In this document: one piece after another, positions 1 to 64,000 of the stretch | Layout of the letters: the number at the start of each line of letters is the position of its first letter | Position numbering within the stretch: position 1 is the first letter of the stretch | Source: Amphiscolops sp. MND2022 | Taxonomy: Eukaryota | NCBI GenBank assembly: GCA_964187785.1 | Contig: CAXLNC010000052.1 | Span: 62,001 to 126,000, forward strand | DNA: 64,000 nucleotides | Reading direction: 5' to 3' | Translations under genes and position numbers: made by a program | The notes under the pieces: model-generated | Databases searched by the model: none | Told to the model about the DNA's origin: nothing | What the model saw: the letters and a program-made list of their open reading frames with translations, nothing else

Positions 1-1344
1 CCCGTTTTTCCTCCATGTTTGAGCTAAAAACCTCCATGTTTGGGACTGTCACTTCTCACCTTTTGCCTTTTCAGGAGGGTCAGCACTCAAACTTTTGCTT
101 TGTTCAGGAGAAACCTGGGAGGTTTTGTGTCCTGAACAGGAGGAAAACCCCAGGTTTCAGGAGTGTTTTAGAGACACAACCGTCAGAAAAGAGCACGAAA
201 AAGCACCTTGAAAGCATCGTAAATGGCACCGAAAAGCTTTCTGAACAGCTCCCAAAGCCTAGAAAAGCATCAGTGATGCTGAAAAAGGGCTCTAAATGCT
301 GCACAAATGCTCTCATAACGTCACAGTGGCCACCTAAAAGCTGAGAATCTGTAGGCCACATTTCGACTACCACGAATGCACTCTTTTCAACGTTCATGCT
401 CATGGACATGGTTTGAACCATCATTACGCCTTCTGTTGTGCATAAATGTCTGTTGAACAAGAGAAAATGCAACAGCAAAATGGTGATAAGCAGATGAGCC
501 TTGCAGCGAGAGTGGCCATTTGCAAGTTTTTTTGGCAATCATGAGCATTATTGTTCATTCATCCTTTCATCTTCAAACGGTCTCTTCGCATGGCGAAAGA
601 AAGTCTCAGATTGGTGGAATGCAAGTAGCCATTTCAGTGGTGTTGCCTGAACACGCTCGATTGCCACTTTGAGCGCGTTGCTGAGCATCATTCTCAAAGC
701 CATGCTCTTCTCAGAGCCTGCAATAAGAGGAGAAGACTGATTTTGAGGTTTCTTCCCCTTCCCCACCCTCGGTCCATGCAATTGATGCTAAAAGCAACAT
801 TTTTGGCCATTTTGCATCCACCCTCAGTTTTCCCGAGGCAAAAGGCAACCAAATCACAGAAGTCCAAGAAAAATGCTGCCCAACCACGCCCTGAACTAGA
901 AAAATGGTCAAAAAACCGGTCCCAAAAAAGGGGGGGCCTGAAACGCGACAGCCCCCTAAAATTTATATTTCTATCTCTAGATTAGATCTAATCTTGAGAT
1001 TGCTTTACTCAGTGCAGGCTCTAGAGGTTTATAGAGCTTCATTAGGGTTTGGGGTTCCAAAAACGACCGAAATCTCAGCAGCAGCAGCAGCAGCAATTCA
1101 GCAGCAGCAAAAGCAACCTGAAAAGACAAACTCAAAAAGACAAACTCTCTCGGTAATCTAAAGGAGTTTTGACGATAACTCTCGGCGGCAGACATCCTAA
1201 AAGCAAAGCTCGAGATGATAGCTCTCCACGGCTGGTAATGTAAAGGCGAGACCTAGCACCACCACTCTTCACGGCTGACATCCTAAAGGCAAAACTCCAC
1301 ACAACGACTCTCCATGGCAGACATCACTCAAAAGTGATAGTGAA

Positions 1345-3075
1345 TTGCGTACGATTGCTTCATTTGAGTCATGAAACTATTGACGCTTAATTCCTTACTG
1401 GTCGTGAGGTGGCTTTCTTGAAGACTCCCCAACATAGGGTTTAAAATAGAAACTATGGTGATGATGATAAGTGAGTGATGTCAAAACCGAAACTCTTAAA
1501 AACATAAATCTTAATACTCGAAGCTTCGATTCACATACGATTGCTTCATTTTAGTCATGAAACTTTCGGCGCTCAATTCCTTATTGGTCCTACGCGTGGA
1601 GAGGGGGGTCAGGTGGCTTTCTTGAGGACCTCCCCAAAATAGGGTTTAAAACAGAAACTATGGTGACGATAAATGAATGGTGTAAAAAGAGAAGCTCGGT
1701 TGTTCAAATCTTAAAACACGAAACTTCGATTGACTTATTGACTGCATCATTTTAGTCATGAAACTTTCCACATTCAATTCCTTATTGGTCGTACGCGTGG
1801 AGAGGGGGGTCAGGTGGCTTTCTTGAGGACCTCCCCAAAAGTTGGTTTAAAACATAAACTATATGGTGATGATAATAAGTGAGTGATGTTTAAAACCGAA
1901 ACTCTTAAAAACGTAAATCTCAAAACTCGAGGCTTCGATTGACATACGATTGCTTCATTTTAGTCATGAAACTTTCCACATTCAATTCCTTATTGGTCGT
2001 ACGCGTGGAGAGGGGGGTCAGGTGGCTTTCTTGAGGACCTCCCCACAAAAGGGTTGAAAATAGAAACTATGGTGATGATGATAAGTGAGTGATGTTAAAA
2101 CCGAAACTCTTAAAAACGTAAATCTTAAGACTCGAAGCTTCGATTGACTTATTGACTGCGTCATTTTAGTCATGAAACTTTCGGCGCTCAATTCCTTATT
2201 GGTCGTACGCGTGGAGAGGGGGGTCAGGTGGCTTTCTTTGAGGACCTAGTTGGTTTAAAACATAAACTATGGTGATGATAATAAGTGAGTGATGTTTAAA
2301 ACCGAAACTCTTAGAAACGTAAATCTCAAAACTCGAAGCTTCGATTGACATACGATTGCTTCACTTTAGTCATGAAACTATTGGCGCTCAATCCTTATTG
2401 GTCCTACACGTGGGGAGGGGGGGTCAGGTGGCTTTCTTGAGGACCTCCCCAAAATAGGGCTTAAAATAGAAACTATGGTATAAGTGCGTGATGTTTAAAA
2501 CCGAAACTCTTAAAAACGTAATTCTCAAAACTCGAAGCTCGATAGAGCTTCATTGCCTCGTTTTAGTCATGAAACTATTGGCGCTCAATTCCTTATTGGT
2601 CGTGCGCGTGGAGAGGGGGGTCAGGTGGCTTTCTTGAGGACCTCCCCAAAATAGGGCTTAACATGGAAACTATGGTGATGATAATAAGTGAGTGATGTTA
2701 AAACCGAAACTCTTAAAAAAAATCTTAAACTCGAAGCTCGATAGAGCTTCATTCTTCATTTTAGTCATGAAACTATTGGCGCTCAATTCCTTATTGGTCG
2801 TGCGCGTGGGGAGAGGGTTCAGGTGGCTTTTTTGAGGACCTCCCAGAAGTTGGTCTAAACATAAAACTACGTTAATGATGACAAGTTGTAGAGGAGAAAC
2901 TCGGTTGTTCAAATCTTAGAACATGAAACTTCGATAGACGTACGATTGCATCATTTCAGTCGGGAAACTTTCGACACTCAATTTCTTGTTGGTCGTGCGT
3001 GGCGAGGCGGGGTCAGGTGGCTTTCTCAAAATAGGATGTAAAAAAGAATCTATGGTGACCACAAATGAGCGAGAA
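1345..3075. repeat. Tandem array, ~200-bp unit, ~9 copies
   Basis: The anchor TTAGTCATGAAAC or a variant recurs at ~1364, 1551, 1752, 1960, 2166, 2366, 2563, 2761, 2956 (spacing 187-208). Units share TTCCTTATTGGTCGTACGCGTGGAGAGGGGGGTCAGGTGGCTTTCTTGAGGACC. The end units are the most diverged. Confidence 0.95.
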
Positions 3076-3308
3076 AAAAAGTGAATCTTTTGATATAGCC
3101 GGTTGAACGAAATCAATCACGAATCTACTAAGCTTCAACTTGTGCTGCCAGCCTCACTGTGAGCAGATGCAGATGCATGTTCTTAGGCCTACAGTCAGTT
3201 CAATTACCGCCGAGTTTTTTTTTTTCTGATAGCTTGACTTGCGCAAACAGCAAAAACTTGAACCTTGACGGCCAAAGCTTGGTGGACGTACTGAACCATA
3301 TTGTTGTC

Positions 3309-3381
3309 GCTCCTGTGGCCTAATGGATAAGGCGCCTCCCTCCTAAAGGGGAGTTTGCGGGTTCGAGTCTCGCCAGGAGTA
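3309..3381 (+). tRNA. tRNA-Arg (anticodon CCT)
   Basis: Cloverleaf: acceptor GCTCCTG/CAGGAGT, D-arm GCCT-AATGGATA-AGGC, anticodon loop CT-CCT-AA, T-arm GCGGG-TTCGAGT-CTCGC. The anticodon stem CCTCC/AGGGG has one C-A mismatch and one T-G pair. Confidence 0.9.
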
Positions 3382-3651
3382 GTTGATGGTTTGAACAGGT
3401 TCAGCATGATTGCGTCGTGCTTACATTCCGTGCAGAAAATATTCACGCAAGTGCCACCACTGTCAGTCGCTAATGGTTTGCATCTTTTTTTTTACACGGC
3501 TGGTAATCTGAAAGGCAAAGCTCACACTCCGGCTGTTCAGGCGCAGCTCAAATGACCCACAGCTCGTATGACTAATCATGACTCTAAAATTGAAACTCAT
3601 GTGAAATATTGAAGGTGAAACTCCTCCACGCCTGGGAATCTAAAAGCAAAA

Positions 3652-3726
3652 CTGAACCAGGCACCATCTGATCTCTGCACAAAGTCTACAGTCAGATGCT
3701 CTGCCAACTGGGCTGGAAAAAACCGG
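3652..3726 (-). pseudogene. Intron-containing tRNA-Tyr(GTA) pseudogene
   Basis: The minus strand reads CCAGCCCAGTTGGCAGAGCA-TCTGA-CT-GTA-G-(actttgtgcagag)-A-TCAGA-TGGTGCCTGGTTCAG. D-arm, anticodon arm with an insert after position 37 and GGTTC are present; the T-arm 3' side and the acceptor stem are broken. Confidence 0.65.
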
Positions 3727-4149
3727 CCAAGCTTCAATTTGTGCTGGCCTCACTATTAGGCCAAGGGGACTTGAATTGCTTTCTTTTCCAAGCAGTTTAC
3801 TTAGATGACATCATGACAACATGCCACAAGATGCCTTGACCACTGGCCGATGCAGGCAGATGATGAAGCTCTATTTTATGAAGTCTTAATTGAGCTTACT
3901 TATGGTTTGGGGTCCTGCAAAAAGGGGGTCCGGACGTCGACTGGGCAAGAAAAATGGGCCAAAACGCTTTGTTTTCCGAGTGATGGGGGGGTTCCCGGGG
4001 TGGTTCTTTTTCGCCGACTGGGAATCTGACTGAGCAGAGCAGCAAAACGACCAGGTTAGGGAAACCTTAAAACTTTTTTTTGAATGAAAAAAGGCCTCAA
4101 ATCCCTATGGTTTTCTGCCTTTTTTAAAAATCTGAAATTTCGATTTAAA

Positions 4150-5880
4150 GCTGCCAAGTTGATTTAAAATTTTGAAGCTGTTTTTTAAATGGTGCTATGT
4201 TTCAAGGGGGTTCCGGGGGTTCCGCTTTAAAACCTGTAAATTGGATTGAAATGACATGAGCATGAACGATTTAAAACTCGGCATTTAAAAGCACTCTTTA
4301 AAAGAGGCTTGCCTTTTAAATTTTTAAAGTTGCAACCGTTTTAATCCATGTTTTAATTGTTAAATCAGACCCTCCAATTTCTGTGCTTAAAATGAGAAGC
4401 TCTCGCATTCAAGTTCTTACCAGAAAGTGGCTCAAAGAGGCTTCCGAGTCGCTTCCCAAGCGTCCTCTCAGAGAGGGCGTTTGGACAGGCAAGTTCTAGA
4501 CTAAACGTGCTGCTTAAGTTTAAATGAACCTTGCTGTGAAAAGGCTCTTTTTAAAACATGACATCATAAAGTTTGATTGAATTTAAAGCTGTCAAGGGGT
4601 CTAAAATTCGCAAGCTGTTTTCTTTTTTAATGGTGCTACGTTTCAGGGGGTGCCGGGGGGTCCGCTTTGAAACTGAATTGACTTGACATGAGCATGAGCG
4701 ATTTAAAGCTCGGCATTTAAAATGCATTCTTTTAAAAGAGGCTTGTCTTTTAAATTCTTCAAATTGCAACCATTTTAAATCCATGTTTTAAATCAGACCC
4801 TCCAATTTCTGTGTTTTGCTCAAAGAGGCTTCCGAGTGGCTTCCCAAGGGTCTTCTCAGAGAGGGAGTTTGGACAGGCAAGTTCTAAACGAAACGTGCTG
4901 TTCAAGTTTAAAGGGTTCCGCTTTAAAAGTGAATTGACTTGACATGAGCATGGACGATTTAAAGCTCGGCATTTGAAATGCACTCTTTGAAACGAGGCTT
5001 GCTTTTAAAATTTCAGAATTACAACCATTTAAATCCATGTCTTAAATCACACCCTCCAATTTATGTGCTTTAAAAGGAGAAGCTCTCGCATACAAGTTCT
5101 TACCAGAAAGTGGCTCAAAGAGGCTTCCAAGTGGCTTCCCAAGCGTCCTCTCAGAGAGGAGTTTGGACAGGCAAGTTCTAGACTAAACGTGCTGTTTAAG
5201 TTTAAATGAGCCTTGCTGTGAAAAGGCTCTTTTTAAAATATGACATCATAAAGTTTGATTGAATTTAAAGCTGTCAAGGTGTTTTAAAATTTGCAAGCTG
5301 TTTTCCTTTAATGGTGCTATGTTTCAAGGGGTGCCGAGGGGTTCCGCTTTAAAACTGAATTGACTCGACATGAGCATGGACGATGAAAAAGCTCGGCATT
5401 TAAAATGCACTCTTTTAAACGAGGCTTGCCTTTTAAAATTCAAATTGCAGCCATTTTAAATCCATGTTTTAAATCACACCTTCCAATTTCTGTGTTTTAA
5501 ACGGAGAAGTTCTCGCATTCAAGTTCTTACCAGAATGTGGCTCAAAGAGGCTTCCGAGTGGCCTCCCAAACGTCCTCGAGTTTTGGACAGGCAAGTTCAA
5601 AACGAAACGTGCTATTTAAGTTTAAGTGAGCAGTGCTGTGAAAAGGCTCCTTTTTAAGATATGTTTTGTTTTTTAATGGTGCTATGTTTGAAGGGGTGCC
5701 GGGGGGGGGGTTCCGCTTTAAAACTGAATTGACTTGACATGAGCATGGACCATTTAAAACTCGGCATTTAAAATGCACACTTTTAAACGAGGCTTGCCTT
5801 TTAAAATTTTAAATCGCGACCATTTCAAATCCATGTTTTAAATCACGCCCTGCAGTTACTGTGTTTTAATGAGAAGTTCT
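4150..5880. repeat. AT-rich tandem array, ~440-bp unit, ~4-5 copies with internal deletions
   Basis: GGTGCTATGTTTCAAGGGG..GGGTTCCGCTTTAAAA..GACATGAGCATG..CTCGGCATTTAAAA recurs at ~4192, 4632, 4915 (partial), 5315, 5678. Confidence 0.9.
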
Positions 5881-6444
5881 CGCACTCAAGTTCTTACCTG
5901 GGGGTGGCTCGGAGGTGGCCTTCGAGCGGTCCCGCTCAGACAGGGATCGGACAGGCAGTTTTAAAACCAAACATGCTCTTTAGAATCCAAATGAACCTTG
6001 CATTTAAATGGCTCAGAAAACATGAGATGAACCTTGCGTTTCAAAGGATCATGTGGTCCGACTGATCTAAATTGCAACCTTTTAAAAGGAAGCAGANNNN
6101 NNNNNNNNNNNNNNNNNNNNNNNNNNNNNNNNNNNNNNNNNNNNNNNNNNNNNNNNNNNNNNNNNNNNNNNNNNNNNNNNNNNNNNNNNNNNNNNNNNNN
6201 NNNNNNNNNNNNNNNNNNNNNNNNNNNNNNNNNNNNNNNNNNNNNNNNNNNNNNNNNNNNNNNNNNNNNNNNNNNNNNNNNNNNNNNNNNNNNNNNNNNN
6301 NNNNNNNNNNNNNNNNNNNNNNNNNNNNNNNNNNNNNNNNNNNNNNNNNNNNNNNNNNNNNNNNNNNNNNNNNNNNNNNNNNNNNGCTGCTCAGACTCGT
6401 GCATTTTTGATGGAGCCTGCGCGCACACACACGCACATCACTTG

Positions 6445-7804
6445 TCAGTCAAGACGGCAATTCAAAGTTTCTTTGCGGTGGCGGCGAATCTGGTACGTGT
6501 GCGGGAAGAAGCGCAACTGGTTAAGCTCGAAATTGGCATGGTCAAGGTCAGCTTTCAGCTTCTTGTTGGCTTTCTCTAACTTGGCAATCTTAGTGGCGAG
6601 TTCGAGTGGACTGGCGTACTCCACTCGACGCGCCTTTCCCCGCTCGACTCGCTTCATGACACCGGTGCGCTCCAGCAGCCTGACCTCATCTCTCAAGGCA
6701 GCCTTCCGCTTGTGCAAACACGTTGGGCCACCTTGCTGCTCGCTTGCCCACGGCCTTCCCGCAATCTTGGCATTGCCCCAACCTTGAAGTGCTGACTTGC
6801 GCTTTATTGCAAGCTGCAGCCTCACAATCCTTGTTGCAACAGTAACCACGACCGCGTCCATGCAGGGCCTCTCCGCATCCATCGCACACACGTCTGGTGC
6901 TGATCCTTGCAACACATGGGTCTCGCACGCACTTCTGTGGCTTCGGCAATGGCTTGCTCTGCCACCGCTTAATCTCTCGAGAGACCACAGTCTTGAGGCG
7001 GCTTGGGCGGACTGCTGGAAACTCGGCCCTGATAGTGCTGAGGATGGTTTTCTCGTTCCATCCTTCGTCATAACCGAGAATCTCTTGGATCCTCAAAGCA
7101 TAGTCTGCAAAGACTGGCGGCTCCTCAGTGTTTGCAGCCAAATCAGGATCAGACCTGACATCGTCGTTGTCAGCTCGAGAGACAGCGGCCTCTTGGTGTC
7201 GCCTCTCTATAGCCGCTGGCATTTCGTCTTCACCTGCGAGAGTGGGTGTATCTTAGGGGGGGACATGATCATTTGTGCGCTTTCTCATTGAAAGTCGATA
7301 AGATTTTCATAAGTCTTCCTCGGGTCACCTGCGGACACCGCTGAGTCTGAGCCCTTTGCTCGCACTCGCTGGACAAGGAGATCGTAGTGGTTCACTCCAT
7401 TGTAGAGAAGATGTATGCAATGAGCATCCTCAGAAACGCTAGGATGTGTTGCTTGATACTTACGCTGTAGCTTCGTGTCATGGACAATGACTTGCCTGTT
7501 GGTCATCTTGGAGAACGCCCACTATGACCATGTGGCCACCATACTTCTCTGGGTCTGCAGCGAGCTTACTAGCTTCTTCTGACCACAAGCGCCCATCATC
7601 ACCTTCGAGTGGTGCTTGATCCAACAGGTATTCAATGATAGCAGCACGCAGAGAAGCTGCCTGGCCAACTGTGGGAACGGCTTCTGAGAGAGCATGGAAA
7701 AGGCATAGTCCATCGCCTGGCACGCGGAGAGTATCCATGTGGCCTGGCACTTCTGCTTCAGGTTCTGCCATCCGAGCGTCAACCCTGGACGAAATTTGGG
7801 ACAT
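6445..7804 (-). pseudogene. Frameshifted copy of the OTU/zinc-finger gene (intron 7234-7328)
   Basis: Same sequence as 21680-23037 but with single extra C bases near 7519 and 6729 that split both exons. These could be real mutations or base-calling errors. Confidence 0.7.
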
Positions 7805-10800
7805 GTCAACAACTGCAACTGCAAGGAGGGGTGGGAGGTGCTTGAGCTAAGGGGCTGCGGCTGTCTCTAGAGTGGACTGATACATAGGAGAGATCTTCGC
7901 GTGTGCCGAGCCAAGGGAACATCAGCTCCACCATGAAGAAGGGAAGGCTGAACACCACACACACACAACTGCACAGGAACGGATATGTGCCGCACATGCG
8001 CTCACAATCTGCAGCAGATAGATGTGTGAAGGGTCTACAAATGGGAGGGATGACAAAACTGAAGGAGGGCGATGTCTACGCACACCGAATCTCCACAAGG
8101 AAGAGCTTCTTTCCCACTGACTCTTGAGAGGTTGGTGGTCAGACTGATCACACAGGCACAGGCTCTTCACAATGCAATGAATCCTAAGCATGCCGACGCG
8201 AAGTACATTAAGACGAACTCTTATCAGACACACCTGCCCTTCAGAATAGAGAATCTACTACATCGCGCTGGTCCCCATAAACAAGCCACCTCAGTATATG
8301 TCAAAACGGTGGAAAACAGACCCCGAAAACAAACAGACCCCCAAAACACAAGTTCAGCAAACGAGCTTCACCAGCAATCTCCCGAAAACATTTTCTTGCG
8401 ATGGTGTGGTTCAACCTCAACATGGCTAATGTAAATTTAATCTTGCACGTTTTGTCGCTGCTCAAGGATAGCTACATGTGCATGTACATGCATATATACT
8501 ATAAGTAAAGTCTCTATGTATATGAAGATACGTATATTACATATAGTATTATTATACACATATCGCTTGATTGGGATGTGTGTGTGGGGGGCGTCCAGAA
8601 ATGCAGCCGCCCACTTCCCAAGACAGATGCATCCAAAAGGTAAGGTGCACAGTGTGTGAGGGCCAATTTCTCAGAACTTTGCCTCACATCCAAGAATGAT
8701 TCTTTATAAAGGGAGGGGGGGGGGGTTATGGTTTTTTTTGCTCCAAGTGTCTTGAATTGTTTATAAGAAATCACCCCAGAAACAAACACATTACAACTGC
8801 CAAATACAATGCGTTTCTGTCCTTATTCTTGNNNNNNNNNNNNNNNNNNNNNNNNNNNNNNNNNNNNNNNNNNNNNNNNNNNNNNNNNNNNNNNNNNNNN
8901 NNNNNNNNNNNNNNNNNNNNNNNNNNNNNNNNNNNNNNNNNNNNNNNNNNNNNNNNNNNNNNNNNNNNNNNNNNNNNNNNNNNNNNNNNNNNNNNNNNNN
9001 NNNNCACCTTAGCAAAAGGAGGGGGGGGGGGGTTAACAGTAGGGTCTCGGGCACAAAACCAAAACGGCGTGCCTGATCCCTACGGGTAGCCACCCCGCCC
9101 CCCCCCGAGAGAATGAAAATGAAGATGAGGCGATGAATTGCACAAAAAGGAAAAAAGGAACAAAAAAGGAGACAAGGAGTAGAAAGGAGAAAATAAAGAG
9201 AGAGGGCAACAAAAAAAGGAGGCCTAAAAAGAGATATAGAGAGAGAAGGAGAGAATGAACAGAAGGAAAAAATGAGAAACAAAGGAACTTTTTCCTACAA
9301 ATTAACGAAAGTTAAACAACCAAACATTTTTCTCTGTAAGAGGTTTTTTCTTGATGCTCATGTTTTCAAATCGCGCGATTGGAGTTCTGAGGTTTTTTTT
9401 TTTAATGTTTGCATGTGTTCTTTTCAGAACCATCTCGTCCGGTATCGTCTTCCCTCCGCGCAAGAGCGACTTGGTCAAGGCCCCCCCTTAAGAACTCTTC
9501 TGCAATAAGAACCATGACCGGTTTTCTCCGCACTTTTGGACGAGCGATTTCATTTGAAAAACCATTTTTTATGAAATATTTCTCGAAAACGAGCTTTTCT
9601 TTGAAAAATCCTTTTTTTTAATGCTAGTTTTTTGTTTTTAAACTTTTTGGGGGGGACAATATTTTTAGTTTTCGATTTTTTGGTAACAAAATATTTGACA
9701 TTTTTGAAATATTTAAACTAGTTTTGAACAATATTTGAGAAATATTTTTTGAAAACTAATGTTCTGAAAAAAACAGAATAACAGGTCATGTTTCTTAGTG
9801 TAGGAGGGTTCTTAAGGGCGACCTGCATCATATCGATCTATCATAATCATCCCATTTTTAAGATAAAGTTGGTGGCCCCCTCACTCCGATCAGGGGGAGG
9901 GGGACGAAAATCCCAGCCCTTCAACAGGGATGTCCGGAAATCGGGGGCGCAGGATGATGGAGGATGAGAGGGGGGGGGGTCTGGGGGAGGGGTCTAGGTA
10001 GCAGAGCCAGAGGGAAGAACCTCAGCCTGCTTACGCAGCCCAACGCTACCCCCCTCCTTCCAAGGGCCCATGTTTACCATCCGCCCTCACATCGGAGGGG
10101 GGGGGGCACACCTTGAGGGGAGGGGGGTAGAGTTGCGGTAGCGGTAGGGAGCGGCTAAACTCCCCAAGCCCTTGCCCCCAGTTGTGTTGCTTGCCGCGTT
10201 CTCCGCCTACCTTTTTATGGTGGAGCCCGGCAAGCAATACAGGTGGGGTGGGGGTGCTATTGGGGGTTTTTGCCTGCCCCCGCCCCGCCTCTTCACTCAG
10301 GATTGCCGTGCCGCACCAAGAGCGAGAAGGTGGGGGAGGGGACAGGGAAGATCGTCGTAAGGCTTCCTTCTACCCCCCTTCCCCTGGTGCCGCCCCGGAG
10401 AAAAAGGCGCCAGGGGAAGGGCGGTGGAGGGGGGGGGTAATCAGTTCCCAATACCAAACTCGCCCTTACCCCTCCCTGTTCCCATTTTTGGCACTGACCT
10501 AAGCCCTAAACGGTCAGTGCCTGGACGGGAGTGGGCAGGAGTCCCCATATGACTGACAAAAATACGACTCCAAACAAACAAGCTTAGGACACTTGATTTC
10601 ATATTTAATGATCTGAGGCAAAAGGTCTTGCGATCAGCGGGGTGCAGATGCAGAATGAATACAAGAACATTAGAGAATACCCTTCTGTCCATTGATTTAT
10701 GATTTGGGCAAACCCTCCCAGCAATCAGCTTTCTGATGAAGACAAAATCACAAGAGTCAATGTGTCAGGGAATTGTTTTCAAAATATCAACTTTTCCACA

Positions 10801-11199
10801 TGCCGAAACTCAGTGAAACCAACAAAGGTTTCTGAACTAAATTGAAACGCTCTGGCAAAAGATGCGGTATGGAACCTCCATCGGAATCGATCAATTGATC
10901 TTATTTTTTTAGTGGAAAGGCTCTGGCAAAAGATGCGGTATGGAACCTCCATCGGAATCGATCAATCGATCTCATTTTTTGTGGTCCACCACTTGTATCT
11001 GTAACTCTCATTCTCCTTGTTCGTGGGCCTTAGTTTGGGAGTTGGAAAAACGAACGGTTCGAACCTGCATTTGTCGTTCCAAACAACTTGTCAGACACAT
11101 GCTTGTTTGCATATATTGTTTGGAGACAGAAGGTGCATATACAGCTGTAAGATTGTCAGCAAAAAAGCACTCTTTCACCTCAGCACCCTATTAAAAAGG

Positions 11200-13460
11200 T
11201 TCTTGGGTCGATGTTCTCAATTTTCATGTCCAAATTCTTGGTACATTCGATGTTGCGACTTTTGTGTGCACATTTATTTCCAAAAACTGACACCAAATCG
11301 ATGTTTTCGATCTTGTGTCCTAATTTCATTCTCAATGAAAGGGCAAGATCGAAGACATTGATTGGAACCACTTTTCCATTCGATGTTTTCGATTTGTGTC
11401 CTTGTTTCCCCAAAATTTGGTCCATTCGATGTTTTCGATTTTGTGTCCAACATTTTCATCAAAGGGCAAAATGGAGAGCACCGAGTAGACCCAATTTTTT
11501 GGGCAGAAAAATTGGGTCCATTCGATGCTTTCAATTCAAGAGACTTGGGTCCATTCGATCTTGTCATTTTTTTGTCCAAGATGTTTCTAAAAGGCAAAAT
11601 CGAAAAATTGAACAGGCCCAACATAAAAAATACTGCATTTTCACCCTCTTTTTGGACCCGAAAAAATGGAGAGCGGGTAGACCCAAATCTTTGGGCAGAA
11701 GACCTTGGGTCCATTCGATGCTTTCAATTCAAGAACCTGGGTCCATTCGATGTTTTCAATTTTGTGTCCAAAATGTTTCTAAATGCAAAATTCGAAAACA
11801 TCGAACGGACCCAACATCTCTTGAAAAAAGGGCAGCATTTCCCCCTCTTTGTATACCCAACAAAATGGAGAGCATCGAGTAGACCCAATTTATTGGGCAG
11901 AATAATTTGGGTCCATTCGATGCTTACAATTCAAGAAACTTGGGTCCATTCGATGTTGTCAATTTTTTGTCCAAATGTTGTCTAAAGGCAAAACCGAAAA
12001 CATCGAACGGACCCAATTTTTTTTACAAAAAAAGGCAGCATTTCCCCCTCTTTATGCCCGTTTGTGTCCCATTTCTGTCAGGACCCAAAAAAGTTTTTAC
12101 ACAATAACGGGCAGCATTTCCTCGTCAGGGTTTCCCCGGGCGACGTCGGGTGAGGGAGGGGGGCGGGCGGGGGCCAAATTCAAGTGGTGCATCTGATAAG
12201 AAGGGGGTCCCCGAAGCCCCCCTTGTTATCAGACGTTGCGCAGGCGACGTCTGATAAGAAAGCTGGCCGGCCAGCTCAGTTATCAGACGCTCCATGGCAT
12301 GCGTCGGGTAACTTCGCCCTCCGGCAGACTTTCTTATCAGGCGTTGCGCGGGCGATGTCTGATAAGAAGGGGGGGCTTCAGGGACCCCTTCTTATCAGAC
12401 GCACCGCCCGTTCCAAGAGCTGCGTCAGGGTTGCGCGGGGCGACGTCGGGTAAGGGGGGGCGTTCCCGCGCGACGTCGGGTAAGGGTGGGCGTTCCCCGT
12501 GCGACGTCGGGTCAGGGGAGGCGTTCCCCGCGCGACGCGACGTCGGGTAAGGGGGGGGGGTTGTTCCCGTGCGATGTCGGGTAAGAGGGGGCGTTCCTTG
12601 GCTCTGCTTCAGATTTTTTTTTTTTTTGGGGGGGGGTAGGTGTGTTTGGGGGGATTTGCGGCATAAAAGAGGGGGAAATGCTGCCCGTTTTTTTTGTGAA
12701 AAATATTTTGGGTCCATTCGATGTCGTCGATTTTGCCTTCAGAAACATTTGTGGGGCAAAAGTGTGTGACATCGAATGGGCCCAAGTTTCTTGACAGAAA
12801 TGAGACACAAAAATTGAAAGTATTCGGGTATAAAAGAGGGGGAATGCTGCCTGTTTTTTTTTTAGATTGGGCCCCGTTCGATGTTTTCGATTTTGAATTT
12901 GGAAAACATTTTGAACAAAAATTGACAACATCGAATGGACCTTTGTTTCTTGAATTGAAAGCATCGAGTAGACCCAATCTTTCTGCCCCCCCAAAATGGG
13001 TCTACTCGATGCTCTCCATTTTGTCGGGTATACAAAGAGGGGGAAATGCTGCCTCTTTTTTTTTCAAAACATTTTGGGTGCGTTCGATGTTGTTGATCTT
13101 GCCTTTAGAAACATTTTGGACAAACAATTGACATCGAAAGGACCCAAGCTGGAATGGACACAAAATCGAAAACATCGAATGGACCCAAGTGTTCTGCCCC
13201 AAAAGTGGGTCCAACAATGTTTTCGATCTTGCCCTTTCATAGACAAGGAAACGAAAGACACAAAAACGAAAACATCGATTTTGTATCACAACATCCAATG
13301 GACCAAGAATTTGGACACAAAATTGAGAGCATCGAATGGACCCAATGTTTCTGGGCAAGCTTGGGTCCATTTGATGTTCTTGATCTTGCCAGTTGATTAA
13401 AAAATTAGGACACACAATCGAAAGTAATTGCCTGAACATTTCATGTTTGGTATCGTGTTT
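11200..13460. repeat. Internal subrepeats of the foldback arms (~200-bp units built from GGGTCCATTCGATGTTTTCGATTTTGTGTCC and its inverse)
   Basis: The motif occurs many times in both orientations in 11200-12060 and 12660-13460. Confidence 0.9.
12061..12659. other. GC-rich spacer of the foldback: tandem TCTGATAAG..CTTATCAGA hairpins and CGACGTCGGGTAAGGGGG repeats
   Basis: Three inverted pairs in 12200-12400 and about six direct ~30-bp repeats in 12140-12600. Confidence 0.85.
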
Positions 13461-15554
13461 TCTAGCTAATTTGTGCATGCTAACAAACAAGTGGCTGACA
13501 AGTTGTTTGGAACTACAAATGCAAGTTCAATTTCCAACTCCCAATCAAAGAAATTCTCCAAAATCATAACAGACATTCAATTGTATTCTTAGAAAAGCAA
13601 GGACTATGAAATTACAGATACAAGTGGAGACCACAACAAGTTGAACAATTACTACTTTCAGATGGAGATTCAACACCGCATCAAATGCCAGAGCGTTTCA
13701 AATTTTTGGTATCCCTGATGTCATCTAGCCCTCCCCCCTCTTACCCTCCGACACAGTCTGTCCTTGTACACACACGTCACGGATAAGGATGTGGTGATGT
13801 GTTCCCCCCGCCCCTACCCCTTCCCCCGCTTTCATCCAAGGCACCGACCTTTGAGGGTTTTGGCCAGTGCCATGCGAACAGGGAGGGGTTAAGGGCGAGT
13901 TTGGTAATGGGAGCTGATTGCCCCTCCCTCCACCCCCCTTCCCCTGGCGCCTTTTCTCTTCGGGGCGGCACCAGAGGAAGGGGGGCCCTACGATGCCCTG
14001 ATCTTCCCCGCCCCCTCCCCCCACCTCTCCACATGCTCGCTCCTGGTGCGGCACGGCAATCCTGAGTGGAGAGGCGGAGGCGGGGGCGGGGGCAGAACCT
14101 AAAAAACCCCAATAGCACCTCCACACCGCCACCTGTATTGCTTGCCGGGCTCCACCATAAAAGGTTGGCGGAGAATGCGGCGAGCAACGCAGGTGGGGGA
14201 AGGGGTTTGGCCCGTTTGGGGAGTTTAGCCGTTCCCTACCCAACTCTACCCCCCTCCCCCCAAGGTATGCCCCCCTCGGATGTGAGGGCGGATGGTAAGC
14301 ACGGCCCTTGGAAGGAGGGGGGGTAGCGTTTGGCTAGGTAACGTAAGCAGGCCGAGGTTGTTGCCTCTGGCTCTGCTACCTAGACCCCTGTCAAAGGACA
14401 TCTGGAACTCAGGTGCAGGATGGCGAAGGCGGGGAGAAGGTCTGGGTGCCCACCATTCCGGTGGGCTGGGCTCGGGGCAGGTTTCGTTCCCGGGAGAGGG
14501 GTCTGGGTGCCCACCATTCTGGTGGGCTGGGATCGGGGCAGGTTTCGTCCCCTCCCCCGCCTGAGCGGATTGAGGGGACCACCAACCCTTATCTTCAAAA
14601 TGGTGCCTAAAAACCCTCCTACACAAAGAAACATGACCGGTTATTCTTTTTTTCAGAGCACTCGTTTTTTTTCAATCAAAAAAAATCCAACATTTCCAAA
14701 AACTGAATTATCAAAAAATCCTTTTTAGTAAAAAAGGTTTTGAAAATAATAGTTTTTCTTTCAAAAACTAGCTTCAAATATATTTTTTATTTTTGTCAAA
14801 AAAACAGTTTGTTTTGTTTTCAAAAAATATGTCTAATATTTCACCCTCTATTTTTCAAAATATTTTGAACAAATATTTTTCAACAAAAAAATCAAAAATC
14901 ATTTGTCCAAAGGAAACCAAAATCGCGAAGGAAACACCGGTCATAGTTCTTAGTTCAGAAGCGCTCTTGGGGGGGGGGGGGCTTGACCAAGTCGCTGTTG
15001 AGCGGAGGGAAGATGACACCCGATGCGATGATTCTTAAAATTGCACAGGCAAAATACCAAAAAAAAACCTCTGAACGCCAATCGCGCGATTCGAATTGCG
15101 ACCGAACATGAGCATCAAGAAAAACAACCTCTTACTGAGATAAGATCTTGGTTGTTTATCTTTAAATTATTATGAGAAATATTTTGTTGTGGAAACAGAA
15201 AAGATGAAGATGTTCCTCCTCCTCCTCCTCATCCTCCTCCTCCTCCTCTTTTTCCTTTGTTTATCTTTCCTCTTTTTGCTCATTCTCTCCTTCTCTCTCT
15301 CTCTCTCTTTTCTAGGCCCTTTTTTTTTGTTTCCTCCTCTCTTTTTTTCTCCTTTCTACTCCTTGTCTCCTTTTCTTTTCCTTTTTTTTCCTCATTTGCG
15401 ATTCATTGCCTCATCTTCATTCTCATTCTCTCAAGGGGGGGGGGTAAGGGGCTCAGGCACGCCGTTTTGGCTTTGTGCCCGAGACCCTCCTGTTAACCCC
15501 ACCCCCCCCCCTTGCTAAGGCGCCAAGGCCGCGACAACACACACGCGCGCGCGC

Positions 15555-15586
<32 letters not shown>

Positions 15587-16168
15587 GCAGAAACACGCGC
15601 ACACACACACACACAACACAGAAACAAACCCGAAACCCCCAAAATAAGGACAGAAACACATTGCATTTGGCAGCTGTAACGTGTTTGTTTCTGGGGTGTA
15701 TTTTTTGTAAACAACTCAAGACATTTGGAGCAAAAAACCACAACCCCCTCTTCCTTTAAAAAATCATTCCTGGATGTGAGGCAAAATTCTGAGAAATTGG
15801 CCTTCGCACACTGTGCAGCTACCTCCTGGATGCATCTGTCTTGGGAAGTGGTGGCTGCATTTCTGGAGTCCACATATACATCCCAACCAAGCGATACGTG
15901 CATAAATACACTATAGATAATTAATGTACATATATACATATATATATAGAGACTTTACTGATTACATATATATATATATGCATGTACATGCACATGTAGA
16001 TATCATTGAGCAACAACAAACGTGTAAGAATAAATTTACCTTAGCCGTCTTGAGGTTAAACCACACCATCGATCGCAAGAAAATGTATTCAGCTGGCGAT
16101 GCCCATTTGCTGTTGTGTTTGGGGGTCTGTTTGTTTTCGGGGTCTGTTTTCCACCGTTTTGACATTAT

Positions 16169-17762
16169 TCAGATCAGACTGTCTCTTTTCACGGGTTCCG
16201 AATCTTTAGGATAGAATGTCTGCTCCGCAAGCACAGATCAACTCTTCGGGCTGATGAGAGAGGTGAATATCTTCTCAAACAAGAGTGTGTTCTTCAGAAA
16301 AGGGGAACATTTGCCTTTGCAGAGACACCCGGCTACACCTCTTCTTGTCAAAGAGTGTATTCTTCACATCGGGGTGAACATTTGCCTTTGGAGAGATATC
16401 CGGCTACACCTCCTCTTCTCAAAGAAGACATCGCGCTGGTCCCCATAAACGAGCCACCTCGGTATTCAGATCAGACTGTCTCTTTTCACGGGTTCCGAAT
16501 CTTTAGGATAGAAAGTCTGCTCCGCAAGCACAGATCAACTCTTCGGGCTGATGAGAGAGGCGAATATCTTCTCAAACAAGAGCGTGTTCTTCAGAAAAGG
16601 GGAACATTTGCCTTTGCAGAGACACCCGGCTACACCTCTTCTTGTCAAAGAGTGTATTCTTCACATCGGGGGTGAACATGTGCCTTTGGAGAGATATCCG
16701 GCTACACCTCCTCTTCTCAAAGAAGAGCGTATTCTTCATAAAAGGGGTGAACATTTGCCTTTGTAGAGACATCCGGCTATCCTCCTCTTCTCAAAGAAAC
16801 GTGTATTCTTCATAAAAGGGGTGAACATTTGCCTTTGCTGAGACATCCGGCTACGCCTCTCTTCTCAAAGAAGAGTGCATTCTTCATAAAAGGGGTGAAC
16901 ATTTGTCTCTGCAGAGGACATCCGGCTGCACTTCCTCTTCTCGAAGAAGAGCGTTATTCTTCGTAAAAGGGGTGAATATTTGTCTCTGTAGAGACATCCG
17001 GCTAGACCTCTTCTTCTCAAAGAAGAGTGTCTTCTTCATAGAAGGGGTGAACATTTGTCTCTGCAGAGACATCCGGCCGCACCTCCTCTTCTCTGTACTC
17101 TTCGTAAAAGGGGTGAACACTTGCCTCTGTAGAGACACCCGGCTAGACCTCCTCTTCTCAAAGAAGACTGTATTCTTCATAAAAGGGGTGAACTTCTCAA
17201 AGAAGAGTGTATTCTTCATAAAAGGGGTGAACATTTGTCTCTGCAGAGACATCCGGCTGCACCTCCTCTTCTCAAAGAAGAGTGTATTCTTCATAAAAGG
17301 GTGTGAACATGTGCTTCTGTAGAGACATCCGGCTAGACCTCTTCTTCTCAAAGAAGAGTGTATTCTTCATAAAAGGGGGTGAACATTTGTCTCTGCAGAG
17401 ACATCGGCTGCAACTCCTCTTCTCAGGTAAGAGTGTATTCTTCATAAAAGGGGGTGAACATTTGACCTCCTCTTCTCAAAGAAAAGTGCATTCTTCATAA
17501 AAGGGTGTGAACATTTCTTCTCAAAGAAGAGTGTATTCTTCATAAAAGGGGTGAACATTTGCCTTTGTAGAGACATCCGGCTGCACCTCCTCTTCTCGAA
17601 GAAGAGTGTATTCTTCATAAAAGGGGTGTGAACATTTGTCTCTGCAGAGACATCCGGCTGCAACTCCTCTTCTCAGATGATAGTGTCTTCTTCATAAAAG
17701 GGGTGAACATTTGACCTCCTCTTCTCAAAGAAGAGTGTATTCTTCATAAAAGGGGTGAACAT
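16169..17762. repeat. 75-bp minisatellite preceded by a 300-bp higher-order duplication
   Basis: Unit AAGAGTGTATTCTTCATAAAAGGGGTGAACATTTGCCTTTGTAGAGACATCCGGCTACACCTCCTCTTCTCAAAG, many copies. 16169-16428 is repeated at 16466-16727. Confidence 0.95.
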
Positions 17763-18428
17763 TTGAGTAGAAATGACCTGAAACTTGTCCTGCCCCCGCG
17801 TTCTGCACTCTTTGATCGGCACATCCCCCGTGATCTGCATCTCCAAAAACGCGAAACGCTCTGGTGGGCTCTGGAAATGCCCGGCTAAAGCCGAAGCACT
17901 GTAAAAATAGGATTTTGACCGTTTTGAGGCTGAAGCCCTGGGACGCCCCACGGCGGCCTGAAAACGGCTCCGGACAGCATTCGACGATCAGCCGAACGGT
18001 CGCCGTTTGGGGGCCCGGCCGGAATCCCGTTTTTCCGGGATCAGCCTCCCTTCAGGATCAGTAGTAGTATATGGTACATAGAATATAGAAAAAAGATATA
18101 TTAAATAATGTAGTATAGAGTAAATAGTATGGTATATAGTGTATTGCACAGTATAGAGTGTATGACAGAGATGATCATACTGATGGTGAAGAGACTAATG
18201 ATGATGACGATGATGCTTAGGAGGAAGATTGTGGACGGGGGAAGAAGCGGGACCAAGAGAAGATGAGGGATATCGACAAGAAGATGCTGAAGACGAAAAA
18301 ACAATGAGAATGAGGACAAGCACGAAACACAGGAAGAAGTTCGCGAATAAAAGGCAGACTGATAACAAGAAGACACACATACTACCCAAAACAAGTAAGT
18401 GAAAAGAGCAAGGCGGAAAGATGAGGAC

Positions 18429-18466
18429 AAGAAGAAGAAGAAGAAGAAGAAGAAGAAGAAGAAGAA
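18429..18466. repeat. (GAA)n microsatellite in low-complexity sequence
   Basis: Directly visible. Confidence 0.95.
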
Positions 18467-19409
18467 ATACAAAAGCGACAAAAAAAGAAACATCAGACGA
18501 CGATGATCTTGTGAGCAGACAGATAATGTTCTTGCACGCGGATGGAAAGGCAGAACAAGCCATCGGTCATTTTCAGGCTCTAAGCCTAAAACTGCTGAAT
18601 TTTTAGTTTTAAAATGACCGGTTGGGAAGCAATATTCTGAATATCAATACCACTTCTTTTCAAATAAGATGTCTTTTAAAAAGGAACAAATGAAACTGTC
18701 AATCTTTTAAAATGTTGAACCTGGCATTGCTTTTTTCAAATAATCGGTCTCGAGTGATGGTGTTTGTAATTGTCGGTCTCAAATCATTCCTGATCTTGCA
18801 GTTTAAAGAGTCTGTCTAAAATCTTTGCCTTGCTTGTTTTAAATCGTCGGGCAAACAAATCTGGCCTTAAAAAACATCAATTTTAAAGTGTACCATTTTA
18901 AAATGTATGTCAGTAAAACCGTGTCTTTTTAGAGACTCAGACTAACATCCTCGGTTTTTAAAAAGTCCTAAAGCCTTTTGCAAAGAGTCCGAGTAAGATC
19001 CTGGCCTTGCCCTTTTTTAAAGAATCGTCTGTTTAAAATGCTGCATCGCTATTGGCCTTGTTTAAAAAACAATGATGGCAAGAATATATGTCGGCAAACA
19101 AAATTTGGAAGCAGAGGTACGTAAGCTCAATTTTATAAGTCTATTGAGCTTACTTATGGTTTGGGGTCCTGCAAAAAGGGGGTTCCGGACGTCGACTGGG
19201 CAAGAAAAATGGGCCAAAACGCTTTGTTTTTCGAGTGATGGGGGGGTTCCCGGGGGTGGTTCTTTTTCGCCGACTGGGGAATCTGACTGAGCAGAGCAGC
19301 AAAACGACCAGGTTAGGGAAACCTTAAAACTTTTTTTTGAATGAAAAAAAGGCCTCAAATCCCTATGGTTTTCTGCCTTTTTTTAAAATCTGAAATTTCG
19401 ATTTAAAGC

Positions 19410-21120
19410 TGCCAAGTTGATTTAAAATTTTGAAGCTGTTTTTTAAATGGTGCTATGTTTCAAGGGGGTTCCGGGGGTTCCGCTTTAAAACCTGTAAATT
19501 GGATTGAAATGACATGAGCATGAACGATTTAAAACTCGGCATTTAAAAGCACTCTTTAAAAGAGGCTTGCCTTTTAAATTTTTAAAATTGCAACCGTTTT
19601 AAATCCATGTTTTAATTGTTAAATCAGACCCTCCAATTTCTGTGCTTAAAAATGAGAAGCTCTCGCATTCAAGTTCTTACCAGAAAGTGGCTCAAAGAGG
19701 CTTCCGAGTCGCTTCCCAAGCGTCCTCTCAGAGAGGGCGTTTGGACAGGCAAGTTCTAGACTAAACGTGCTGCTTAAGTTTAAATGAACCTTGCTGTGAA
19801 AAGGCTCTTTTTAAAACATGACATCATAAAGTTTGATTGAATTTAAAGCTGTCAAGGGGCTTAAAATTCGCAAGCTGTTTTCTTTTTAATGGTGCTATGT
19901 TTCAGGGGGTGCCGGGGGGGTCCGCTTTGAAACTGAATTGACTTGACATGAGCATGAGCGATTTAAAGCTCGGCATTTAAAATGCATTCTTTTAAAAGAG
20001 GCTTGTCTTTTAAATTCTTCAAATTGCAACCATTTTAAATCCATGTTTTAAATCAGACCCTCCAATTTCTGTGTTTTGCTCAAAGAGGCTTCCGAGTGGC
20101 TTCCCAAGGGTCTTCTCAGAGAGGGAGTTTGGACAGGCAAGTTCTAAACGAAACGTGCTGTTCAAGTTTAAAGGGTTCCGCTTTAAAAGTGAATTGACTT
20201 GACATGAGCATGGACGATTTAAAGCTCGGCATTTGAAATGCACTCTTTGAAACGAGGCTTGCTTTTAAAATTTCAGAATTACAACCATTTAAATCCATGT
20301 CTTAAATCACACCCTCCAATTTATGTGCTTTAAAAGGAGAAGCTCTCGCATACAAGTTCTTACCAGAAAGTGGCTCAAAGAGGCTTCCAAGTGGCTTCCC
20401 AAGCGTCCTCTCAGAGAGGGAGTTGCTGTTTAAGTTTAAATGAGCCTTGCTGTGAAAAGGCTCTTTTTAAAATATGACATCATAAAGTTTGATTGAATTT
20501 AAAGCTGTCAAGGTGTTTTAAAATTTGCAAGCTGTTTTCCTTTAATGGTGCTATGTTTCAAGGGGTGCCGAGGGGTTCCGCTTTAAAACTGAATTGACTC
20601 GACATGAGCATGGATGATGAAAAAGCTCGGCATTTAAAATGCACTCTTTTAAACGAGGCTTGCCTTTTAAAATTCAAATTGCAGCCATTTTAAATCCATG
20701 TTTTAAATCACACCTTCCAATTTCTGTGTTTTAAACGGAGAAGTTCTCGCATTCAAGTTCTTACCAGAATGTGGCTCAAAGAGGCTTCCGAGTGGCCTCC
20801 CAAACGTCCTCGAGTTTGGACAGGCAAGTTCAAAACGAAACGTGCTATTTAAGTTTAAGTGAGCAGTGCTGTGAAAAGGCTCCTTTTTAAGATATGTTTT
20901 GTTTTTTAATGGTGCTATGTTTGAAGGGGTGCCGGGGGGGGGGTTCCGCTTTAAAACTGAATTGACTTGACATGAGCATGGACCATTTAAAACTCGGCAT
21001 TTAAAATGCACACTTTTAAACGAGGCTTGCCTTTTAAAATTTTAAATCGCGACCATTTCAAATCCATGTTTTAAATCACGCCCTGCAGTTACTGTGTTTT
21101 AAATGAGAAGTTCTCGCACT
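19410..21120. repeat. Second copy of the ~440-bp AT-rich array
   Basis: Same units as 4150-5880, inside duplication copy 2. Confidence 0.9.
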
Positions 21121-21679
21121 CAAGTTCTTACCTGGGGGTGGCTCGGAGGTGGCCTTCGAGCGGTCCCGCTCAGACAGGGAATCGGACAGGCAGTTTTAAA
21201 ACCAAACATGCTCTTTAGAATCCAAATGAACCTTGCATTTAAATGGCTCAGAAAACATGAGATGAACCTTGCGTTTCAAAGGATCATGTGGTCCGACTGA
21301 TCTAAATTGCAACCTTTTAAAAGGAAGCAGANNNNNNNNNNNNNNNNNNNNNNNNNNNNNNNNNNNNNNNNNNNNNNNNNNNNNNNNNNNNNNNNNNNNN
21401 NNNNNNNNNNNNNNNNNNNNNNNNNNNNNNNNNNNNNNNNNNNNNNNNNNNNNNNNNNNNNNNNNNNNNNNNNNNNNNNNNNNNNNNNNNNNNNNNNNNN
21501 NNNNNNNNNNNNNNNNNNNNNNNNNNNNNNNNNNNNNNNNNNNNNNNNNNNNNNNNNNNNNNNNNNNNNNNNNNNNNNNNNNNNNNNNNNNNNNNNNNNN
21601 NNNNNNNNNNNNNNNNNNNNGCTGCTCAGACTCGTGCATTTTTGATGGAGCCTGCGCGCACACACACGCACATCACTTG

Positions 21680-23037
21680 TCAGTCAAGACGGCAATTCAA
21701 AGTTTCTTTGCGGTGGCGGCGAATCTGGTACGTGTGCGGGAAGAAGCGCAACTGGTTAAGCTCGAAATTGGCATGGTCAAGGTCAGCTTTCAGCTTCTTG
21801 TTGGCTTTCTCTAACTTGGCAATCTTAGTGGCGAGTTCGAGTGGACTGGCGTACTCCACTCGACGCGCCTTTCCCCGCTCGACTCGCTTCATGACACCGG
21901 TGCGCTCCAGCAGCCTGACCTCATCTCTCAAGGCAGCCTTCCGCTTGTGCAAACACGTTGGGCACCTTGCTGCTCGCTTGCCCACGGCCTTCCCGCAATC
22001 TTGGCATTGCCCCAACCTTGAAGTGCTGACTTGCGCTTTATTGCAAGCTGCAGCCTCACAATCCTTGTTGCAACAGTAACCACGACCGCGTCCATGCAGG
22101 GCCTCTCCGCATCCATCGCACACACGTCTGGTGCTGATCCTTGCAGCACATGGGTCTCGCACGCACTTCTGTGGCTTCGGCAATGGCTTGCTCTGCCACC
22201 GCTTAATCTCTCGAGAGACCACAGTCTTGAGGCGGCTTGGGCGGACTGCTGGAAACTCGGCCCTGATAGTGCTGAGGATGGTTTTCTCGTTCCATCCTTC
22301 GTCATAACCGAGAATCTCTTGGATCCTCAAAGTATAGTCTGCAAAGACTGGCGGCTCCTCAGTGTTTGCAGCCAAATCAGGATCAGACCTGACATCGTCG
22401 TTGTCAGCTCGAGAGACAGCGGCCTCTTGGTGTCGCCTCTCTATAGCCGCTGGCATTTCGTCTTCACCTGCGAGAGTGGGTGTATCTTAGGGGGGGACAT
22501 GATCATTTGTGCGCTTTCTCATTGAAAGTCGATAAGATTTTCATAAGTCTTCCTCGGGTCACCTGCGGACACCGCTGAGTCTGAGCCCTTTGCTCGCACT
22601 CGCTGGACAAGGAGATCGTAGTGGTTCACTCCATTGTAGAGAAGATGTATGCAATGAGCATCCTCAGAAACGCTAGGATGCGTTGCTTGATACTTACGCT
22701 GTAGCTTCGTGTCATGGACAATGACTTGCCTGTTGGTCATCTTGGAGAACGCCACTATTACCATGTGGCCACCATACTTCTCTGGGTCTGCAGCGAGCTT
22801 ACTAGCTTCTTCTGACCACAAGCGCCCATCATCACCTTCGAGTGGTGCTTGATCCAACAGGTATTCAATGATAGCAGCACGCAGAGAAGCTGCCTGGCCA
22901 ACTGTGGGAACGGCTTCTGAGAGAGCATGGAAAAGGCATAGTCCATCGCCTGGCACGCGGAGAGTATCCATGTGGCCTGGCACTTCTGCTTCAGGTTCTG
23001 CCATCCGAGCGTCAACCCTGGACGAAATTTGGGACAT
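21680..23037 (-). CDS. Spliced gene: N-terminal OTU-like cysteine protease, then CxxC zinc-finger/ribbon motifs and a coiled coil. Exons 23037-22563 and 22467-21680; may continue into the N run.
   Basis: OTU catalytic motifs VPGDGLCLFHAL (D-x-x-C) and HLLYNGVNHYDLL (His). A 95-nt GT-AG intron (22468-22562, phase 1) joins ...SAVSA-G-EDEMPAA in frame. Downstream motifs are CDGC, CCNKDC, CQDC..CPTC and LATKIAKLEKANKKLKADL. Confidence 0.8.
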
Positions 23038-23527
23038 GTCAACAACTGCAACTGCAAGGAGGGGTGGGAGGTGCTTGAGCTAAGGGGCTGCGGCTGTCTC
23101 TAGAGTGGACTGATACATAGGAGAGATCTTCGCGTGTGCCGAGCCAAGGGAACATCAGCTCCACCATGAAGAAGGGAAGGCTGAACACCACACACACACA
23201 ACTGCACAGGAACGGATATGTGCAGCACATGCGCTCACAATCTGCAGCAGATAGATGTGTGAAGGGTCTACAAATGGGAGGGATGACAAAACTGAAGGAG
23301 GGCGATGTCTACGCACACCGAATCTCCACAAGGAAGAGCTTCTTTCCCACTGACTCTTGAGAGGTTGGTGGTCAGACTGATCACACAGGCACAGGCTCTT
23401 CACAATGCAATGAATCCTAAGCATGCCGACGCGAAGTACATTAAGACGAACTCTTATCAGACACACCTGCCCTTCAGAATAGAGCTACTACATCGCGCTG
23501 GTCCCCATAAACAAGCCACCTCAGTAT

Positions 23528-26500
23528 ATGTCAAAACGGTGGAAAACAGACCCCGAAAACAAACAGACCCCCAAAACACAAGTTCAGCAAACGAGCTTCA
23601 CCAGCAATCTCCCGAAAACATTTTCTTGCGATGGTGTGGTTCAACCTCAACATGGCTAATGTAAATTTAATCTTGCACGTTTTGTCGCTGCTCAAGGATA
23701 GCTACATGTGCATGTACATGCATATATACTATAAGTAAAGTCTCTATGTATATGAAGATACGTATATTACATATAGTATTTTTATACACATATCGCTTGA
23801 TTGGGATGTGTGTGTGTGGGGCGTCCAGAAATGCAGCCGCCCACTTCCCAAGACAGATGCATCCAAAAGGTAAGGTGCACAGTGTGTGAGGGCCAATTTC
23901 TCAGAACTTTGCCTCACATCCAAGAATGATTCTTTATAAAGGGAGGGGGGGGGTTATGGTTTTTTTTGCTCCAAGTGTCTTGAATTGTTTATAAGAAATC
24001 ACCCCAGAAACAAACACATTACAACTGCCAAGTACAATGCGTTTCTGTCCTTATTCTTGNNNNNNNNNNNNNNNNNNNNNNNNNNNNNNNNNNNNNNNNN
24101 NNNNNNNNNNNNNNNNNNNNNNNNNNNNNNNNNNNNNNNNNNNNNNNNNNNNNNNNNNNNNNNNNNNNNNNNNNNNNNNNNNNNNNNNNNNNNNNNNNNN
24201 NNNNNNNNNNCACCTTAGCAAAAGGAGGGGGGGGGGGTTAACAGTAGGGTCTCGGGCACAAAACCAAAACGGCGTGCCTGATCCCTACGGGTAGCCACCC
24301 CGCCCCCCCCCCGAGAGAATGAAAATGAAGATGAGGCGATGAATTGCACAAAAAGGAAAAAAGGAACAAAAAAGGAGACAAGGAGTAGAAAGGAGAAAAT
24401 AAAGAGAGAGGGCAACAAAAAAAGGAGGCCTAAAAAGAGATATAGAGAGAGAAGGAGAGAATGAACAGAAGGAAAAAAAGAGAAACAAAGGAACTTTTTC
24501 CTACAAATTAACGAAAAGTTAAACAACCAAACATTTTTCTCTGTAAGAGGTTTTTTCTTGATGCTCATGTTTTCAAATCGCGCGATTGGAGTTCTGAGGT
24601 TTTTTTTTTAATGTTTGCATGTGTTCTTTTCAGAACCATCTCGTCCGGTATCGTCTTCCCTCCGCGCAAGAGCGACTTGGTCAAGGCCCCCCCTTAAGAA
24701 CTCTTCTGCAATAAGAACCATGACCGGTTTTCTCCGCACTTTTGGACGAGCGATTTCATTTGAAAAACCATTTTTTATGAAATATTTCTCGAAAACGAGC
24801 TTTTCTTTGAAAAATCCTTTTTTTTAAATGCTAGTTTTTTGTTTTTAAACTTTTTTGGGGGGACACTATTTTTTAGTTTTCGATTTTTTGGTAACAAAAT
24901 ATTTGACATTTTTGAAATATTTAAACTAGTTTTGAACAATATTTGAGAAATATTTTTTGAAAACTAATGTTCTGAAAAAAACAGAATAACAGGTCATGTT
25001 TCTTAGTGTAGGAGGGTTCTTAAGGGCGACCTGCATCATATCGATCTATCATAATCATCCCATTTTTAAGATAAAGTTGGTGGCCCCCTCACTCCGATCA
25101 GGGGGAGGGGGACGAAAATCCCAGCCCTTCAACAGGGATGTCCGGAAATCGGGGGCGCAGGATGATGGAGGATGAGAGGGGGGGGGGTCTGGGGGAGGGG
25201 TCTAGGTAGCAGAGCCAGAGGGAAGAACCTCAGCCTGCTTACGCAGCCCAACGCTACCCCCCTCCTTCCAAGGGCCATGTTTACCATCCGCCCTCACATC
25301 GGAGGGGGGGGGCACACCTTGAGGGGAGGGGGGTAGGCGCGTGAAACAGGTACAATGTGGCAAATTGGCGTTCTAACCTGGAAACCGTGCACATTTTGGC
25401 CATTTTGAGGGGTTTCTTAGGTCTCTAGCTACAACCACTCGGAAACCCTGTTTATGCTATAAATTCCAATAGAAAACCACTTTCTGGAGGCATCAAGACA
25501 AGTAGAAAGAATGTGTCACTTTACGTCCAAACCCTTCGAAAGTCTCTCCTTATTTTTGTAGTGCCAAAACGCCGAGAATGACCGATTTTGGGCCAAAAAA
25601 GTGCACGGTTTCCCTGCCAGAACGCCAATTTGCCACATTGTACCTATTTCACGCATATACGGGGAGGGGGGTAGAGTTGCGGTAGCGGTAGGGAGCGGCA
25701 AGCTTGCCGCGTTCTCCGCCTACCTTTTTATGGTGGAGCCCGGCAAGCAATACAGGTGGGGTGGGGGTGCTATTGGGGGTTTTTGCCTGCCCCCGCCCCG
25801 CCTCTCAAGAGCGAGAAGGTGGGGGAGGGGACAGGGAAGATCGTCGTAAGGCTTCCTTCTACCCCCCCTTCCCCTGGTGCCGCCCCGAAGAAAAAGGCGC
25901 CAGGGGAAGGGCGGTGGAGGGGGGGGGGTAATCAGTTCCCAATACCAAACTCGCCCTTACCTCCCTGTTCCCATTTTTGGCACTGACCTAAGCCCTAAAC
26001 GGTCAGTGCCTGGACGGGAGTGGGCAGGAGTCCCCATATGACTGACAAAAATACGACTCCAAACAAACAAGCTTAGGACACTTGATTTCATATTTAATGA
26101 TCTGAGGCAAAAGGTCTTGCGATCAGCGGGGTGCAGATGCAGACTGAATACAAGAACATTAGAGAATACCCTTCTGTCCATTGATTTATGATTTGGGCAA
26201 ACCCTCCCAGCAATCAGCTTTCTGATGAAGACAAAATCACAAGAGTCAATGTGTCAGGGAATTGTTTTCAAAATATCAACTTTTCCACATGCCGAAACTC
26301 AGTGAAACCAACAAAGGTTTCTGAACTAAATTGAAACGCTCTGGCAAAAGATGCGGTATGGAACCTCCATCGGAATCGATCAATTGATCTTATTTTTTTA
26401 GTGGAAAGGCTCTGGCAAAAGATGCGGTATGGAACCTCCATCGGAATCGATCAATCGATCTCATTTTTTGTGGTCACCACTTGTATCTGTAACTCTCATT

Positions 26501-26620
26501 CTCCTTGTTCGTGGGCCTTAGTTTGGGAGTTGGAAAAACGAACGGTTCGAACCTGCATTTGTCGTTCCAAACAACTTGTCAGACACATGCTTGTTTGCAT
26601 ATATTGTTTGGAGACAGAAG
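23528..26620. mobile_element. Left arm of the foldback element carried in duplication copy 2
   Basis: Same terminus and same CAGTAT flank as 8298, so it was copied with the duplication rather than inserted independently. Confidence 0.85.
25337..25660. mobile_element. MITE with 36-bp TIRs, present only in duplication copy 2
   Basis: GCGTGAAACAGGTACAATGTGGCAAATTGGCGTTCT (25339) and its near-perfect inverse ending at 25654. Flanked by the direct repeat GGGGAGGGGGGTAG, which is single in copy 1 (~10117). Confidence 0.9.
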
Positions 26621-26820
26621 NNNNNNNNNNNNNNNNNNNNNNNNNNNNNNNNNNNNNNNNNNNNNNNNNNNNNNNNNNNNNNNNNNNNNNNNNNNNNNNN
26701 NNNNNNNNNNNNNNNNNNNNNNNNNNNNNNNNNNNNNNNNNNNNNNNNNNNNNNNNNNNNNNNNNNNNNNNNNNNNNNNNNNNNNNNNNNNNNNNNNNNN
26801 NNNNNNNNNNNNNNNNNNNN

Positions 26821-28940
26821 TTCATTGTAATGAATCTCTTTACAAAGCCTTGGTTTTAGAACTGCATGCCTTCGAACAGCATCACGGAGTGGAATCCCAT
26901 GAGATTGCTTTTAACAGATCTTATTGCAATGTCCTGATGGATTTTGAGCGAGACCATTGACGCAAATCTCGCAGAGACATTCCCGAATCTCGACGACTTG
27001 CTTCTAGGACACTGAGGTCAACCACATATATTCACCCTGACCATGAGTCATGTAATGTAATGCCTTATGTAACAAATAGATAGTCTATTCAATGTGCTCT
27101 GTACAGGGCTATATTGTGAGCTATGGCCACACGATGGTTGTCCGGTACATTGTAAATTTCTGCAACGATTTTTCCCTGCAAGGCAGTGTTTTCCCAACCA
27201 GAGTTTGTTCCAATCAAGTGGTTCAGTGTCTCCGCTGGGGCTTTTTCTGTGGCGTAAAGCGTGAATGGGATGGTCGTATTGAAACAACCATAGTTCTAAT
27301 TACTCCTAGGTTCAACGAGGAGAACACAAGGCTCTTTCAGGGCATCAGTTGCGGGTGATGTTGTGTGATTCCCATTGAAGTATTTTGGTCCCCAGGCAAG
27401 AGTGCATGTAGACGGAGATGTCTTCTCCTCATCTGTACTGGCACAGACACATGATGTTAAGGGACATCTGAGGACATACCCGGTTGTATATATGGGATTA
27501 TGCCGGTCAGTGTCCCAGCGATATCATCTTGTTGTGTTCAGGGAGGTCTTTGTAAGTGTTTTTGTATGTGCCTTGGATTCTCTCTAAGGTCTGCACAGGA
27601 ATCTGTTGTCAGTTGCAGAACATCAAATTGTCACAAAAAGTTTCGTCACAGCTTGCGTGCTTGTTCAATCAGTAGTTGACTTGGGCAAATGTTGTGGTTG
27701 AAGTCGCTTATGGGGAATTGAGCTCTGTTGATGCTGTGACTTGATGAGGTTGCCTTAGCCTATGAGGTGGTGACCAGACCAAATCATTCACAACTTTGAT
27801 TCTGTGAGTTTCCCTGATACATGATCCGCTTAAGTACGCGGCCCGAGGGTCGCTTGCAGAACTTAGGAAAACAATGACGTAGCATCTCCATGCTGAGTTG
27901 CCATCTAAAGGGAGGGAGGGGGAATAGTCTGAATAGAGAAAGAGACTGCCCTGCTGTGCAGAGCCAGCAAGATCCCGGACGATGAGGCAATGTTGACGAG
28001 GCGCTCATCCTGTGTGAAACTGGGAACATCCACAGGGCGGTTGTGGCCCTTGCAAGGACTATGCGTCACAGTGATCAGGTGCTGCAGGAGCAGAAAACTC
28101 GCGTATGGGACCCATATGAAAATACCCATCACACTTGCGAAAACATCTTCTGCCAAGCCGGCAAGAAGGGCTCGTGTCAGATGGACTCCTGCTTGGTGGA
28201 CGCAGCCTGGTTGCAATTGATGAATTTCTAGTACCCCTCAGATGAGCCAAGCACGCCCAGACGCATCTTGCGAGAAGCGCGGATGTAATTGAAGCAGATA
28301 TGGCTCTATTGGCAGACCTGCCCTCAGTAGCTGGAAGGGAAGCTGGAGGACTTCAAGCTGCAATGCTGCTGATGCTTGAATTGGTGACGATGGGCTAGAA
28401 TCACCAAATTCGAGTTCTCCCCCTTCCTCTTGCCTGACCGCTTGCTGAGCGAGTAGATGCAAGCCTGGTAGTGCATCTCACTGACATGCTTGGTCAAGAT
28501 AGACTGAGTGTGTCACAATGATGTCATGCATCTCCACCCGTCATTGGAGGGGCTGGGTTTCACCCAGCCCACAATCCACACCCTCTTCCAACGCTCTGCT
28601 GTTTTGGCGGCTCTTGCCTAAGAGGATAACCGATCCATGCTGGACTTCCCGAATGATTTCAATCGGAGGCTCGCCTAGGCCCTCTTGTACCGGCTGTGCA
28701 GTCCACATTTATCAGTGACCTCCTTGCAGCAGTTCCTCCAGGTTCAAGCGCAATGCTTTCTTCCTGTCTGCCAAAATCAGAAATGCAATCACTCAAGGCT
28801 CTACTGCCGCCAGGAGACAGTCGCATGTTCCGATTTTCTGCATCTACATTCTGCACATGCTGATGCAACCCGTTCTCGTCAACAACCGCTTGTTGGCCTT
28901 CCCTTGCGACGAGGCTCCACGATGGTACGTGGTTGATTGA
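26821..28940 (-). pseudogene. Decayed long intronless ORF of unknown family
   Basis: Manual translation gives protein-like text with scattered stops and few frameshifts, e.g. TLERIQGTYKNTYKDLPEHNKMISLGH*PA*SHIYNRVCPQMSLNIM and NTTIPFTLYATEKAPAETLNHLIGTNSGWENTALQGKIVAEIYNVP. No motif recognised. Confidence 0.4.
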
Positions 28941-29414
28941 TCAGTGATTGGGGCTCCCTTGCCCTGGGCCGGAGAGTTATGCATAAACCCAAACTGTTAG
29001 CATGGATCACCCTGTAGAGCTATTCTAGATGATCTGCATGCGCACGATCGAGACGCAAGGCTTCCGTGACAGCACCTCCCAGCTACACCCGTAGTCTTTG
29101 ATATGCCTGGCCTCATTGGGAGGTCTTGAGGCCATGCCTAGAATGGCAGAACGCATGCACCATCATCGCCCATGGCCGCTGCCTTGCGCGCCGAGCGCTC
29201 CAGCGAACCACTTGCATGCCGCTTGGCCGGGGCCGCCTGGTTCGCTATGCGGATGTGTGTGAGTGGGGGTTCCCTCCTAGTTGGCGGCGAACGCACAGGG
29301 CCCCTCCCCTCTTCCCGGCCCCTCCTCCCCCCTTCCTTGCTCAGCTTTGACCGTTTGCAGCCTGGAGATTGAGACGCTCTCATTGCTGTGCGAGAGAGCC
29401 ATACAGAGAGAGAC

Positions 29415-29417
<3 letters not shown>

Positions 29418-29445
<28 letters not shown>
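29418..29445. repeat. (GA)n microsatellite
   Basis: Directly visible. Confidence 0.95.
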
Positions 29446-29957
29446 CATGTCTCCCCTTAAGAACGCAGTGGTGAGACCCCTATGAGCGACATGATGATGC
29501 TCTGCACGCGCACAGTTGGGAGCATGAGAGGGTTTCTAATGGACGGGCCCAGAGCTCGAGGGGTCGGGTGAGAATTGTCAGAAAGGGGCCGGTGCGGGAT
29601 TAGCTTGATCCATATTGGGGCATGACCCTCGGTGCTCATTCAGAAGCAGTGGGCGAGCGGGCGAGTGCAATTGACCGACTTTCTTCGTGGGGTGACTAGC
29701 CTATCTTGGGGCATAAATTCATGACAGCTCACCATTGGGGACAGCTCGCATGGGTTCTGCAATGTAACAATTACATCATCAATCTCGTTTTAAAAGCTTG
29801 TGTGCAGTAGCACACCCAATAAACTTCCAAGTTGCACAGATCTACACATCTACATTGAGTTGTGTCTCTAATATATTTTGATATTGGTGCTAGTTAGGTG
29901 GGTAGTTCAGTGCGGTTTCAGTTCATGAAAGAAAGTTAATGACAGTATTGAACTCGG

Positions 29958-30082
29958 CAAGTTGTTTGACAATGTTTCATGTGCAAGTGATGTCTTGGAA
30001 GCTTCAGACATTGAAAATTGGGAAAGTTGTTTGACAACGTTTCATTTGCAAGTGATGTCTTGGAAGCTTCAGACATTGAAAT
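29958..30082. repeat. Two tandem ~65-bp direct repeats
   Basis: AAGTTGTTTGACAA..TTTCAT..GCAAGTGATGTCTTGGAAGCTTCAGACATTGAAA occurs twice. Confidence 0.9.
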
Positions 30083-32017
30083 GCAACAAGTTTGGCCATT
30101 GCTGTCACCGCCCTCTGCAAGCTTCGTATGCGTGTTGCAGGTGGTGTTTGGGTTGCTCTCCATGCCAGCCAGCGCACGCATGTGCTGCCATGCGTTTCGT
30201 ATGTCGTGGGCAGCTGCTCAGAGCAATGCCACGGGCAGCATCGATGAGAGCAGAGGCAGCAGCACCAAGAGCAGCAGTAGCCGCAGCAGCCAGAGTGGCA
30301 TCGGTAGTGACGATGAGGGCGCCATCCAGGAGCGGCAAGAACAGAATGCTCAGAGACCTCTAGCTTTGAAAAGAAGAGCAACTTCTAAGAAGTTTTCAGA
30401 TTACAGAGCAGTTCAGAACACTTCAGAGAAATCGTGTGGGTTCACCCGGATGTCTCACAACTTCCAAGTGGTCTCTGGGGTTCTTGGCAGTTCGGGAAGT
30501 TCTGGAAAGTCTGCTCACTTGATAACACAGCTCTTCTTAAGCAATCGGTGGTCGATGTCGCGAGAGGTGTGTTGTGGGACCCCGTTGTGCTTCCTGTTGG
30601 TCTATTTTGACCCTTGCGAACGTCTAAATTCGTCGGACATGGCGAGGCGACCGATCTAAGAACAGCAAAAAGCAATAGCGTGACAGTGATCGCTTGGCAA
30701 GAAAGTCTGGAACATAGAGCAGCCCTTTGGATGCGGACATGTATTCGTGTTGGATGGACATACAGGGAGTTGAAGTTGCCTAGAATCTAGATTCCATCGA
30801 ATCGAAAGCTCCCAAGAGAGTTGGGGATCTCAATTTCTCTCCTTCACAAGAATCTCACAATCGCATTCTTAGACCTTTTCGAGTTTCGCTAGCAAAGCTC
30901 ATGTCAACACCGACATTGGGAAGCTTCAGAGGTGGTGGTGATGATGATGATGGTCTGATCAATGATGGCACCCAGGCAGGTGGAGAGATTGGCAAGGCCA
31001 CTCTTATTAATTATTCCTTCAAACCAAATGAAAAGACATTCTGATTTGGCATTCGCGATGTCAAAGCACAGCGATTTGCGATTCACTCTGCGATTGTTTG
31101 GCGATCTTCCTGCGAACTTGCGACAACATTTCGATTTGCAATTTGAAAACACGAGGCTTCCTGTGATGTACCAAAATTCCAGCAGCAACTTTGTGCAAAT
31201 TGTGGCGCCATGGCGCCCAGTTTGCGCAATGCCCCCCCTCGCGAACGCCCCCTTCTTGAAATTTTTGAATGAAGAAGTCATGACCGCCATCACAACAATT
31301 GAGTGGTTCCGAGAGTGTCAGATTGTGGCTCTTGCTTGTGAGGACCTTTGTCTTGATGCAGCGCGCATCAGCATGGAGGAGCGAATTCAGGCACAGCAGA
31401 CGACTTAAGAATCAGAGAACCTCGAATCATTGTGCTTTCAGTATGATGTTGCCCTTGTCATCCTGGAGAATCCTGAATGCCCCCCAAAATAAAGTAGGTC
31501 AGAAGTAGGTCCGCAAGTACTTTTCGGAGAGTCACCTAAAGTAGGCCAAAAGTATGCAAATCCCTGTACTCTTGACCTACGTTTGACCCTCTAAGGGCCT
31601 TCCAGGGACTCCCCGAAACCCACTCTCATTGACTGTGGTTGGGTGGCCCACAGGTCTCTTGTTGGGAAGAGAGCATCATCCTCAATTGCGGTATCATCCT
31701 TGTTTCTCTGCGACCTCGAACGAACATCTCAGGATGGACGTCATGGAAGAGTCAGACATCATCATAGGGATGTTTCTTGGAGGTGGCGAGTGCTTTGTCT
31801 CAGAGGAAGCTACGCCCTTCAACGGATCAACGCTATCACAACTCAAACGATCGGAGAGGTGGGCACCAGTTTCATAGAGGCCACTGAACAAGAGTTTCTG
31901 GATTGAGCTAAGGATCTGTATCAGATCGCTCAGTAAAGGGAGCCTCCTCGTAGCTTTGATTTGAAGATTTGATTTCCCAAACAAATCTACCAAAAGAATT
32001 GTCAGGGTGCCCCTCTC

Positions 32018-32231
32018 TCAGGGGTTGCCAAAAGGGTGGTTTTCCAAAAGGGTGGTTTTGGCGGATGTTCCCCCGGAACGAAAACAGGAACGAGGGCACA
32101 TTCAGATATTCTTCCGGAACGAAAACTGGAATGACGGTACGTTCGCATGTTCCCCCGGAACGAAAAACCTGAACAAGGGTACGTTTGCCAAAACCACCCT
32201 TTTACGAAACCGCCCCTTTGTCTCCTCTCGA
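32018..32231. mobile_element. MITE, TC..GA termini, 5-bp TSD CTCTC
   Basis: CTCTC|TCAGGGG ... CTCTCGA|CTCTC; internal inverted AAAGGGTGGTTTTGGC/GCCAAAACCACCCTTT. Confidence 0.65.
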
Positions 32232-33069
32232 CTCTCGGGGGATACCAGCGAAGCCTTGGTCAAGAACTCGTGAGACAATGTGCCGTGGCGAGCCCCTTCG
32301 AAAATGTACTTTGAAACGCGCACTTCAATCTTTATCCATTGTCTCGTTATGACTTGGACTTCTTGACGGAGATCCCATAACAAGAAGGGTTTTAGGAGCT
32401 GGTTTGAGTTGAAGAAGCCATCCTGGACACACAAATGTGTGCTACGAAATTATTATAGACAGGTATGTATTCTGATGGCTATTGCCATTGGCGTTCTGCG
32501 GATTGCGCATCACAGAGTTTTTCTTGAGAATGTCTTAGTGAACTGATTTCACATAGCATCTCACATCACAACTTTCTTCTTGGGAATGTCTTAGTGAAAT
32601 GATGGCACATCGCATCTCACAGGAGCATTTCTTCAGAATTGTTACTCTCGTCCTCTTTTCACAAATTCTCTGTTGGGTCTCTTGTGTGTGCTCATGAGAG
32701 TGAGAGAGCTCAGTCATCTATCATAATTTACCCAGCAGTCTTTCCGCTCGAAGCGGGGAAAAGATTACACAGGTGCCACTGCAATATGCTCCTTTCATTC
32801 ACAGCAAACCTCAGGTGTGAATGATTTTGTGCGAAGTGCCATCTCCGTTTCAAGCCTCGTTTCACAGAGAATTCATTGGGAATTACTCGCGCAATCCAAA
32901 CGGTCCATGGTATTTTCCAATCACAGATGCACCTTCCTATCACAGAGACAGGTTCGTGGGTATTGTCCCTGGAGAAAACCCCCAGAGAATTTCGGAGAGC
33001 TCAGAGATGGCCTTGTCACTCCGAGAGCGCTTCTCCTGAAATTTGGGGTCACCCCCAAGCTTCCAAATA

Positions 33070-33336
33070 CTTAGTGTCCAACTATAGCGCGATTGGCAAT
33101 ACTATTTCGTGCGACGCCCCCTATAGCGCGATAGGCTTCAGAGGCAAGCGTTTTCTGCGATACCCCCCTTGTTAGGTCTGTCTTTGGATTGCGACAGGCC
33201 ATTTTGACGGAAAGAAGTGGGTGGGGGTGTAGCAGCGATAGTCTGCGATACCAAAGACAGGAAACACAGTGCGACAGGGTATTGCTACACCTGTCTCGCG
33301 ATAGGGGGGGGGGGGTATTTCGGTCGGGTCACTAAG
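33070..33336. mobile_element. hAT-like MITE (CTTAGTG..CACTAAG), 8-bp TSD
   Basis: TSD TCCAAATA/TCCAAACA (1 mismatch). Confidence 0.85.
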
Positions 33337-34786
33337 TCCAAACAGAGATCCTACGACAAGAAAAGCACTTGAAGAGTTGGTGAGAGTTGAACAAGTCATC
33401 TTGGCTACATAAATAGAAATTGGTACTCTCCTTCCCTTCTTAAACTTCAGAGGAGGGTGGAGCAACAGCAGCCAGGAAAACACTTGTTTTTCTTCTTCTT
33501 CCAGTGTTTTGCCTTCAATGTTCCAGCCTTCTCAGCTTTTCTATGGTCTATCTGGATGACGTGATTGCAAACCTCGTCTTCTCGCCAGTGGATGCGCAAG
33601 ATGAATCCATTGCTGTACCAATGTCAAGGAAGGCATTCTTCTTTAGCAAATGCTTAGGCCTAGTTTGTGTGAAACTTGTGCGAAGGAAAACCTGTCAGCA
33701 TCTTCGTATTCTTGCATCATGTTTCCCAGACCTTTGTGGACCATTTCCCAGCGACGTTTTTCGAGTCCCTTGGACAGTTGATTGGGTTCAACTCTTAATG
33801 TAAAGTGCTACGACACGTCAGAAAAGATCGCGACACTTTGCGACGATTTGCCCAGCAGCGCTTCGCTGAATTCAGAGACGGCAAGACGGCAAGAAACATA
33901 GAATTTGAGTCTTGGAGGGGGTTGGTGATTGGACAAGAGGGGAACATTGTGCGATGACGCTGTTTCTCATGGAGGAAATGCCATGACATTAGATTGGGGA
34001 ATCTTTTGCGAGTGTTGCTGCCTGAAGCTTTGTTGTCATCTCGCAGACTCCTGTGAATGTATCCACAGAGTGCGCAAAGATTATACGCAGTTGGCTTCGC
34101 TTTTCGCATCCCCCTCCTTTAGAGCCCATCTCTTCAGAATCTGGACTGCCTCGCACTCCCTACACTGCCTCGCACTCCCTACCCCCCCCTTCAAAATGCT
34201 TTCCGGCAAGAAATCTATATTTTTGGAATTCTTTTCGGGGGATCCGGCAAGAGCCCCCTCCTGCCCCCCGGCAAAAGGGGCTTCTACCAGAAGGTGGTCT
34301 TACCGAAATAAATATCAGTGGAATCATTCTCGGGTCTGTCGCAGGAATTTCTGGCAAGAGCCCCGGGGCACTTACCGAATAAAATTGTTATCGAATGATT
34401 GTGGTAACCAATTCCCGGGGGGATGTGTTGCTGCAATCTGTTTATGCAGTGAAGGTGTGCATATTCTTCATGCGCCATGGCAATTTGTCAAAGAAAGTGA
34501 TTGAAGAGGCAACGTCATGTTCTGCGCTAGCCAGTGTGAAAGCAAATTCTATGATTTCGGCAATCCAAATTGCGCAAATGCACCTCTCATGCTGTCTTCT
34601 ATCTTAGAATCAGACTTTGCATCAGAGAGTCTGGAGATGGCAGCTTCTGTTCTATAAACCCTTGGGAATGCGTTGAATTGCGGCCAAGGATGACCCAGCT
34701 GTCCTCCTCCAGTCCGAGGTCAGCAGCTACACTCAACTTGTTGATCAAAGTCGTCTTGCAGTGCTATATCACTAGATTATTGTCAC

Positions 34787-35016
34787 CTTAGTTGCACAGT
34801 GTAGCGCGACACCCGCAAGTGTAGCTGCTACACCCCCCGCTTGACGTGCGACACTCCTGGTAGTTCAAGGCGACAGGTGCGACAGGGCCTTTTAGGGGGG
34901 GTGTAGCGCGATACTGCTGCTACACCTGAGAAACCCCAGGCTTCTGAGGAAAATTCATCTGCTGCGACGCGTGTAGCGCGACACGTGTAGCGCGACAGGG
35001 GGTCCACGCGCACGTG
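34787..35016. mobile_element. One-ended member of the CTTAG MITE family between 21-bp direct repeats
   Basis: Starts CTTAGTTGCACAGTGTAGCGCGAC and resembles the reverse complement of 47419-47684. Flanked by TATCACTAGATTATTGTCACC at 34767 and 35017. Confidence 0.7.
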
Positions 35017-35613
35017 TATCACTAGATTATTGTCACCAGGCCTTGGAAGGATTTGTGGGCTCCCAACTTCTGTAGGGAGGGAACAACTTGGTAGCCGTGG
35101 CAGGGGGCCCCTTCCCTGCCAAAGGATGTGGACGTGAGGCTCGTTCGCGCTCTGCTGAACCGCGCATCTGCCCCTAGGCTACAATGTAGTGGAGCTTGCA
35201 GAGTTGGTTGAGTTTGAGCATCGCAGAGTCTTGTTCTGATGGAACATCCGTTGAAAGATGTGAGTTAGGTCCGCCTAAGACCTATACATTGGGCCCTTCT
35301 TAGAGGATCTGTGCAAACCCCCAACAACTAAAACCATAAGAGGAATGGGTGCAACCAAAAGGGGTTTCGTGCAATTAAAAGGGGCTCGGTTCCCCTTATA
35401 GGGCCATCGGTTCCCCTTGCAGGCTCTCAGCTCTGATGGCGCTCTTTCAATTGTCTAATTGTCGGTCACAGTCCCCAGGTTTTGCTTGCATAGGTCCACC
35501 GGTCGCCTCTAGGAATGTAGGTCTTGGCCGGACCCAAGATACAGAGCCATTGAATTTCAACCCAGACCCACCTGCCAGATGCTTCTCGAAAAACAAGATT
35601 TCGAGGCGTCACG

Positions 35614-35774
35614 CTTAGAGGCCCAGCAGCGATCATCGCGCGATATGAAACTAAGCACCATGGAGGGGGTATCGCACCATCTTGGGGGATTGCTAACCTC
35701 TCCAAAAATGTGTCGCGCGATATGGGGTATCACAGCAATAGTATCGCGATATCACGCAAATTTTGGCCACTAAG
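35614..35774. mobile_element. hAT-like MITE, 8-bp TSD
   Basis: CTTAGAGGCC..GGCCACTAAG; TSD GCGTCACG/GTGTCACG. Confidence 0.85.
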
Positions 35775-36538
35775 GTGTCACGTCTCACCAATGAGAACAC
35801 CCCCAGCATCAGGGAAAGAAGCAACACACAATCATGAACAAATTTTGGGGATTGTCCCGGGACCTTTTTATGTGTTTTTGGGGGCCGTCCCTTATGGGGG
35901 AGAGAAAAACACATAAACAAAATCCCCAGAGATTCCTCGTGTTGGAGATTATGGTAAAGCGGAAGGATTTAGGTAGTTCGGAGCAATCCCCCTGAATAAA
36001 CAATTTCTAAAAGAGAAGTTTTGGCTGCATAGCAACAAACCTAGAAAAATAACTTCCGCAAGTGAGCTACAGCTACATTTCTGTAGGAAAACCCCTGCGA
36101 CTACCATGTCCAGAGTTTGTCTGGGCGGGCGACCAACTCCAAATTAGAAACTTAACCAATGTTGGTCCAAACAAGTCACAAGTGGCTCGGGACGGTCAAC
36201 CCTCAAATAGGGGAGATTGAGTGCCAGTAAATGTTATTGCGATTCGAAGCTCTGATCATGATCATCATGGCGTGGTCTGAAGTATTTGCTTCAGAGCCTT
36301 GTCTTAACACGAGCAGGGGCTTCCCATCCAAATCGCCAAGCATTGAGTAGACAGGCAGGCTGAGGCAGCTGACCTTCAGCAGGGATTGCAGGCTCCACGT
36401 CTGGGCATCCCAGAGCTCAAACTGAGCACAGCCTGGAGCAAATCCACAGAAACACTTTCCAACAAGCCACTCAGGCCAAGGAGCTCCAACCAGAAGATGC
36501 GATGAAACCCTCATGAATGCCCTCAGAATTGTCAGGCA

Positions 36539-36753
36539 CTTAGTGGCCACTATTCGCGTGATTGGAGTGAATGTGTGAATGTGATTGGAGTGATCAGTGA
36601 ACTATTCGCCCGTGAATTTAGATAATGAATAGTGAGCATAAGAGTGATTCTGTGAATTCGGCATTCTTGTTGCGGAAAAAGCCCGCACATGAACGCCCCC
36701 CAAACCTGCAGAAACAGTATGTGAACGGAGAAAAGTGAATGGTGGCCACTAAG
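36539..36753. mobile_element. hAT-like MITE, 8-bp TSD
   Basis: CTTAGTGGCCAC..GTGGCCACTAAG; perfect TSD GTCAGGCA. Confidence 0.92.
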
Positions 36754-37159
36754 GTCAGGCATCATTCTAGTAGCTGGACAAGGTGGCATGCAGAAGAAGC
36801 AGGTAAAAAAAACTAGGGACTTCACACATCCTTGCTGCTCCTGCGTGTACTTGCTTGCCTATGCTCTCCTTCATGATCCAACTTCTTTGCAAGGAAAAGA
36901 GCATGGAATGCGAATGCCTCCCCAGCGGCTTGCTGTTGAAAGACTTCCCTGTTGGAAGAGTGAACTCGTAAAGTGGCCATGAATACTCCTTGGTCCTTGG
37001 AAGATTCAAAAATGACTCCAGCAGACATGCCCCATGTTTGACCCATCATTGCCTCAAAATGTTTCACGTGGCTTGGATGTTTGGAACGGGTTCTTCCTCT
37101 GGATGTCAGAATCAAGCAAGTATGCTGCGTCAGGCAGGCTTGATTGCCCCACACCGTGA

Positions 37160-37485
37160 CTTAGTGGCCCAAATCGCGCGATGCAACCGCGATGTGCGAT
37201 GCGATTCGAATCGCACATCCCCAAATCGATAGCGATGCGAAAAAGTTTTTTCGCTAGCGATGCGAAAACACATTCGCTTGATCTGAAATCACAGGAAAAT
37301 GCCAGAAAAAAAGCCTGCGAAAATCCTGCGATGTTGGCCTGCGATGCAAAAAATCGGGGTGTTTTTTAAGATCGAGCGATGCGAAATGCCTGCGATTCGG
37401 ACTCCCGCTGCGGTTTGGCCTGCGATGCGAGCACCCGCGATGCCAAATCGCTAGCGATGTGGGTCGAGCGATGCGAACCACTAAG
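37160..37485. mobile_element. hAT-like MITE, 8-bp TSD
   Basis: CTTAGTGG..CCACTAAG; perfect TSD CACCGTGA; interior rich in GCGAT. Confidence 0.92.
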
Positions 37486-38353
37486 CACCGTGATCACGGT
37501 TCAAGGAAACGCTTGCAGTGTTTCCGTTTCCCTTAATGCTGCTTTCCCAGAACAGCTCGAGTCAAGCAAATATACATTTGTGCACCACAATCCCCACTTG
37601 ATCGAGCAAAGCGTAGTTCAGCCAGGTGACCATTGCACACCCCACATCTTGAACACATCCAAATTGCCTCCAAACAGATCTTTCTGTGGTTTGGAGAGAA
37701 TTGTGGATCTTGGCTCACAACTTGTTCACCCCAGAAACCCCCAAAACAATTGAAGTGACCCAAAAGTGGCTCAAAAGTGACACTGGAGGGGTCGACCCGC
37801 AAGTGACTCAACTGGGACTGAAAACCATGCTTTTGTGACCTCTGACCTTTCGTTGCGCTTGGGGATATCGACTCCCCAGAGGCACTTTTGAGTCACGTTA
37901 AGTTTTTGGGTGCTCTGGGGTTTAGAGGCGGTAAGCCGGGTCACAAGCCTTGTGCGCTTGGTAGACCTCATTGTGAGATGTCATTTGAGTTTCCCTTATT
38001 TCTTGGCAGCAGGTACTTGCCTGCCAGAACCAGGCAAGCCGAAGCCTGAATCAGTGAGGATCATGACGGGGGCCTCATTGGCCCCCCCATATTGCGATAT
38101 CCCAGCAATACGCCCCTTGGGTGTTTCTGTGTGCAGAGATGGGGTGCGATACCCCTCGCCTGTATTTGAGGTGCTACACTCCTCGTGCAAGAGGGCTATC
38201 TCAGCGACACTGCACTTCCACATGAAAGTAAGGAAAATTGATGCAATGCCCCTTCTCCCCTTCTGTGGAGGACTATCTCGAAGAGGCGTTGTGCGAAATC
38301 GGGGGATGTCTCGAATTGCGACGCTATAGATGGCAGCTTGCGCCCAGCACTTA

Positions 38354-38626
38354 CAGTCCGTTCGCTAGTAGTTACCTACCGATAACTTACTTTGTCAGAA
38401 TTAATTAGTAAAAAGTTACCGATACAGTTACCGACTCTTTATTACTTTTAATTAATAAAACCTACCGTTACTGATGGGCCCTTCAGTGTCCTTTCTCCTC
38501 TCTCTCAGAATTGCCCAAAAGTTACCGATTCGTAATTCCTGGGAATTAATTTTGGAAAGTTACCGGATACCGTTACCGATTTTTTATTGTTTTGAATAAT
38601 TTCGGGAAGCATTAGCGAACACATTG
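38354..38626. mobile_element. Tc1/mariner-like MITE, TA TSD
   Basis: TA|CAGTCCGTTCGCTA ... TAGCGAACACATTG|TA; AT-rich interior with GTTACCGAT repeats. Confidence 0.7.
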
Positions 38627-39273
38627 TATATCATTGTCCAAGGTGGCCTGTACGGTTTCCAAGACTTAGCACAACCATCTGTCGCCAAACTATTACACTA
38701 CAGCGCCTTTGTTCTTGGACAAATTAAATTCAGGCGGGACCACCCCCGGAGAGCCTGGAAGTCTCGAAAAACTCTGGAAAATTTCTCAACACCACTTTCT
38801 CGAAAGTTTTTCCAGCCTCTCCCTGGTCCGCCCAGGAGACTTTCAACAGACTTACTTTTTTGGTGTTTCGGGCCCAGAGGGTCTGAGAGACTCCTGTAAA
38901 ATGGCGGACAGGTTCCCAATCCTACAGCTATGTGGTGAGACGTACAGTAGGCCCAAGGGAAGGGATCGCGCCCCCCCCCCCCCCACACACACACACACAC
39001 ACACACATACACATACACACACACACACATTGCCAACCTGCTTGAGGCCGATGAAGCAGCTCCCAAAGCAGCCAGCAGCCGCTCAGCCCTGCCATTCACA
39101 CCTGCCCTCAGAGAGGTCTTGGAGGTTTCTTGCAGAGTCACAGCACTTCTTCCGACAATCCAATCTAAAACATGGCTGGTTTACACGAATTTTCATGAAC
39201 CATACCAGAACCCCCCCTTCGTATGAGCTTTCCCGGCTTTCCCTGCACAACAAGTGCGAGAGGCAGCCATTGG

Positions 39274-39498
39274 TCAGGCACAAAAAAGGGACCCAAACCT
39301 AAACTTTTGAGCCCGGATATTTTCTGGTGGGGTGGGGGTCTTCCACGTGAAAGGGTGGGGGCCAAAAAGTTCGGTATGTCCCTCGAAACCCAGGGAATCA
39401 AACTTTTTTGGCGGGATATCCCGGGATTTTGCCGGGATATCCCGGAAGCGCCCGAAAAGTTTGAGAAAAAAATGTTTGGGTTCAGTTTTTGGCCCCTA
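39274..39498. mobile_element. Probable TCAGG-type MITE, 5-bp TSD ATTGG
   Basis: ATTGG|TCAGGCACAAAAAAGGGACCCAAAC ... GTTTGGGTTCAGTTTTTGGCCCCTA|ATTGG; imperfect TIR. Confidence 0.55.
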
Positions 39499-42470
39499 AT
39501 TGGGTTCAGATATGGTCGGTTCAGATGTGGTCCGTGATTGGATTGTGCGGAGAGGCACTGAAAAGCGTTGTTCTTTGCAAATCCTCATCGTCGTTGACCC
39601 TGTAAAGACTTGACGTGTAGCAGCTAGCTTTTTTGTCTTGCTCCACGCCACCCTCACCAACGGTGCATCTTCAAACCCTTGAAGGGTGATAAGCGGACCT
39701 TTGCTTATAAATTCCCCGAGCCCCAGTTGCTATACATCAAGTTTTTGCACTGTCGAATTGACCTCTTTTTTATTGGGGCCAGGGGCTTTGCATTGATGAG
39801 CATGAGGGATTGCAGATGGCCTCCTGGTATCGTGTTGAGATGTCCGGGGTGGGGGGGCTTGGAAAGGGAGTTTCCTTAAAAAGGACGACAGCAAGGTTCT
39901 GCGTTCCTTTTCGCAGTCTTCTTCCGCCAAGCAGAAGGGTCATTCTGTTGCCTTTGGTAGGCCAGCTTTCATTCAAATGATCAAAGCAGTAAGATTGGGT
40001 GTACTGAAAAGACTTGCTCACATGAGGTTTGGCAAAGCCCCTCTTTAATCCCCTGACCATCTCAAGTGTAATGTATAGAAGTCCTTGAGGAAACAACAGC
40101 CCAGGAGAAGAAGAGCTCCTCCCCAACTCCTCTAGGAGCATTTGTCCCTCATTCGAAACCCACAAGACCCTTGGCGGTGTGCAGAATGCTTTCTAGATGA
40201 TGTCGTGATATCTGGAAGGGGTGGCAAATATAAGATCTTCAAGTTGCACGCTGCAAGCACACCACGATCCCATGACACCTTTGGTTCCTGTACCACCTCT
40301 GTCGTTGTTGAACCATGCCTTTATGCTTCTCCTTGCTCAAAATCTCCAGGACTTCCATGTTGGACACGTTGTGCCTCTTTCCCTTAGTTTCAGGACTTCC
40401 TTCACACCTTCTGAGATCCTTGTGGATACTTGCTTGAGATCCACTTGTTGACTCACGGTCTTGCTGCTTGTGTGAGCTCTGAGTTGCCGTGAACGGGGAA
40501 ATCATGCTTTACCACTAGGGTTTTAGTTAAGCCAACTCTCAAGGCCTCAAAATGCCCTCGAAATCAGTGTTTTTGGTGCCTCCAAAGTTGCCTCGACTTG
40601 TGTTCCTTCTGAGGTTCCTTCCTAAAGCGACTCAAACATGACTAGAAGTGACTCGAGCCCTTGAAAACAGCTCACTTTTTGGTCACTTTGGGGTCCTTTC
40701 AGGAAAGACGCTCAAAGTCGGTCACTATAAATTGTTTCTGGGCTTAGGGGCTTCGAGCAGGAAACCGAAACACAAGCCTCAACTAAAAAAAGTGGCCTGT
40801 CGAGGAAGTAGATTTGGGGTGTTGGCATGTGCCTCGGCTTTTGGGCACGTGGTCGAACACTCTGTACTTGGTCACATGGGTGCTGCCCCAAGCTTGCGGC
40901 CTCCAATGCGCTGTCATACGAGACCCACGATGAACTAGATCATGCAACCTCTTCTGCCCTGCATTGACGCCTTATGATCAGCATAGAGAGACTTTCAGCA
41001 GGAAGCATCCATCGCATGATTTGATCTTCCTCGGCCAAAAAGGCCCAGAGATTTAAAGGCACTTGAAATGACGACAGCCATAAAGTGACGCAAAATCTCA
41101 TGCAACGCATGCGGCGATTGTTGAGTTTCTGACTTGTAATTGCACAGATTCTGCATCTCGCAGTCGCTACAAGATTCTGCAAAAGTGGTCATTTCACGGT
41201 TGTTGGCTCACAATTGTTGCGGTTTCGCGGTCGCGGTCGCGCCATGGGCTTCACAGTCCGCAAGACATCGCGGGCACATTTCAGCTTTCTCTGACAGACT
41301 GTTGTTTGCTCATGTTTTGCTTAGTGCTAGGATGTCCAGAGTCTAGGCTGATTCTGTCTTAGAGGATCGATTGTGTGGGGACATCCTCAAACTTAATGAA
41401 GGCCCCCTAAAGATGTCCTTTGCGAAAGTTGTGGGCTTGTGCCGTCACTGGTGATTGCCATGACCACACTGGGCCGGCCTCGAAAATCATCAACAACTCT
41501 GGAGCAGACAGTACATGAGAATCTCGTGATTAGGGGAAAGGGCTGTGGACTGGGACGAAATTGTTTTCGGGGGATTCGTTGTCCCAATGTTCTCATAAAG
41601 AGGTCGGCGAAGTTTCTTTTCAAAAAGACTTGTTCTGCTTATCTGGCTGTGGCGCTCCTGAAGGATGATATTATCAAGAGTTGATGACCACCACAGTGCT
41701 GCAGTGGCGGAGACTCTTTCTGAATTGGCCCATTACGATGAAAAGTTGGGTGATAAAGTTTTTGGTGTGCATGTGCAAAGTTGTTGCTGCAATCTCGAAC
41801 GTTCTTGCCAAGCTCTTGAAAATGAGAAGAAAATTGAGAAGTGTGTAGGCAATTGTTTCTCTTTGCGCCTCTCTGATGTCAGGTGCTCCTCCCCATGTTC
41901 AGCAGACACCATGTACATTGTAGGTGTTTGTCTTCCACAACTCTGTTGTCCTGTGAGGCTCAAAAACAGCGTGCCAATCTAAACTAGAATTGCTCGCCAA
42001 CATATAGAAGACCACATCCATCCCCAATCAGATTGGTTCATACGGCCTAGAAGTCAGTTAGGGATCGTATGCCATATTATTGCGGTTCATATGCCATATT
42101 CTCTGTGAAGTCCCTTTATTTTGCAGAAGGGCAAGGGATGTTAACGCCATACGGCCCCTTATTCTATCGGACTTTGGGGGGCATTTTTGCTAATATTGGA
42201 GGTGGGGGTTGTTGCAATTATTTGCAGAGCTCTCTCTCTCTCAGAGTCAGTAAGACAAAAGCACCCTGTGACGTTCTGAGGCTGCGCTTCTGCTATTCGA
42301 TTCAAGAGAGCATCTTGTGGAAAGGATGACCTCAACATGAGGAAAGGCAGTTGCAGAGCTCAAATAAGTCCTCTGGTGATTGGCCTCTGTAAGGCCCAGC
42401 CTTCAGCACAACTCAAAAAGTTGCTGCTGCAAAATTCCGAATTCCAGCGGTAGAGTGTCACATTCCCACA

Positions 42471-42776
42471 CTAAGTGCTCCAAATCGCGCGATTTGACTG
42501 CGATTGCGATTTGTGATTCGAATCGCGAATCGCAAATCACTAGCGATTTGAGACAGTGTGAGCCTTCTCATAAAAGCTCATTCTTCTGACTTGTTGTACA
42601 AGAAATTGGCATTGCGATTCTAGCGGCGATTTGAACAGAGGTTCAAATCATAAATCGTGCGATTTGAAAGTGCGATTCGAGCTGCCCGAGACTGCGATTT
42701 GGGGGAAATTCTTGCGATTCGGGCTCCGCGATTTCAAATCACTAGCGATTTGCGATTTGTGATTTGGAGCACTTAG
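42471..42776. mobile_element. hAT-like MITE variant (CTAAGTG..CACTTAG), 8-bp TSD
   Basis: TIR CTAAGTGCTCCAAATC/GATTTGGAGCACTTAG; perfect TSD TTCCCACA. Confidence 0.92.
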
Positions 42777-44823
42777 TTCCCACAAGACATCCACAGCTAC
42801 TGATGCGAACACTGTCCGTCTGGGTGTCGTTGCCGGTCCCGGAGTTACAGAACAGATGAGAATGCTAGGCGTTTTGTTCCTGCACTTAAATGCCCAGAAG
42901 AATGCTGTGAGCCCACGGTCCTGGCATCTGATCGGTGCCTTGCAAAGTGCGTCCTGAACAGATTGCCCAAACAGAGATCATAATCTCCAATATCTCAGCA
43001 GCTTATTGTAAAGACACATGTTTCAAGGGGAGCCAAAGTTTGACCGAATATTGCACTTCTATTGTGTAAATATGCTGGTTGCTGCTGCAGGGAGAGTGCT
43101 TTGGACCAGAAAACCATACAAAGTAGCAGTTTCAGGGAAGTTTCAGACCATGTTACCCAAACAGGGAATGTGTTAAATATGTTGGGTCGGACGTGCTCGA
43201 AACAGGCGAACACACGTCAAACATGTTGAATAATCTGATCGTTTTTCAGGAGGTTTCCAGCCAAATGAATTATCATGTTTAACACTCTCCTGGTTTTGAG
43301 CACTTTCTTATTTTTGAACAAGAGCTCGAAACAGGCAAATTGTCAAACACGTTCGGTCCAATGTCCTCGAAACAGGGAAGGAGTTCACAACCTTAGATAC
43401 TTTAAATGTGTTGGGGGCCTTGGAGGGTTTTCCAGCTAAAAAATGGAAATCTATAACACAAAAAAAAAGTTGCCTTCTTTAGTAGAGAAAGTGTGCGGAA
43501 GAGAGACCCAAAAAACTTCAAAATGTCAGGTCGAATGTGCTCGAAACAGTGCATCTGTTCTCATATGTTACAGCCTTAAAGGCTATAAATGGCTGGGGAG
43601 GGGGCGGTTCGGTGTCATAGCGGGGCTCCCAGAAAATTTTAGCAGATTTGACATGTCTCCAGTTTCGAGCACTGTGTTTCCGAAATCTGCTCAACACATG
43701 CGAAATTTTAAATATGTTGGGCCAATTGTGCTCGAATCATGAGAGATGTTCAATGTATTGTCTTTTACAGTTTGGAGGGTCTTAAGGGGGGCTTCCAACC
43801 TGAAATTTCAATTTATGTAGCTTCCATTGGTTCCTAGCACTTCTTCAAAGATCTTAAGTGTGTCAATTTTTCTGCTGAAAACGCCTCAAACTTGCCCGCC
43901 GCATTCAACATACCCCCCAGAAAACATTGCTTGCTTACACAATGTCTAAAAGAACTACTGCGTTTGTCGCACGTAATTCCTGGAAAAGTCCTCCTTTCCC
44001 GAGGAATTTTGGTGCAGAAAATCCCATCAGAATCACGCAAAATGATTGTCAGGGAATTATATTTGTTATAACTTGCTGTCAGGAGGTGTTTTGCATATCC
44101 CCTTGTTCAGGAACGTTACATTGAACGTAGTCAACATCTCCCTTGCTTGAATCACTTCTTTGAAAGTGATGAAAACTAGGGAAGTGTATCAATAGAACCA
44201 AGTAATTCTTTGAAAAGCAGGAAACACAACAGCATCAAAACCAATAACGACAAGAGGAGAGAGTTAAATCAACATGAAACAAGGGGGGATAAGTCCCCCC
44301 CCAAAGAGAAAGTATTGTTATTGTTGATTATGTCGTTCTTTGATGCTCTTGGGAGTTAATGGTGTTGATTGTTGTTGTGGTTGTTGGTTGCTGGTATTGA
44401 TGTTGTGCTTGTTATTGTTCTTGTTCTTATTGTTCCTTGTCTTGCCTGAAACATAAGTTGTATGGTTTGATATTGTTTCCGATTTATTCAGATATCTTCT
44501 TGGGTGTTGATGATGGTGGTGGCGGTGTTATTGTTGTGGTTGTTGTGGTTATTGTTGTGGTTGTTGCTCTTCTTCTGATTTGGGTTGATTGCATCGTGGT
44601 TGTTGCGAAGGAATCTTGGGTTCAGGACGAATATCCAGAAGAAGATAAAGGAAAAGCAGATCATGAGGAGGATGATGAATAGAAAGAAACAGAAGAACAA
44701 TGGAGTGAGTTGGGGTATTCGTCAAATTCTTGAGGGAATACATTTCGGTGCGAATACATGTCGCGCCTGTATTCGCACCCGCTCGAATACAGGAAAAAAA
44801 TCCTGGCGAATTATTTATGTATT

Positions 44824-45020
44824 TCAGAAAAATCCCCGCGCCCATAAAAATAAAATCGGCACTCCCCCCCCCCCCAAAACGAGGAATTTTATGGGCGTGG
44901 AGGTTTTCCTGCAGAAAGAACGCAGAAATTCTAGGCGCCCATAAAATTGGCGCACTGCCGCAGCCATTTCCAGCCCCAGAATTGCGGACACGAATTTTAC
45001 GGACACGAGGACTTTTCTGA
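44824..45020. mobile_element. MITE, TCAG..CTGA termini, 5-bp TSD GTATT
   Basis: GTATT|TCAGAAAAATCCCCGCG ... CACGAGGACTTTTCTGA|GTATT. Confidence 0.85.
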
Positions 45021-46124
45021 GTATTGGTTTCGTGCCAGGGGGTATGTGTGGATGTATGCATGTATGTATGTGTACATGTATGATGTATGTGTATATGTAT
45101 ATGTACACACACACACAATCCAGGCCCCCAGTCCTCAGGCCTTCGAGAGGGTCATCTGCCATCCCTCCATAAGCCCCATGTGCCCCTGCAATGACTCATT
45201 CATCTGCCCCTCAGAGATTACATGGGCCATTTCTGTCTAGGTTTGTGCAATGATTTCTCCGCCCTTGTTGTTGCCTACATGCTGGGAACTGAGAAATATC
45301 TACCACCACCACCCAGAGAGCAAGAAAAGAAAATCTTCAGCAGAGGAAAACTCTGGCTTCATCAACCCCTACGGTAGATATGGAAATGCTGTAAAAACTA
45401 GGAAAACCATATCTACCATAGCGATTCTTTGGCCTGTCAAGGCCATTTTCGAGAAGAGGGCCGCCACGGTGGAGGTAGATAGTTTCGTTTCCCCTGACAT
45501 GCCCCCAACCAAGCAATATTACTTTCTTACCAAAAAGTCTAGGCTGATTGGCAAAATAACTTTGTCAAAATGTTCATCGTGTTTCTCTTTTTAAAAAAGT
45601 CCTTCTTTCCCAGAGGTGATTGGAGCAAAATCCCTTGGAATGTATGCAACATCGTTTTCAGTGAATTGTTGTCGTAGTAGATTGTTGTTGTTGGGGTGGT
45701 ATCTTCTTTGGGAGGGATATCAATGAGGCCGTGGAGCTTGAGCGACAGAGACTAGGCCACATGGAGGCTCAGCTGCAAGACTTAAGAGCGCAGTCAGCCC
45801 AAGTTGCTCTCAGAGCATCTGCATCTGTTGAAGTTCCGAGCAGCTGCAGTCGTTAGAAGTGTCTCGAACAGAGAACCTCCAGCAGGAAATGATGCTAACA
45901 TCTTCATACGAAGCTGCTGATTTGTCCTTGCAAAGAATTGTTAGTTCTAAGCAGCAGTGCATTCCCATACCACTGAGAAAATGCAGGTTTAGGTATCAGG
46001 TCACCTGAGATCAAAACCTCGGTGGTGGATGCCAGAATCTCGAACTCTGAAAATCTCTCTCGATTTTTTGGGGTGGTCTGGCTGGCTCTGTGTGATTACA
46101 CGGCCGTGACAATATCATGCTGCA

Positions 46125-46166
<42 letters not shown>
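46125..46166. repeat. (GAT)n microsatellite
   Basis: Directly visible. Confidence 0.95.
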
Positions 46167-46167
<1 letters not shown>

Positions 46168-47418
46168 CAGCAGGATGCTCCTCAGAATGAATCAGATGTT
46201 CCCACCCGCCTCACTTGCATTTCTTCTCAGGAGAAAGCAAGAACGCCCCACTCCCCCTATTCTTGGCCAAAAGACACGTTGGAGGGGGATTCCGAAGAGG
46301 CGGGGTGTATATTTTGAAACTCTCCGCGCCAGAATTTTTATACCCTCCCCCTTCTTTTATATAGCCCCCTCCCGCAGAAGGGCATTCTCAGGGGTGGGGG
46401 GTGGGGGCGCCTAACATCTGGCCCCCCATTTTCTTCGATTCTTGCCAATTGTCCTACCATTTTCTGTGGAGTATATGCTGGCTTCTTGCCGAATCTCGAT
46501 ATTTGGACAAAGAGGTCTTTCTCCATCGAGGCGCCTTCCTTGCAAGCATCGGGAGCCCTGACTCTCGAGGCTCGCATGATACCCTTTCAGACCTCAGGAA
46601 AACGCCCTTTTGAGGCTTCAAAACAACTCCCCTTTTGCATTGTAACGACTTTTCATGTTATCCAGGGATTCACTTCAAATAGGGAATGCCCAACACCCCA
46701 CACCCCAGGAGTCATGTGTTGGGAGCAGGTCTGCATGCTTCTTCTTGCCCGAACGGCCGAACCCTGAAAAGGTCTCTTGCCGCCGAAAGTGCGACAAGAA
46801 GAAGACAATCTTTGGACTTGTGGGTCGTTTTGGGGCTGCAGACCCTGGGAGACTTCTTCATATCTTACAAGATATCAGGCAAGGCCTGAGAGCTTCAAGA
46901 TATGTTTTAAAGTCGTATCTTGCAATAGTGGNNNNNNNNNNNNNNNNNNNNNNNNNNNNNNNNNNNNNNNNNNNNNNNNNNNNNNNNNNNNNNNNNNNNN
47001 NNNNNNNNNNNNNNNNNNNNNNNNNNNNNNNNNNNNNNNNNNNNNNNNNNNNNNNNNNNNNNNNNNNNNNNNNNNNNNNNNNNNNNNNNNNNNNNNNNNN
47101 NNNNNNNNNNNNNNNNNNNNNNNNNNNNNNNGGCTTACATCATACTCTTCTTGGAGAGTGTTCAAAAGGCAAGTGGCCAAGTCAGATCAATCTAAGCATG
47201 GCCCGGATGCTGTATGATTAGTTGTGCCTGCTCGCCTCGTGACCTGCCTAGCCAAGCGGCTTAGGTCAAAGTTGTCTGAGATGTGCTCATGCATGTTTCG
47301 AGTGTCTGTCAGAAGTGGTTCGTGGAAAATTACCATCCTGTCAAGTGCCGGTTCGGGCGCTGTGCCGATTTTGATCTTCTCGAGCTTTTCTTTTGGTGCT
47401 GGTTTCGGTGTTGGGGTC

Positions 47419-47684
47419 CTTAGTGGCTCAAACGCTACACCACTTGTGTCGCGCTACAGCTGTCGCGCTACACTGGTGTCGCATTTTTCGCCTTATGTTT
47501 TCGCAGTGTCGCAAAAGAATCGCGCTACACCCCTTAAAGTATCTCAAAAAAGGCCCTGTCGCACCTTTTTGGGGTGTAGGGTTTAGCACCTTAAGTTGGC
47601 CATGCACATATCATAGAATCGTGTCGCGCTGCAGGGGGTGTCGCAGCTACATTGTCGCGAGTCGCGCTACACTGCGACACTAAG
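47419..47684. mobile_element. hAT-like MITE, 8-bp TSD
   Basis: CTTAGTG..CACTAAG; perfect TSD TTGGGGTC; interior with GTCGCGCTACA repeats. Confidence 0.92.
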
Positions 47685-47819
47685 TTGGGGTCTTAAATGC
47701 TGGTTTGGGGGTCTTAAGCGCTGGTTTCTCGAAAAGAGAATTAGAACATTGAAAAGAAAAGGATCAAAACTTCTAGGCAAGGGCTTCTGAGCTGTGACTT
47801 GAATAATGCTACACAATGA

Positions 47820-48012
47820 TCAGGAGTGGCCCGGCAAACCAAACCAGAGAAAGGTCAGCTCATGAACCTTTCACAGGGGCATTCCGGAACAAAGTTCAAT
47901 GTGAATCGTGCTTTTTTCTAAGGAAAACTCCAGAATTCACAAAGATGGGCGACATTCACGAACTTTTTGTTTTGGCCCTTTCTTTGGTTTGTTTTGCCGG
48001 GGCGACTCCTGA
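47820..48012. mobile_element. MITE, TCAGG..CCTGA termini, 5-bp TSD AATGA
   Basis: ~27-bp TIR TCAGGAGTGGCCCGGCAAACCAAACCA vs inverse of TGGTTTGTTTTGCCGGGGCGACTCCTGA. Confidence 0.9.
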
Positions 48013-50060
48013 AATGATCTAGTGGATCTCCACCCGAGATTTGTTTGGCACGCTCTCCATGATTTGTAATTGGGCTCCTTCACTGGGGTCATTCGGGACT
48101 GCATCTATCAAGGGGCTGGAACAGACAGACAGGGCTTGTCACAGTGTGTTCACATGCTTCTTTGTAGCATTTTACCACCAGACATCTGCAAAGAGGTAAT
48201 CTTCACAATCATGACACTGGTCGAAACTATACAGCCAGAGCCGTGACATCCGCAAAAACAAATCCGTTCTTTGCAACCCTGATTGCCTGGTACAACCCCC
48301 GAATTCCCGGATGGCCCCTGAATCGATAGGAGAAGGACCAAGTAGTCTTTTTGGAGGAAGGCCCGGGAGTCGAAAATGTCTCTTGCTCTAGAGCAACCCC
48401 AGACTTGCACCGGTGCAGCCTTGAGGTTGCTCTAGAGCAAAAGACACATTCGAGACTCCCGGGCCTTCACCCCAAAAGACCACTTGCTCCTTCTCCTATC
48501 GATTTAGGGGAAGTTCAGGAATTCCGGCATTGTACTAGGGTCTCAGTGTCTCAATCTGTTCTGCCAAAACTCGGCCCTAACAATTTTGTCAGAATTAGAA
48601 ACTGCAAGTGTAATCGGTCACGGCGTCGAATGCGTTTTATGGGAATTCCACCTGGTGCTGCAACTGTAACATTACTAATTATGGGAGCGGCCCCTACTGT
48701 AGCTGTAACCCACAATTAATCACCACAGAAAAACTTATGGAAGGTAACAAGTTTGTTGCCTATGGTGACTTAGATTGTGAGACCCCTTTAAGGGGGCAAC
48801 CGGCCTGTAACTTCGCAGCCCATCGTGGTTTTTTCGTGGCCCTCCTGGTAAAGTCTTCTGTCACGCAACAGAAAGCCCCAGAGGGGATGATCCGAAAAAT
48901 GACCTGGTTTTGGTCGTCCGATTTTTTTTGATATGTGTAGTTGCGGGGGTCTCGAAGCCGACTCAAAGTGGAGGTGCGCGTGCGGTTACGTTACAAATTT
49001 CATCGGGCCTTTCAATGCTAGAGGAGGTTGGTTTGGTTGAAGCATTGTAAAACACACCCTTGAGTGATCAAAATGCAATGAAACTACGCCACGCACCATG
49101 TCCTGGTCAAGGACGCAGTGGGGACATTTTTTTTGTGTGTTCTTCCGAATTTTTGCAGTGCCAGATTCCCACGTTGGGTTTTGCACATCCAACCAAACCG
49201 TGTGTCTTGGTTTTCCATGTGCATGTTTCATGTTTGAAATCCAAAACTCTCAAGCCCAAAACGACTATAGATTGCCAGCGTGCCCTGTTGAATCCGGTCA
49301 ACCGCGGCTAAGGTTTGTTGCATCATGTGGTTGCCATTCCAAACAATGTTGTTTCGCCATCCACCATGGCGGGAAAATAAGAGATTGTCACAGTCATAGC
49401 CCATCACGACCCAAACTTGAAGAAAACATATGAATGAACGCACACTGAAAACAATTTCCCCAATTCGGGTGATGAGACTTTCTCTTGGACGAAAGGACCG
49501 CCGACATATGCTCCGAAAAATGCGCCGAAAAATGCGCCGAAAGATGCGCCGAAAACTGCGCCGAAAAAAATGGGAACCTCCATGCGGTTTCAAAGCCAAA
49601 AAATGGCCGCGGTTTTTGGCCTATTTTTTGGAGTGATTTTTCACCCAATCGGCTTGATTGTTTGGCCGACCCGATGGAACACTTGTCTGCATCTAGCAAG
49701 ATGATTTGCACAATGAATGCGCGAATGCCTCAGGGCAAGCCATGAACAGGCCACTTCGCATGGAACACGTGCACAAACCAATCGCTGCAACGTATTCTGC
49801 CCCAATGTGGTTGGCAATGTTCTCTTTTCATTGAGGTATGAGCATATTTGATCATGTGTGTGGGAGACCAATGTCATAATAACGGCTGTGGATCATGAGT
49901 TATGTTTGATTTGCGCAACAAACCTCATTGTTGTCTGTAAAGACTACGATTCCATTGGTGTTTTGCAAGCAGTGGTTGGGTGTGTTATAGCCCAGGCCTT
50001 TTTTAGCCGCGGGGCTTCTGCAATTTCTTTGAAATCTAGGGTTTCTCAGCGGAACTTAGC

Positions 50061-50131
50061 GGAATTTAACGTAATTTAGCGTAATTTAGCGTAATTTAGC
50101 GTAATTTAGCGTAATTTAACGTAATTTAGGG
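50061..50131. repeat. 10-bp tandem repeat GTAATTTAGC, ~7 copies
   Basis: Directly visible. Confidence 0.95.
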
Positions 50132-50715
50132 TAGTTTTCCGAAAGGATTTTTGGCTACAAAAGGCCTGGGCAATAACACACCTAACAGTGGACTCGCTCA
50201 TAAGATATTCAGCCAAATCATATTGCGATTGTTGGAGGGAGGGCAGTGTATTTTAATTGGCCCGAGATGGAAGCTCAAACTTGTGTTAACAACAAGCACG
50301 TGTTCTCTGTTTGAACATGTTGGCCATGCTGAGTGGATTGACTATTGGAAACACGATAAGGTATGACCTAGCCAAACAACACCTGAAACATCATCGCGAA
50401 CACTGCAAGAACAAATGCACTACCATTCACCCCGAATTTTTTACAAATTAATTCCCCTCCCGGTTTTTTGGGGTAATTTTTTGTGATTTTTACGGGAATT
50501 CGTTGCGGCACCGATTTTTTTTGTAACTCCCATGCGCTCCTCGCCGTCCTCGGGGAGTCGCGTGGATATTGCACAAAAACCAAACAAGAGTGGCCAGATT
50601 CTGGATCAACGCTGGAAAATATTTTTGTAATTTTTACGAAATTAGTTCCTCGCAAGATTTTTTTTTTATATTGCAAAAATGTTGGTGTTGATGGTAGATG
50701 TTTTCGCTGCATAAA

Positions 50716-50862
50716 CTTAGTGGCACGGGCGATTCGCAACGCGATTCGCGCGAATCGATTCGCGCGAATCATTCGCAATTGAAACCCCTATTTTTATAGT
50801 GCCTCAGGCCGATTCGCATGAATCACGCGAATCACCCGATTCGTGCGAATCACGCCACTAAG
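50716..50862. mobile_element. hAT-like MITE, 8-bp TSD
   Basis: CTTAGTGGC..GCCACTAAG; perfect TSD TGCATAAA; interior with CGATTCGC/GCGAATC repeats. Confidence 0.92.
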
Positions 50863-51009
50863 TGCATAAACATCTGAGTTTCAAACTTGTTAAGTGATTC
50901 GCAAAGGAAGAAGCCCGGAGCGGCGCCCAAAGAATTGGACACGTTTTTGGCTCTGCGGAGGCTCTTGCGTGATCTTCTGAGTCTTGTAGGGCAAGCAAAA
51001 CAATCTTAA

Positions 51010-51219
51010 CAGTGTGCAAACTAGGTGCAGACTGTAGAGACAAGTGGATTTACAAGGGGCGTTTGTAGAAATCAGTGATTTTATTGAAATTTAAAGGTTC
51101 TCTTTTGGAATTCCTAGAGAACAAGCGCTCCTGAGAAAATCAAAAAGCCCCCAGAAAATCACCGGAAAAGTGGAATTTTCTGAGCCTCACCTTTGGCAAT
51201 GCACCTAGTTTGCAAACTG
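51010..51219. mobile_element. MITE with ~20-bp TIR and possible TTAA-type TSD
   Basis: TTAA|CAGTGTGCAAACTAGGTGCA ... TGCACCTAGTTTGCAAACTG|TTGA. Confidence 0.7.
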
Positions 51220-52825
51220 TTGACAATCACTCGTTGCGACTCGAGCGACCATTTACAGGGCCCTCCGGGCCCGAAATCCCAAAAAAACGTCTCAAAAAGA
51301 GTCTTTATGGGGGTCTGCGAGAAAGTCCCCGAAAACACCCGAAAAACTTCAATTTTGGGTATTTTTCGACTTTTCCGGGCATTTTCGGGGACTTTTTTGC
51401 ACACCCCCAAGCCCTGATCTTCTTTTCCTTGTTTTTTTGAAATTCCTTGCCGTTTTGGCCCCAAAAAACAAGGATTTTTTCAGAAAGTGTGGGTTTTAAG
51501 ACATTTTTAGACTATTTAGCAAGGAATTAAGCCCAAAAAAGGAAGGAATCCTGCTATTTTCCCCAAAACAGCAAGGATTTCCATTAAAAAAAGGCAAGGA
51601 TTTTTATGCAAGGAATTGCCCAAAAAAGCAAGGAAAAAAAAAGCAAGGAATTTTGAGAGTTTTGCCTCCAAAATTGATTGCAGCTGGGAGTGTGTGCATG
51701 CAAGGGCCATGCTCTCTCCCTGAGACTGTCTGTGCTTCCTCCCTGCATCTAGCTCCTTCTACTTAACTGGATCTGGGATCTGATCTTATATTTGAGTCTG
51801 GAATGCCTCTGTTCCTCACCTAACCTGCAAATGTGATACATGCCATGCTGGGTCTGTTGAGCCTCTGGGTTTCTGCCAAGCCTCCCTGCAGCTGCAGGAA
51901 ACTGATGGCCTCTTAGCTATTTGTCTTAAATGCACCTCTCAAATAATTTCAGTGTCCTATCAAAAATTGTGTCGCCAAGCTCCTAAAGAGCACTTAATTG
52001 AGCACCTGCATGCATGCTAGATCGACAATGCCTATCCTGAGATGGAAGATGATGAAGTGTGCACTTGTTCATCTTGTTGCTTGCACATGCATTTGTCTGA
52101 GTTGTGAACACCTATATTGGGCCAAGGGCCCAGGATGGAGGTGCTTGCAGTGTGCATTTTTTGTGCACAATGTGCATGTTTTTGAGCAATGCCTCCCCTC
52201 AACTACATATTATTCATGATGGCCATGCATGCATACAAGGTACCTCATGTTGATGTTGCCATTTTCAGAAGTGCTTAGGCTTAGTTGCCTGCCCTAGCTG
52301 GCACTTTGAGTGTCCTGCAGGTGGGCACATCTGGCATGCAAATCACATCCAACCCCATCACCCCTAGCTGTCCAAAATGTCAGTTGAATTGGGTGTCTCT
52401 GACAGTCTGGGTTGGGAGAAGTATATAGGAGAAGTAAAAGAACACATCTATATATATATATATAACCCAAAGGTTGGAGCTTGGAGATATTCTTGCCATC
52501 CCTGAGGGAGCTTGAGGCCTGCAACAAACCAGACAAGCAACATCAAAAAAACCCTGGAAGACAAATCATATCACAACCAATTCCTCAAACTTTTCTGCAA
52601 GATTTTGGATAACTTGCATGGTGGTGATTCCTACTTGCTTGTGTGCCCTATCTTGCTGAACACTGAATGCCAAAACATGCCACAACCAATTCCCATGATT
52701 TCTGCAAGAGGGCCTGGGGTTCCAAAAACCTTGTTTGGAGCACTCTTGTCTGGGTTGTGCCTTTGAGATTGGTGGTGATTCCTACTTGCTTGTGAGCCCT
52801 ATCTTGTTGGCAGAGCTTGGTGGGT

Positions 52826-53600
52826 GTCACTCCAAGGCCTACTAGCTTGCATTGGGTGGCATTGTTGCAGCCAAGGCCTACTAGCTTGCATTGGGTGGTT
52901 GCATTGCAAAGGCCTACTAGCTTGCATTGGGTGGTGGCATTGCAAAGGCCTACTAGCTTCTTGCCAAGGCCTACTAGCTTCTTGCAAAGGCCTACTAGCT
53001 TCTTGCAAAGGCCTACTAGCTTCTTGCAAAGGCCTACTAGCTTCTTGCAAAGGCCCTACAGCTCATCAAGGCATTGGTGAGAGTCCTAGCTATCCCTCAT
53101 CAATACATTGGTGAGAGCCCTACAGCTCATCAAGAGAGTGGTGAGAGCCCTGAACCTCATCAAGACATTGGTGAGAGCCCTGAACCTCATCAAGACATTG
53201 GTGAGAGCCCTGAACCTGAACCTCATCAAGACATTGGTGAGAGCCCTGAACCTCATCAAGACATTGGTGAGAGCCCTGAACCTCATCAAGACATTGGTGA
53301 GAGCCCTGAACCTCATCAAGACATTGGTGAGAACCCTACTTGTGCCAATTCTACCTCATCAAGTTCCTGTGTGTGGTGTTGCAGAGCAAGTCTACCTCAT
53401 CAAGTCCTTTGTGTGTGTGGTGTGCTAGCAGCTCTACCTCATCAAGTCCTTATTGTGTGTGGTGTTGCAGAGCAGCTCTACCTCATCAAGTCCTTTGTGT
53501 GTGGTGTTGCAGAGCTCTACCTCATCAAGTTGTTTGTGTGAGTGGTGTTGCAGAGCAGCTCTACCTCATCAAGTTGTGTGTGTTGCAGGAGCCCTACAAG
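52826..53600. repeat. Compound minisatellite (33-, 21-, 30- and ~40-bp units)
   Basis: AAGGCCTACTAGCTTGCATTGGG.., AAGGCCTACTAGCTTCTTGCA x5, CCTCATCAAGACATTGGTGAGAGCCCTGAA x~8, TCTACCTCATCAAGT..GTGTGTGGTGTTGCAGAGC x~6. Confidence 0.95.
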
Positions 53601-53815
53601 CAAAGTCTTTGTTGCTGTGGCTTGTGGTGAAGTGCCCCATTAAGTGAAGAGACAAGAGCTAGCAAGAGTCCTAAATTGAGAAGCAAGTAGTTCCCTGATC
53701 CTAGATGTTCTGGCAGCTGGGGCCTGAGATCATGGGGTACAGAATGGTTTTGCCAAAATTGTGGTGTATATATGTATATATACATATATATATATGTGAG
53801 TCCTTGCTTGCAGGT

Positions 53816-55534
53816 ATGCCTCCCAAAGATGGATATCATTGTCAAGCTCTGCAAGTTTTTCAACAACATGGTAAAACAATTGAGAGGCTTGGTTGGAAGC
53901 ACATGGACCCAGAGGAGTTTGCCACATGCTTCCTTCAGATGCTCAAAGGCTTGGGACAGATATCAGACAGGGTGAGAAAAAGTGAGTTGAAAGTGATAGT
54001 CCAGGATGGCAAATTCAGATTGTCCTCCTCTGAAATCCATTTGTTTGCAGAGAAGGTGGCATCAACAATCAAATTCTGCAAGCAAAAACTTCGAGACAGT
54101 GGATCAGGCAAGTTTCTACCTGCACCATGTGTTGCATTGAGGAAAATCTGGTCCAGAACCAGGATTGGGAAGACCTACATGAAGGGCAAGGCAAAGGGAC
54201 AGAAGCAGCAGAGCAGCCCCAAAAAGAAGGATGAAAAGGCTATTGGCATCAGAGATGTGTTTGGCCTTCCTCCAAAAAGAAAGTCTGAGCTGGTCAGGTT
54301 GGATTCCACTTCCTCATCTGAGGATTTTCAGCCAGCAACAAGAGTTTCTTCTTCAAGCTCTGCCCCTTCTGCACCTTCAAGTGGTTCTTGGGAGACCTGT
54401 CCAAAACCTCTGGGCCCAAACCAACACCCCAAATACCCACCATGAGAGAAAGAGCTCTAGCCATCTGAAAAATGGGGCCAGCAACTCAGCAAGGATATTG
54501 CTATTAAAGCCTTGTCTTGCAAGAACTCAATATCCCCATATGACCTAGGTTCAAAGGATGGACAAGCAAAGCTCATCTACTATGACATCTTCAATCTTCG
54601 AGCAGTTTGCAAAGGGCCTTTAGGGGAGCTTACCTTCCCTTTGTGTGAGATGCCTGGCAAGCAGAACTTGGTTTGGAAAAATGTTGAGGGAGACATTGTT
54701 GAAAGCCAGGTACCAAAGAAGTATCTCCAAGCAGTGATGAAAAGGCCAGCAGCACTGGCACCTCCCCAACAAAGAGGCAGCTAACAAAGAAGCAAAGGCA
54801 GCAAAGAAAGAAGCAGATCCAGAAGAAGAAGAGGAAAGTCAAGAGGAGGAGGAGGAGGCAGGTGAAGAACCTCAAGATGGGGATGCTGAGGATGATGAAG
54901 GCATGCTAGAAGAAGGTGAAGAGGAGGAAATGTTAGAAGATGAGGAGGAAGAAGCAGAAGAGCAAGAATGTGAAGCTGAGATAAAGAAGAAGAGGAGCAT
55001 GTGATTGGAGATGGAAAGGTGAGTGAGTCAGAGAAGAGAGAGGTGGAGGATGAAAAAGCAGAAAAGCAAGAAACAAAGGAGGAGATGAAGGATCAAAAGG
55101 CAGAGACTCAAGAGAAAGATGAGATGAAAGGTGAGAAGGCAGAGAGTGAAGAGCAAGATGAAAAGGAGCTCAAGAAGATGAAGAAGCCCTTGGTCATGAA
55201 GCCCTTGGTCATGAGAAAGCCAACATCATCCTCATCATCAGCATCATCATGGAAGCTGGTTGGCAAGAAGGCTGATCCTAACCCTGTCATTGATGGTGCC
55301 TACTATGTGAATGCAAAGAGTGGCAAGAACATCAGGGCTTACATATTGGCTCGCTATGGATCTGAGAAGACACAACTGGTGCAGATATCATCTCATGAAG
55401 CCTTGGCCTACAAGGCAATCACCAAGCAGATCCATGAAGAGGCCTTGGAGAAGATAGCATCAGGGGTGAGGTTGCAGGAGCTGAAGGCATGGGCAGCAAG
55501 CACAAAGCAAGCCCTCACAAGGTGGGCCATGTAG
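53816..55534 (+). pseudogene. Disrupted ~550-aa hypothetical protein: basic N-terminal domain, MKRPAA motif, long acidic tract, small C-terminal domain
   Basis: ATG at 53816 follows a CAG acceptor. ORFs 53705-54445 and 54512-54784 are in the same frame, separated by TGA and TAG (premature stops or a small intron). Frameshifts near 54770 and 54985 link to 55001-55534. Confidence 0.6.
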
Positions 55535-55711
55535 AGCAAATGCCATGGAATCCCTGTGCACACCTCATCTGATCCCCCAAGAAGTTCTAAACCCCATGAA
55601 AGCTCTAGAAAAGCCACTCATGGACACAAAGTAAGCTTGCATTTTTTGACCTTAATTGAGTGCTGGCATTGAGGGTTTAGGGGCCCTACATATCTCACTG
55701 ACTCTTTCATA

Positions 55712-55830
55712 TCTCCCTGCAGGTGAGTGAGTGCATGAATGAGAAGTACCCAGACAAGTTGCAGAGATGTTCTTTGTTCAGGACAAGGGCATTGATGCCT
55801 CCAAATCAACATGTGTGGAAGGCCATGAGT
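55712..55830 (+). pseudogene. Remnant of exon 2 of the 60664-61913 gene
   Basis: CAG|GTGAGTGAGTGCATGAATGAGAAGTACCCAGACAAGTTGCAGAG..TTTGTTCAGGACAAGGG..TTGATGCCTCCAAATCAACA matches 61181-61350 with deletions. Confidence 0.85.
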
Positions 55831-56284
55831 TGAGCCCATTGTTTTGGGAATAGACAAAACATCACCCATGTATATGCCAACTTGTTTGCTGGAGGCTTCT
55901 GACATTTTGCCAATCATAGCCACAAGAAACAACTCTGAACCCCATGGGATTGACTCAATGGCCCAGGGGCACATGGATCATGAACAACCAAGATTGCACA
56001 AAAACATGGTCGAACATGCAATGCAATACCTAAACATGAGTATGTATCTATCAAATAAATGTATTGACTAAGCAGGATGTTTGGGGCCTTTTTGACTTGT
56101 AAAGTTCTTGTTCCCTCCATTCTGCTTTTTGTTTTAGCAGATGACTACACAAGTTTGGAAAACATTGTTCCATTTTCATGTGATCATTGTTTGGCTTGAT
56201 GTCTTTTGAAGCATTGCATTGGTTCTCTTGAAGTGTGCACTTGGATTTTGAATGGTTTGGGCCTAGTGATGCTATGTCCAAACA

Positions 56285-56450
56285 ATGCATGGGGCCTCTT
56301 TCTTGGAAGCCTACATGCATGGGTGCTTATTCCTTGGATGCATGGGTCTTCTTCTTGGAAGCCTACATGCATGGGTGCTTATTCCTTGGGAGATGCATGG
56401 GTCTTGTTGGAAGCCTACATGCATGGATGCTCCCTTGGGAGATGCATGGG
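56285..56450. repeat. 3' minisatellite GGAAGCCTACATGCATGGGTGCTTATTCCTTGG, cassette 1
   Basis: About three units, homologous to 62200-62420. Confidence 0.9.
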
Positions 56451-56999
56451 TGTTTTTGTCCTAGCAGAGCACTCCAAGCTGTGCATGTAACACACTCATA
56501 CCTAAGGTTCAGACCATTTATCACAGATTGTTGATACCTAAGGTTCAGATCATTTATCTCAGACTGCTGTGAATTGCCAGATGGCTATAATCTGGCAATG
56601 AAAGGTCCTAATTTGGCATTGCAAGAAGGGCAAAAACAATAGATGCTTGTGTTAGAGTTGTCATCTTTTCATGGGGATTTGTTTCAGGAATGGTTGGGGC
56701 ATTTGTAGAGAAAAGTAAGAGTCTTGTATCTCTTCTAAAATTAACATCCCTTCTATGAGCTCAAGCTGGACAACACCCTGCAACAAAGTTGTGCTTGCAG
56801 AGTTGCTTGGGAGCCACTCCTTGAGGCCTTGCACAGTGAAGGACATTGAGCCCAAGCCTTGTGTTTATGTGGGTTTCTTTTTTGATCCACACTGAAGCCA
56901 CCCTTACAACCATAAGTAGTTTTTAGCCACCTTTTGAGCCACAATGGGTAGTTTTGGCCACCTCTGCAAGGCACTTCTGCAAGGCTTGAGCCATGCCCT

Positions 57000-57360
57000 T
57001 TGAGGCACATTGGGTAGCTTTTAGCCACATGCAATGGGCACAGCCTCCTTTGGAAGGCCAGCCCTTGAGCCACACATGCTAGCTTTTAGCCACAAGGCTT
57101 GCCCTTGAGCCAATCATGCTAGCTTTTAGCCACAAGGCTTGCCCTTGAGCCAATCATGCTAGCTTTTAGCCACAGCCTCTTGTGAAAGGCTTGCCTAGCC
57201 ACATAACATTGAGCCCCTTCATTAGCTTGCAGCCACCTTTGCTAGCTTTTAGCCACATAGCTTTTAAGAACAACTACAATGATTGCCTTTGATCCAGACA
57301 TTCTAGCTCTTAACCACATTGGTTTCAACATAGTTTTTAGCCACCTAGCTTTTAGCCTCT
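57000..57360. repeat. Degenerate TAGCTTTTAGCCAC repeat cluster
   Basis: The motif recurs about six times, including a 40-bp tandem duplication at 57075-57155. Confidence 0.85.
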
Positions 57361-60139
57361 TTTTGTCAGGGTCAACCCCTTGAGCCATACCACCTCATAT
57401 GTTGAAGCTAGCATTGGGCCAAGGCAAGCCTTCTCTTGAGATTGGGCACCTACTTGGTTCATATCATGGAGGATTGCATGAAGGAGTGGATGAGACACAC
57501 ACACATGGTTCACTTGGCAACAAGTTATTGCCACAACATTTGTTGCTAAGCAGAATGGAGTTTGGGGCATGTTAAAGATTGGTGCACATGCTTTTCTTAA
57601 ATTTTTATTCAAACATGAGTGTACACATATGAAGGGCAACATGGACACATACAAGAACACATGCATCATGATTAATACATGAGGCAAATCATGCACTAGA
57701 AATTGCACATTATTGAGGAGCATATTTATGCTAATCAACAACATGTATCCTAGTTCTATAAGTAGAGATGGGGGGACACAAGTTCTAATGAAAACTCATA
57801 TTGCACAATTGAAAATATAGACCTACAGGCCTTCATTGGCAAGGCAATGCATACATTTGGAAGAGCAGCTGGCTGGGATGCTTGTAGATGGCATGCATGT
57901 GAGTAGGTACATATATATATGTATATACATGTACATATATTGATATTATGAAATCATCTTATTGGCAAAGCAGATGTGACATAACATGTCAGTGACATAA
58001 CAGAAGTAGAAGCTATATGTAAGAGGCATCCCTGGCCAAGTTGCCACCAGCACTCTGCACTTTGATGATCTTGCAGCATTGTTGGATGAAAAAGTGTAAG
58101 CTTGCTTGCAGAAATTCACACCAAGCAAGAAGAGTGCCCCAAATCACACCACCCCTGTGAATCTATGGAACCCATGCTACCCTCAAACCCCACCCCTGCC
58201 AATGTCTGGACCCAACCTTGGTCTCAGAGATGTTGGGTGAGACAAGCTCCTGCACAGAAACCTATTTGCCAGCATTGGGCACATGTGGAGGAGATTGCTG
58301 TGGCTAGGGCTGTCAAGATATTCTTGCCAAATTGCCTAGATTGCCTATCATGTGCAGGAGATTGCTGTGGCTAGGGCTGTCAAGATATTCTTGCCAAATT
58401 GCCTAGATTGCCTATCTGCCACAGATGTGGAGGAGATAGCTGTGGCTATGTCTGGTAATCATGTCTGTTTGTTCATGGTGTGAAGCCAAGAGGTGTTCTA
58501 GTGAAGCTGCCTAGATGCCTATCTGCAAGCATTGAGCACATGTGGAGGAGATCATTGTGGCCAAACATGGCCCATTGTAGTGTTGCTAAGATATGACAGC
58601 TGTTTGTTGTTGATGTGGAGGTGGTTGTTGTGGTGGATGTTGAGAAACACCATGGCTGTCTGCAACAATTGAGCACATGTATCTGGAGGTGATCATTGTG
58701 GCCAAACATGGCTCATTGCATTGTTGCTTAAAATATGACAGCTGTTTGTTGTTGATGTGGAGGTGGTTGTTGTGCTGGTTGATGTTGAGAAACACCATGA
58801 AATTGTTGTGGCTGTTTGTGGTTGAATGTGATTGCTGGCTTTCAATCAAGCTACCTAAGGAATGCAGACTTCACAACCAAAGACAGGCACACACACAACA
58901 AGCCAGACACCACCATAAAATTACCAACTCTACATGTGTGCACAATCCACTAATCCAGTGAGCTGGCCACCTCTTGTTTGCACATTGGACCCAACCATGA
59001 CCAACACCATCCACAACTGAGTCAGCCTATGATTGGCACAAACCACTCCCCAATCCATGTGCACATTGTTGCAAGTGATGGCTTCCTGGTGTGCTGTCCA
59101 AAATCTGCCCCAAGCTGTGCTCAAAAATGTTAAAAAAAACATTTTTTTAACAGATCATGTTTTCAAAAATACACTATAAAACAAGTGCTTTGGGCCAAGT
59201 TAAAAGCAAGAAAAAATGTTAAAAAATATCATTTTTGAACACCTATTTTGTGCATTTATCCTATTTTTGTAGTGAATTTCAGTGCTCAAAAAAAAACTAT
59301 TTTTGAACAAGCCCAAAATCATTTTTGAGCACATTTTTGAACACTCCAAGGCATGTCACCACTATTTTCAAAGCACATGATCATATTTGAAGCTCATTGT
59401 TAAAGTTTTGGTTTTGTGCTCAAAAATGCTCAAAAATGCTCAAAAATGCTCAAACATGGGAATACATGGCAAATTGTGCCAATTGTGTGCTTGGTATAGA
59501 GATGTGTGCACTTGTCATCATCTTACATGCAAGTCTGTGTGTGAGTTTGCCTCACAGTTGTATCCTATATTTGGTCAAGGGTCCAGAATGGAGGTGCTTG
59601 CATTGCTTGTAAGCAAGACATGTGCAAACATGCATACCTCAAATGTCTTTCTGGAGGAGTGAAGGAAAGAATGTGAAGTGTTTGAGGATGCTTACATCAT
59701 TGCACTTGTGGCCATTTAGACAAGTTGAACTCAGTTGTGTTAGGCTCTGTGGCATCACAATTGAGTTGCCATCTCAGGTTGGCACACACCCCCATCCACA
59801 CATCCTCCTTCACCCTCCCAATGGAAACAAGCAGAGAGAAATCAAAGTGGTGGGTCTCAACTACTTGGGTCTAGGTGTGGCAGAGCTTGAGTGTGTGATA
59901 TGTTGCCCCAGAGGTTTGAGCTTGGAGCTTCTGTGCCATCCCTAAGGGAGCTTGAGGCCTGCAACAAATCAGACAATGAACATGCTGATAAACACACCTC
60001 AATTTCAAGATCAGTTGGCTTTACAAAATTGCTAAGCCCAAATTTGATGATTCAAAATTGTTGGTTTTCCTCCTAAGCCCAAAGTTGATGTTTGGTGTTG
60101 TCTGAGTTGTTGCTTCCAGATTGGTGGTTGCCCTTGTTG

Positions 60140-60663
60140 GTGACAATCTTGCAGAGCCCTACTGTGGTGCCAATTCTACCTCATCAAGTTCCTTGTTGTG
60201 GGTGTGAGTGGTGTTGCAGAGCCCTACTGTGGTGCCAATTCTACCTCATCATTGTTGTGGTGTGGTGTGGTGTTGCAGAGACCTACCTGTTGTGAATCCA
60301 AATCTACCTCATCAAGTTCCTTGGTGTGGTGTGGTGTTGCAGAGCCCTAGTGTGGTTCCAAGTCTACCTCATCAAGTTCCTTGGTGTGGTGTTGCAGAGC
60401 CCTAGTGTGGGTGAAAGTCTACCTCATCAAGTTCCTTGGTGTGGTGTTGCAAAGCCCTAGTGTGGTTCCAAGTCTACCTCATCAAGCTCCTTGCTGTGGT
60501 GTGGTGTTGCAGAGCCCTAGTGTGGTTCCAAGTCTACCTCATCAAGTTCCTTGCTGTGGTGTGGTGTTGCAGAGCCCTAGTGTGATTCCAAGTGTACCTC
60601 ATCAAGTTCCTTGGTGTGGTGTTGCTTAGCCCTACTTGTTGTGGTTCCCAGGTCTACCTCATC
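60140..60663. repeat. ~60-bp minisatellite running into the start codon of the next gene
   Basis: GTTGCAGAGCCCTAGTGTGGTTCCAAGTCTACCTCATCAAGTTCCTTGG x~8; the last unit reads CCCAGGTCTACCTCATC-ATG. Confidence 0.95.
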
Positions 60664-61913
60664 ATGGCCAAGACACCAAAGAAGAGCAAGACACATAGCC
60701 CAAAGAAGGCCAACAGCACCTTGCAGAAGCACTTCCAGAAGGCCACCCCACCCTCTGCAGCCAGCTCCTCTCAGGAACCTACCAGAGCCCAGACCAGCCT
60801 CTTCCTGACATATGTGAGGGCAACAGCAAAGGGAAAGGATGAGAGAGCAGCAGAGCAGGCCATGGAGCTTTCAAAGCACTACATGGAGCTCACAGTGCCA
60901 GAGAAGAAGGCATTGATCCAAGAATTTTTTAAAGTTGGAGGCCGCAAACAAGGTTTAAGCCTTTGCTTTGCCCAAGCCATTCACACAAAGCAGGCAGCTA
61001 GTGAGGGCACTTGGAGTGGATATGTGACACCAGGAGCTCTCATGGTGTTGGAGGGGGTGCCCTGGGATGTTTCAAAAATGTCCCCAACCATAACAAGGCT
61101 CTGAAAACCACAAGTCTCTCAATGTCTGGGGTTCCAAAATAGCCAGAGTTTCCAAAGTGTGGGGGATGCATCTGCCCTTGACAGGTGAAGGAGACTGACT
61201 TTGAGAGCTTTGATGAGATGTCTGATTGGTATCACAGGACATGTGATGAGTGCATGAATGAGAAGTACCCAGACAAACCCAATGCAAACTTCAAGTTGCA
61301 GAAGAGGTACTTTGTTCAGGACAAGGGGGTTGATGCCTCCAAATCAACAGAGCTGTGTGAAAGGCTTGAGAGGACCTCTGGAGATGCTGGGGCTGCATTG
61401 GGTTGCTTGGGCTTGGGTGATGCTCCAAAGAAAGGTAAGAGTGTGAGTGATCAGCATCGATTGGCATACACAAAGCTACAACAATCTATTTCAAAGCTTG
61501 GAAGGTCATTGGGCATCTGTGAGCAGACAATGCCTGCCCAGAAAAGGCAGATGACTCCAATGGCATTCCAGAAGTACAAGCAGGGCTTCCACTCATGCAG
61601 AGATTGCAGGGATCAAGCACTTGATGAGGCAGAGGACTTGAAAGACCCTGAGGAGGGGGAGATGTTGGATTGCATGGATAAGATCACAAAGTTGCAAGCA
61701 AAGGTCAGTGAGCACTTGGATTGCTTGCTGGAAGCCATGCAGAACCATGCCCCAAAGAAGATGAAGAAGGAGGATAAGAAGGATGAGAAGAAGCCTGCTC
61801 AATCTAGCCAAGGACCCCATCACAAACAAAAAAGCAATCAACACCCAGACAAACAAACAACCACCCTGGGGGACATGAAAATCTCTCTTGCATGGGCAAA
61901 ACATCTTCTCTGA
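60664..61913 (+). CDS. Two-exon hypothetical protein, ~373 aa, with a helical/coiled-coil C-terminus (exons 60664-61056 and 61185-61913)
   Basis: MAKTPKKSK start. A phase-0 GT-AG intron (61057-61184; GGG|GTGCCC..TTGACAG|GTG) joins ..MVLEG-VKETDFES. Both exons are fully open; no family recognised. Confidence 0.7.
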
Positions 61914-62199
61914 GTTGTGTTTTATAGTTTTACTGTCTTTTGGCTTGGGAGACAGATGTATACCCTAGCCCTGTGCATGCAACCCTCAGGAGCACTCATG
62001 GATGGTGATGGAGCTGCCACTGGCTGATAGCAAAGTTGAGGAGGCCACTCTGGAACATGACCCTCCCCCAAAGAATGGGAAACTTGTTCTTGCTTTTGAC
62101 AATGTGCCTTGCCAAAATGCCTATTCAGACATTCAAGAAATGAGGTAGTGGTTGTGTTCTGGTTTGGTGCCCTTTTTTGGAGGACTTGGTGCTTGGATG

Positions 62200-62420
62200 A
62201 CAAGGCTACATGGGTGCTTATTCCTTGGCAAGCTGTGGGTGCTTAGTCTTGGTGGAAGCCTACAAGCATGGGTGCTTATTATTGGCAGGCTGTGGGTGCT
62301 TATGCCTATGGAAGCCTACATGCTTGGGTGCTTATTCCTTGGCAGGCTGTGGGTGCTTATGCCTATGGAAGCCTACATGCTTGGGTGCTTATTCCAGCTG
62401 TGGGTGCTTATTCCTTGGGA
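62200..62420. repeat. 3' minisatellite GGAAGCCTACATGCTTGGGTGCTTATTCCTTGG, cassette 2
   Basis: About four units, homologous to 56285-56450. Confidence 0.9.
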
Positions 62421-63014
62421 GCCAACATGGATGTCTTGCCTGACCAAGCCATGATGTTTAAGGTTGGCACTGCATTGAGTTAGCTAGGTGTGCTGTCCTC
62501 ATGTTCTTAAAACATCACACTAAGCTATAAACAAACATGTCAATCATAGATTGGCACATGTGTTCAGGCTTGGTCCTGGTTTGCTTGCATTGCACACACC
62601 TCTTTGCATGGGCCAACTTGAAGGCCCCTTTGGGCAAGATGCACTTGCTGTGGTTTGGGCATGATGACCACATGTATCAAAGAAGCAAGAGCAATAAGAA
62701 ACACTAAGAGCACACACTACAAATGTGAATATGGAGAGGGGGATGAGCACCTCAAACAATAGGCTGCACACAACCTAAACTTCTGACATGACCATGGCAA
62801 TGCAAGTATAAGCCAAGTTGTGCTGAGTTGGAGCTACATGATTGCAAGCTACAGCTTGACATGCTGCTTGAGCCTGGCAATGGAGAAAAAGAGTGGCTTC
62901 TCAGAGGATTCAGAAACATGGGCAGAGAAGAGAGAGATATAAAAATATGAAGAGATGAAGAGAGATAAATTGAGCAGAAAGAATGGGAGGGAGGTGGTAG
63001 AGAGAGAGATAGAA

Positions 63015-63075
63015 ATTCATAGATTGATAGATTGATAGATTGATAGATTGATGAATTGATAGATTGATGGATTTA
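63015..63075. repeat. (GATAGATT)n simple repeat
   Basis: Directly visible. Confidence 0.9.
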
Positions 63076-64000
63076 TTGATTTATTGAAAGATAGATGTAT
63101 ATATATATATAGAGATAGCTAGATAACCAGAAAGATAGATAGAAGATAGAAGAAGGTGACAAGAGTCACTAGATACAACAAAATGAGAGAGAGAGAGAAT
63201 GACAAACATAGAGCCACACTGAATAAATGAGATGCAAGGATGTGTGAGAAAGAGGGAAGATACAAAATAAAACAATGATATTCACACCCTCCCCCCCCAT
63301 CCAAAGATACTTGTATTTGGTGTATCTATAAATTTTTGTTGGAGGGAGACACATATACATAGATCAAGCCAGAGGAGGGATGGAGGGAGAGAGATAGAGA
63401 TAGAGAGAGTTGGGGATAAGCACCTAGAGATGGATAGACAAAAGGCAACATGATGAATTTGGAGGTTTGCATTGGAGAAGCCATGTGAAATGCACCCCCC
63501 CCCCCCAAACAAAAAATAAGACAGAATCTTCATGAGCCACCAAAACCCTGAACATCCAATGGATTGGCATGGGATTTCCTTGCAAATTCCATGGGCCCAA
63601 ACCCAATTTGCCATATTTCCCAACCACAATTCAGACATTGTTTTTTTTCACTTTGTCATTTGGGCATTTGGGGCTATGTGCTGTTTTTCATGTCCATGGT
63701 GTTGCATCAATGTTTGGTGGGGGGGGATGGGTGGGTTGGGGCAAAAGAGGTTTCTGCCCAATGCAATGTTTGGACCTGGCCTTTTGTTGTATTGAAATAT
63801 TGTTATGCCTTTTCTTTGGCATTGGATTCTTGGGGGGCAATGGGGGGGCTGCAATTTTTGGGTTTTTTTCTTTGGCAGTTTTCTTTTGGGGTAATGGGGT
63901 CTTTGGGGGTCAGGGGGCTGAGTTTTTTGGGAGGTAAGAGGGGTTGCCAGAGGTTGGGGTTCTTGGGGAGTGGTGGTGGATGTTGGTCCATGGAGGGGTT

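Follow-up and report, generated by a model that had tools for sequence, protein, structure and literature searches.

The window, the whole 64-kb stretch of DNA analysed here, carries a member of a low-copy, gene-less, palindromic (foldback-type) DNA transposon family. We consider it probable, at roughly 0.8, that this family inserts with a 3-bp stagger and is moved in trans, its transposase being absent from both copies. Two independent insertions are present in the assembly, with precise ends, different 3-bp TSDs and empty paralogous sites for both. Copy 1 lies in the window, and copy 2 lies on the contig C1253. The features of copy 1 and its surroundings are located as follows, in window positions:

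8260 to 8297, + strand: left 38 bp of the interrupted host unit, the remainder of which is 16169-16427
8295 to 8297: left TSD copy, TAT, placed by comparison with the uninterrupted paralog, which has one TAT here
8298 to 8345, + strand: left TIR, 48 bp, starting ATGTCAAAACGGTGG, 100% complementary to the right TIR
8298 to 8440, + strand: terminal region alignable with the C1253 copy, about 140 bp at 77-78% identity
8298 to 12290, + strand: left arm, including a 202-bp tandem repeat (11467-12053) and a 71-bp repeat (10844-10980)
8314 to 8348: two 17-bp direct repeats with the core AAACAGACCCC, at element positions 17 and 34, after the start of the left TIR
8832 to 9004: assembly gap of 173 N (estimated) within the left arm, its flanks colinear with the right arm
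12186 to 12405: axis, an imperfect hairpin with arms 12186-12290 and 12301-12405, a loop of about 10 nt and five TGATAAG iterons
12194, 12252 and 12360 (+ strand), 12333-12339 and 12391-12397 (- strand): the TGATAAG iterons of copy 1
12301 to 16165, - strand: right arm, mirroring the left arm at about 78% identity
16118 to 16165, - strand: right TIR, 48 bp, ending GTTTTGACAT
16166 to 16168: right TSD copy, TAT
16428 to 16726, + strand: neighbouring host unit without the insertion, serving as paralogous empty site, with a single TAT at 16463-16465
23528 to 26620, + strand: partial copy comprising the left terminus and roughly 3 kb of the adjoining arm, ending at the gap 26621-26820

Copy 1 occupies 8298-16165 and terminates in ATGTCAAAAC on the left and GTTTTGACAT on the right, the outermost 48 nt forming a perfect inverted repeat. 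The element interrupts a host repeat unit of 297 bp. When it is deleted together with one TAT, the flanks align gap-free with the adjoining unit, with 36/38 positions identical on the left and 256/261 on the right. The initial annotation had proposed these termini, the TAT on both sides and an empty site nearby, and all three hold. The length it gave, 7.87 kb (7,868 bp), includes the estimated 173-N gap. TSDs of 2 bp (TA) and of 4 or 6 bp were considered for both copies and rejected, as symmetric ends and a direct repeat are obtained in both only at 3 bp.

Copy 2 (C1253:6295-17791, 11.5 kb) ends in ATGTGAGAAC...GTTCTCACAT and is flanked by GTT on either side. Its host is a copia-type retroelement (domains rve and RVT_2), of which eight uninterrupted paralogs align gap-free over a single GTT. 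All four ends of copies 1 and 2 can be aligned, the 17-bp repeats included, and they start with ATGTC or ATGTG. The insertion targets were G-TAT-T in copy 1 and C-GTT-G in copy 2, and both the generality of the 3-bp TSD and any target preference rest on these two independent insertions in the assembly. On the reading of the initial annotation, the element is a giant DNA transposon that is non-autonomous and duplicates 3 bp, and this reading would fail if these termini recurred nowhere else in the genome beside another 3-bp TSD. Copy 2, with homologous termini, the TSD GTT and eight empty paralogs, supports that inference.

Both copies are palindromic from tip to axis. The arms of copy 1 are colinear up to the axis at about 12295 in 12 blocks, in which 2,874 of about 3,900 columns are aligned at a mean identity of 78%; those of copy 2 are 72% identical. 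The description of copy 1 as a single diverged palindrome with arms matching block by block is borne out by this alignment. On either side of the gap, the blocks 8298-8827 and 9007-9539 correspond, in the same order, to 16165-15643 and 15520-14917 of the right arm, where 122 bp separate them. This colinearity and spacing indicate that the left arm continues across the gap, and judging from the sequence it is plausible that the size estimate is correct within about 60 bp. A composite of two complete elements was also considered and rejected, the subterminal motif being confined to the outer ends.

A palindrome flanked by TAT may also have a non-mobile origin, as a local inverted duplication (break-induced fold-back) or as a fold-back of the assembly, with the TAT coincidental. 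Fold-back repair can make palindromes this large, and the chance of a 3-bp match is 1/64. We consider such an origin highly improbable. An assembly fold-back would leave the arms identical, whereas they are diverged here, and exact low-depth contigs from the probable source sample tile copy 1, including one stretch (12164-12355) over the axis. Moreover, an unrelated locus carries homologous ends beside a 3-bp TSD of different sequence, and base-exact empty sites are available for both insertions, from one paralog of the copy 1 target and eight of the copy 2 target. On these grounds an assembly fold-back and a chance TSD are rejected, in line with the initial annotation, which had thought a fold-back unlikely. 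The centre of copy 1 has only self-matches and a low read depth.

The partial copy at 23528-26620 was considered as an independent insertion and rejected as such. It sits in a 15.26-kb direct duplication (3866-11132 and 19123-26620, 97-99% identity), and its left flank and TAT are the same as those of copy 1. It is the copy 1 insertion carried along by the duplication.

Only two modules are common to copies 1 and 2, one formed by the outermost 50-140 bp and the other by iterons clustered at the axis. The terminal module consists of ATGTNANAACGGTGG and the two 17-bp direct repeats. In the axis module, iterons resembling YYTGATAAGRRGGG are each preceded by a short GC-rich hairpin. Comparison of the left and right ends within each copy revealed that the terminal 50 bp are identical at 49/50 positions in both, and the DNA just inside at 68-82%; the chance of such end conservation is about 7e-5 and 1.5e-6 in the two elements. 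Because of this difference between the ends and the adjacent arm, we conclude that selection continued to act on the ends as the arms diverged. The subterminal stretch 16049-16117 is covered at 90-95% likeness by 7-9 distinct contigs of a related organism (run X3).

At the axis, all five TGATAAG of copy 1 lie within about 100 bp of the centre, and all nine of copy 2 lie in its central 900 bp, with none elsewhere on C1253. For a strict iteron pattern the expectation in the 64-kb window is 0.05, and 3 occurrences were observed; of the loci examined, only the two axes contain it. The axis DNA of copy 1 folds with z = -12.6, a value expected for any palindrome centre.

We propose that the terminal 50 bp are putative transposase-binding ends, which would have been retained by selection for mobility while the remaining arms drifted. 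If so, the arms would already have been about 20-28% diverged when the copies inserted. The 98%-identical neighbouring host unit also enters this argument. Concerted evolution homogenises tandem repeats, which makes the insertion date obtained from that unit weak, and the main weight of the argument falls on the abrupt change in conservation at the ends. As a candidate second cis-acting site, the axis iterons may serve an accessory protein or the turn-around or regeneration of the palindrome. They could also be local expansions of a short ancestral repeat without present function. The transposase would be of the DDE cut-and-paste kind, judging from the TIR and TSD alone.

The likeness of the arms allows a further reading, in which the family is a new lineage with ATGT ends and an unspecific 3-bp TSD, and its palindrome is regenerated from one arm by snap-back copying at the axis iterons. 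Within an element the arms remain alike over kilobases (78% and 72%), while alignment between the elements is confined to the ends, the iterons and a few modules; both elements also have the same kind of axis. Greater likeness from arm to arm than from element to element, together with the shared axis, requires either that one arm was re-copied repeatedly or that the arms evolved in concert. A 3-nt TSD, together with unknown machinery, is also reported for one class of the introner-like elements of dinoflagellates (10.1101/2020.10.14.339549). However, no enzyme is known, inter-arm gene conversion gives the same pattern, and only two copies are available, with arms now 22-28% diverged, so that no recent regeneration event is seen. 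We regard regeneration in a new lineage as unlikely. Marginally less likely again is its more specific form, in which an undescribed cut-and-paste lineage, possibly of dinoflagellates, is represented in the assembly by these two copies alone and is bound to be palindromic because one arm is periodically re-copied from the other, via a hairpin turning at the conserved TGATAAG iterons of the axis.

A gene-less foldback family moved in trans is the reading we prefer. The 108 ORFs of 75 aa or more in the two copies gave no Pfam domain, which bears out the reported absence of a transposase ORF, and no Rfam families or tRNAs were found in the element. The assembly, which may be incomplete for this compartment, was searched with the terminal 27-mer (allowing up to 3 mismatches), the double subterminal motif and, by BLAST, the ends of both elements; beyond the loci described, it contained no further member and no autonomous partner. 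The genome-wide survey that the initial annotation had suggested thus yielded copy 2 with its GTT, and no transposase-bearing partner in the assembly. Four contigs (C616, C998, C1677 and C789) carry internal arm modules with no family ends nearby. The metagenome collections gave one chance match, on a GC-rich contig, and the viral collections gave no match.

The contigs carrying the family are GC-richer and CpG-depleted, and the element most likely resides in a part of the assembly with this composition. These host contigs possibly derive from a dinoflagellate symbiont. No relic of the dinoflagellate spliced leader was found in the 64-kb window. If the contig does come from such a symbiont, the family adds to a very thin catalogue of DNA transposons in dinoflagellates.

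Foldback transposons occur in several unrelated superfamilies, and to our knowledge it is not understood how and why their palindromic shape persists. The present family retains its 50-bp ends and its axis iterons, while kilobases of arm drift and yet stay mirror-symmetric. Our findings point to a second cis-acting site, suggested by the conserved axis iterons, and to some mechanism by which the palindrome is maintained or renewed, suggested by the mirror symmetry. This is a real orphan foldback family of two non-coding copies, worth recording and not yet a discovery.

In comparison with known systems, both copies show the features of TIR transposons, that is, reproducible exact TIR ends and a TSD of fixed length with empty sites. 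Both also have the structure of a foldback element, in that long inverted arms make up most of their length. FB of Drosophila, Galileo (P superfamily), Tm1 (Mutator/Phantom) and Tetris are foldback-type transposons (PMC3169594). Like these elements, the family has long arms with internal tandem repeats, is mostly non-coding, and has arms that are non-identical and unequal in length (PMC3169594). In contrast, FB, Galileo and Tm1 have TSDs of 7-10 bp (9 bp in Tm1, PMC3169594), against 3 bp in both copies here. The arms of the present family also differ in being 3.9-5.7 kb long, mostly non-repetitive and strongly diverged, with no MULE or P transposase linked to them.

The TSD length directs attention to the known superfamilies with 3-bp TSDs (CACTA/Mirage/Chapaev or CMC, the IS630-Tc1-mariner branches Tc4 and Zator, PIF/Harbinger-PHIS and AcademX), and that the family is a non-autonomous member of one of them with atypical ends comes close to an even chance. 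All of these candidates are reported with 3-bp or 2-4-bp TSDs (PMC10045372, PMC4482050, PMC11071193). Orphan non-autonomous families are usually placed in a known superfamily once the partner is known. Furthermore, Tc4 is itself a foldback element, and CMC elements can be large with subterminal repeats. The individual candidates fit to different degrees.

Tc4 of C. elegans (TcMar-Tc4, DDD transposase) shares both the foldback structure and the 3-bp TSD, inserts at C-TNA-G with duplication of TNA, and is confined to ecdysozoans (PMC11071193). That target is not found here, where the duplicated triplets are TAT in the context G_T and GTT in the context C_G. Tc4 measures about 1.6 kb, versus 7.9-11.5 kb in the present family. 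PIF/Harbinger-PHIS resembles the present family in the 3-bp TSD and in non-autonomous derivatives that are moved in trans. The PHIS group (including Pangu, NuwaI and NuwaII) has the TSDs TWA, ANT, CWG or TNA and TIRs of 11-61 bp that start with GG, AG or GGG (PMC4482050). Neither TAT and GTT nor their complements ATA and AAC fit any of these TSDs, and the TIR here begins with AT, as ATGT.

For CMC, the TSD range is 2-4 bp, as cited in PMC4482050. The 3-bp TSD of the present family falls within this range. CMC elements have no strict target sequence, carry subterminal repeats and include large non-autonomous derivatives. The ends of CACTA/CMC elements begin with CAC(TA), unlike the ATGT ends here. 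Zator has a 3-bp TSD, and AcademX, whose elements are large and encode a transposase and a nuclease of the XPG type, has one of 3-4 bp (PMC10045372). These two were compared by TSD length; the length fits, and both remain candidates. The PF07592 profile (ISAzo13/Zator-type transposase) has no match in the whole assembly and is blank in the control genomes as well, so that the negative says little about Zator.

The initial annotation had called ATGT ends with a TAT TSD non-canonical, and this is supported, since neither the TSD sequences and TIR starts published for PIF/PHIS, nor the published Tc4 target, nor the generally known CACTA start are found in the family. 'Unclassified' means only this absence of a match to PIF/PHIS, Tc4 and CACTA. 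As ATGT ends with a non-specific 3-bp TSD match none of these three, the transposase of the family could add a branch to the classification. A likeness of another kind is found in the class 9 introner-like elements of Polarella glacialis, which have TIRs, a 3-nt TSD and an unknown transposase (10.1101/2020.10.14.339549). They share the combination of TIR and 3-nt TSD with the present family and belong to a lineage from which the contig may come. The P. glacialis introners are short, abundant and intron-forming, whereas the family described here consists of two copies of 8-11 kb that lie outside genes.

The element at 8298-16165 of the window, hereafter copy 1, belongs to an orphan family of gene-less DNA transposons that are palindromic throughout. 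The family makes a 3-bp target-site duplication (TSD), and its ends fit no superfamily among those checked. It is known so far from two independent copies, without a transposase. The new evidence consists of the second copy, a 3-bp scar proven at nine empty sites, conserved iterons at the axis, and the drift of the arms with the ends kept.

The window corresponds to C65:62001-126000 in an assembly of 1.07 Gb. Copy 1 starts with ATGTCAAAAC and ends in GTTTTGACAT, with TAT on both flanks, and the outermost 48 nt of its ends are perfectly complementary. When the left half is aligned to the reverse-complemented right half, 12 colinear blocks extend from the tips as far as the axis at ~12295, with 2,874 of ~3,900 columns aligned at a mean identity of 78%. 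The diverged palindrome with exact ends and TAT flanks described in the initial annotation is correct as written, and its terminal inverted repeat (TIR) measures 48 nt. The length of 7,868 bp counts an estimated gap of 173 N (8832-9004). In the right arm, the counterparts of the gap-flanking blocks lie in matching order with 122 bp between them, so the left arm runs on through the gap.

When copy 1 and one TAT are deleted, the flanks align gap-free to the uninterrupted unit 16428-16726 with its single TAT (36/38 identical on the left, 256/261 on the right). Copy 1 therefore interrupts the first unit of a tandem pair (297 bp each), and the nearby empty site noticed earlier is genuine. Directly after the host units comes a 75-bp satellite (16567-17766; ~16 units, higher-order periods 114 and 249), which reaches a very high depth in run X3, from another, related organism (17,739 in bin 16236-16422). 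Elsewhere, at 1407-3026, lies another tandem array (201/406 bp).

A search with the left end, run over the entire assembly, returned two more places, window position 23528 and contig C1253. The former is a partial copy whose left flank and TAT are identical to those of copy 1. It lies inside a direct duplication (3866-11132 and 19123-26620; 97-99% identity, 15.26-kb period) that carries the left flank and left arm of copy 1, and the second duplicate ends at a 200-N gap at 26621. We therefore rejected it as a new insertion: the insertion of copy 1 was copied with its surroundings. At the matching place, each duplicate is interrupted by a gap, exactly 289 N long in both (6097-6385 and 21332-21620), and the gap at 8832-9004 has a counterpart at 24060-24210. 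Since the stretch 9005-21331 is gap-free and joins both duplicates, the duplication exists at contig level. We notice that the duplicate lacks 31 bp found in copy 1 at ~10175-10205. It also carries, at ~25320-25674, a ~320-bp MITE (TIR beginning GCGTGAAACAGGTACAATGTGG) whose flanking direct repeat, imperfect and ~17 bp in length, is unusually long (TGAGGGGAGGGGGGTAG / TACGGGGAGGGGGGTAG). The MITE is absent from copy 1 at 10130 and thus inserted after the duplication.

The C1253 match is an independent element, copy 2 (C1253:6295-17791, 11.5 kb), with ends ATGTGAGAAC...GTTCTCACAT and GTT on either side. It interrupts a decayed copia-type retroelement within its reverse-transcriptase region. Paralogs of this retroelement have rve and RVT_2 domains, and eight uninterrupted paralogs align gap-free over the junction with a single GTT. 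The family has thus inserted on at least two occasions, leaving 3-bp duplications that differ in sequence. The initial annotation had made its transposon reading depend on other copies with these termini and a different 3-bp TSD; copy 2, with its eight empty paralogs, is such a copy. The copia-type host family (rve before RVT_2) comprises at least 10 diverged paralogs at 66-77% identity, found on C624, C191, C1126, C910, C821, C711, C1506, C1334, C61, C1581 and C620, all small unplaced contigs.

Copy 2 is likewise a palindrome from tip to axis, with arms 72% identical across a 4.8 kb alignment. A Pfam scan of 108 stop-to-stop ORFs (≥75 aa) from both elements gave no credible domain, bearing out the earlier reading that a transposase ORF is absent; neither Rfam families nor tRNAs were found in the elements. 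Between the copies almost nothing can be aligned besides a few short arm modules, which are also present elsewhere in the genome, and two family-specific features. The first is the terminal 50-140 bp, which reads ATGT-N-A-N-AACGGTGG; next come a pair of 17-bp direct repeats (core AAACAGACCCC) and further conserved blocks. The second is an iteron cluster at the axis, roughly YYTGATAAGRRGGG, with a small GC-rich hairpin before each iteron. Five TGATAAG motifs lie within ~100 bp of the axis in copy 1, and nine in the central 900 bp of copy 2, with none elsewhere on its 23.8-kb contig. For the strict iteron pattern, the window has three occurrences where 0.05 are expected, and among all fetched loci it is confined to the two axes. 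Both axis regions fold as strong hairpins, as expected for any palindrome centre.

Modules 70-85% identical to the arms of both elements occur at C616:14447-15180, C998:8527-8800, C1677:54794-56535 and C789:42099-42405. The matching positions are mirrored between the two arms and lie 1.6-2.2 kb from the ends. No ATGT-type terminus lies within reach of these loci. They could be pieces of other members of the family. Alternatively, they could represent a small, older repeat caught in the ancestral arm.

The left and right ends of each element agree at 49 of the first 50 bp, after which identity drops immediately to 68-82%; given the arm identity, the probability of such ends is ~7e-5 and 1.5e-6 for the two elements. 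An inserted copy that is dead gains nothing from protecting its ends, which argues that the arms diverged while the lineage was selected for mobility. Judged from end versus arm identity, copies 1 and 2 must already have been imperfect palindromes upon landing. The neighbouring host unit, at 98% identity, agrees with this, but weakly, since concerted evolution homogenises tandem repeats. We infer that the 50-bp ends are where a transposase, supplied in trans, binds and cuts, with a 3-bp stagger, and that the axis iterons form a second, putative cis-acting site. Arms within one element are much more alike than arms of different elements, and the axis type is common to both, suggesting that the arms may be kept similar by conversion or that one arm may occasionally be copied anew from its partner via the hairpin at the axis.

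Contigs from runs X1 and X2 (probable source sample, depth ~2) match copy 1 exactly in many pieces, one of them across the axis (12164-12355). In X3, 7-9 distinct contigs of 90-95% likeness cover the subterminal 16049-16117, so the family's ends are probably multi-copy in that organism. As this support comes from contigs, not reads, it speaks for presence only.

Among the loci sampled for composition (L039-L047, L006, L015-L017), GC is 36-38% and CpG o/e near 1 (0.9-1.1) in random chromosome regions, whereas the window, C1253 and other small contigs that share repeats with these two have 44-48% GC and a CpG o/e of 0.4-0.7. Matches to the MITE-like repeats of the window fall mostly on small contigs; two lie on chromosome scaffolds, at places of window-like composition (C4:64.47 Mb and C11:51.95 Mb). 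A search for the dinoflagellate spliced leader (21 nt) gave one exact match and two with one mismatch, and its reversed control none:

Spliced-leader matches on small contigs of the assembly
C1301:15170-15190
C131:1988-2008
C1910:13982-14002

Dinoflagellate-type DNA is thus present among the small contigs; the window holds no spliced-leader relic. The element probably resides in a GC-richer, CpG-depleted compartment, putatively that of a dinoflagellate symbiont of an acoel worm. A 7-kb block at C900:1-7000 is nearly CpG-free (o/e 0.00-0.25), changes sharply to DNA at 0.8-1.0, and resembles the CpG-free block at window 51460-64000 (o/e 0.01).

No autonomous partner was found in the assembly or in the scanned metagenome and viral collections. 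Foldback architecture occurs in several unrelated superfamilies, such as FB and Tm1 (MULE/Phantom transposases) and Galileo (P transposase), all with 7-10-bp duplications (PMC3169594); the shape is alike, but the TSD here is 3 bp. Tc4 of C. elegans combines a foldback with a 3-bp duplication and cuts C|TNA|G (PMC11071193), whereas the present family has inserted at G|TAT|T and C|GTT|G. PIF/Harbinger-PHIS elements have sequence-specific 3-bp TSDs (TWA, ANT, CWG, TNA) and TIRs beginning GG/AG/GGG (PMC4482050). The present family, with TAT, GTT and ATGT, fails on both counts. CMC ends begin CAC, in contrast to ATGT here. The 2-4-bp TSDs of CMC elements (range as cited in PMC4482050) are compatible in length. 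By TSD length, Zator (3 bp) and AcademX (3-4 bp) are candidates (PMC10045372); a Zator-type transposase profile matched nothing in the assembly, nor in any control genome. Among dinoflagellate introner-like elements, one class has a 3-nt TSD and unknown machinery (10.1101/2020.10.14.339549). The proposal of a giant non-autonomous DNA transposon with a 3-bp TSD and ends outside the canonical superfamilies holds for those checked, namely PIF/Harbinger-PHIS, Tc4 and CMC.

Follow-up and report, generated by a model that had tools for sequence, protein, structure and literature searches.

What removes nearly every CpG from more than 12 kb of DNA and leaves a gene in it open? The window (the whole stretch of 64,000 nucleotides analysed here) ends in such a block, which an earlier note ascribed to a long-lived mobile or viral lineage adapted to host CG methylation and inserted as a unit. 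A recount bore out a nearly CpG-free, sharply bounded block: positions 51460-64000 (12,541 bp, GC 45%) contain 8 CGs, while 636 are expected from composition. The CpG o/e is 0.013, compared to 0.70 in 31001-51459, and the Poisson probability of this count at the flank rate is ~1e-177. Five of the eight surviving CGs lie in TCGA and seven in TCG (+ strand), the same figures as reported before, and the excess of CATG and TGCA was also reproduced (142 and 147, each against 47.6).

Extent of the block and origin of the contig

The left edge, previously placed at 51460, is actually the terminal inverted repeat (TIR) at 51412, with 60 CGs in the 1 kb before it and one in the next 289 bp. The CpG-poor DNA extends to the window-equivalent position 67034, ~3 kb past the window end, and the right boundary found there, at C65:129034 of the contig, again carries a TIR. 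The adjacent 31-51 kb had been called CpG-rich; its o/e of 0.7 is confirmed, but this value is normal for these contigs, where an o/e below 0.2 occurs in just 2 of 170 random 1-kb windows. The block was also said to lack recognisable MITEs, and repeat DNA in common with 17 randomly drawn MITE-bearing contigs indeed amounts to 0% of it, compared to shares of 16% in 31001-51411 and 45% in the right flank.

The contig is dinoflagellate-type DNA that was co-assembled with AT-rich host chromosomes and does not come from the organism of those chromosomes; the symbiont genome is present only in fragments within the assembly. The concern that the block might reflect a contaminant contig is thus justified as to the contig, but the block is anomalous even within this co-assembled DNA.

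A 15.6-kb element with a predicted RAG1/Transib-like transposase

The CpG-poor DNA corresponds to an element of 15,623 bp, of which the in-window part is the left four-fifths (Table 1). Its 28-bp TIRs (CCCTG...CAGGG, 96% identical to each other) sit exactly at both CpG edges. The order A-B-transposase is conserved among the elements.

Table 1. Features of the element and its left flank (window positions unless another reference is given).
Feature	Position	Strand	Remarks
Palindromic MITE, left flank	51246..51411	.	right arm stops at element terminus; rest absent from right flank
In-window part of the 15,623-bp element	51412..64000	+	left TIR at CpG edge; continues past window
Left TIR, 28 bp, starts CCCTG	51412..51439	+	common to ~190-bp MITE family
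Left subterminal CAAGGAW array	51431..51650	.	motifs in both orientations
Upstream module 1	52111..52543	+	87-88% like 59564-59983, two patches
Tandem arrays upstream of gene A	52834..53574	+	21-44-bp units; 12 CCTCATCAAG motifs
Cargo gene region A	53816..55534	+	three coding pieces (about 53816-54280, 54560-54754, 55256-55516); conserved in element C1755
Decayed fragment	55720..55823	+	76% like gene B exon 2
Downstream tandem array 1	56285..56450	+	GGGTGCTTATT motif; resembles 62209-62429
Variable segment	57047..58314	.	CpG-free too; depth ~90 to 0-7 in X1/X4, no drop in X5/X6
60-bp tandem array upstream of gene B	60149..60634	+	7 CCTCATCAAG motifs
Cargo gene B	60664..61913	+	two exons (60664-61056, 61185-61913), intron 61057-61184
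Downstream tandem array 2	62209..62429	+	57-bp unit
Transposase ORF, past window	L007:707-2407 = G000:C65:126707-128407	+	566 aa, intact; CpG o/e 0.21
Right CAAGGAW array and right TIR	L007:2914-3034		element end C65:129034

The proposal that the block is a mobile unit and was inserted whole is supported by the TIRs, the transposase and the conservation of the cargo genes in other copies. A viral lineage, on the other hand, is not supported, because a DDE transposase is the only recognisable gene; the 8 ORFs scanned gave no Pfam match to capsid, packaging ATPase or polB genes. CCC..GGG ends were found in 5/5 large TIR pairs (four complete pairs besides this one). A TIR pair marks both edges, but a target-site duplication is seen in 0/4 large elements with both ends (AG/GT, TG/TA, AA/CT and TG/GT; C1193, an inverted duplication, is left out of this count), whereas MITEs with the same ends have a 2-bp duplication in 5/5. 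Since the duplication is missing and the MITE in the left flank is cut without resuming, this copy did not arrive as one clean insertion, or else its flanks were paired wrongly. The same-ended MITE family gave 20 exact terminal matches. Four plain ~190-bp MITEs with the same TIR hold 7 CGs in 767 bp, as scarce as in the element's own ends, and TIR-sharing MITEs are therefore not a discriminating control for transposition-coupled mutation.

In a DNA search, this is the only close copy in the assembly. In runs X1/X4, which represent one sample, element contigs reach a depth of 57-102 compared to 5.4-6.8 for unique flank contigs, although contig depth is not copy number. They are near-identical, with 3 differences over 1015 bp of transposase, end at L007:3034 and then diverge into 9 and 6 unlike flanks. 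Depth, near-identity and this fan-out suggest a recent burst of the element.

The element encodes a predicted RAG1/Transib-like DDE transposase of 566 residues (model pLDDT 86.9). The best structural matches of the model are RAG1 (Z 14.8, rmsd 5.8, 449 aligned), ProtoRAG (12.9), Transib (10.3) and P (10.1), and Foldseek gave a match at E 6.5e-7. Residues D162, D264, E524, C286, C289, H349 and H503 are invariant in 19/19 aligned sequences. No Pfam model, PF18759 included, scored above cut-off for the transposase or its 34 homologues.

These features resemble the CMCT clade, which comprises EnSpm/CACTA, Mirage, Chapaev, Transib, Plavaka, ESTA, Lanisha and RAG1, with target-site duplications described as 2-5 bp (PMC12730594). 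Common to both are the DDE triad, the C(2)C motif (C286, C289), a His in the helical insertion and the predicted fold, together with short TIRs, subterminal arrays, extra genes and a 2-bp duplication (here at the same-ended MITEs). Unlike the clade as described there, with mostly 5'-CA..TG-3' and also TGT..ACA ends, the element ends in CCC..GGG, the 35 proteins scanned (the transposase and its homologues) lack a Pfam match and its cargo genes a known family. It also has H(3)E (H503, E507) instead of H(3-4)H before the catalytic Glu. Because the second His is replaced by E507 (in 90% or more of the sequences), we file the element as CMCT-like and not as a member.

By language-model features the nearest named cluster is Plavaka (0.91, 150/256 shared). 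Plavaka also flanks large gene-carrying units, the giant repeats of Amoebidium, and PlavakaA makes 2-bp duplications (PMC11244446). The differences are the missing PF18759 match, the Plavaka ends (TGT..ACA or CATCA..TGATG; PMC12730594) and a cargo in which we recognised no tyrosine recombinase or TET/JBP; moreover, what the accessible text of PMC11244446 describes for the Amoebidium repeats is hypermethylation, not CpG loss.

Cargo gene A, 38-42% identical to the C1755 region, may be frameshifted in this copy. The gene at 60664-61913, reported as open, is indeed open, as two exons separated by a 128-nt GT-AG intron. Homologous exon pairs of gene B occur in C849, C1755 and C1343 (exon 1 39-47%, exon 2 30-35%), and distant intronless forms in C65a and C1193. 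Neither cargo gene matched a Pfam family. A search with gene B exon 2 returned one near-identical match, an exon-1 profile 9 unnamed ones, and the atlas nothing usable; an intronless homologue, modelled at pLDDT 57, gave no fold match at E 0.001. The conserved cargo genes and the intact transposase support the earlier suggestion that CpGs were lost while the genes were under constraint.

CpG loss follows a neighbour rule

Mapping other CpG-free islands had been suggested, and the eleven related elements delimited in the same assembly are also CpG-poor (12/12 with this one, o/e 0.035-0.154). So is the interior of an unrelated, non-coding Mutator-like element of 3.3 kb (o/e 0.097, TCGA in 4/11 CGs). 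The retrotransposons copia and LINE are largely spared (0.53 and 0.57), and where a LINE is nested in an element its o/e is still 0.57, with 0.048 and 0.044 on its two sides. Depletion is slight in three transposase relatives from the assembly (C551 0.33, C1611 0.59, C1779 0.58). TCGA accounts for 126/525 CGs in the eleven other elements compared to 738/8942 in host DNA (P 1e-25).

CpG survival is fitted by a model of additive loss per strand with neighbour weights A72:C56:G24:T7 (deviance 6.6, df 6, p=0.36), while neither a context-free model (deviance 276.7, df 9) nor a multiplicative one (29.8, df 6) fits. The strand-additive fit argues for a mutation process rather than plain selection; a test for which strand mutates gave rho -0.6 (p 0.2, only n=6). 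In primates as well, CpGs with an A upstream are more mutable (PMC13245866). Low CpG is scattered across the transposase tree and not limited to one old lineage; this tree was built by a quick method, midpoint-rooted, from 65/94 rows (short pieces dropped) and lacks reference rows for Plavaka, EnSpm and Transib. Given the strand-additive survival, this scatter and the like state of the unrelated TIR element, an adaptation to host CG methylation is not supported.

Host repeat pairs show 36 CG-TG/CA differences where 26.9 are expected, a ~1.3-fold CpG excess, and tandem duplication in the window 3 compared to 2.1, which is not what RIP acting on any duplicated DNA would leave. The C1193 inverted duplicate has 7 such differences compared to 8.0 at the baseline rate, so no ongoing hypermutation is seen there; its 12 differing and 9 shared CGs, which might suggest hypermutability, equal the gains expected at baseline.

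RIP with a CpA or TpCpG target was also rejected, since TCG is best preserved and CA is in excess (1.55). The RIP-like hypermutation described in Pucciniomycotina is likewise transposon-confined, with neighbour-dependent C-to-T change at CpG, but the TCG targeted there is the context that survives here (PMC3318451); here, moreover, genes are intact and the high-copy flank MITEs, copia and LINE are largely spared. Closer to home, SymbioLINE-Dnmt represents family-specific CG loss in mobile DNA of Symbiodiniaceae ascribed to 5mC mutability, although our element is class II and the comparison in PMC5890265 concerned retrotransposon types. A DNMT-carrying element of the SymbioLINE or DIRS-Dnmt type does not apply, as the element encodes no C5 methyltransferase and its cargo exons lack a Pfam family; the five PF00145 matches in the assembly lie neither on this contig nor on other element contigs.

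Explanations and implications

We hypothesize, with a probability of roughly 0.65, that this is a TIR element with a predicted RAG1/Transib-like transposase, likely mobile by cut-and-paste, whose CpGs were likely lost through element-focused C-to-T mutation. The transposase, together with cargo proteins, would bind the TIRs and CAAGGAW arrays, excise the element, reinsert it with a 2-bp duplication and mobilise the same-ended MITEs too. A C-to-T process would strike large DNA transposons of the dinoflagellate-type genome much more strongly than its other DNA, each CpG cytosine being lost independently per strand; with A as neighbour this loss would be about ten times as fast as with T, and TCGA would therefore live longest. 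The most likely chemistry would be that 5-methylcytosine is deaminated where a host methyltransferase concentrates on the elements. In Symbiodinium, CG methylation was reported as uniform, ~70% and similar on genes and transposons (PMC5890265), which by itself gives no 16- to 50-fold local excess. Transposing lineages would have purged their CpGs through synonymous and tolerated changes, such as Arg as AGR, and therefore kept their genes open; MITEs would be absent from the block because the copies are young.

In the same transposon, CpGs might instead have been removed mainly by selection, if low-CG copies escape methylation-dependent silencing or bind proteins better. The genes, still open, have been recoded (AGR:CGN for Arg is 36:12 in the transposase and 27:4 in four cargo exons, compared to 3:7 in the host gene PCP), the depth pattern suggests recent spread, C1193 lacks ongoing hypermutation, and a methylase with a neighbour preference would make selection context-dependent as well. 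The most broken relatives also hold the most CpG, a suggestive trend confounded by lineage. We nevertheless consider this unlikely: CpG loss is greatest outside coding sequence and least in the transposase (at synonymous C3|G1 sites, 10/93 vs 0/86 in cargo exons, P 0.002), the non-coding Mutator-like element is depleted too, closely related elements range from o/e 0.04 to 0.59, and Symbiodinium CG methylation was reported without correlation to transcription (PMC5890265).

Loss elsewhere, in a more mutagenic host or a virus, followed by recent horizontal transfer would agree with the sharp edges, the single close copy and the span of o/e from 0.03 to 1.15 among relatives in 80 plankton metagenome loci. 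It is rather improbable, as one signature is common to two distant transposase lineages and to an unrelated family of TIR elements in the same assembly, TCGA reaches only 52/469 in 23 CpG-poor metagenome loci, the same-ended MITE family implies long residence, and the GC content of the block equals that of its flanks. An assembly chimera or piece of foreign contig is very improbable: the contig is co-assembled, the flanks are unmatched as one insertion site and no junction-spanning contig is among the matches listed, but the TIR pair coincides with both edges, pieces of the block occur in runs of three studies with X1/X4 stopping at the same terminal base, the pattern recurs on other contigs, and if flanks were mis-paired by way of near-identical copies of 15 kb, as may be the case, the element would still be real.

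The element-wide loss of CpG except in TCGA is likely the trace of C-to-T mutation focused on transposons, a process of which we found no published description for these coral-symbiont algae. Nor did the open full-text literature yield a report of CpG-free DNA transposons in dinoflagellates; the family may be catalogued in Repbase or in the supplements of PMC5890265 and PMC12730594. More tentatively, Symbiodiniaceae could possess a genome-defence hypermutator that turns CpG into TpG per strand in large cut-and-paste transposons of several superfamilies and spares TCG, MITEs and retrotransposons; the autonomous elements that survive, from a RAG1-like superfamily without a name, would already be free of its target.

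Could CpG-free islands be more than a curiosity of these genomes? So far, CG methylation in dinoflagellates has been portrayed as a uniform default state that carries no local meaning, and elements that lost ~80-98% of their CpGs relative to the flanks by a precise neighbour rule indicate that something treats large DNA transposons differently. The A>C>G>T fingerprint can be compared with the flanking bases that methyltransferases or deaminases of dinoflagellates prefer. With 8,434 clusters at E 0.001 the transposase family is large, but no Pfam model matched it here. CpG-free islands offer a cheap way to locate autonomous DNA transposons in these genomes, and the present element is a candidate autonomous partner of an abundant MITE family.

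The CpG-poor block and its contig

Between positions 51460 and 64000 we counted 8 CGs where composition predicts 636 (observed/expected ratio, o/e, 0.013), against 797 in the flank at 31001-51459 (o/e 0.70), at a similar GC content (45% and 47%, respectively). The earlier note had described this block as CpG-depleted and MITE-free, and both properties hold: in a comparison with 17 MITE-bearing contigs (from a random draw of 60, of which 43 without shared repeats were dropped), no part of the block consisted of shared DNA, against 16% of the left flank and 45% of the right flank. Recounting also agreed with the context claimed for the remaining CGs (5/8 in TCGA, 7/8 in TCG) and with the excess of CATG and TGCA, each at three times expectation. 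The block is unusual rather than typical, as only 2 of 170 1-kb windows on these 17 contigs fall below o/e 0.2. Its right edge lies 3 kb beyond the window end, at a TIR that matches the left edge.

The window corresponds to positions 62001-126000 of contig C65 (133 kb) in the 1.07-Gb assembly G000. GC content is 30-42% in the four stretches sampled from the large chromosomes, and all matches to the transposase (38/38) and to the TIR (20/20) lie off these chromosomes, on other contigs. A tandem peridinin-chlorophyll protein (PCP) array and three spliced-leader-like matches were found on contigs of the same kind as C65. Taken together, these observations, the markers lying on other such contigs, lead us to regard C65 as probable dinoflagellate DNA (Symbiodiniaceae-type) that was assembled along with the host genome. 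The assembly mixes small dinoflagellate-type contigs (C579, C1301, C131, C1910) with AT-rich chromosomes. Positions 1-31000 of the window contain a near-identical tandem duplication of about 15 kb (6000-9000 recurs at 21200-24200) with ORFs that, judged by eye, include an OTU-type protease-like one (22519-23079, minus strand).

Anatomy and identity of the element

Features of the transposon (window coordinates unless a contig or locus is named; X1, X4, X5 and X6 are sequencing runs, X1/X4 being one sample)
Feature	Position	Strand	Remarks
TIR pair, 28 bp, 96% identical	51412 and C65:129034		spans 15,623 bp
CAAGGAW arrays	just inside each element end
Tandem array, then gene region A	A: 53816-55534	+
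Second tandem array	3' of A, before variable spacer	+
Variable spacer	includes 57047-58314		57047-58314 CpG-free, nearly missing in X1/X4, present in X5/X6
Upstream module and array	before gene B	+	related to those before A
Gene B	60664-61913	+	two exons; array downstream
Transposase, intact 566-aa ORF	L007:707-2407 (extracted locus beyond the window)	+

Homologues of A and B (29-47% identity) precede the transposase in the same order on contigs C1755 and C1343, the latter with one piece of A only, and C849 has a homologue of B; the open gene of the earlier note is thus a conserved element gene. Most large elements contain element-specific internal tandem arrays, two of them with one motif in two large clusters, which bring to mind the arrays that anti-silencing proteins bind in VANDAL elements of plants.

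The predicted transposase structure (pLDDT 86.9) matches RAG1 best (Z 14.8, r.m.s.d. 5.8, 449 residues), and RAG1, ProtoRAG, Transib and P transposase outrank all other structural matches. Residues D162, D264, E524, C286, C289, H349 and H503 are invariant across 19 aligned proteins. Neither the transposase nor any of 34 homologues gave a Pfam match; the closest named atlas cluster is Plavaka (0.91), and the profile reaches 8,434 clusters at E 0.001. The mode of working is like that of CMCT-clade transposons, as far as the consulted part of PMC12730594 describes them, but the termini and the second histidine deviate, and we therefore call the element CMCT-like. That it is such a transposon, with a RAG1/Transib-like predicted fold, is very probable.

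Four further large TIR pairs also start with CCC. All five MITEs with the TIR of the window element are flanked by a 2-bp duplication; a target-site duplication, for which the earlier note had proposed a test, was found at none of four large elements with both ends present. The MITE at the left edge in the window is truncated, and its remainder does not resume on the right flank. Given the low coverage of the assembly, near-identical 15-kb copies may have caused flanks to be wrongly paired; alternatively, the copies may recombine or delete neighbouring DNA. In X1/X4, element contigs have a depth of 57-102, compared to 5.4-6.8 for unique flank contigs, and stop at the final TIR base, where they split into 9 and 6 dissimilar flanks; element pieces also occur in X5 and X6, from two further studies. 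This suggests about a dozen young copies, although depth does not measure copy number and MITEs may account for some of the loose ends. Youth would explain the missing MITE insertions. The run-dependent presence of 57047-58314 is structural variation among copies.

A second, distant CpG-poor TIR element on this contig (C65:2838-15755, L013/L012; 12.9 kb, o/e 0.07) has a glutamine-rich ORF, and its right end adjoins a 2075-aa copia-like gag-pol frame. At C1193:59956-81907 (L072-L074), two inverted element halves (93% over 5.6 kb) with a LINE-like insert between them look like a rearrangement product.

Origin of the CpG loss

In the twelve elements that were delimited (160 kb), o/e is 0.035-0.154. 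Each was found via its transposase, but the CpG profile helped to set the limits, and the low ratios therefore depend in part on how the elements were delimited. Three other transposase relatives show 0.33-0.59, a copia adjoining an element 0.53 and a LINE nested inside one 0.57. The non-related C1052:1007-4337 (L234; 3.3 kb), presumably Mutator-like, has perfect 29-bp CG-rich TIRs, a 9-bp duplication with one mismatch, an interior o/e of 0.097 and no recognised ORF. On a quick tree, low CpG requires at least 9 changes and occurs in two G000 lineages that lie far apart; relatives from plankton range from 0.03 to 1.15. As far as tested, the process is not element-encoded. Short CpG-poor islands without transposase lie at C1210:800-2300 (L233), C820:8900-10000 (L232) and C250:9000-11000 (L231); the last of these is low-complexity repeat sequence with which a copia-like ORF ends.

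With the element of the window set aside, TCGA accounts for 126/525 CGs in the remaining 11, versus 738/8942 in host DNA. The odds of loss are fitted by the sum of two per-strand neighbour-base terms (deviance 6.6, 6 df; A 72, C 56, G 24, T 7.4, compared to 1.3-2.3 in host DNA), while context-free and multiplicative models do not fit. Such strand-additive, neighbour-dependent loss is expected of a mutation process that hits each cytosine; in primates, too, an upstream A raises CpG mutability (PMC13245866, in part). The excess loss required over host DNA averages about 16-fold; for the block it is about 50-fold. This is more than uniform 70% CG methylation, as given for Symbiodinium in the consulted part of PMC5890265, would yield, and the process therefore appears concentrated on elements. 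The most likely chemistry would be deamination of 5mC where methylation is heavy and targeted; purifying selection would hold the element genes open. The transposase is the least-depleted part of the element, even at synonymous sites (CpG at 10/93, versus 0/86 in cargo exons).

Selection acting with a context-biased methylase may instead have shaped the pattern. The C1193 halves, the sole comparable copies, show no excess of CG-TG/CA differences (7 vs 8.0 expected); host repeat pairs show 36 vs 26.9. We nevertheless favour a mutational origin, which we regard as likely, and put element identity and mutational origin together at roughly 0.65. C5 methylase fragments on two dinoflagellate-like contigs (L282 on C1674, L284 on C265; local o/e about 0.61) possibly represent DNMT-carrying retrotransposons.

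In fungal RIP-like loss, TpCpG is the target (PMC3318451, in part), whereas in the present elements it is the survivor. In Symbiodinium, family-specific CG loss is described for DNMT-carrying LINEs only, within the same portion of PMC5890265, and full-text literature searches, with Repbase and supplements outside their scope, gave no report of CpG-free DNA transposons in dinoflagellates. The feature is real and the kind of element known; its mutation signature is unexplained but quantifiable.

What the first reader, a model, noticed from the sequence alone, without database searches (positions are those of the whole stretch)
52050..62420. Two diverged cassettes with shared 5' and 3' modules but different cargo genes
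Seen: 52050-52545 aligns with 59490-59985 (e.g. CCTATATT.GG.CAAGGG.CCAG.ATGGAGGTGCTTGCA and GCCATCCCT.AGGGAGCTTGAGGCCTGCAACAAA.CAGACAA). Each is followed by a TCTACCTCATCAAG minisatellite, then a gene, then a GGAAGCCTACATGC..GGGTGCTTATTCCTTGG minisatellite. Cassette 1 carries the acidic MKRPAA protein plus a remnant of cassette 2's gene; cassette 2 carries the 373-aa gene. Inference: a modular expression cassette in which cargo is swapped between conserved flanks, possibly by recombination in the minisatellites.
Basis: partly seen in the sequence, partly recalled or inferred. Interest (0 to 1): 0.7.

Follow-up and report, generated by a model that had tools for sequence, protein, structure and literature searches.

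The report
Old tandem duplication, one gene replaced
Two neighbouring gene units in an unidentified eukaryote share short upstream islands and the same flanking minisatellites because they are an old tandem duplicate in which most of one copy's gene was replaced by unrelated genes; this is ordinary genome evolution, not a demonstrated cargo-swapping system, although it lies in a strikingly CpG-free stretch of DNA.

Summary
Six blocks lie in the same order and orientation in unit 1 (52066-56450) and unit 2 (59520-62433). They are three short upstream islands, a TCTACCTCATCAAG minisatellite, an 84-nt piece of unit 2's gene, and a 3' minisatellite. Sequence between the islands is barely alignable. 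Unit 2 holds an intact two-exon, 373-codon gene. Its exon 2 belongs to a large unnamed family of 119 clusters, with no Pfam match and a helical-bundle model. In unit 1, about 2.1 kb carrying two other ORFs (246 aa and an acidic 294-aa protein) replaces the first ~600 nt of that gene. The 5' junction lies at the end of the minisatellite. The 3' junction lies inside exon 2. Recurrent cargo exchange is not shown. No third copy was found, and the tool that could show other loci was closed. Both units lie in a domain (51452-64000) with 8 CpGs where about 440 would be expected. Four or five of these survivors are in-frame Arg codons. Interest is modest.

The parts
52066..52150 (+). Unit 1, upstream island A (contains CCTATATTGGG, which is TATA-like)
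   Evidence: 82-90% identical to 59520-59605, z = 8 against shuffles
52466..52545 (+). Unit 1, upstream island B
   Evidence: 87-91% identical to 59907-59985, z = 15.5. The 34-mer occurs only twice in the window. No conserved reading frame; a 1-nt indel lies inside it.
52746..52776 (+). Unit 1, upstream island C
   Evidence: 84% identical to 60098-60128 and collinear with the other blocks
52834..53338 (+). Unit 1 only: compound minisatellite with 36-, 21- and 30-nt units
   Evidence: TRF. The 30-nt unit shares ACCTCATCAAG...TTGGTG..GAGCCCT with the main 5' array.
53342..53596 (+). Unit 1, 5' minisatellite (TCTACCTCATCAAG, 42-44-nt units, 6 copies)
   Evidence: The unit equals unit 2's 55-60-nt unit minus about 14 nt.
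53705..54445 (+). Foreign segment, ORF 1 (246 aa; likely start ATG 53816, giving 209 aa)
   Evidence: An identical ORF is on the same public ENA contig. It keeps an in-frame CGA at 54092 in a CpG-free domain. No Pfam or PHROG match.
54650..55534 (+). Foreign segment, acidic protein gene (294 aa in the independent assembly; the ORF may extend upstream to 54512). The window has two compensating 1-nt indels, near 54765 and 54980.
   Evidence: P0123 maps residue for residue in three pieces. Paralogue P0124 is 65% identical in the C-terminal domain.
55728..55811 (+). Remnant of the duplicated gene (codons ~22-55 of exon 2), with a 19-nt deletion that shifts the frame
   Evidence: 80/84 identical to 61247-61349, z = 16.9
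56285..56450 (+). Unit 1, 3' minisatellite (GGAAGCCTACATGC...GGGTGCTTATTCCTTGG)
59520..59605 (+). Unit 2, island A
59907..59985 (+). Unit 2, island B
60098..60128 (+). Unit 2, island C
60149..60666 (+). Unit 2, 5' minisatellite (55-60-nt units, about 8 copies). The last unit reads TCTACCTCATCATG and supplies the start codon.
60664..61056 (+). Unit 2 gene, exon 1 (131 codons, Lys-rich N-terminus)
   Evidence: ORF. Paralogue P0085 has the same exon 1, read-through intron and exon 2.
61057..61184 (+). Unit 2 gene, intron (GT...AG, acceptor cag|GTG)
   Evidence: The frame is restored across it. Many family members begin exon 2 at the same V-x-E-T-x-F position.
61185..61913 (+). Unit 2 gene, exon 2 (242 codons plus stop)
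   Evidence: Family of 119 clusters at E<=1e-3 and 97 at 1e-10. The AlphaFold model has mean pLDDT 79.5 and a three-helix bundle. No significant PDB or BFVD fold match.
62209..62433 (+). Unit 2, 3' minisatellite
51452..64000 (.). CpG-free domain that contains both units (it runs to the window end)
   Evidence: 8 CpG observed against 637 expected at o/e 1. CA and TG o/e are 1.53 and 1.57.

Best explanation
The two units are the diverged products of one old tandem (segmental) duplication. The duplicated unit ran from island A, through the 5' leader minisatellite and a two-exon gene, to the 3' minisatellite. The downstream copy kept the gene. In the upstream copy, the stretch from the start codon to about codon 21 of exon 2 (about 600 nt) was replaced by about 2.1 kb carrying two unrelated ORFs. 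An 84-nt frameshifted relic of exon 2 was left behind, followed by decayed sequence. The incoming genes now sit behind the duplicated upstream region. By inference, they use its regulatory elements (promoter or leader capture). Shown: the collinear homology, the junction positions, and the intactness and conservation of the genes. Inferred: the order of events, that islands A-C are regulatory, and that unequal exchange or replication slippage in this minisatellite-rich DNA produced the duplication and the 5' junction.
For: Six blocks lie in the same order and orientation over 4.4 and 2.9 kb, and none occurs elsewhere in the window. The relic lies in the collinear position between the 5' and 3' arrays. 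Weak residual homology remains between the islands and between the relic and the 3' array (z = 3.3 and 4.2), and none outside the unit. In unit 2 the start codon is part of the last minisatellite unit (13/14 match), so the array grew out of that gene's own leader and belongs to it natively. The unit 1 arrays are variants of the same repeat unit. The unit 1 ORFs are unrelated to the unit 2 family (hhalign probability below 1%). They appear to be real genes: they are uninterrupted on an independent contig that also carries the unit 2 gene (P0125, P0123 and P0001, all on the 26381-nt contig). The acidic protein also has a 65%-identical paralogue, and rare CpGs survive at in-frame Arg codons.
Against: Only one locus could be examined, so direction and uniqueness are not proven. 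The relic (95% identical) and the islands (82-91%) are much more similar than the DNA between them (about 70%, close to random). Simple uniform divergence does not predict this. It needs purifying selection on the islands, or patchy gene conversion between the copies, and the relic's similarity in particular suggests conversion or a more recent loss. No insertion hallmarks (target-site duplication, terminal repeats, poly-A) mark the 2.1-kb segment, so the replacement mechanism is unknown.
Confidence: 0.6

Rival explanations
1. This is the first reader's model: a true modular cassette system. Conserved 5' and 3' modules with minisatellites act as recombination substrates, and different genes are repeatedly exchanged between them.
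For: Shared flanks with different genes. The 5' junction of the foreign segment coincides with the end of the 5' array. The islands are conserved above background at a preserved spacing of 314 versus 302 nt. The unit 2 gene belongs to a family of 119 clusters that could populate many such units.
Against: Only two units are seen. The 3' junction is inside exon 2, not in the 3' array. Unit 1 still carries a relic of the other cargo, as expected from a duplicate. No recombinase or integrase domain occurs in 100 ORFs of the window. The motif scan of metagenome contigs returned only three unrelated chance loci.
Confidence: 0.1
2. This is differential loss. The ancestral unit carried all three genes (ORF 1, acidic protein, 373-codon gene). 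After duplication, unit 2 deleted the first two genes and unit 1 lost most of the third.
For: It needs only deletions after duplication. The relic lies downstream of the acidic gene, as this order predicts.
Against: In unit 2 the start codon lies in register inside a minisatellite unit (13/14 match). A deletion joining array to gene would not be expected to produce this. No trace of the unit 1 ORFs exists in unit 2.
Confidence: 0.15
3. The shared modules are fragments of a dispersed repeat or mobile element that inserted independently next to two unrelated genes.
For: The genome is rich in repeats and minisatellites.
Against: Independent insertion does not explain six blocks in identical order and orientation together with a relic of the neighbouring gene. 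No terminal inverted or long terminal repeats are shared by the units. No transposase or reverse-transcriptase domains were found.
Confidence: 0.05
4. This is an assembly artefact, a mis-joined or collapsed repeat region.
For: The window has two 1-nt indels relative to another assembly and contains scaffold gaps elsewhere.
Against: An independent contig of 26381 nt carries ORF 1, the acidic gene and the unit 2 exon 2 together, with one amino-acid difference. The two units are far too diverged to be allelic copies.
Confidence: 0.03

Closest known systems
Tandem segmental duplication followed by gene disruption and promoter capture (chimeric or replaced paralogues)
   Same: Adjacent same-strand copies, collinear homology blocks, a pseudogenised relic of the original gene, and a new gene placed behind the duplicated upstream region.
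   Different: The foreign 2.1 kb has no recognisable insertion signature. Similarity between the copies is unusually patchy: islands of 82-95% lie in near-random background.
Repeat-flanked gene cassettes used for gene conversion, such as trypanosome VSG genes with upstream 70-bp repeats and conserved 3' ends (recalled from general knowledge, not tested against sequences)
   Same: An upstream repeat array and a conserved downstream element bracket a variable gene.
   Different: In that system the cargos are all members of one family and there are hundreds of copies. Here the two cargos are unrelated, only two units are seen, and one junction lies inside a coding exon.
Minisatellite-associated unequal exchange and replication slippage
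   Same: The arrays differ in unit length (42-44 versus 55-60 nt) and copy number between the copies. Unit 1 has grown derivative arrays, and the 5' junction abuts an array.
   Different: No direct evidence that the arrays mediated either the duplication or the replacement.
CpG-depleted, historically methylated genome compartments (5mC deamination; CpG-directed hypermutation of repeats in some fungi)
   Same: CpG is almost absent, with matching excess of TpG and CpA and unchanged TpA. The survivors are concentrated at selected Arg codons.
   Different: The depletion is far more complete (o/e 0.01) than the roughly 0.2 typical of vertebrates. It covers intact, conserved genes and ends at a sharp boundary. 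Methylation itself was not measured.

Membership tests
Tandem segmental duplication | Collinear homology blocks in the same orientation at two adjacent loci | tested here: met
   Six blocks in the same order on the + strand, about 7.4 kb apart
Tandem segmental duplication | Homologous gene content, or relics of it, in both copies | tested here: met
   An 84-nt relic of exon 2 at 55728-55811, 80/84 identical
Tandem segmental duplication | Homology ends at definable unit boundaries | tested here: met
   No alignability upstream of island A (z = 1.7) or after the 3' array (z = -0.1)
Recurrent cargo-exchange cassette (repeat-flanked, VSG-like or integron-like) | Three or more units with the same flanks and different cargos | tested here: inconclusive
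   Only two units in the window. The metagenome scan gave chance hits only.
Recurrent cargo-exchange cassette (repeat-flanked, VSG-like or integron-like) | Exchange junctions lie in the flanking repeats on both sides | tested here: not met
   The 5' junction is at the array end (about 53600-53640), but the 3' junction is inside exon 2 (about 55720), 560 nt before the 3' array
Recurrent cargo-exchange cassette (repeat-flanked, VSG-like or integron-like) | A dedicated recombinase or integrase nearby (integron-type only) | tested here: not met
   In the Pfam scan of 100 ORFs of at least 110 aa across the window, only two families passed E <= 0.001 and neither is a recombinase or integrase: a sub-cutoff OTU protease domain match (22.3 bits against a 23.3 cutoff) and a DUF1029 match that was not followed up
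Transposable element or retrocopy insertion (for the 2.1-kb foreign segment) | Target-site duplication, terminal repeats or a poly-A tail at the segment ends | tested here: not met
   Only chance-level 12-mers at the ends, no terminal inverted or long terminal repeats, no A-run
Methylation-driven CpG decay domain | CpG loss with reciprocal TpG/CpA gain | tested here: met
   CG o/e 0.01. CA 1.53 and TG 1.57, against 1.17 and 1.16 upstream.
Methylation-driven CpG decay domain | Cytosine methylation present on the DNA | not testable with these tools
   Needs bisulfite or native long-read data

The most novel reading that the evidence does not exclude
The two units could be the visible part of a genome-wide architecture. 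In it, the more than 100 diverged paralogues of the helical-bundle gene sit in minisatellite-bounded units inside nearly CpG-free (heavily methylated or hypermutated) compartments. The arrays and conserved islands would then serve as recombination and expression modules that let unrelated genes take over a unit.
Probability: 0.08. Interest if true: 0.6.

Novelty: new member of a known kind. Interest (0 to 1): 0.3.

Why it matters
As it stands, this is a clear example of how a duplicated gene unit is recycled: one copy keeps the gene, and the other lends its upstream region to newcomers. That is textbook genome evolution. Two aspects deserve a specialist's attention. The first is the setting: a sharply bounded, almost CpG-free domain that still holds intact, conserved genes. 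The second is the large orphan gene family, which has no named relative. If the flanks proved to recur around different genes genome-wide, the locus would point to a eukaryotic gene-cassette mechanism.

Tried and rejected
- **Organism identity:** not achieved. Every protein relative is an unnamed ENA-only singleton. Pfam and PHROG scans of 100 long ORFs and of the cassette proteins gave only a sub-cutoff OTU match (22.3 bits against a 23.3 cutoff) and a DUF1029 match that was not followed up. No dinoflagellate spliced-leader relic was found. Rfam found only one tRNA.
- **Related loci:** The metagenome scan with two adjacent TCTACCTCATCAAG motifs returned three unrelated contigs with no BLAST similarity to the window. 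The search for related loci failed with the 49-sequence alignment. With the two-sequence alignment it found nothing in genome contigs or viral contigs.
- **Function of the unit 2 protein:** the model is a three-helix bundle, with no significant match in PDB or BFVD. The acidic protein has no PDB sequence relative.
- **Mobile-element reading of the units or of the 2.1-kb segment:** no shared terminal repeats or target-site duplications.
- **Islands as coding exons:** rejected. There is no conserved frame on either strand, and an indel lies inside island B.
- **CpG loss as a base-calling artefact:** rejected. ORFs stay open with Arg encoded by AGR, and the surviving CpGs are in-frame Arg codons.
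- **Suppressor tRNA:** rejected. The loop reads as Arg-CCT.
- **Literature searches** for comparable CpG-free compartments gave nothing specific.
Full report
**Setting**

The window is eukaryotic. It has GT-AG introns and abundant minisatellites and microsatellites. GC is about 45% and TpA is depleted (o/e 0.52). The organism could not be named. All protein relatives found are unnamed singleton clusters from ENA assemblies, called as bare ORFs. A Pfam scan of 100 long ORFs gave only a sub-cutoff OTU protease match and an unexamined DUF1029 match. Nothing suggested human sequence. The N runs were left untouched.

**Check of the observation**

BLASTN at two stringencies and pattern searches confirm collinear, same-strand matches between the two units:

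| Block | Unit 1 | Unit 2 | Similarity |
|---|---|---|---|
| Island A | 52066-52150 | 59520-59605 | core 88-90% |
| Island B | 52466-52545 | 59907-59985 | 87-91% |
| 5' TCTACCTCATCAAG array | 53342-53596 | 60149-60666 | shared motif |
| Fragment of unit 2's gene | 55728-55811 | 61247-61349 | 80/84, plus a 19-nt deletion |
| 3' array | 56285-56450 | 62209-62433 | shared motif |

The quoted motifs occur only at these two loci, with none in shuffled controls.

The claim that 52050-52545 aligns with 59490-59985 is too generous. Against shuffles, the islands score z = 8 and 15.5. The 310 nt between islands A and B scores z = 3.3. The B-C interval scores z = 2.0. The sequence upstream of island A scores z = 1.7, and the sequence after the 3' array scores z = -0.1. 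So the homologous unit runs from island A to the 3' array, with very uneven conservation.

**The genes**

Unit 2 has a two-exon gene:
- The ATG is at 60664, and exon 1 runs to 61056.
- A 128-nt GT-AG intron follows.
- Exon 2 is 61185-61913. The model totals 373 codons.

I searched the exons separately by reference. The word-based search with exon 2 found only a near-identical copy (P0001) and one relative at 55% identity. The exhaustive profile search found 119 clusters, 97 of them at E<=1e-10. Of the twelve clusters looked up, all are ENA-only and unnamed, and ten members scanned have no Pfam domain. One member (P0085) contains exon 1, a read-through intron and exon 2 in the same order. Many members start exon 2 at the same position, so the intron position is old. 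The AlphaFold model from a 49-sequence alignment has mean pLDDT 79.5. It shows a small N-terminal part and a long three-helix bundle, with no significant PDB or BFVD match.

Unit 1 carries two ORFs:
- ORF 53705-54445 is 246 aa, with a likely start at 53816.
- The acidic protein gene starts at ATG 54650. In the window it is split by a +1 indel near 54765 and a -1 indel near 54980. In an independent public contig (26381 nt) it is one 294-aa ORF whose residues match the window's three pieces exactly.

That same contig also carries ORF 1 exactly and the unit 2 exon 2 with one amino-acid difference. This supports the assembly of the locus. The acidic protein has a paralogue that is 65% identical in its C-terminal domain. 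Neither unit 1 ORF is related to the unit 2 family.

**Junctions**

On the 5' side, homology with unit 2 fades within the last, degenerate array unit of unit 1 at about 53600-53640. This is just where unit 2 has its start codon. That ATG is part of a unit reading TCTACCTCATCATG. On the 3' side, homology resumes at about 55720, inside exon 2 at about codon 21. This is 560 nt before the 3' array.

So about 2.1 kb replaces about 600 nt: exon 1, the intron and the start of exon 2. No target-site duplication, terminal repeats or poly-A mark the segment. The unit 1 arrays are variants of the same repeat. Its 44-nt unit is unit 2's 60-nt unit minus about 14 nt, and its 30-nt array shares the core.

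**Interpretation**

The simplest history is one tandem duplication of a unit made of upstream islands, a leader array, the gene and a 3' array. A replacement in the upstream copy followed. It left a relic and put two unrelated genes behind the duplicated upstream region.

The start codon lies in register within the array, so the array belongs natively to the 373-codon gene. This argues against an ancestral three-gene unit with differential loss. The 3' junction in a coding exon argues against exchange between the two arrays.

The patchy conservation is not explained by uniform divergence: the islands and the relic are 82-95% identical, in a background near random. Two processes could account for it:
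- Selection on regulatory islands. Island A contains a TATA-like motif, and the A-B spacing is preserved at 314 versus 302 nt.
- Patchy gene conversion between the copies. For the non-coding relic, conversion or a late loss is the likelier cause.

I could not separate these. Each array unit contains a TTGCAG acceptor-like site, and each of the three start codons is closely preceded by a pyrimidine-rich stretch ending in AG. This hints at leader introns or trans-splicing, but such a pattern is common by chance and I give it little weight.

**What could not be done**

The key test is a census of other loci with these flanks, and it was not possible:
- The single metagenome scan returned only three unrelated contigs.
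- Protein-guided scans of genome and viral contigs found nothing.

**Context seen in passing**

Both units lie in a domain with almost no CpG. Positions 1-51451 have CpG o/e 0.69. Positions 51452-64000 have 8 CpGs where about 440 would be expected at that ratio. CpA and TpG are raised to 1.53 and 1.57, and TpA is unchanged.

Four of the eight survivors are in-frame CGN Arg codons of the three genes. A fifth is an in-frame CGA just upstream of the acidic gene's ATG. The chance probability is about 1e-3 for four, or 8e-5 for five. Arg is otherwise AGR by 28 to 4. The OTU gene upstream of the boundary uses CGN 22 to 10.

This pattern indicates mutational loss of CpG, as expected from long-term cytosine methylation, with selection protecting a few sites. 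It also shows that the genes are real. A GCAAGGAAT-type motif occurs on both sides of the last CpG, so a chimeric join is not indicated. However, the public assembly places a 41.7-kb ORF on a different contig, so the junction is not independently verified.

**Verdict**

The cargo-swap reading reduces, on present evidence, to a duplication plus one replacement. The finding is of modest interest. The CpG-free domain and the orphan gene family are the more unusual features.

Noticed in passing
window 51452-64000 (boundary near 51451): There is a sharp switch from CpG o/e 0.69 to 0.01: 8 CpGs in 12.5 kb. TpG and CpA show a matching excess. Half or more of the surviving CpGs are in-frame Arg codons of intact genes. 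This suggests a long-methylated or CpG-hypermutated compartment with a sharp edge next to a CpG-rich stretch (50500-51450, o/e 1.0-1.5).
   Followed up: partly
window 3866-11132 and 19123-26620; inverted partial copy 13839-16165: A direct duplication of about 7 kb at 94-99% identity, plus an inverted partial copy at 70-82%. Each direct copy carries a minus-strand gene with a sub-cutoff OTU-like protease match (22.3 bits against a 23.3 cutoff) and a Cys-rich coiled-coil part. A 393-aa ENA relative (P0003, 52% identical) has both parts as a single protein. The copy at 6.4-7.6 kb looks frameshifted.
   Followed up: partly
window 3309-3381 (+): ARAGORN calls this tRNA as anticodon CTA (labelled Pyl). 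Read by eye, the loop is CTCCTAA, that is Arg-CCT with a mismatch closing the anticodon stem. It is probably an ordinary or slightly damaged tRNA-Arg, not evidence of stop-codon reassignment.
   Followed up: partly
window ~54765 and ~54980: Two compensating 1-nt indels relative to an independent public contig break the acidic protein ORF in the window. One lies in a C run and the other in GAG(G)ATAAAG. They are probably consensus errors, or possibly a real allele.
   Followed up: yes
window 1407-3026, 4143-6028, 11467-12053, 16281-17766, 19401-21263, 57054-57174, 58282-58799: Tandem arrays with units of 20-400 nt are very frequent across the whole window. Minisatellites next to genes are therefore a general property of this genome, not something special to the two units.
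   Followed up: partly
window 51159-51464: Overlapping ORFs on both strands and a hairpin-like stretch lie directly at the CpG boundary. The stretch has weak, sub-threshold miRNA-model hits at 51308-51409. The region is rich in CCGAAAA-type motifs.
   Followed up: no
window 6097-6385, 8832-9004, 21332-21620, 24060-24210, 26621-26820, 46932-47131: These are N runs. The first four fall at matching positions of the two copies of the 7-kb duplication, and the last two are exactly 200 nt. They were left as they are.
   Followed up: no
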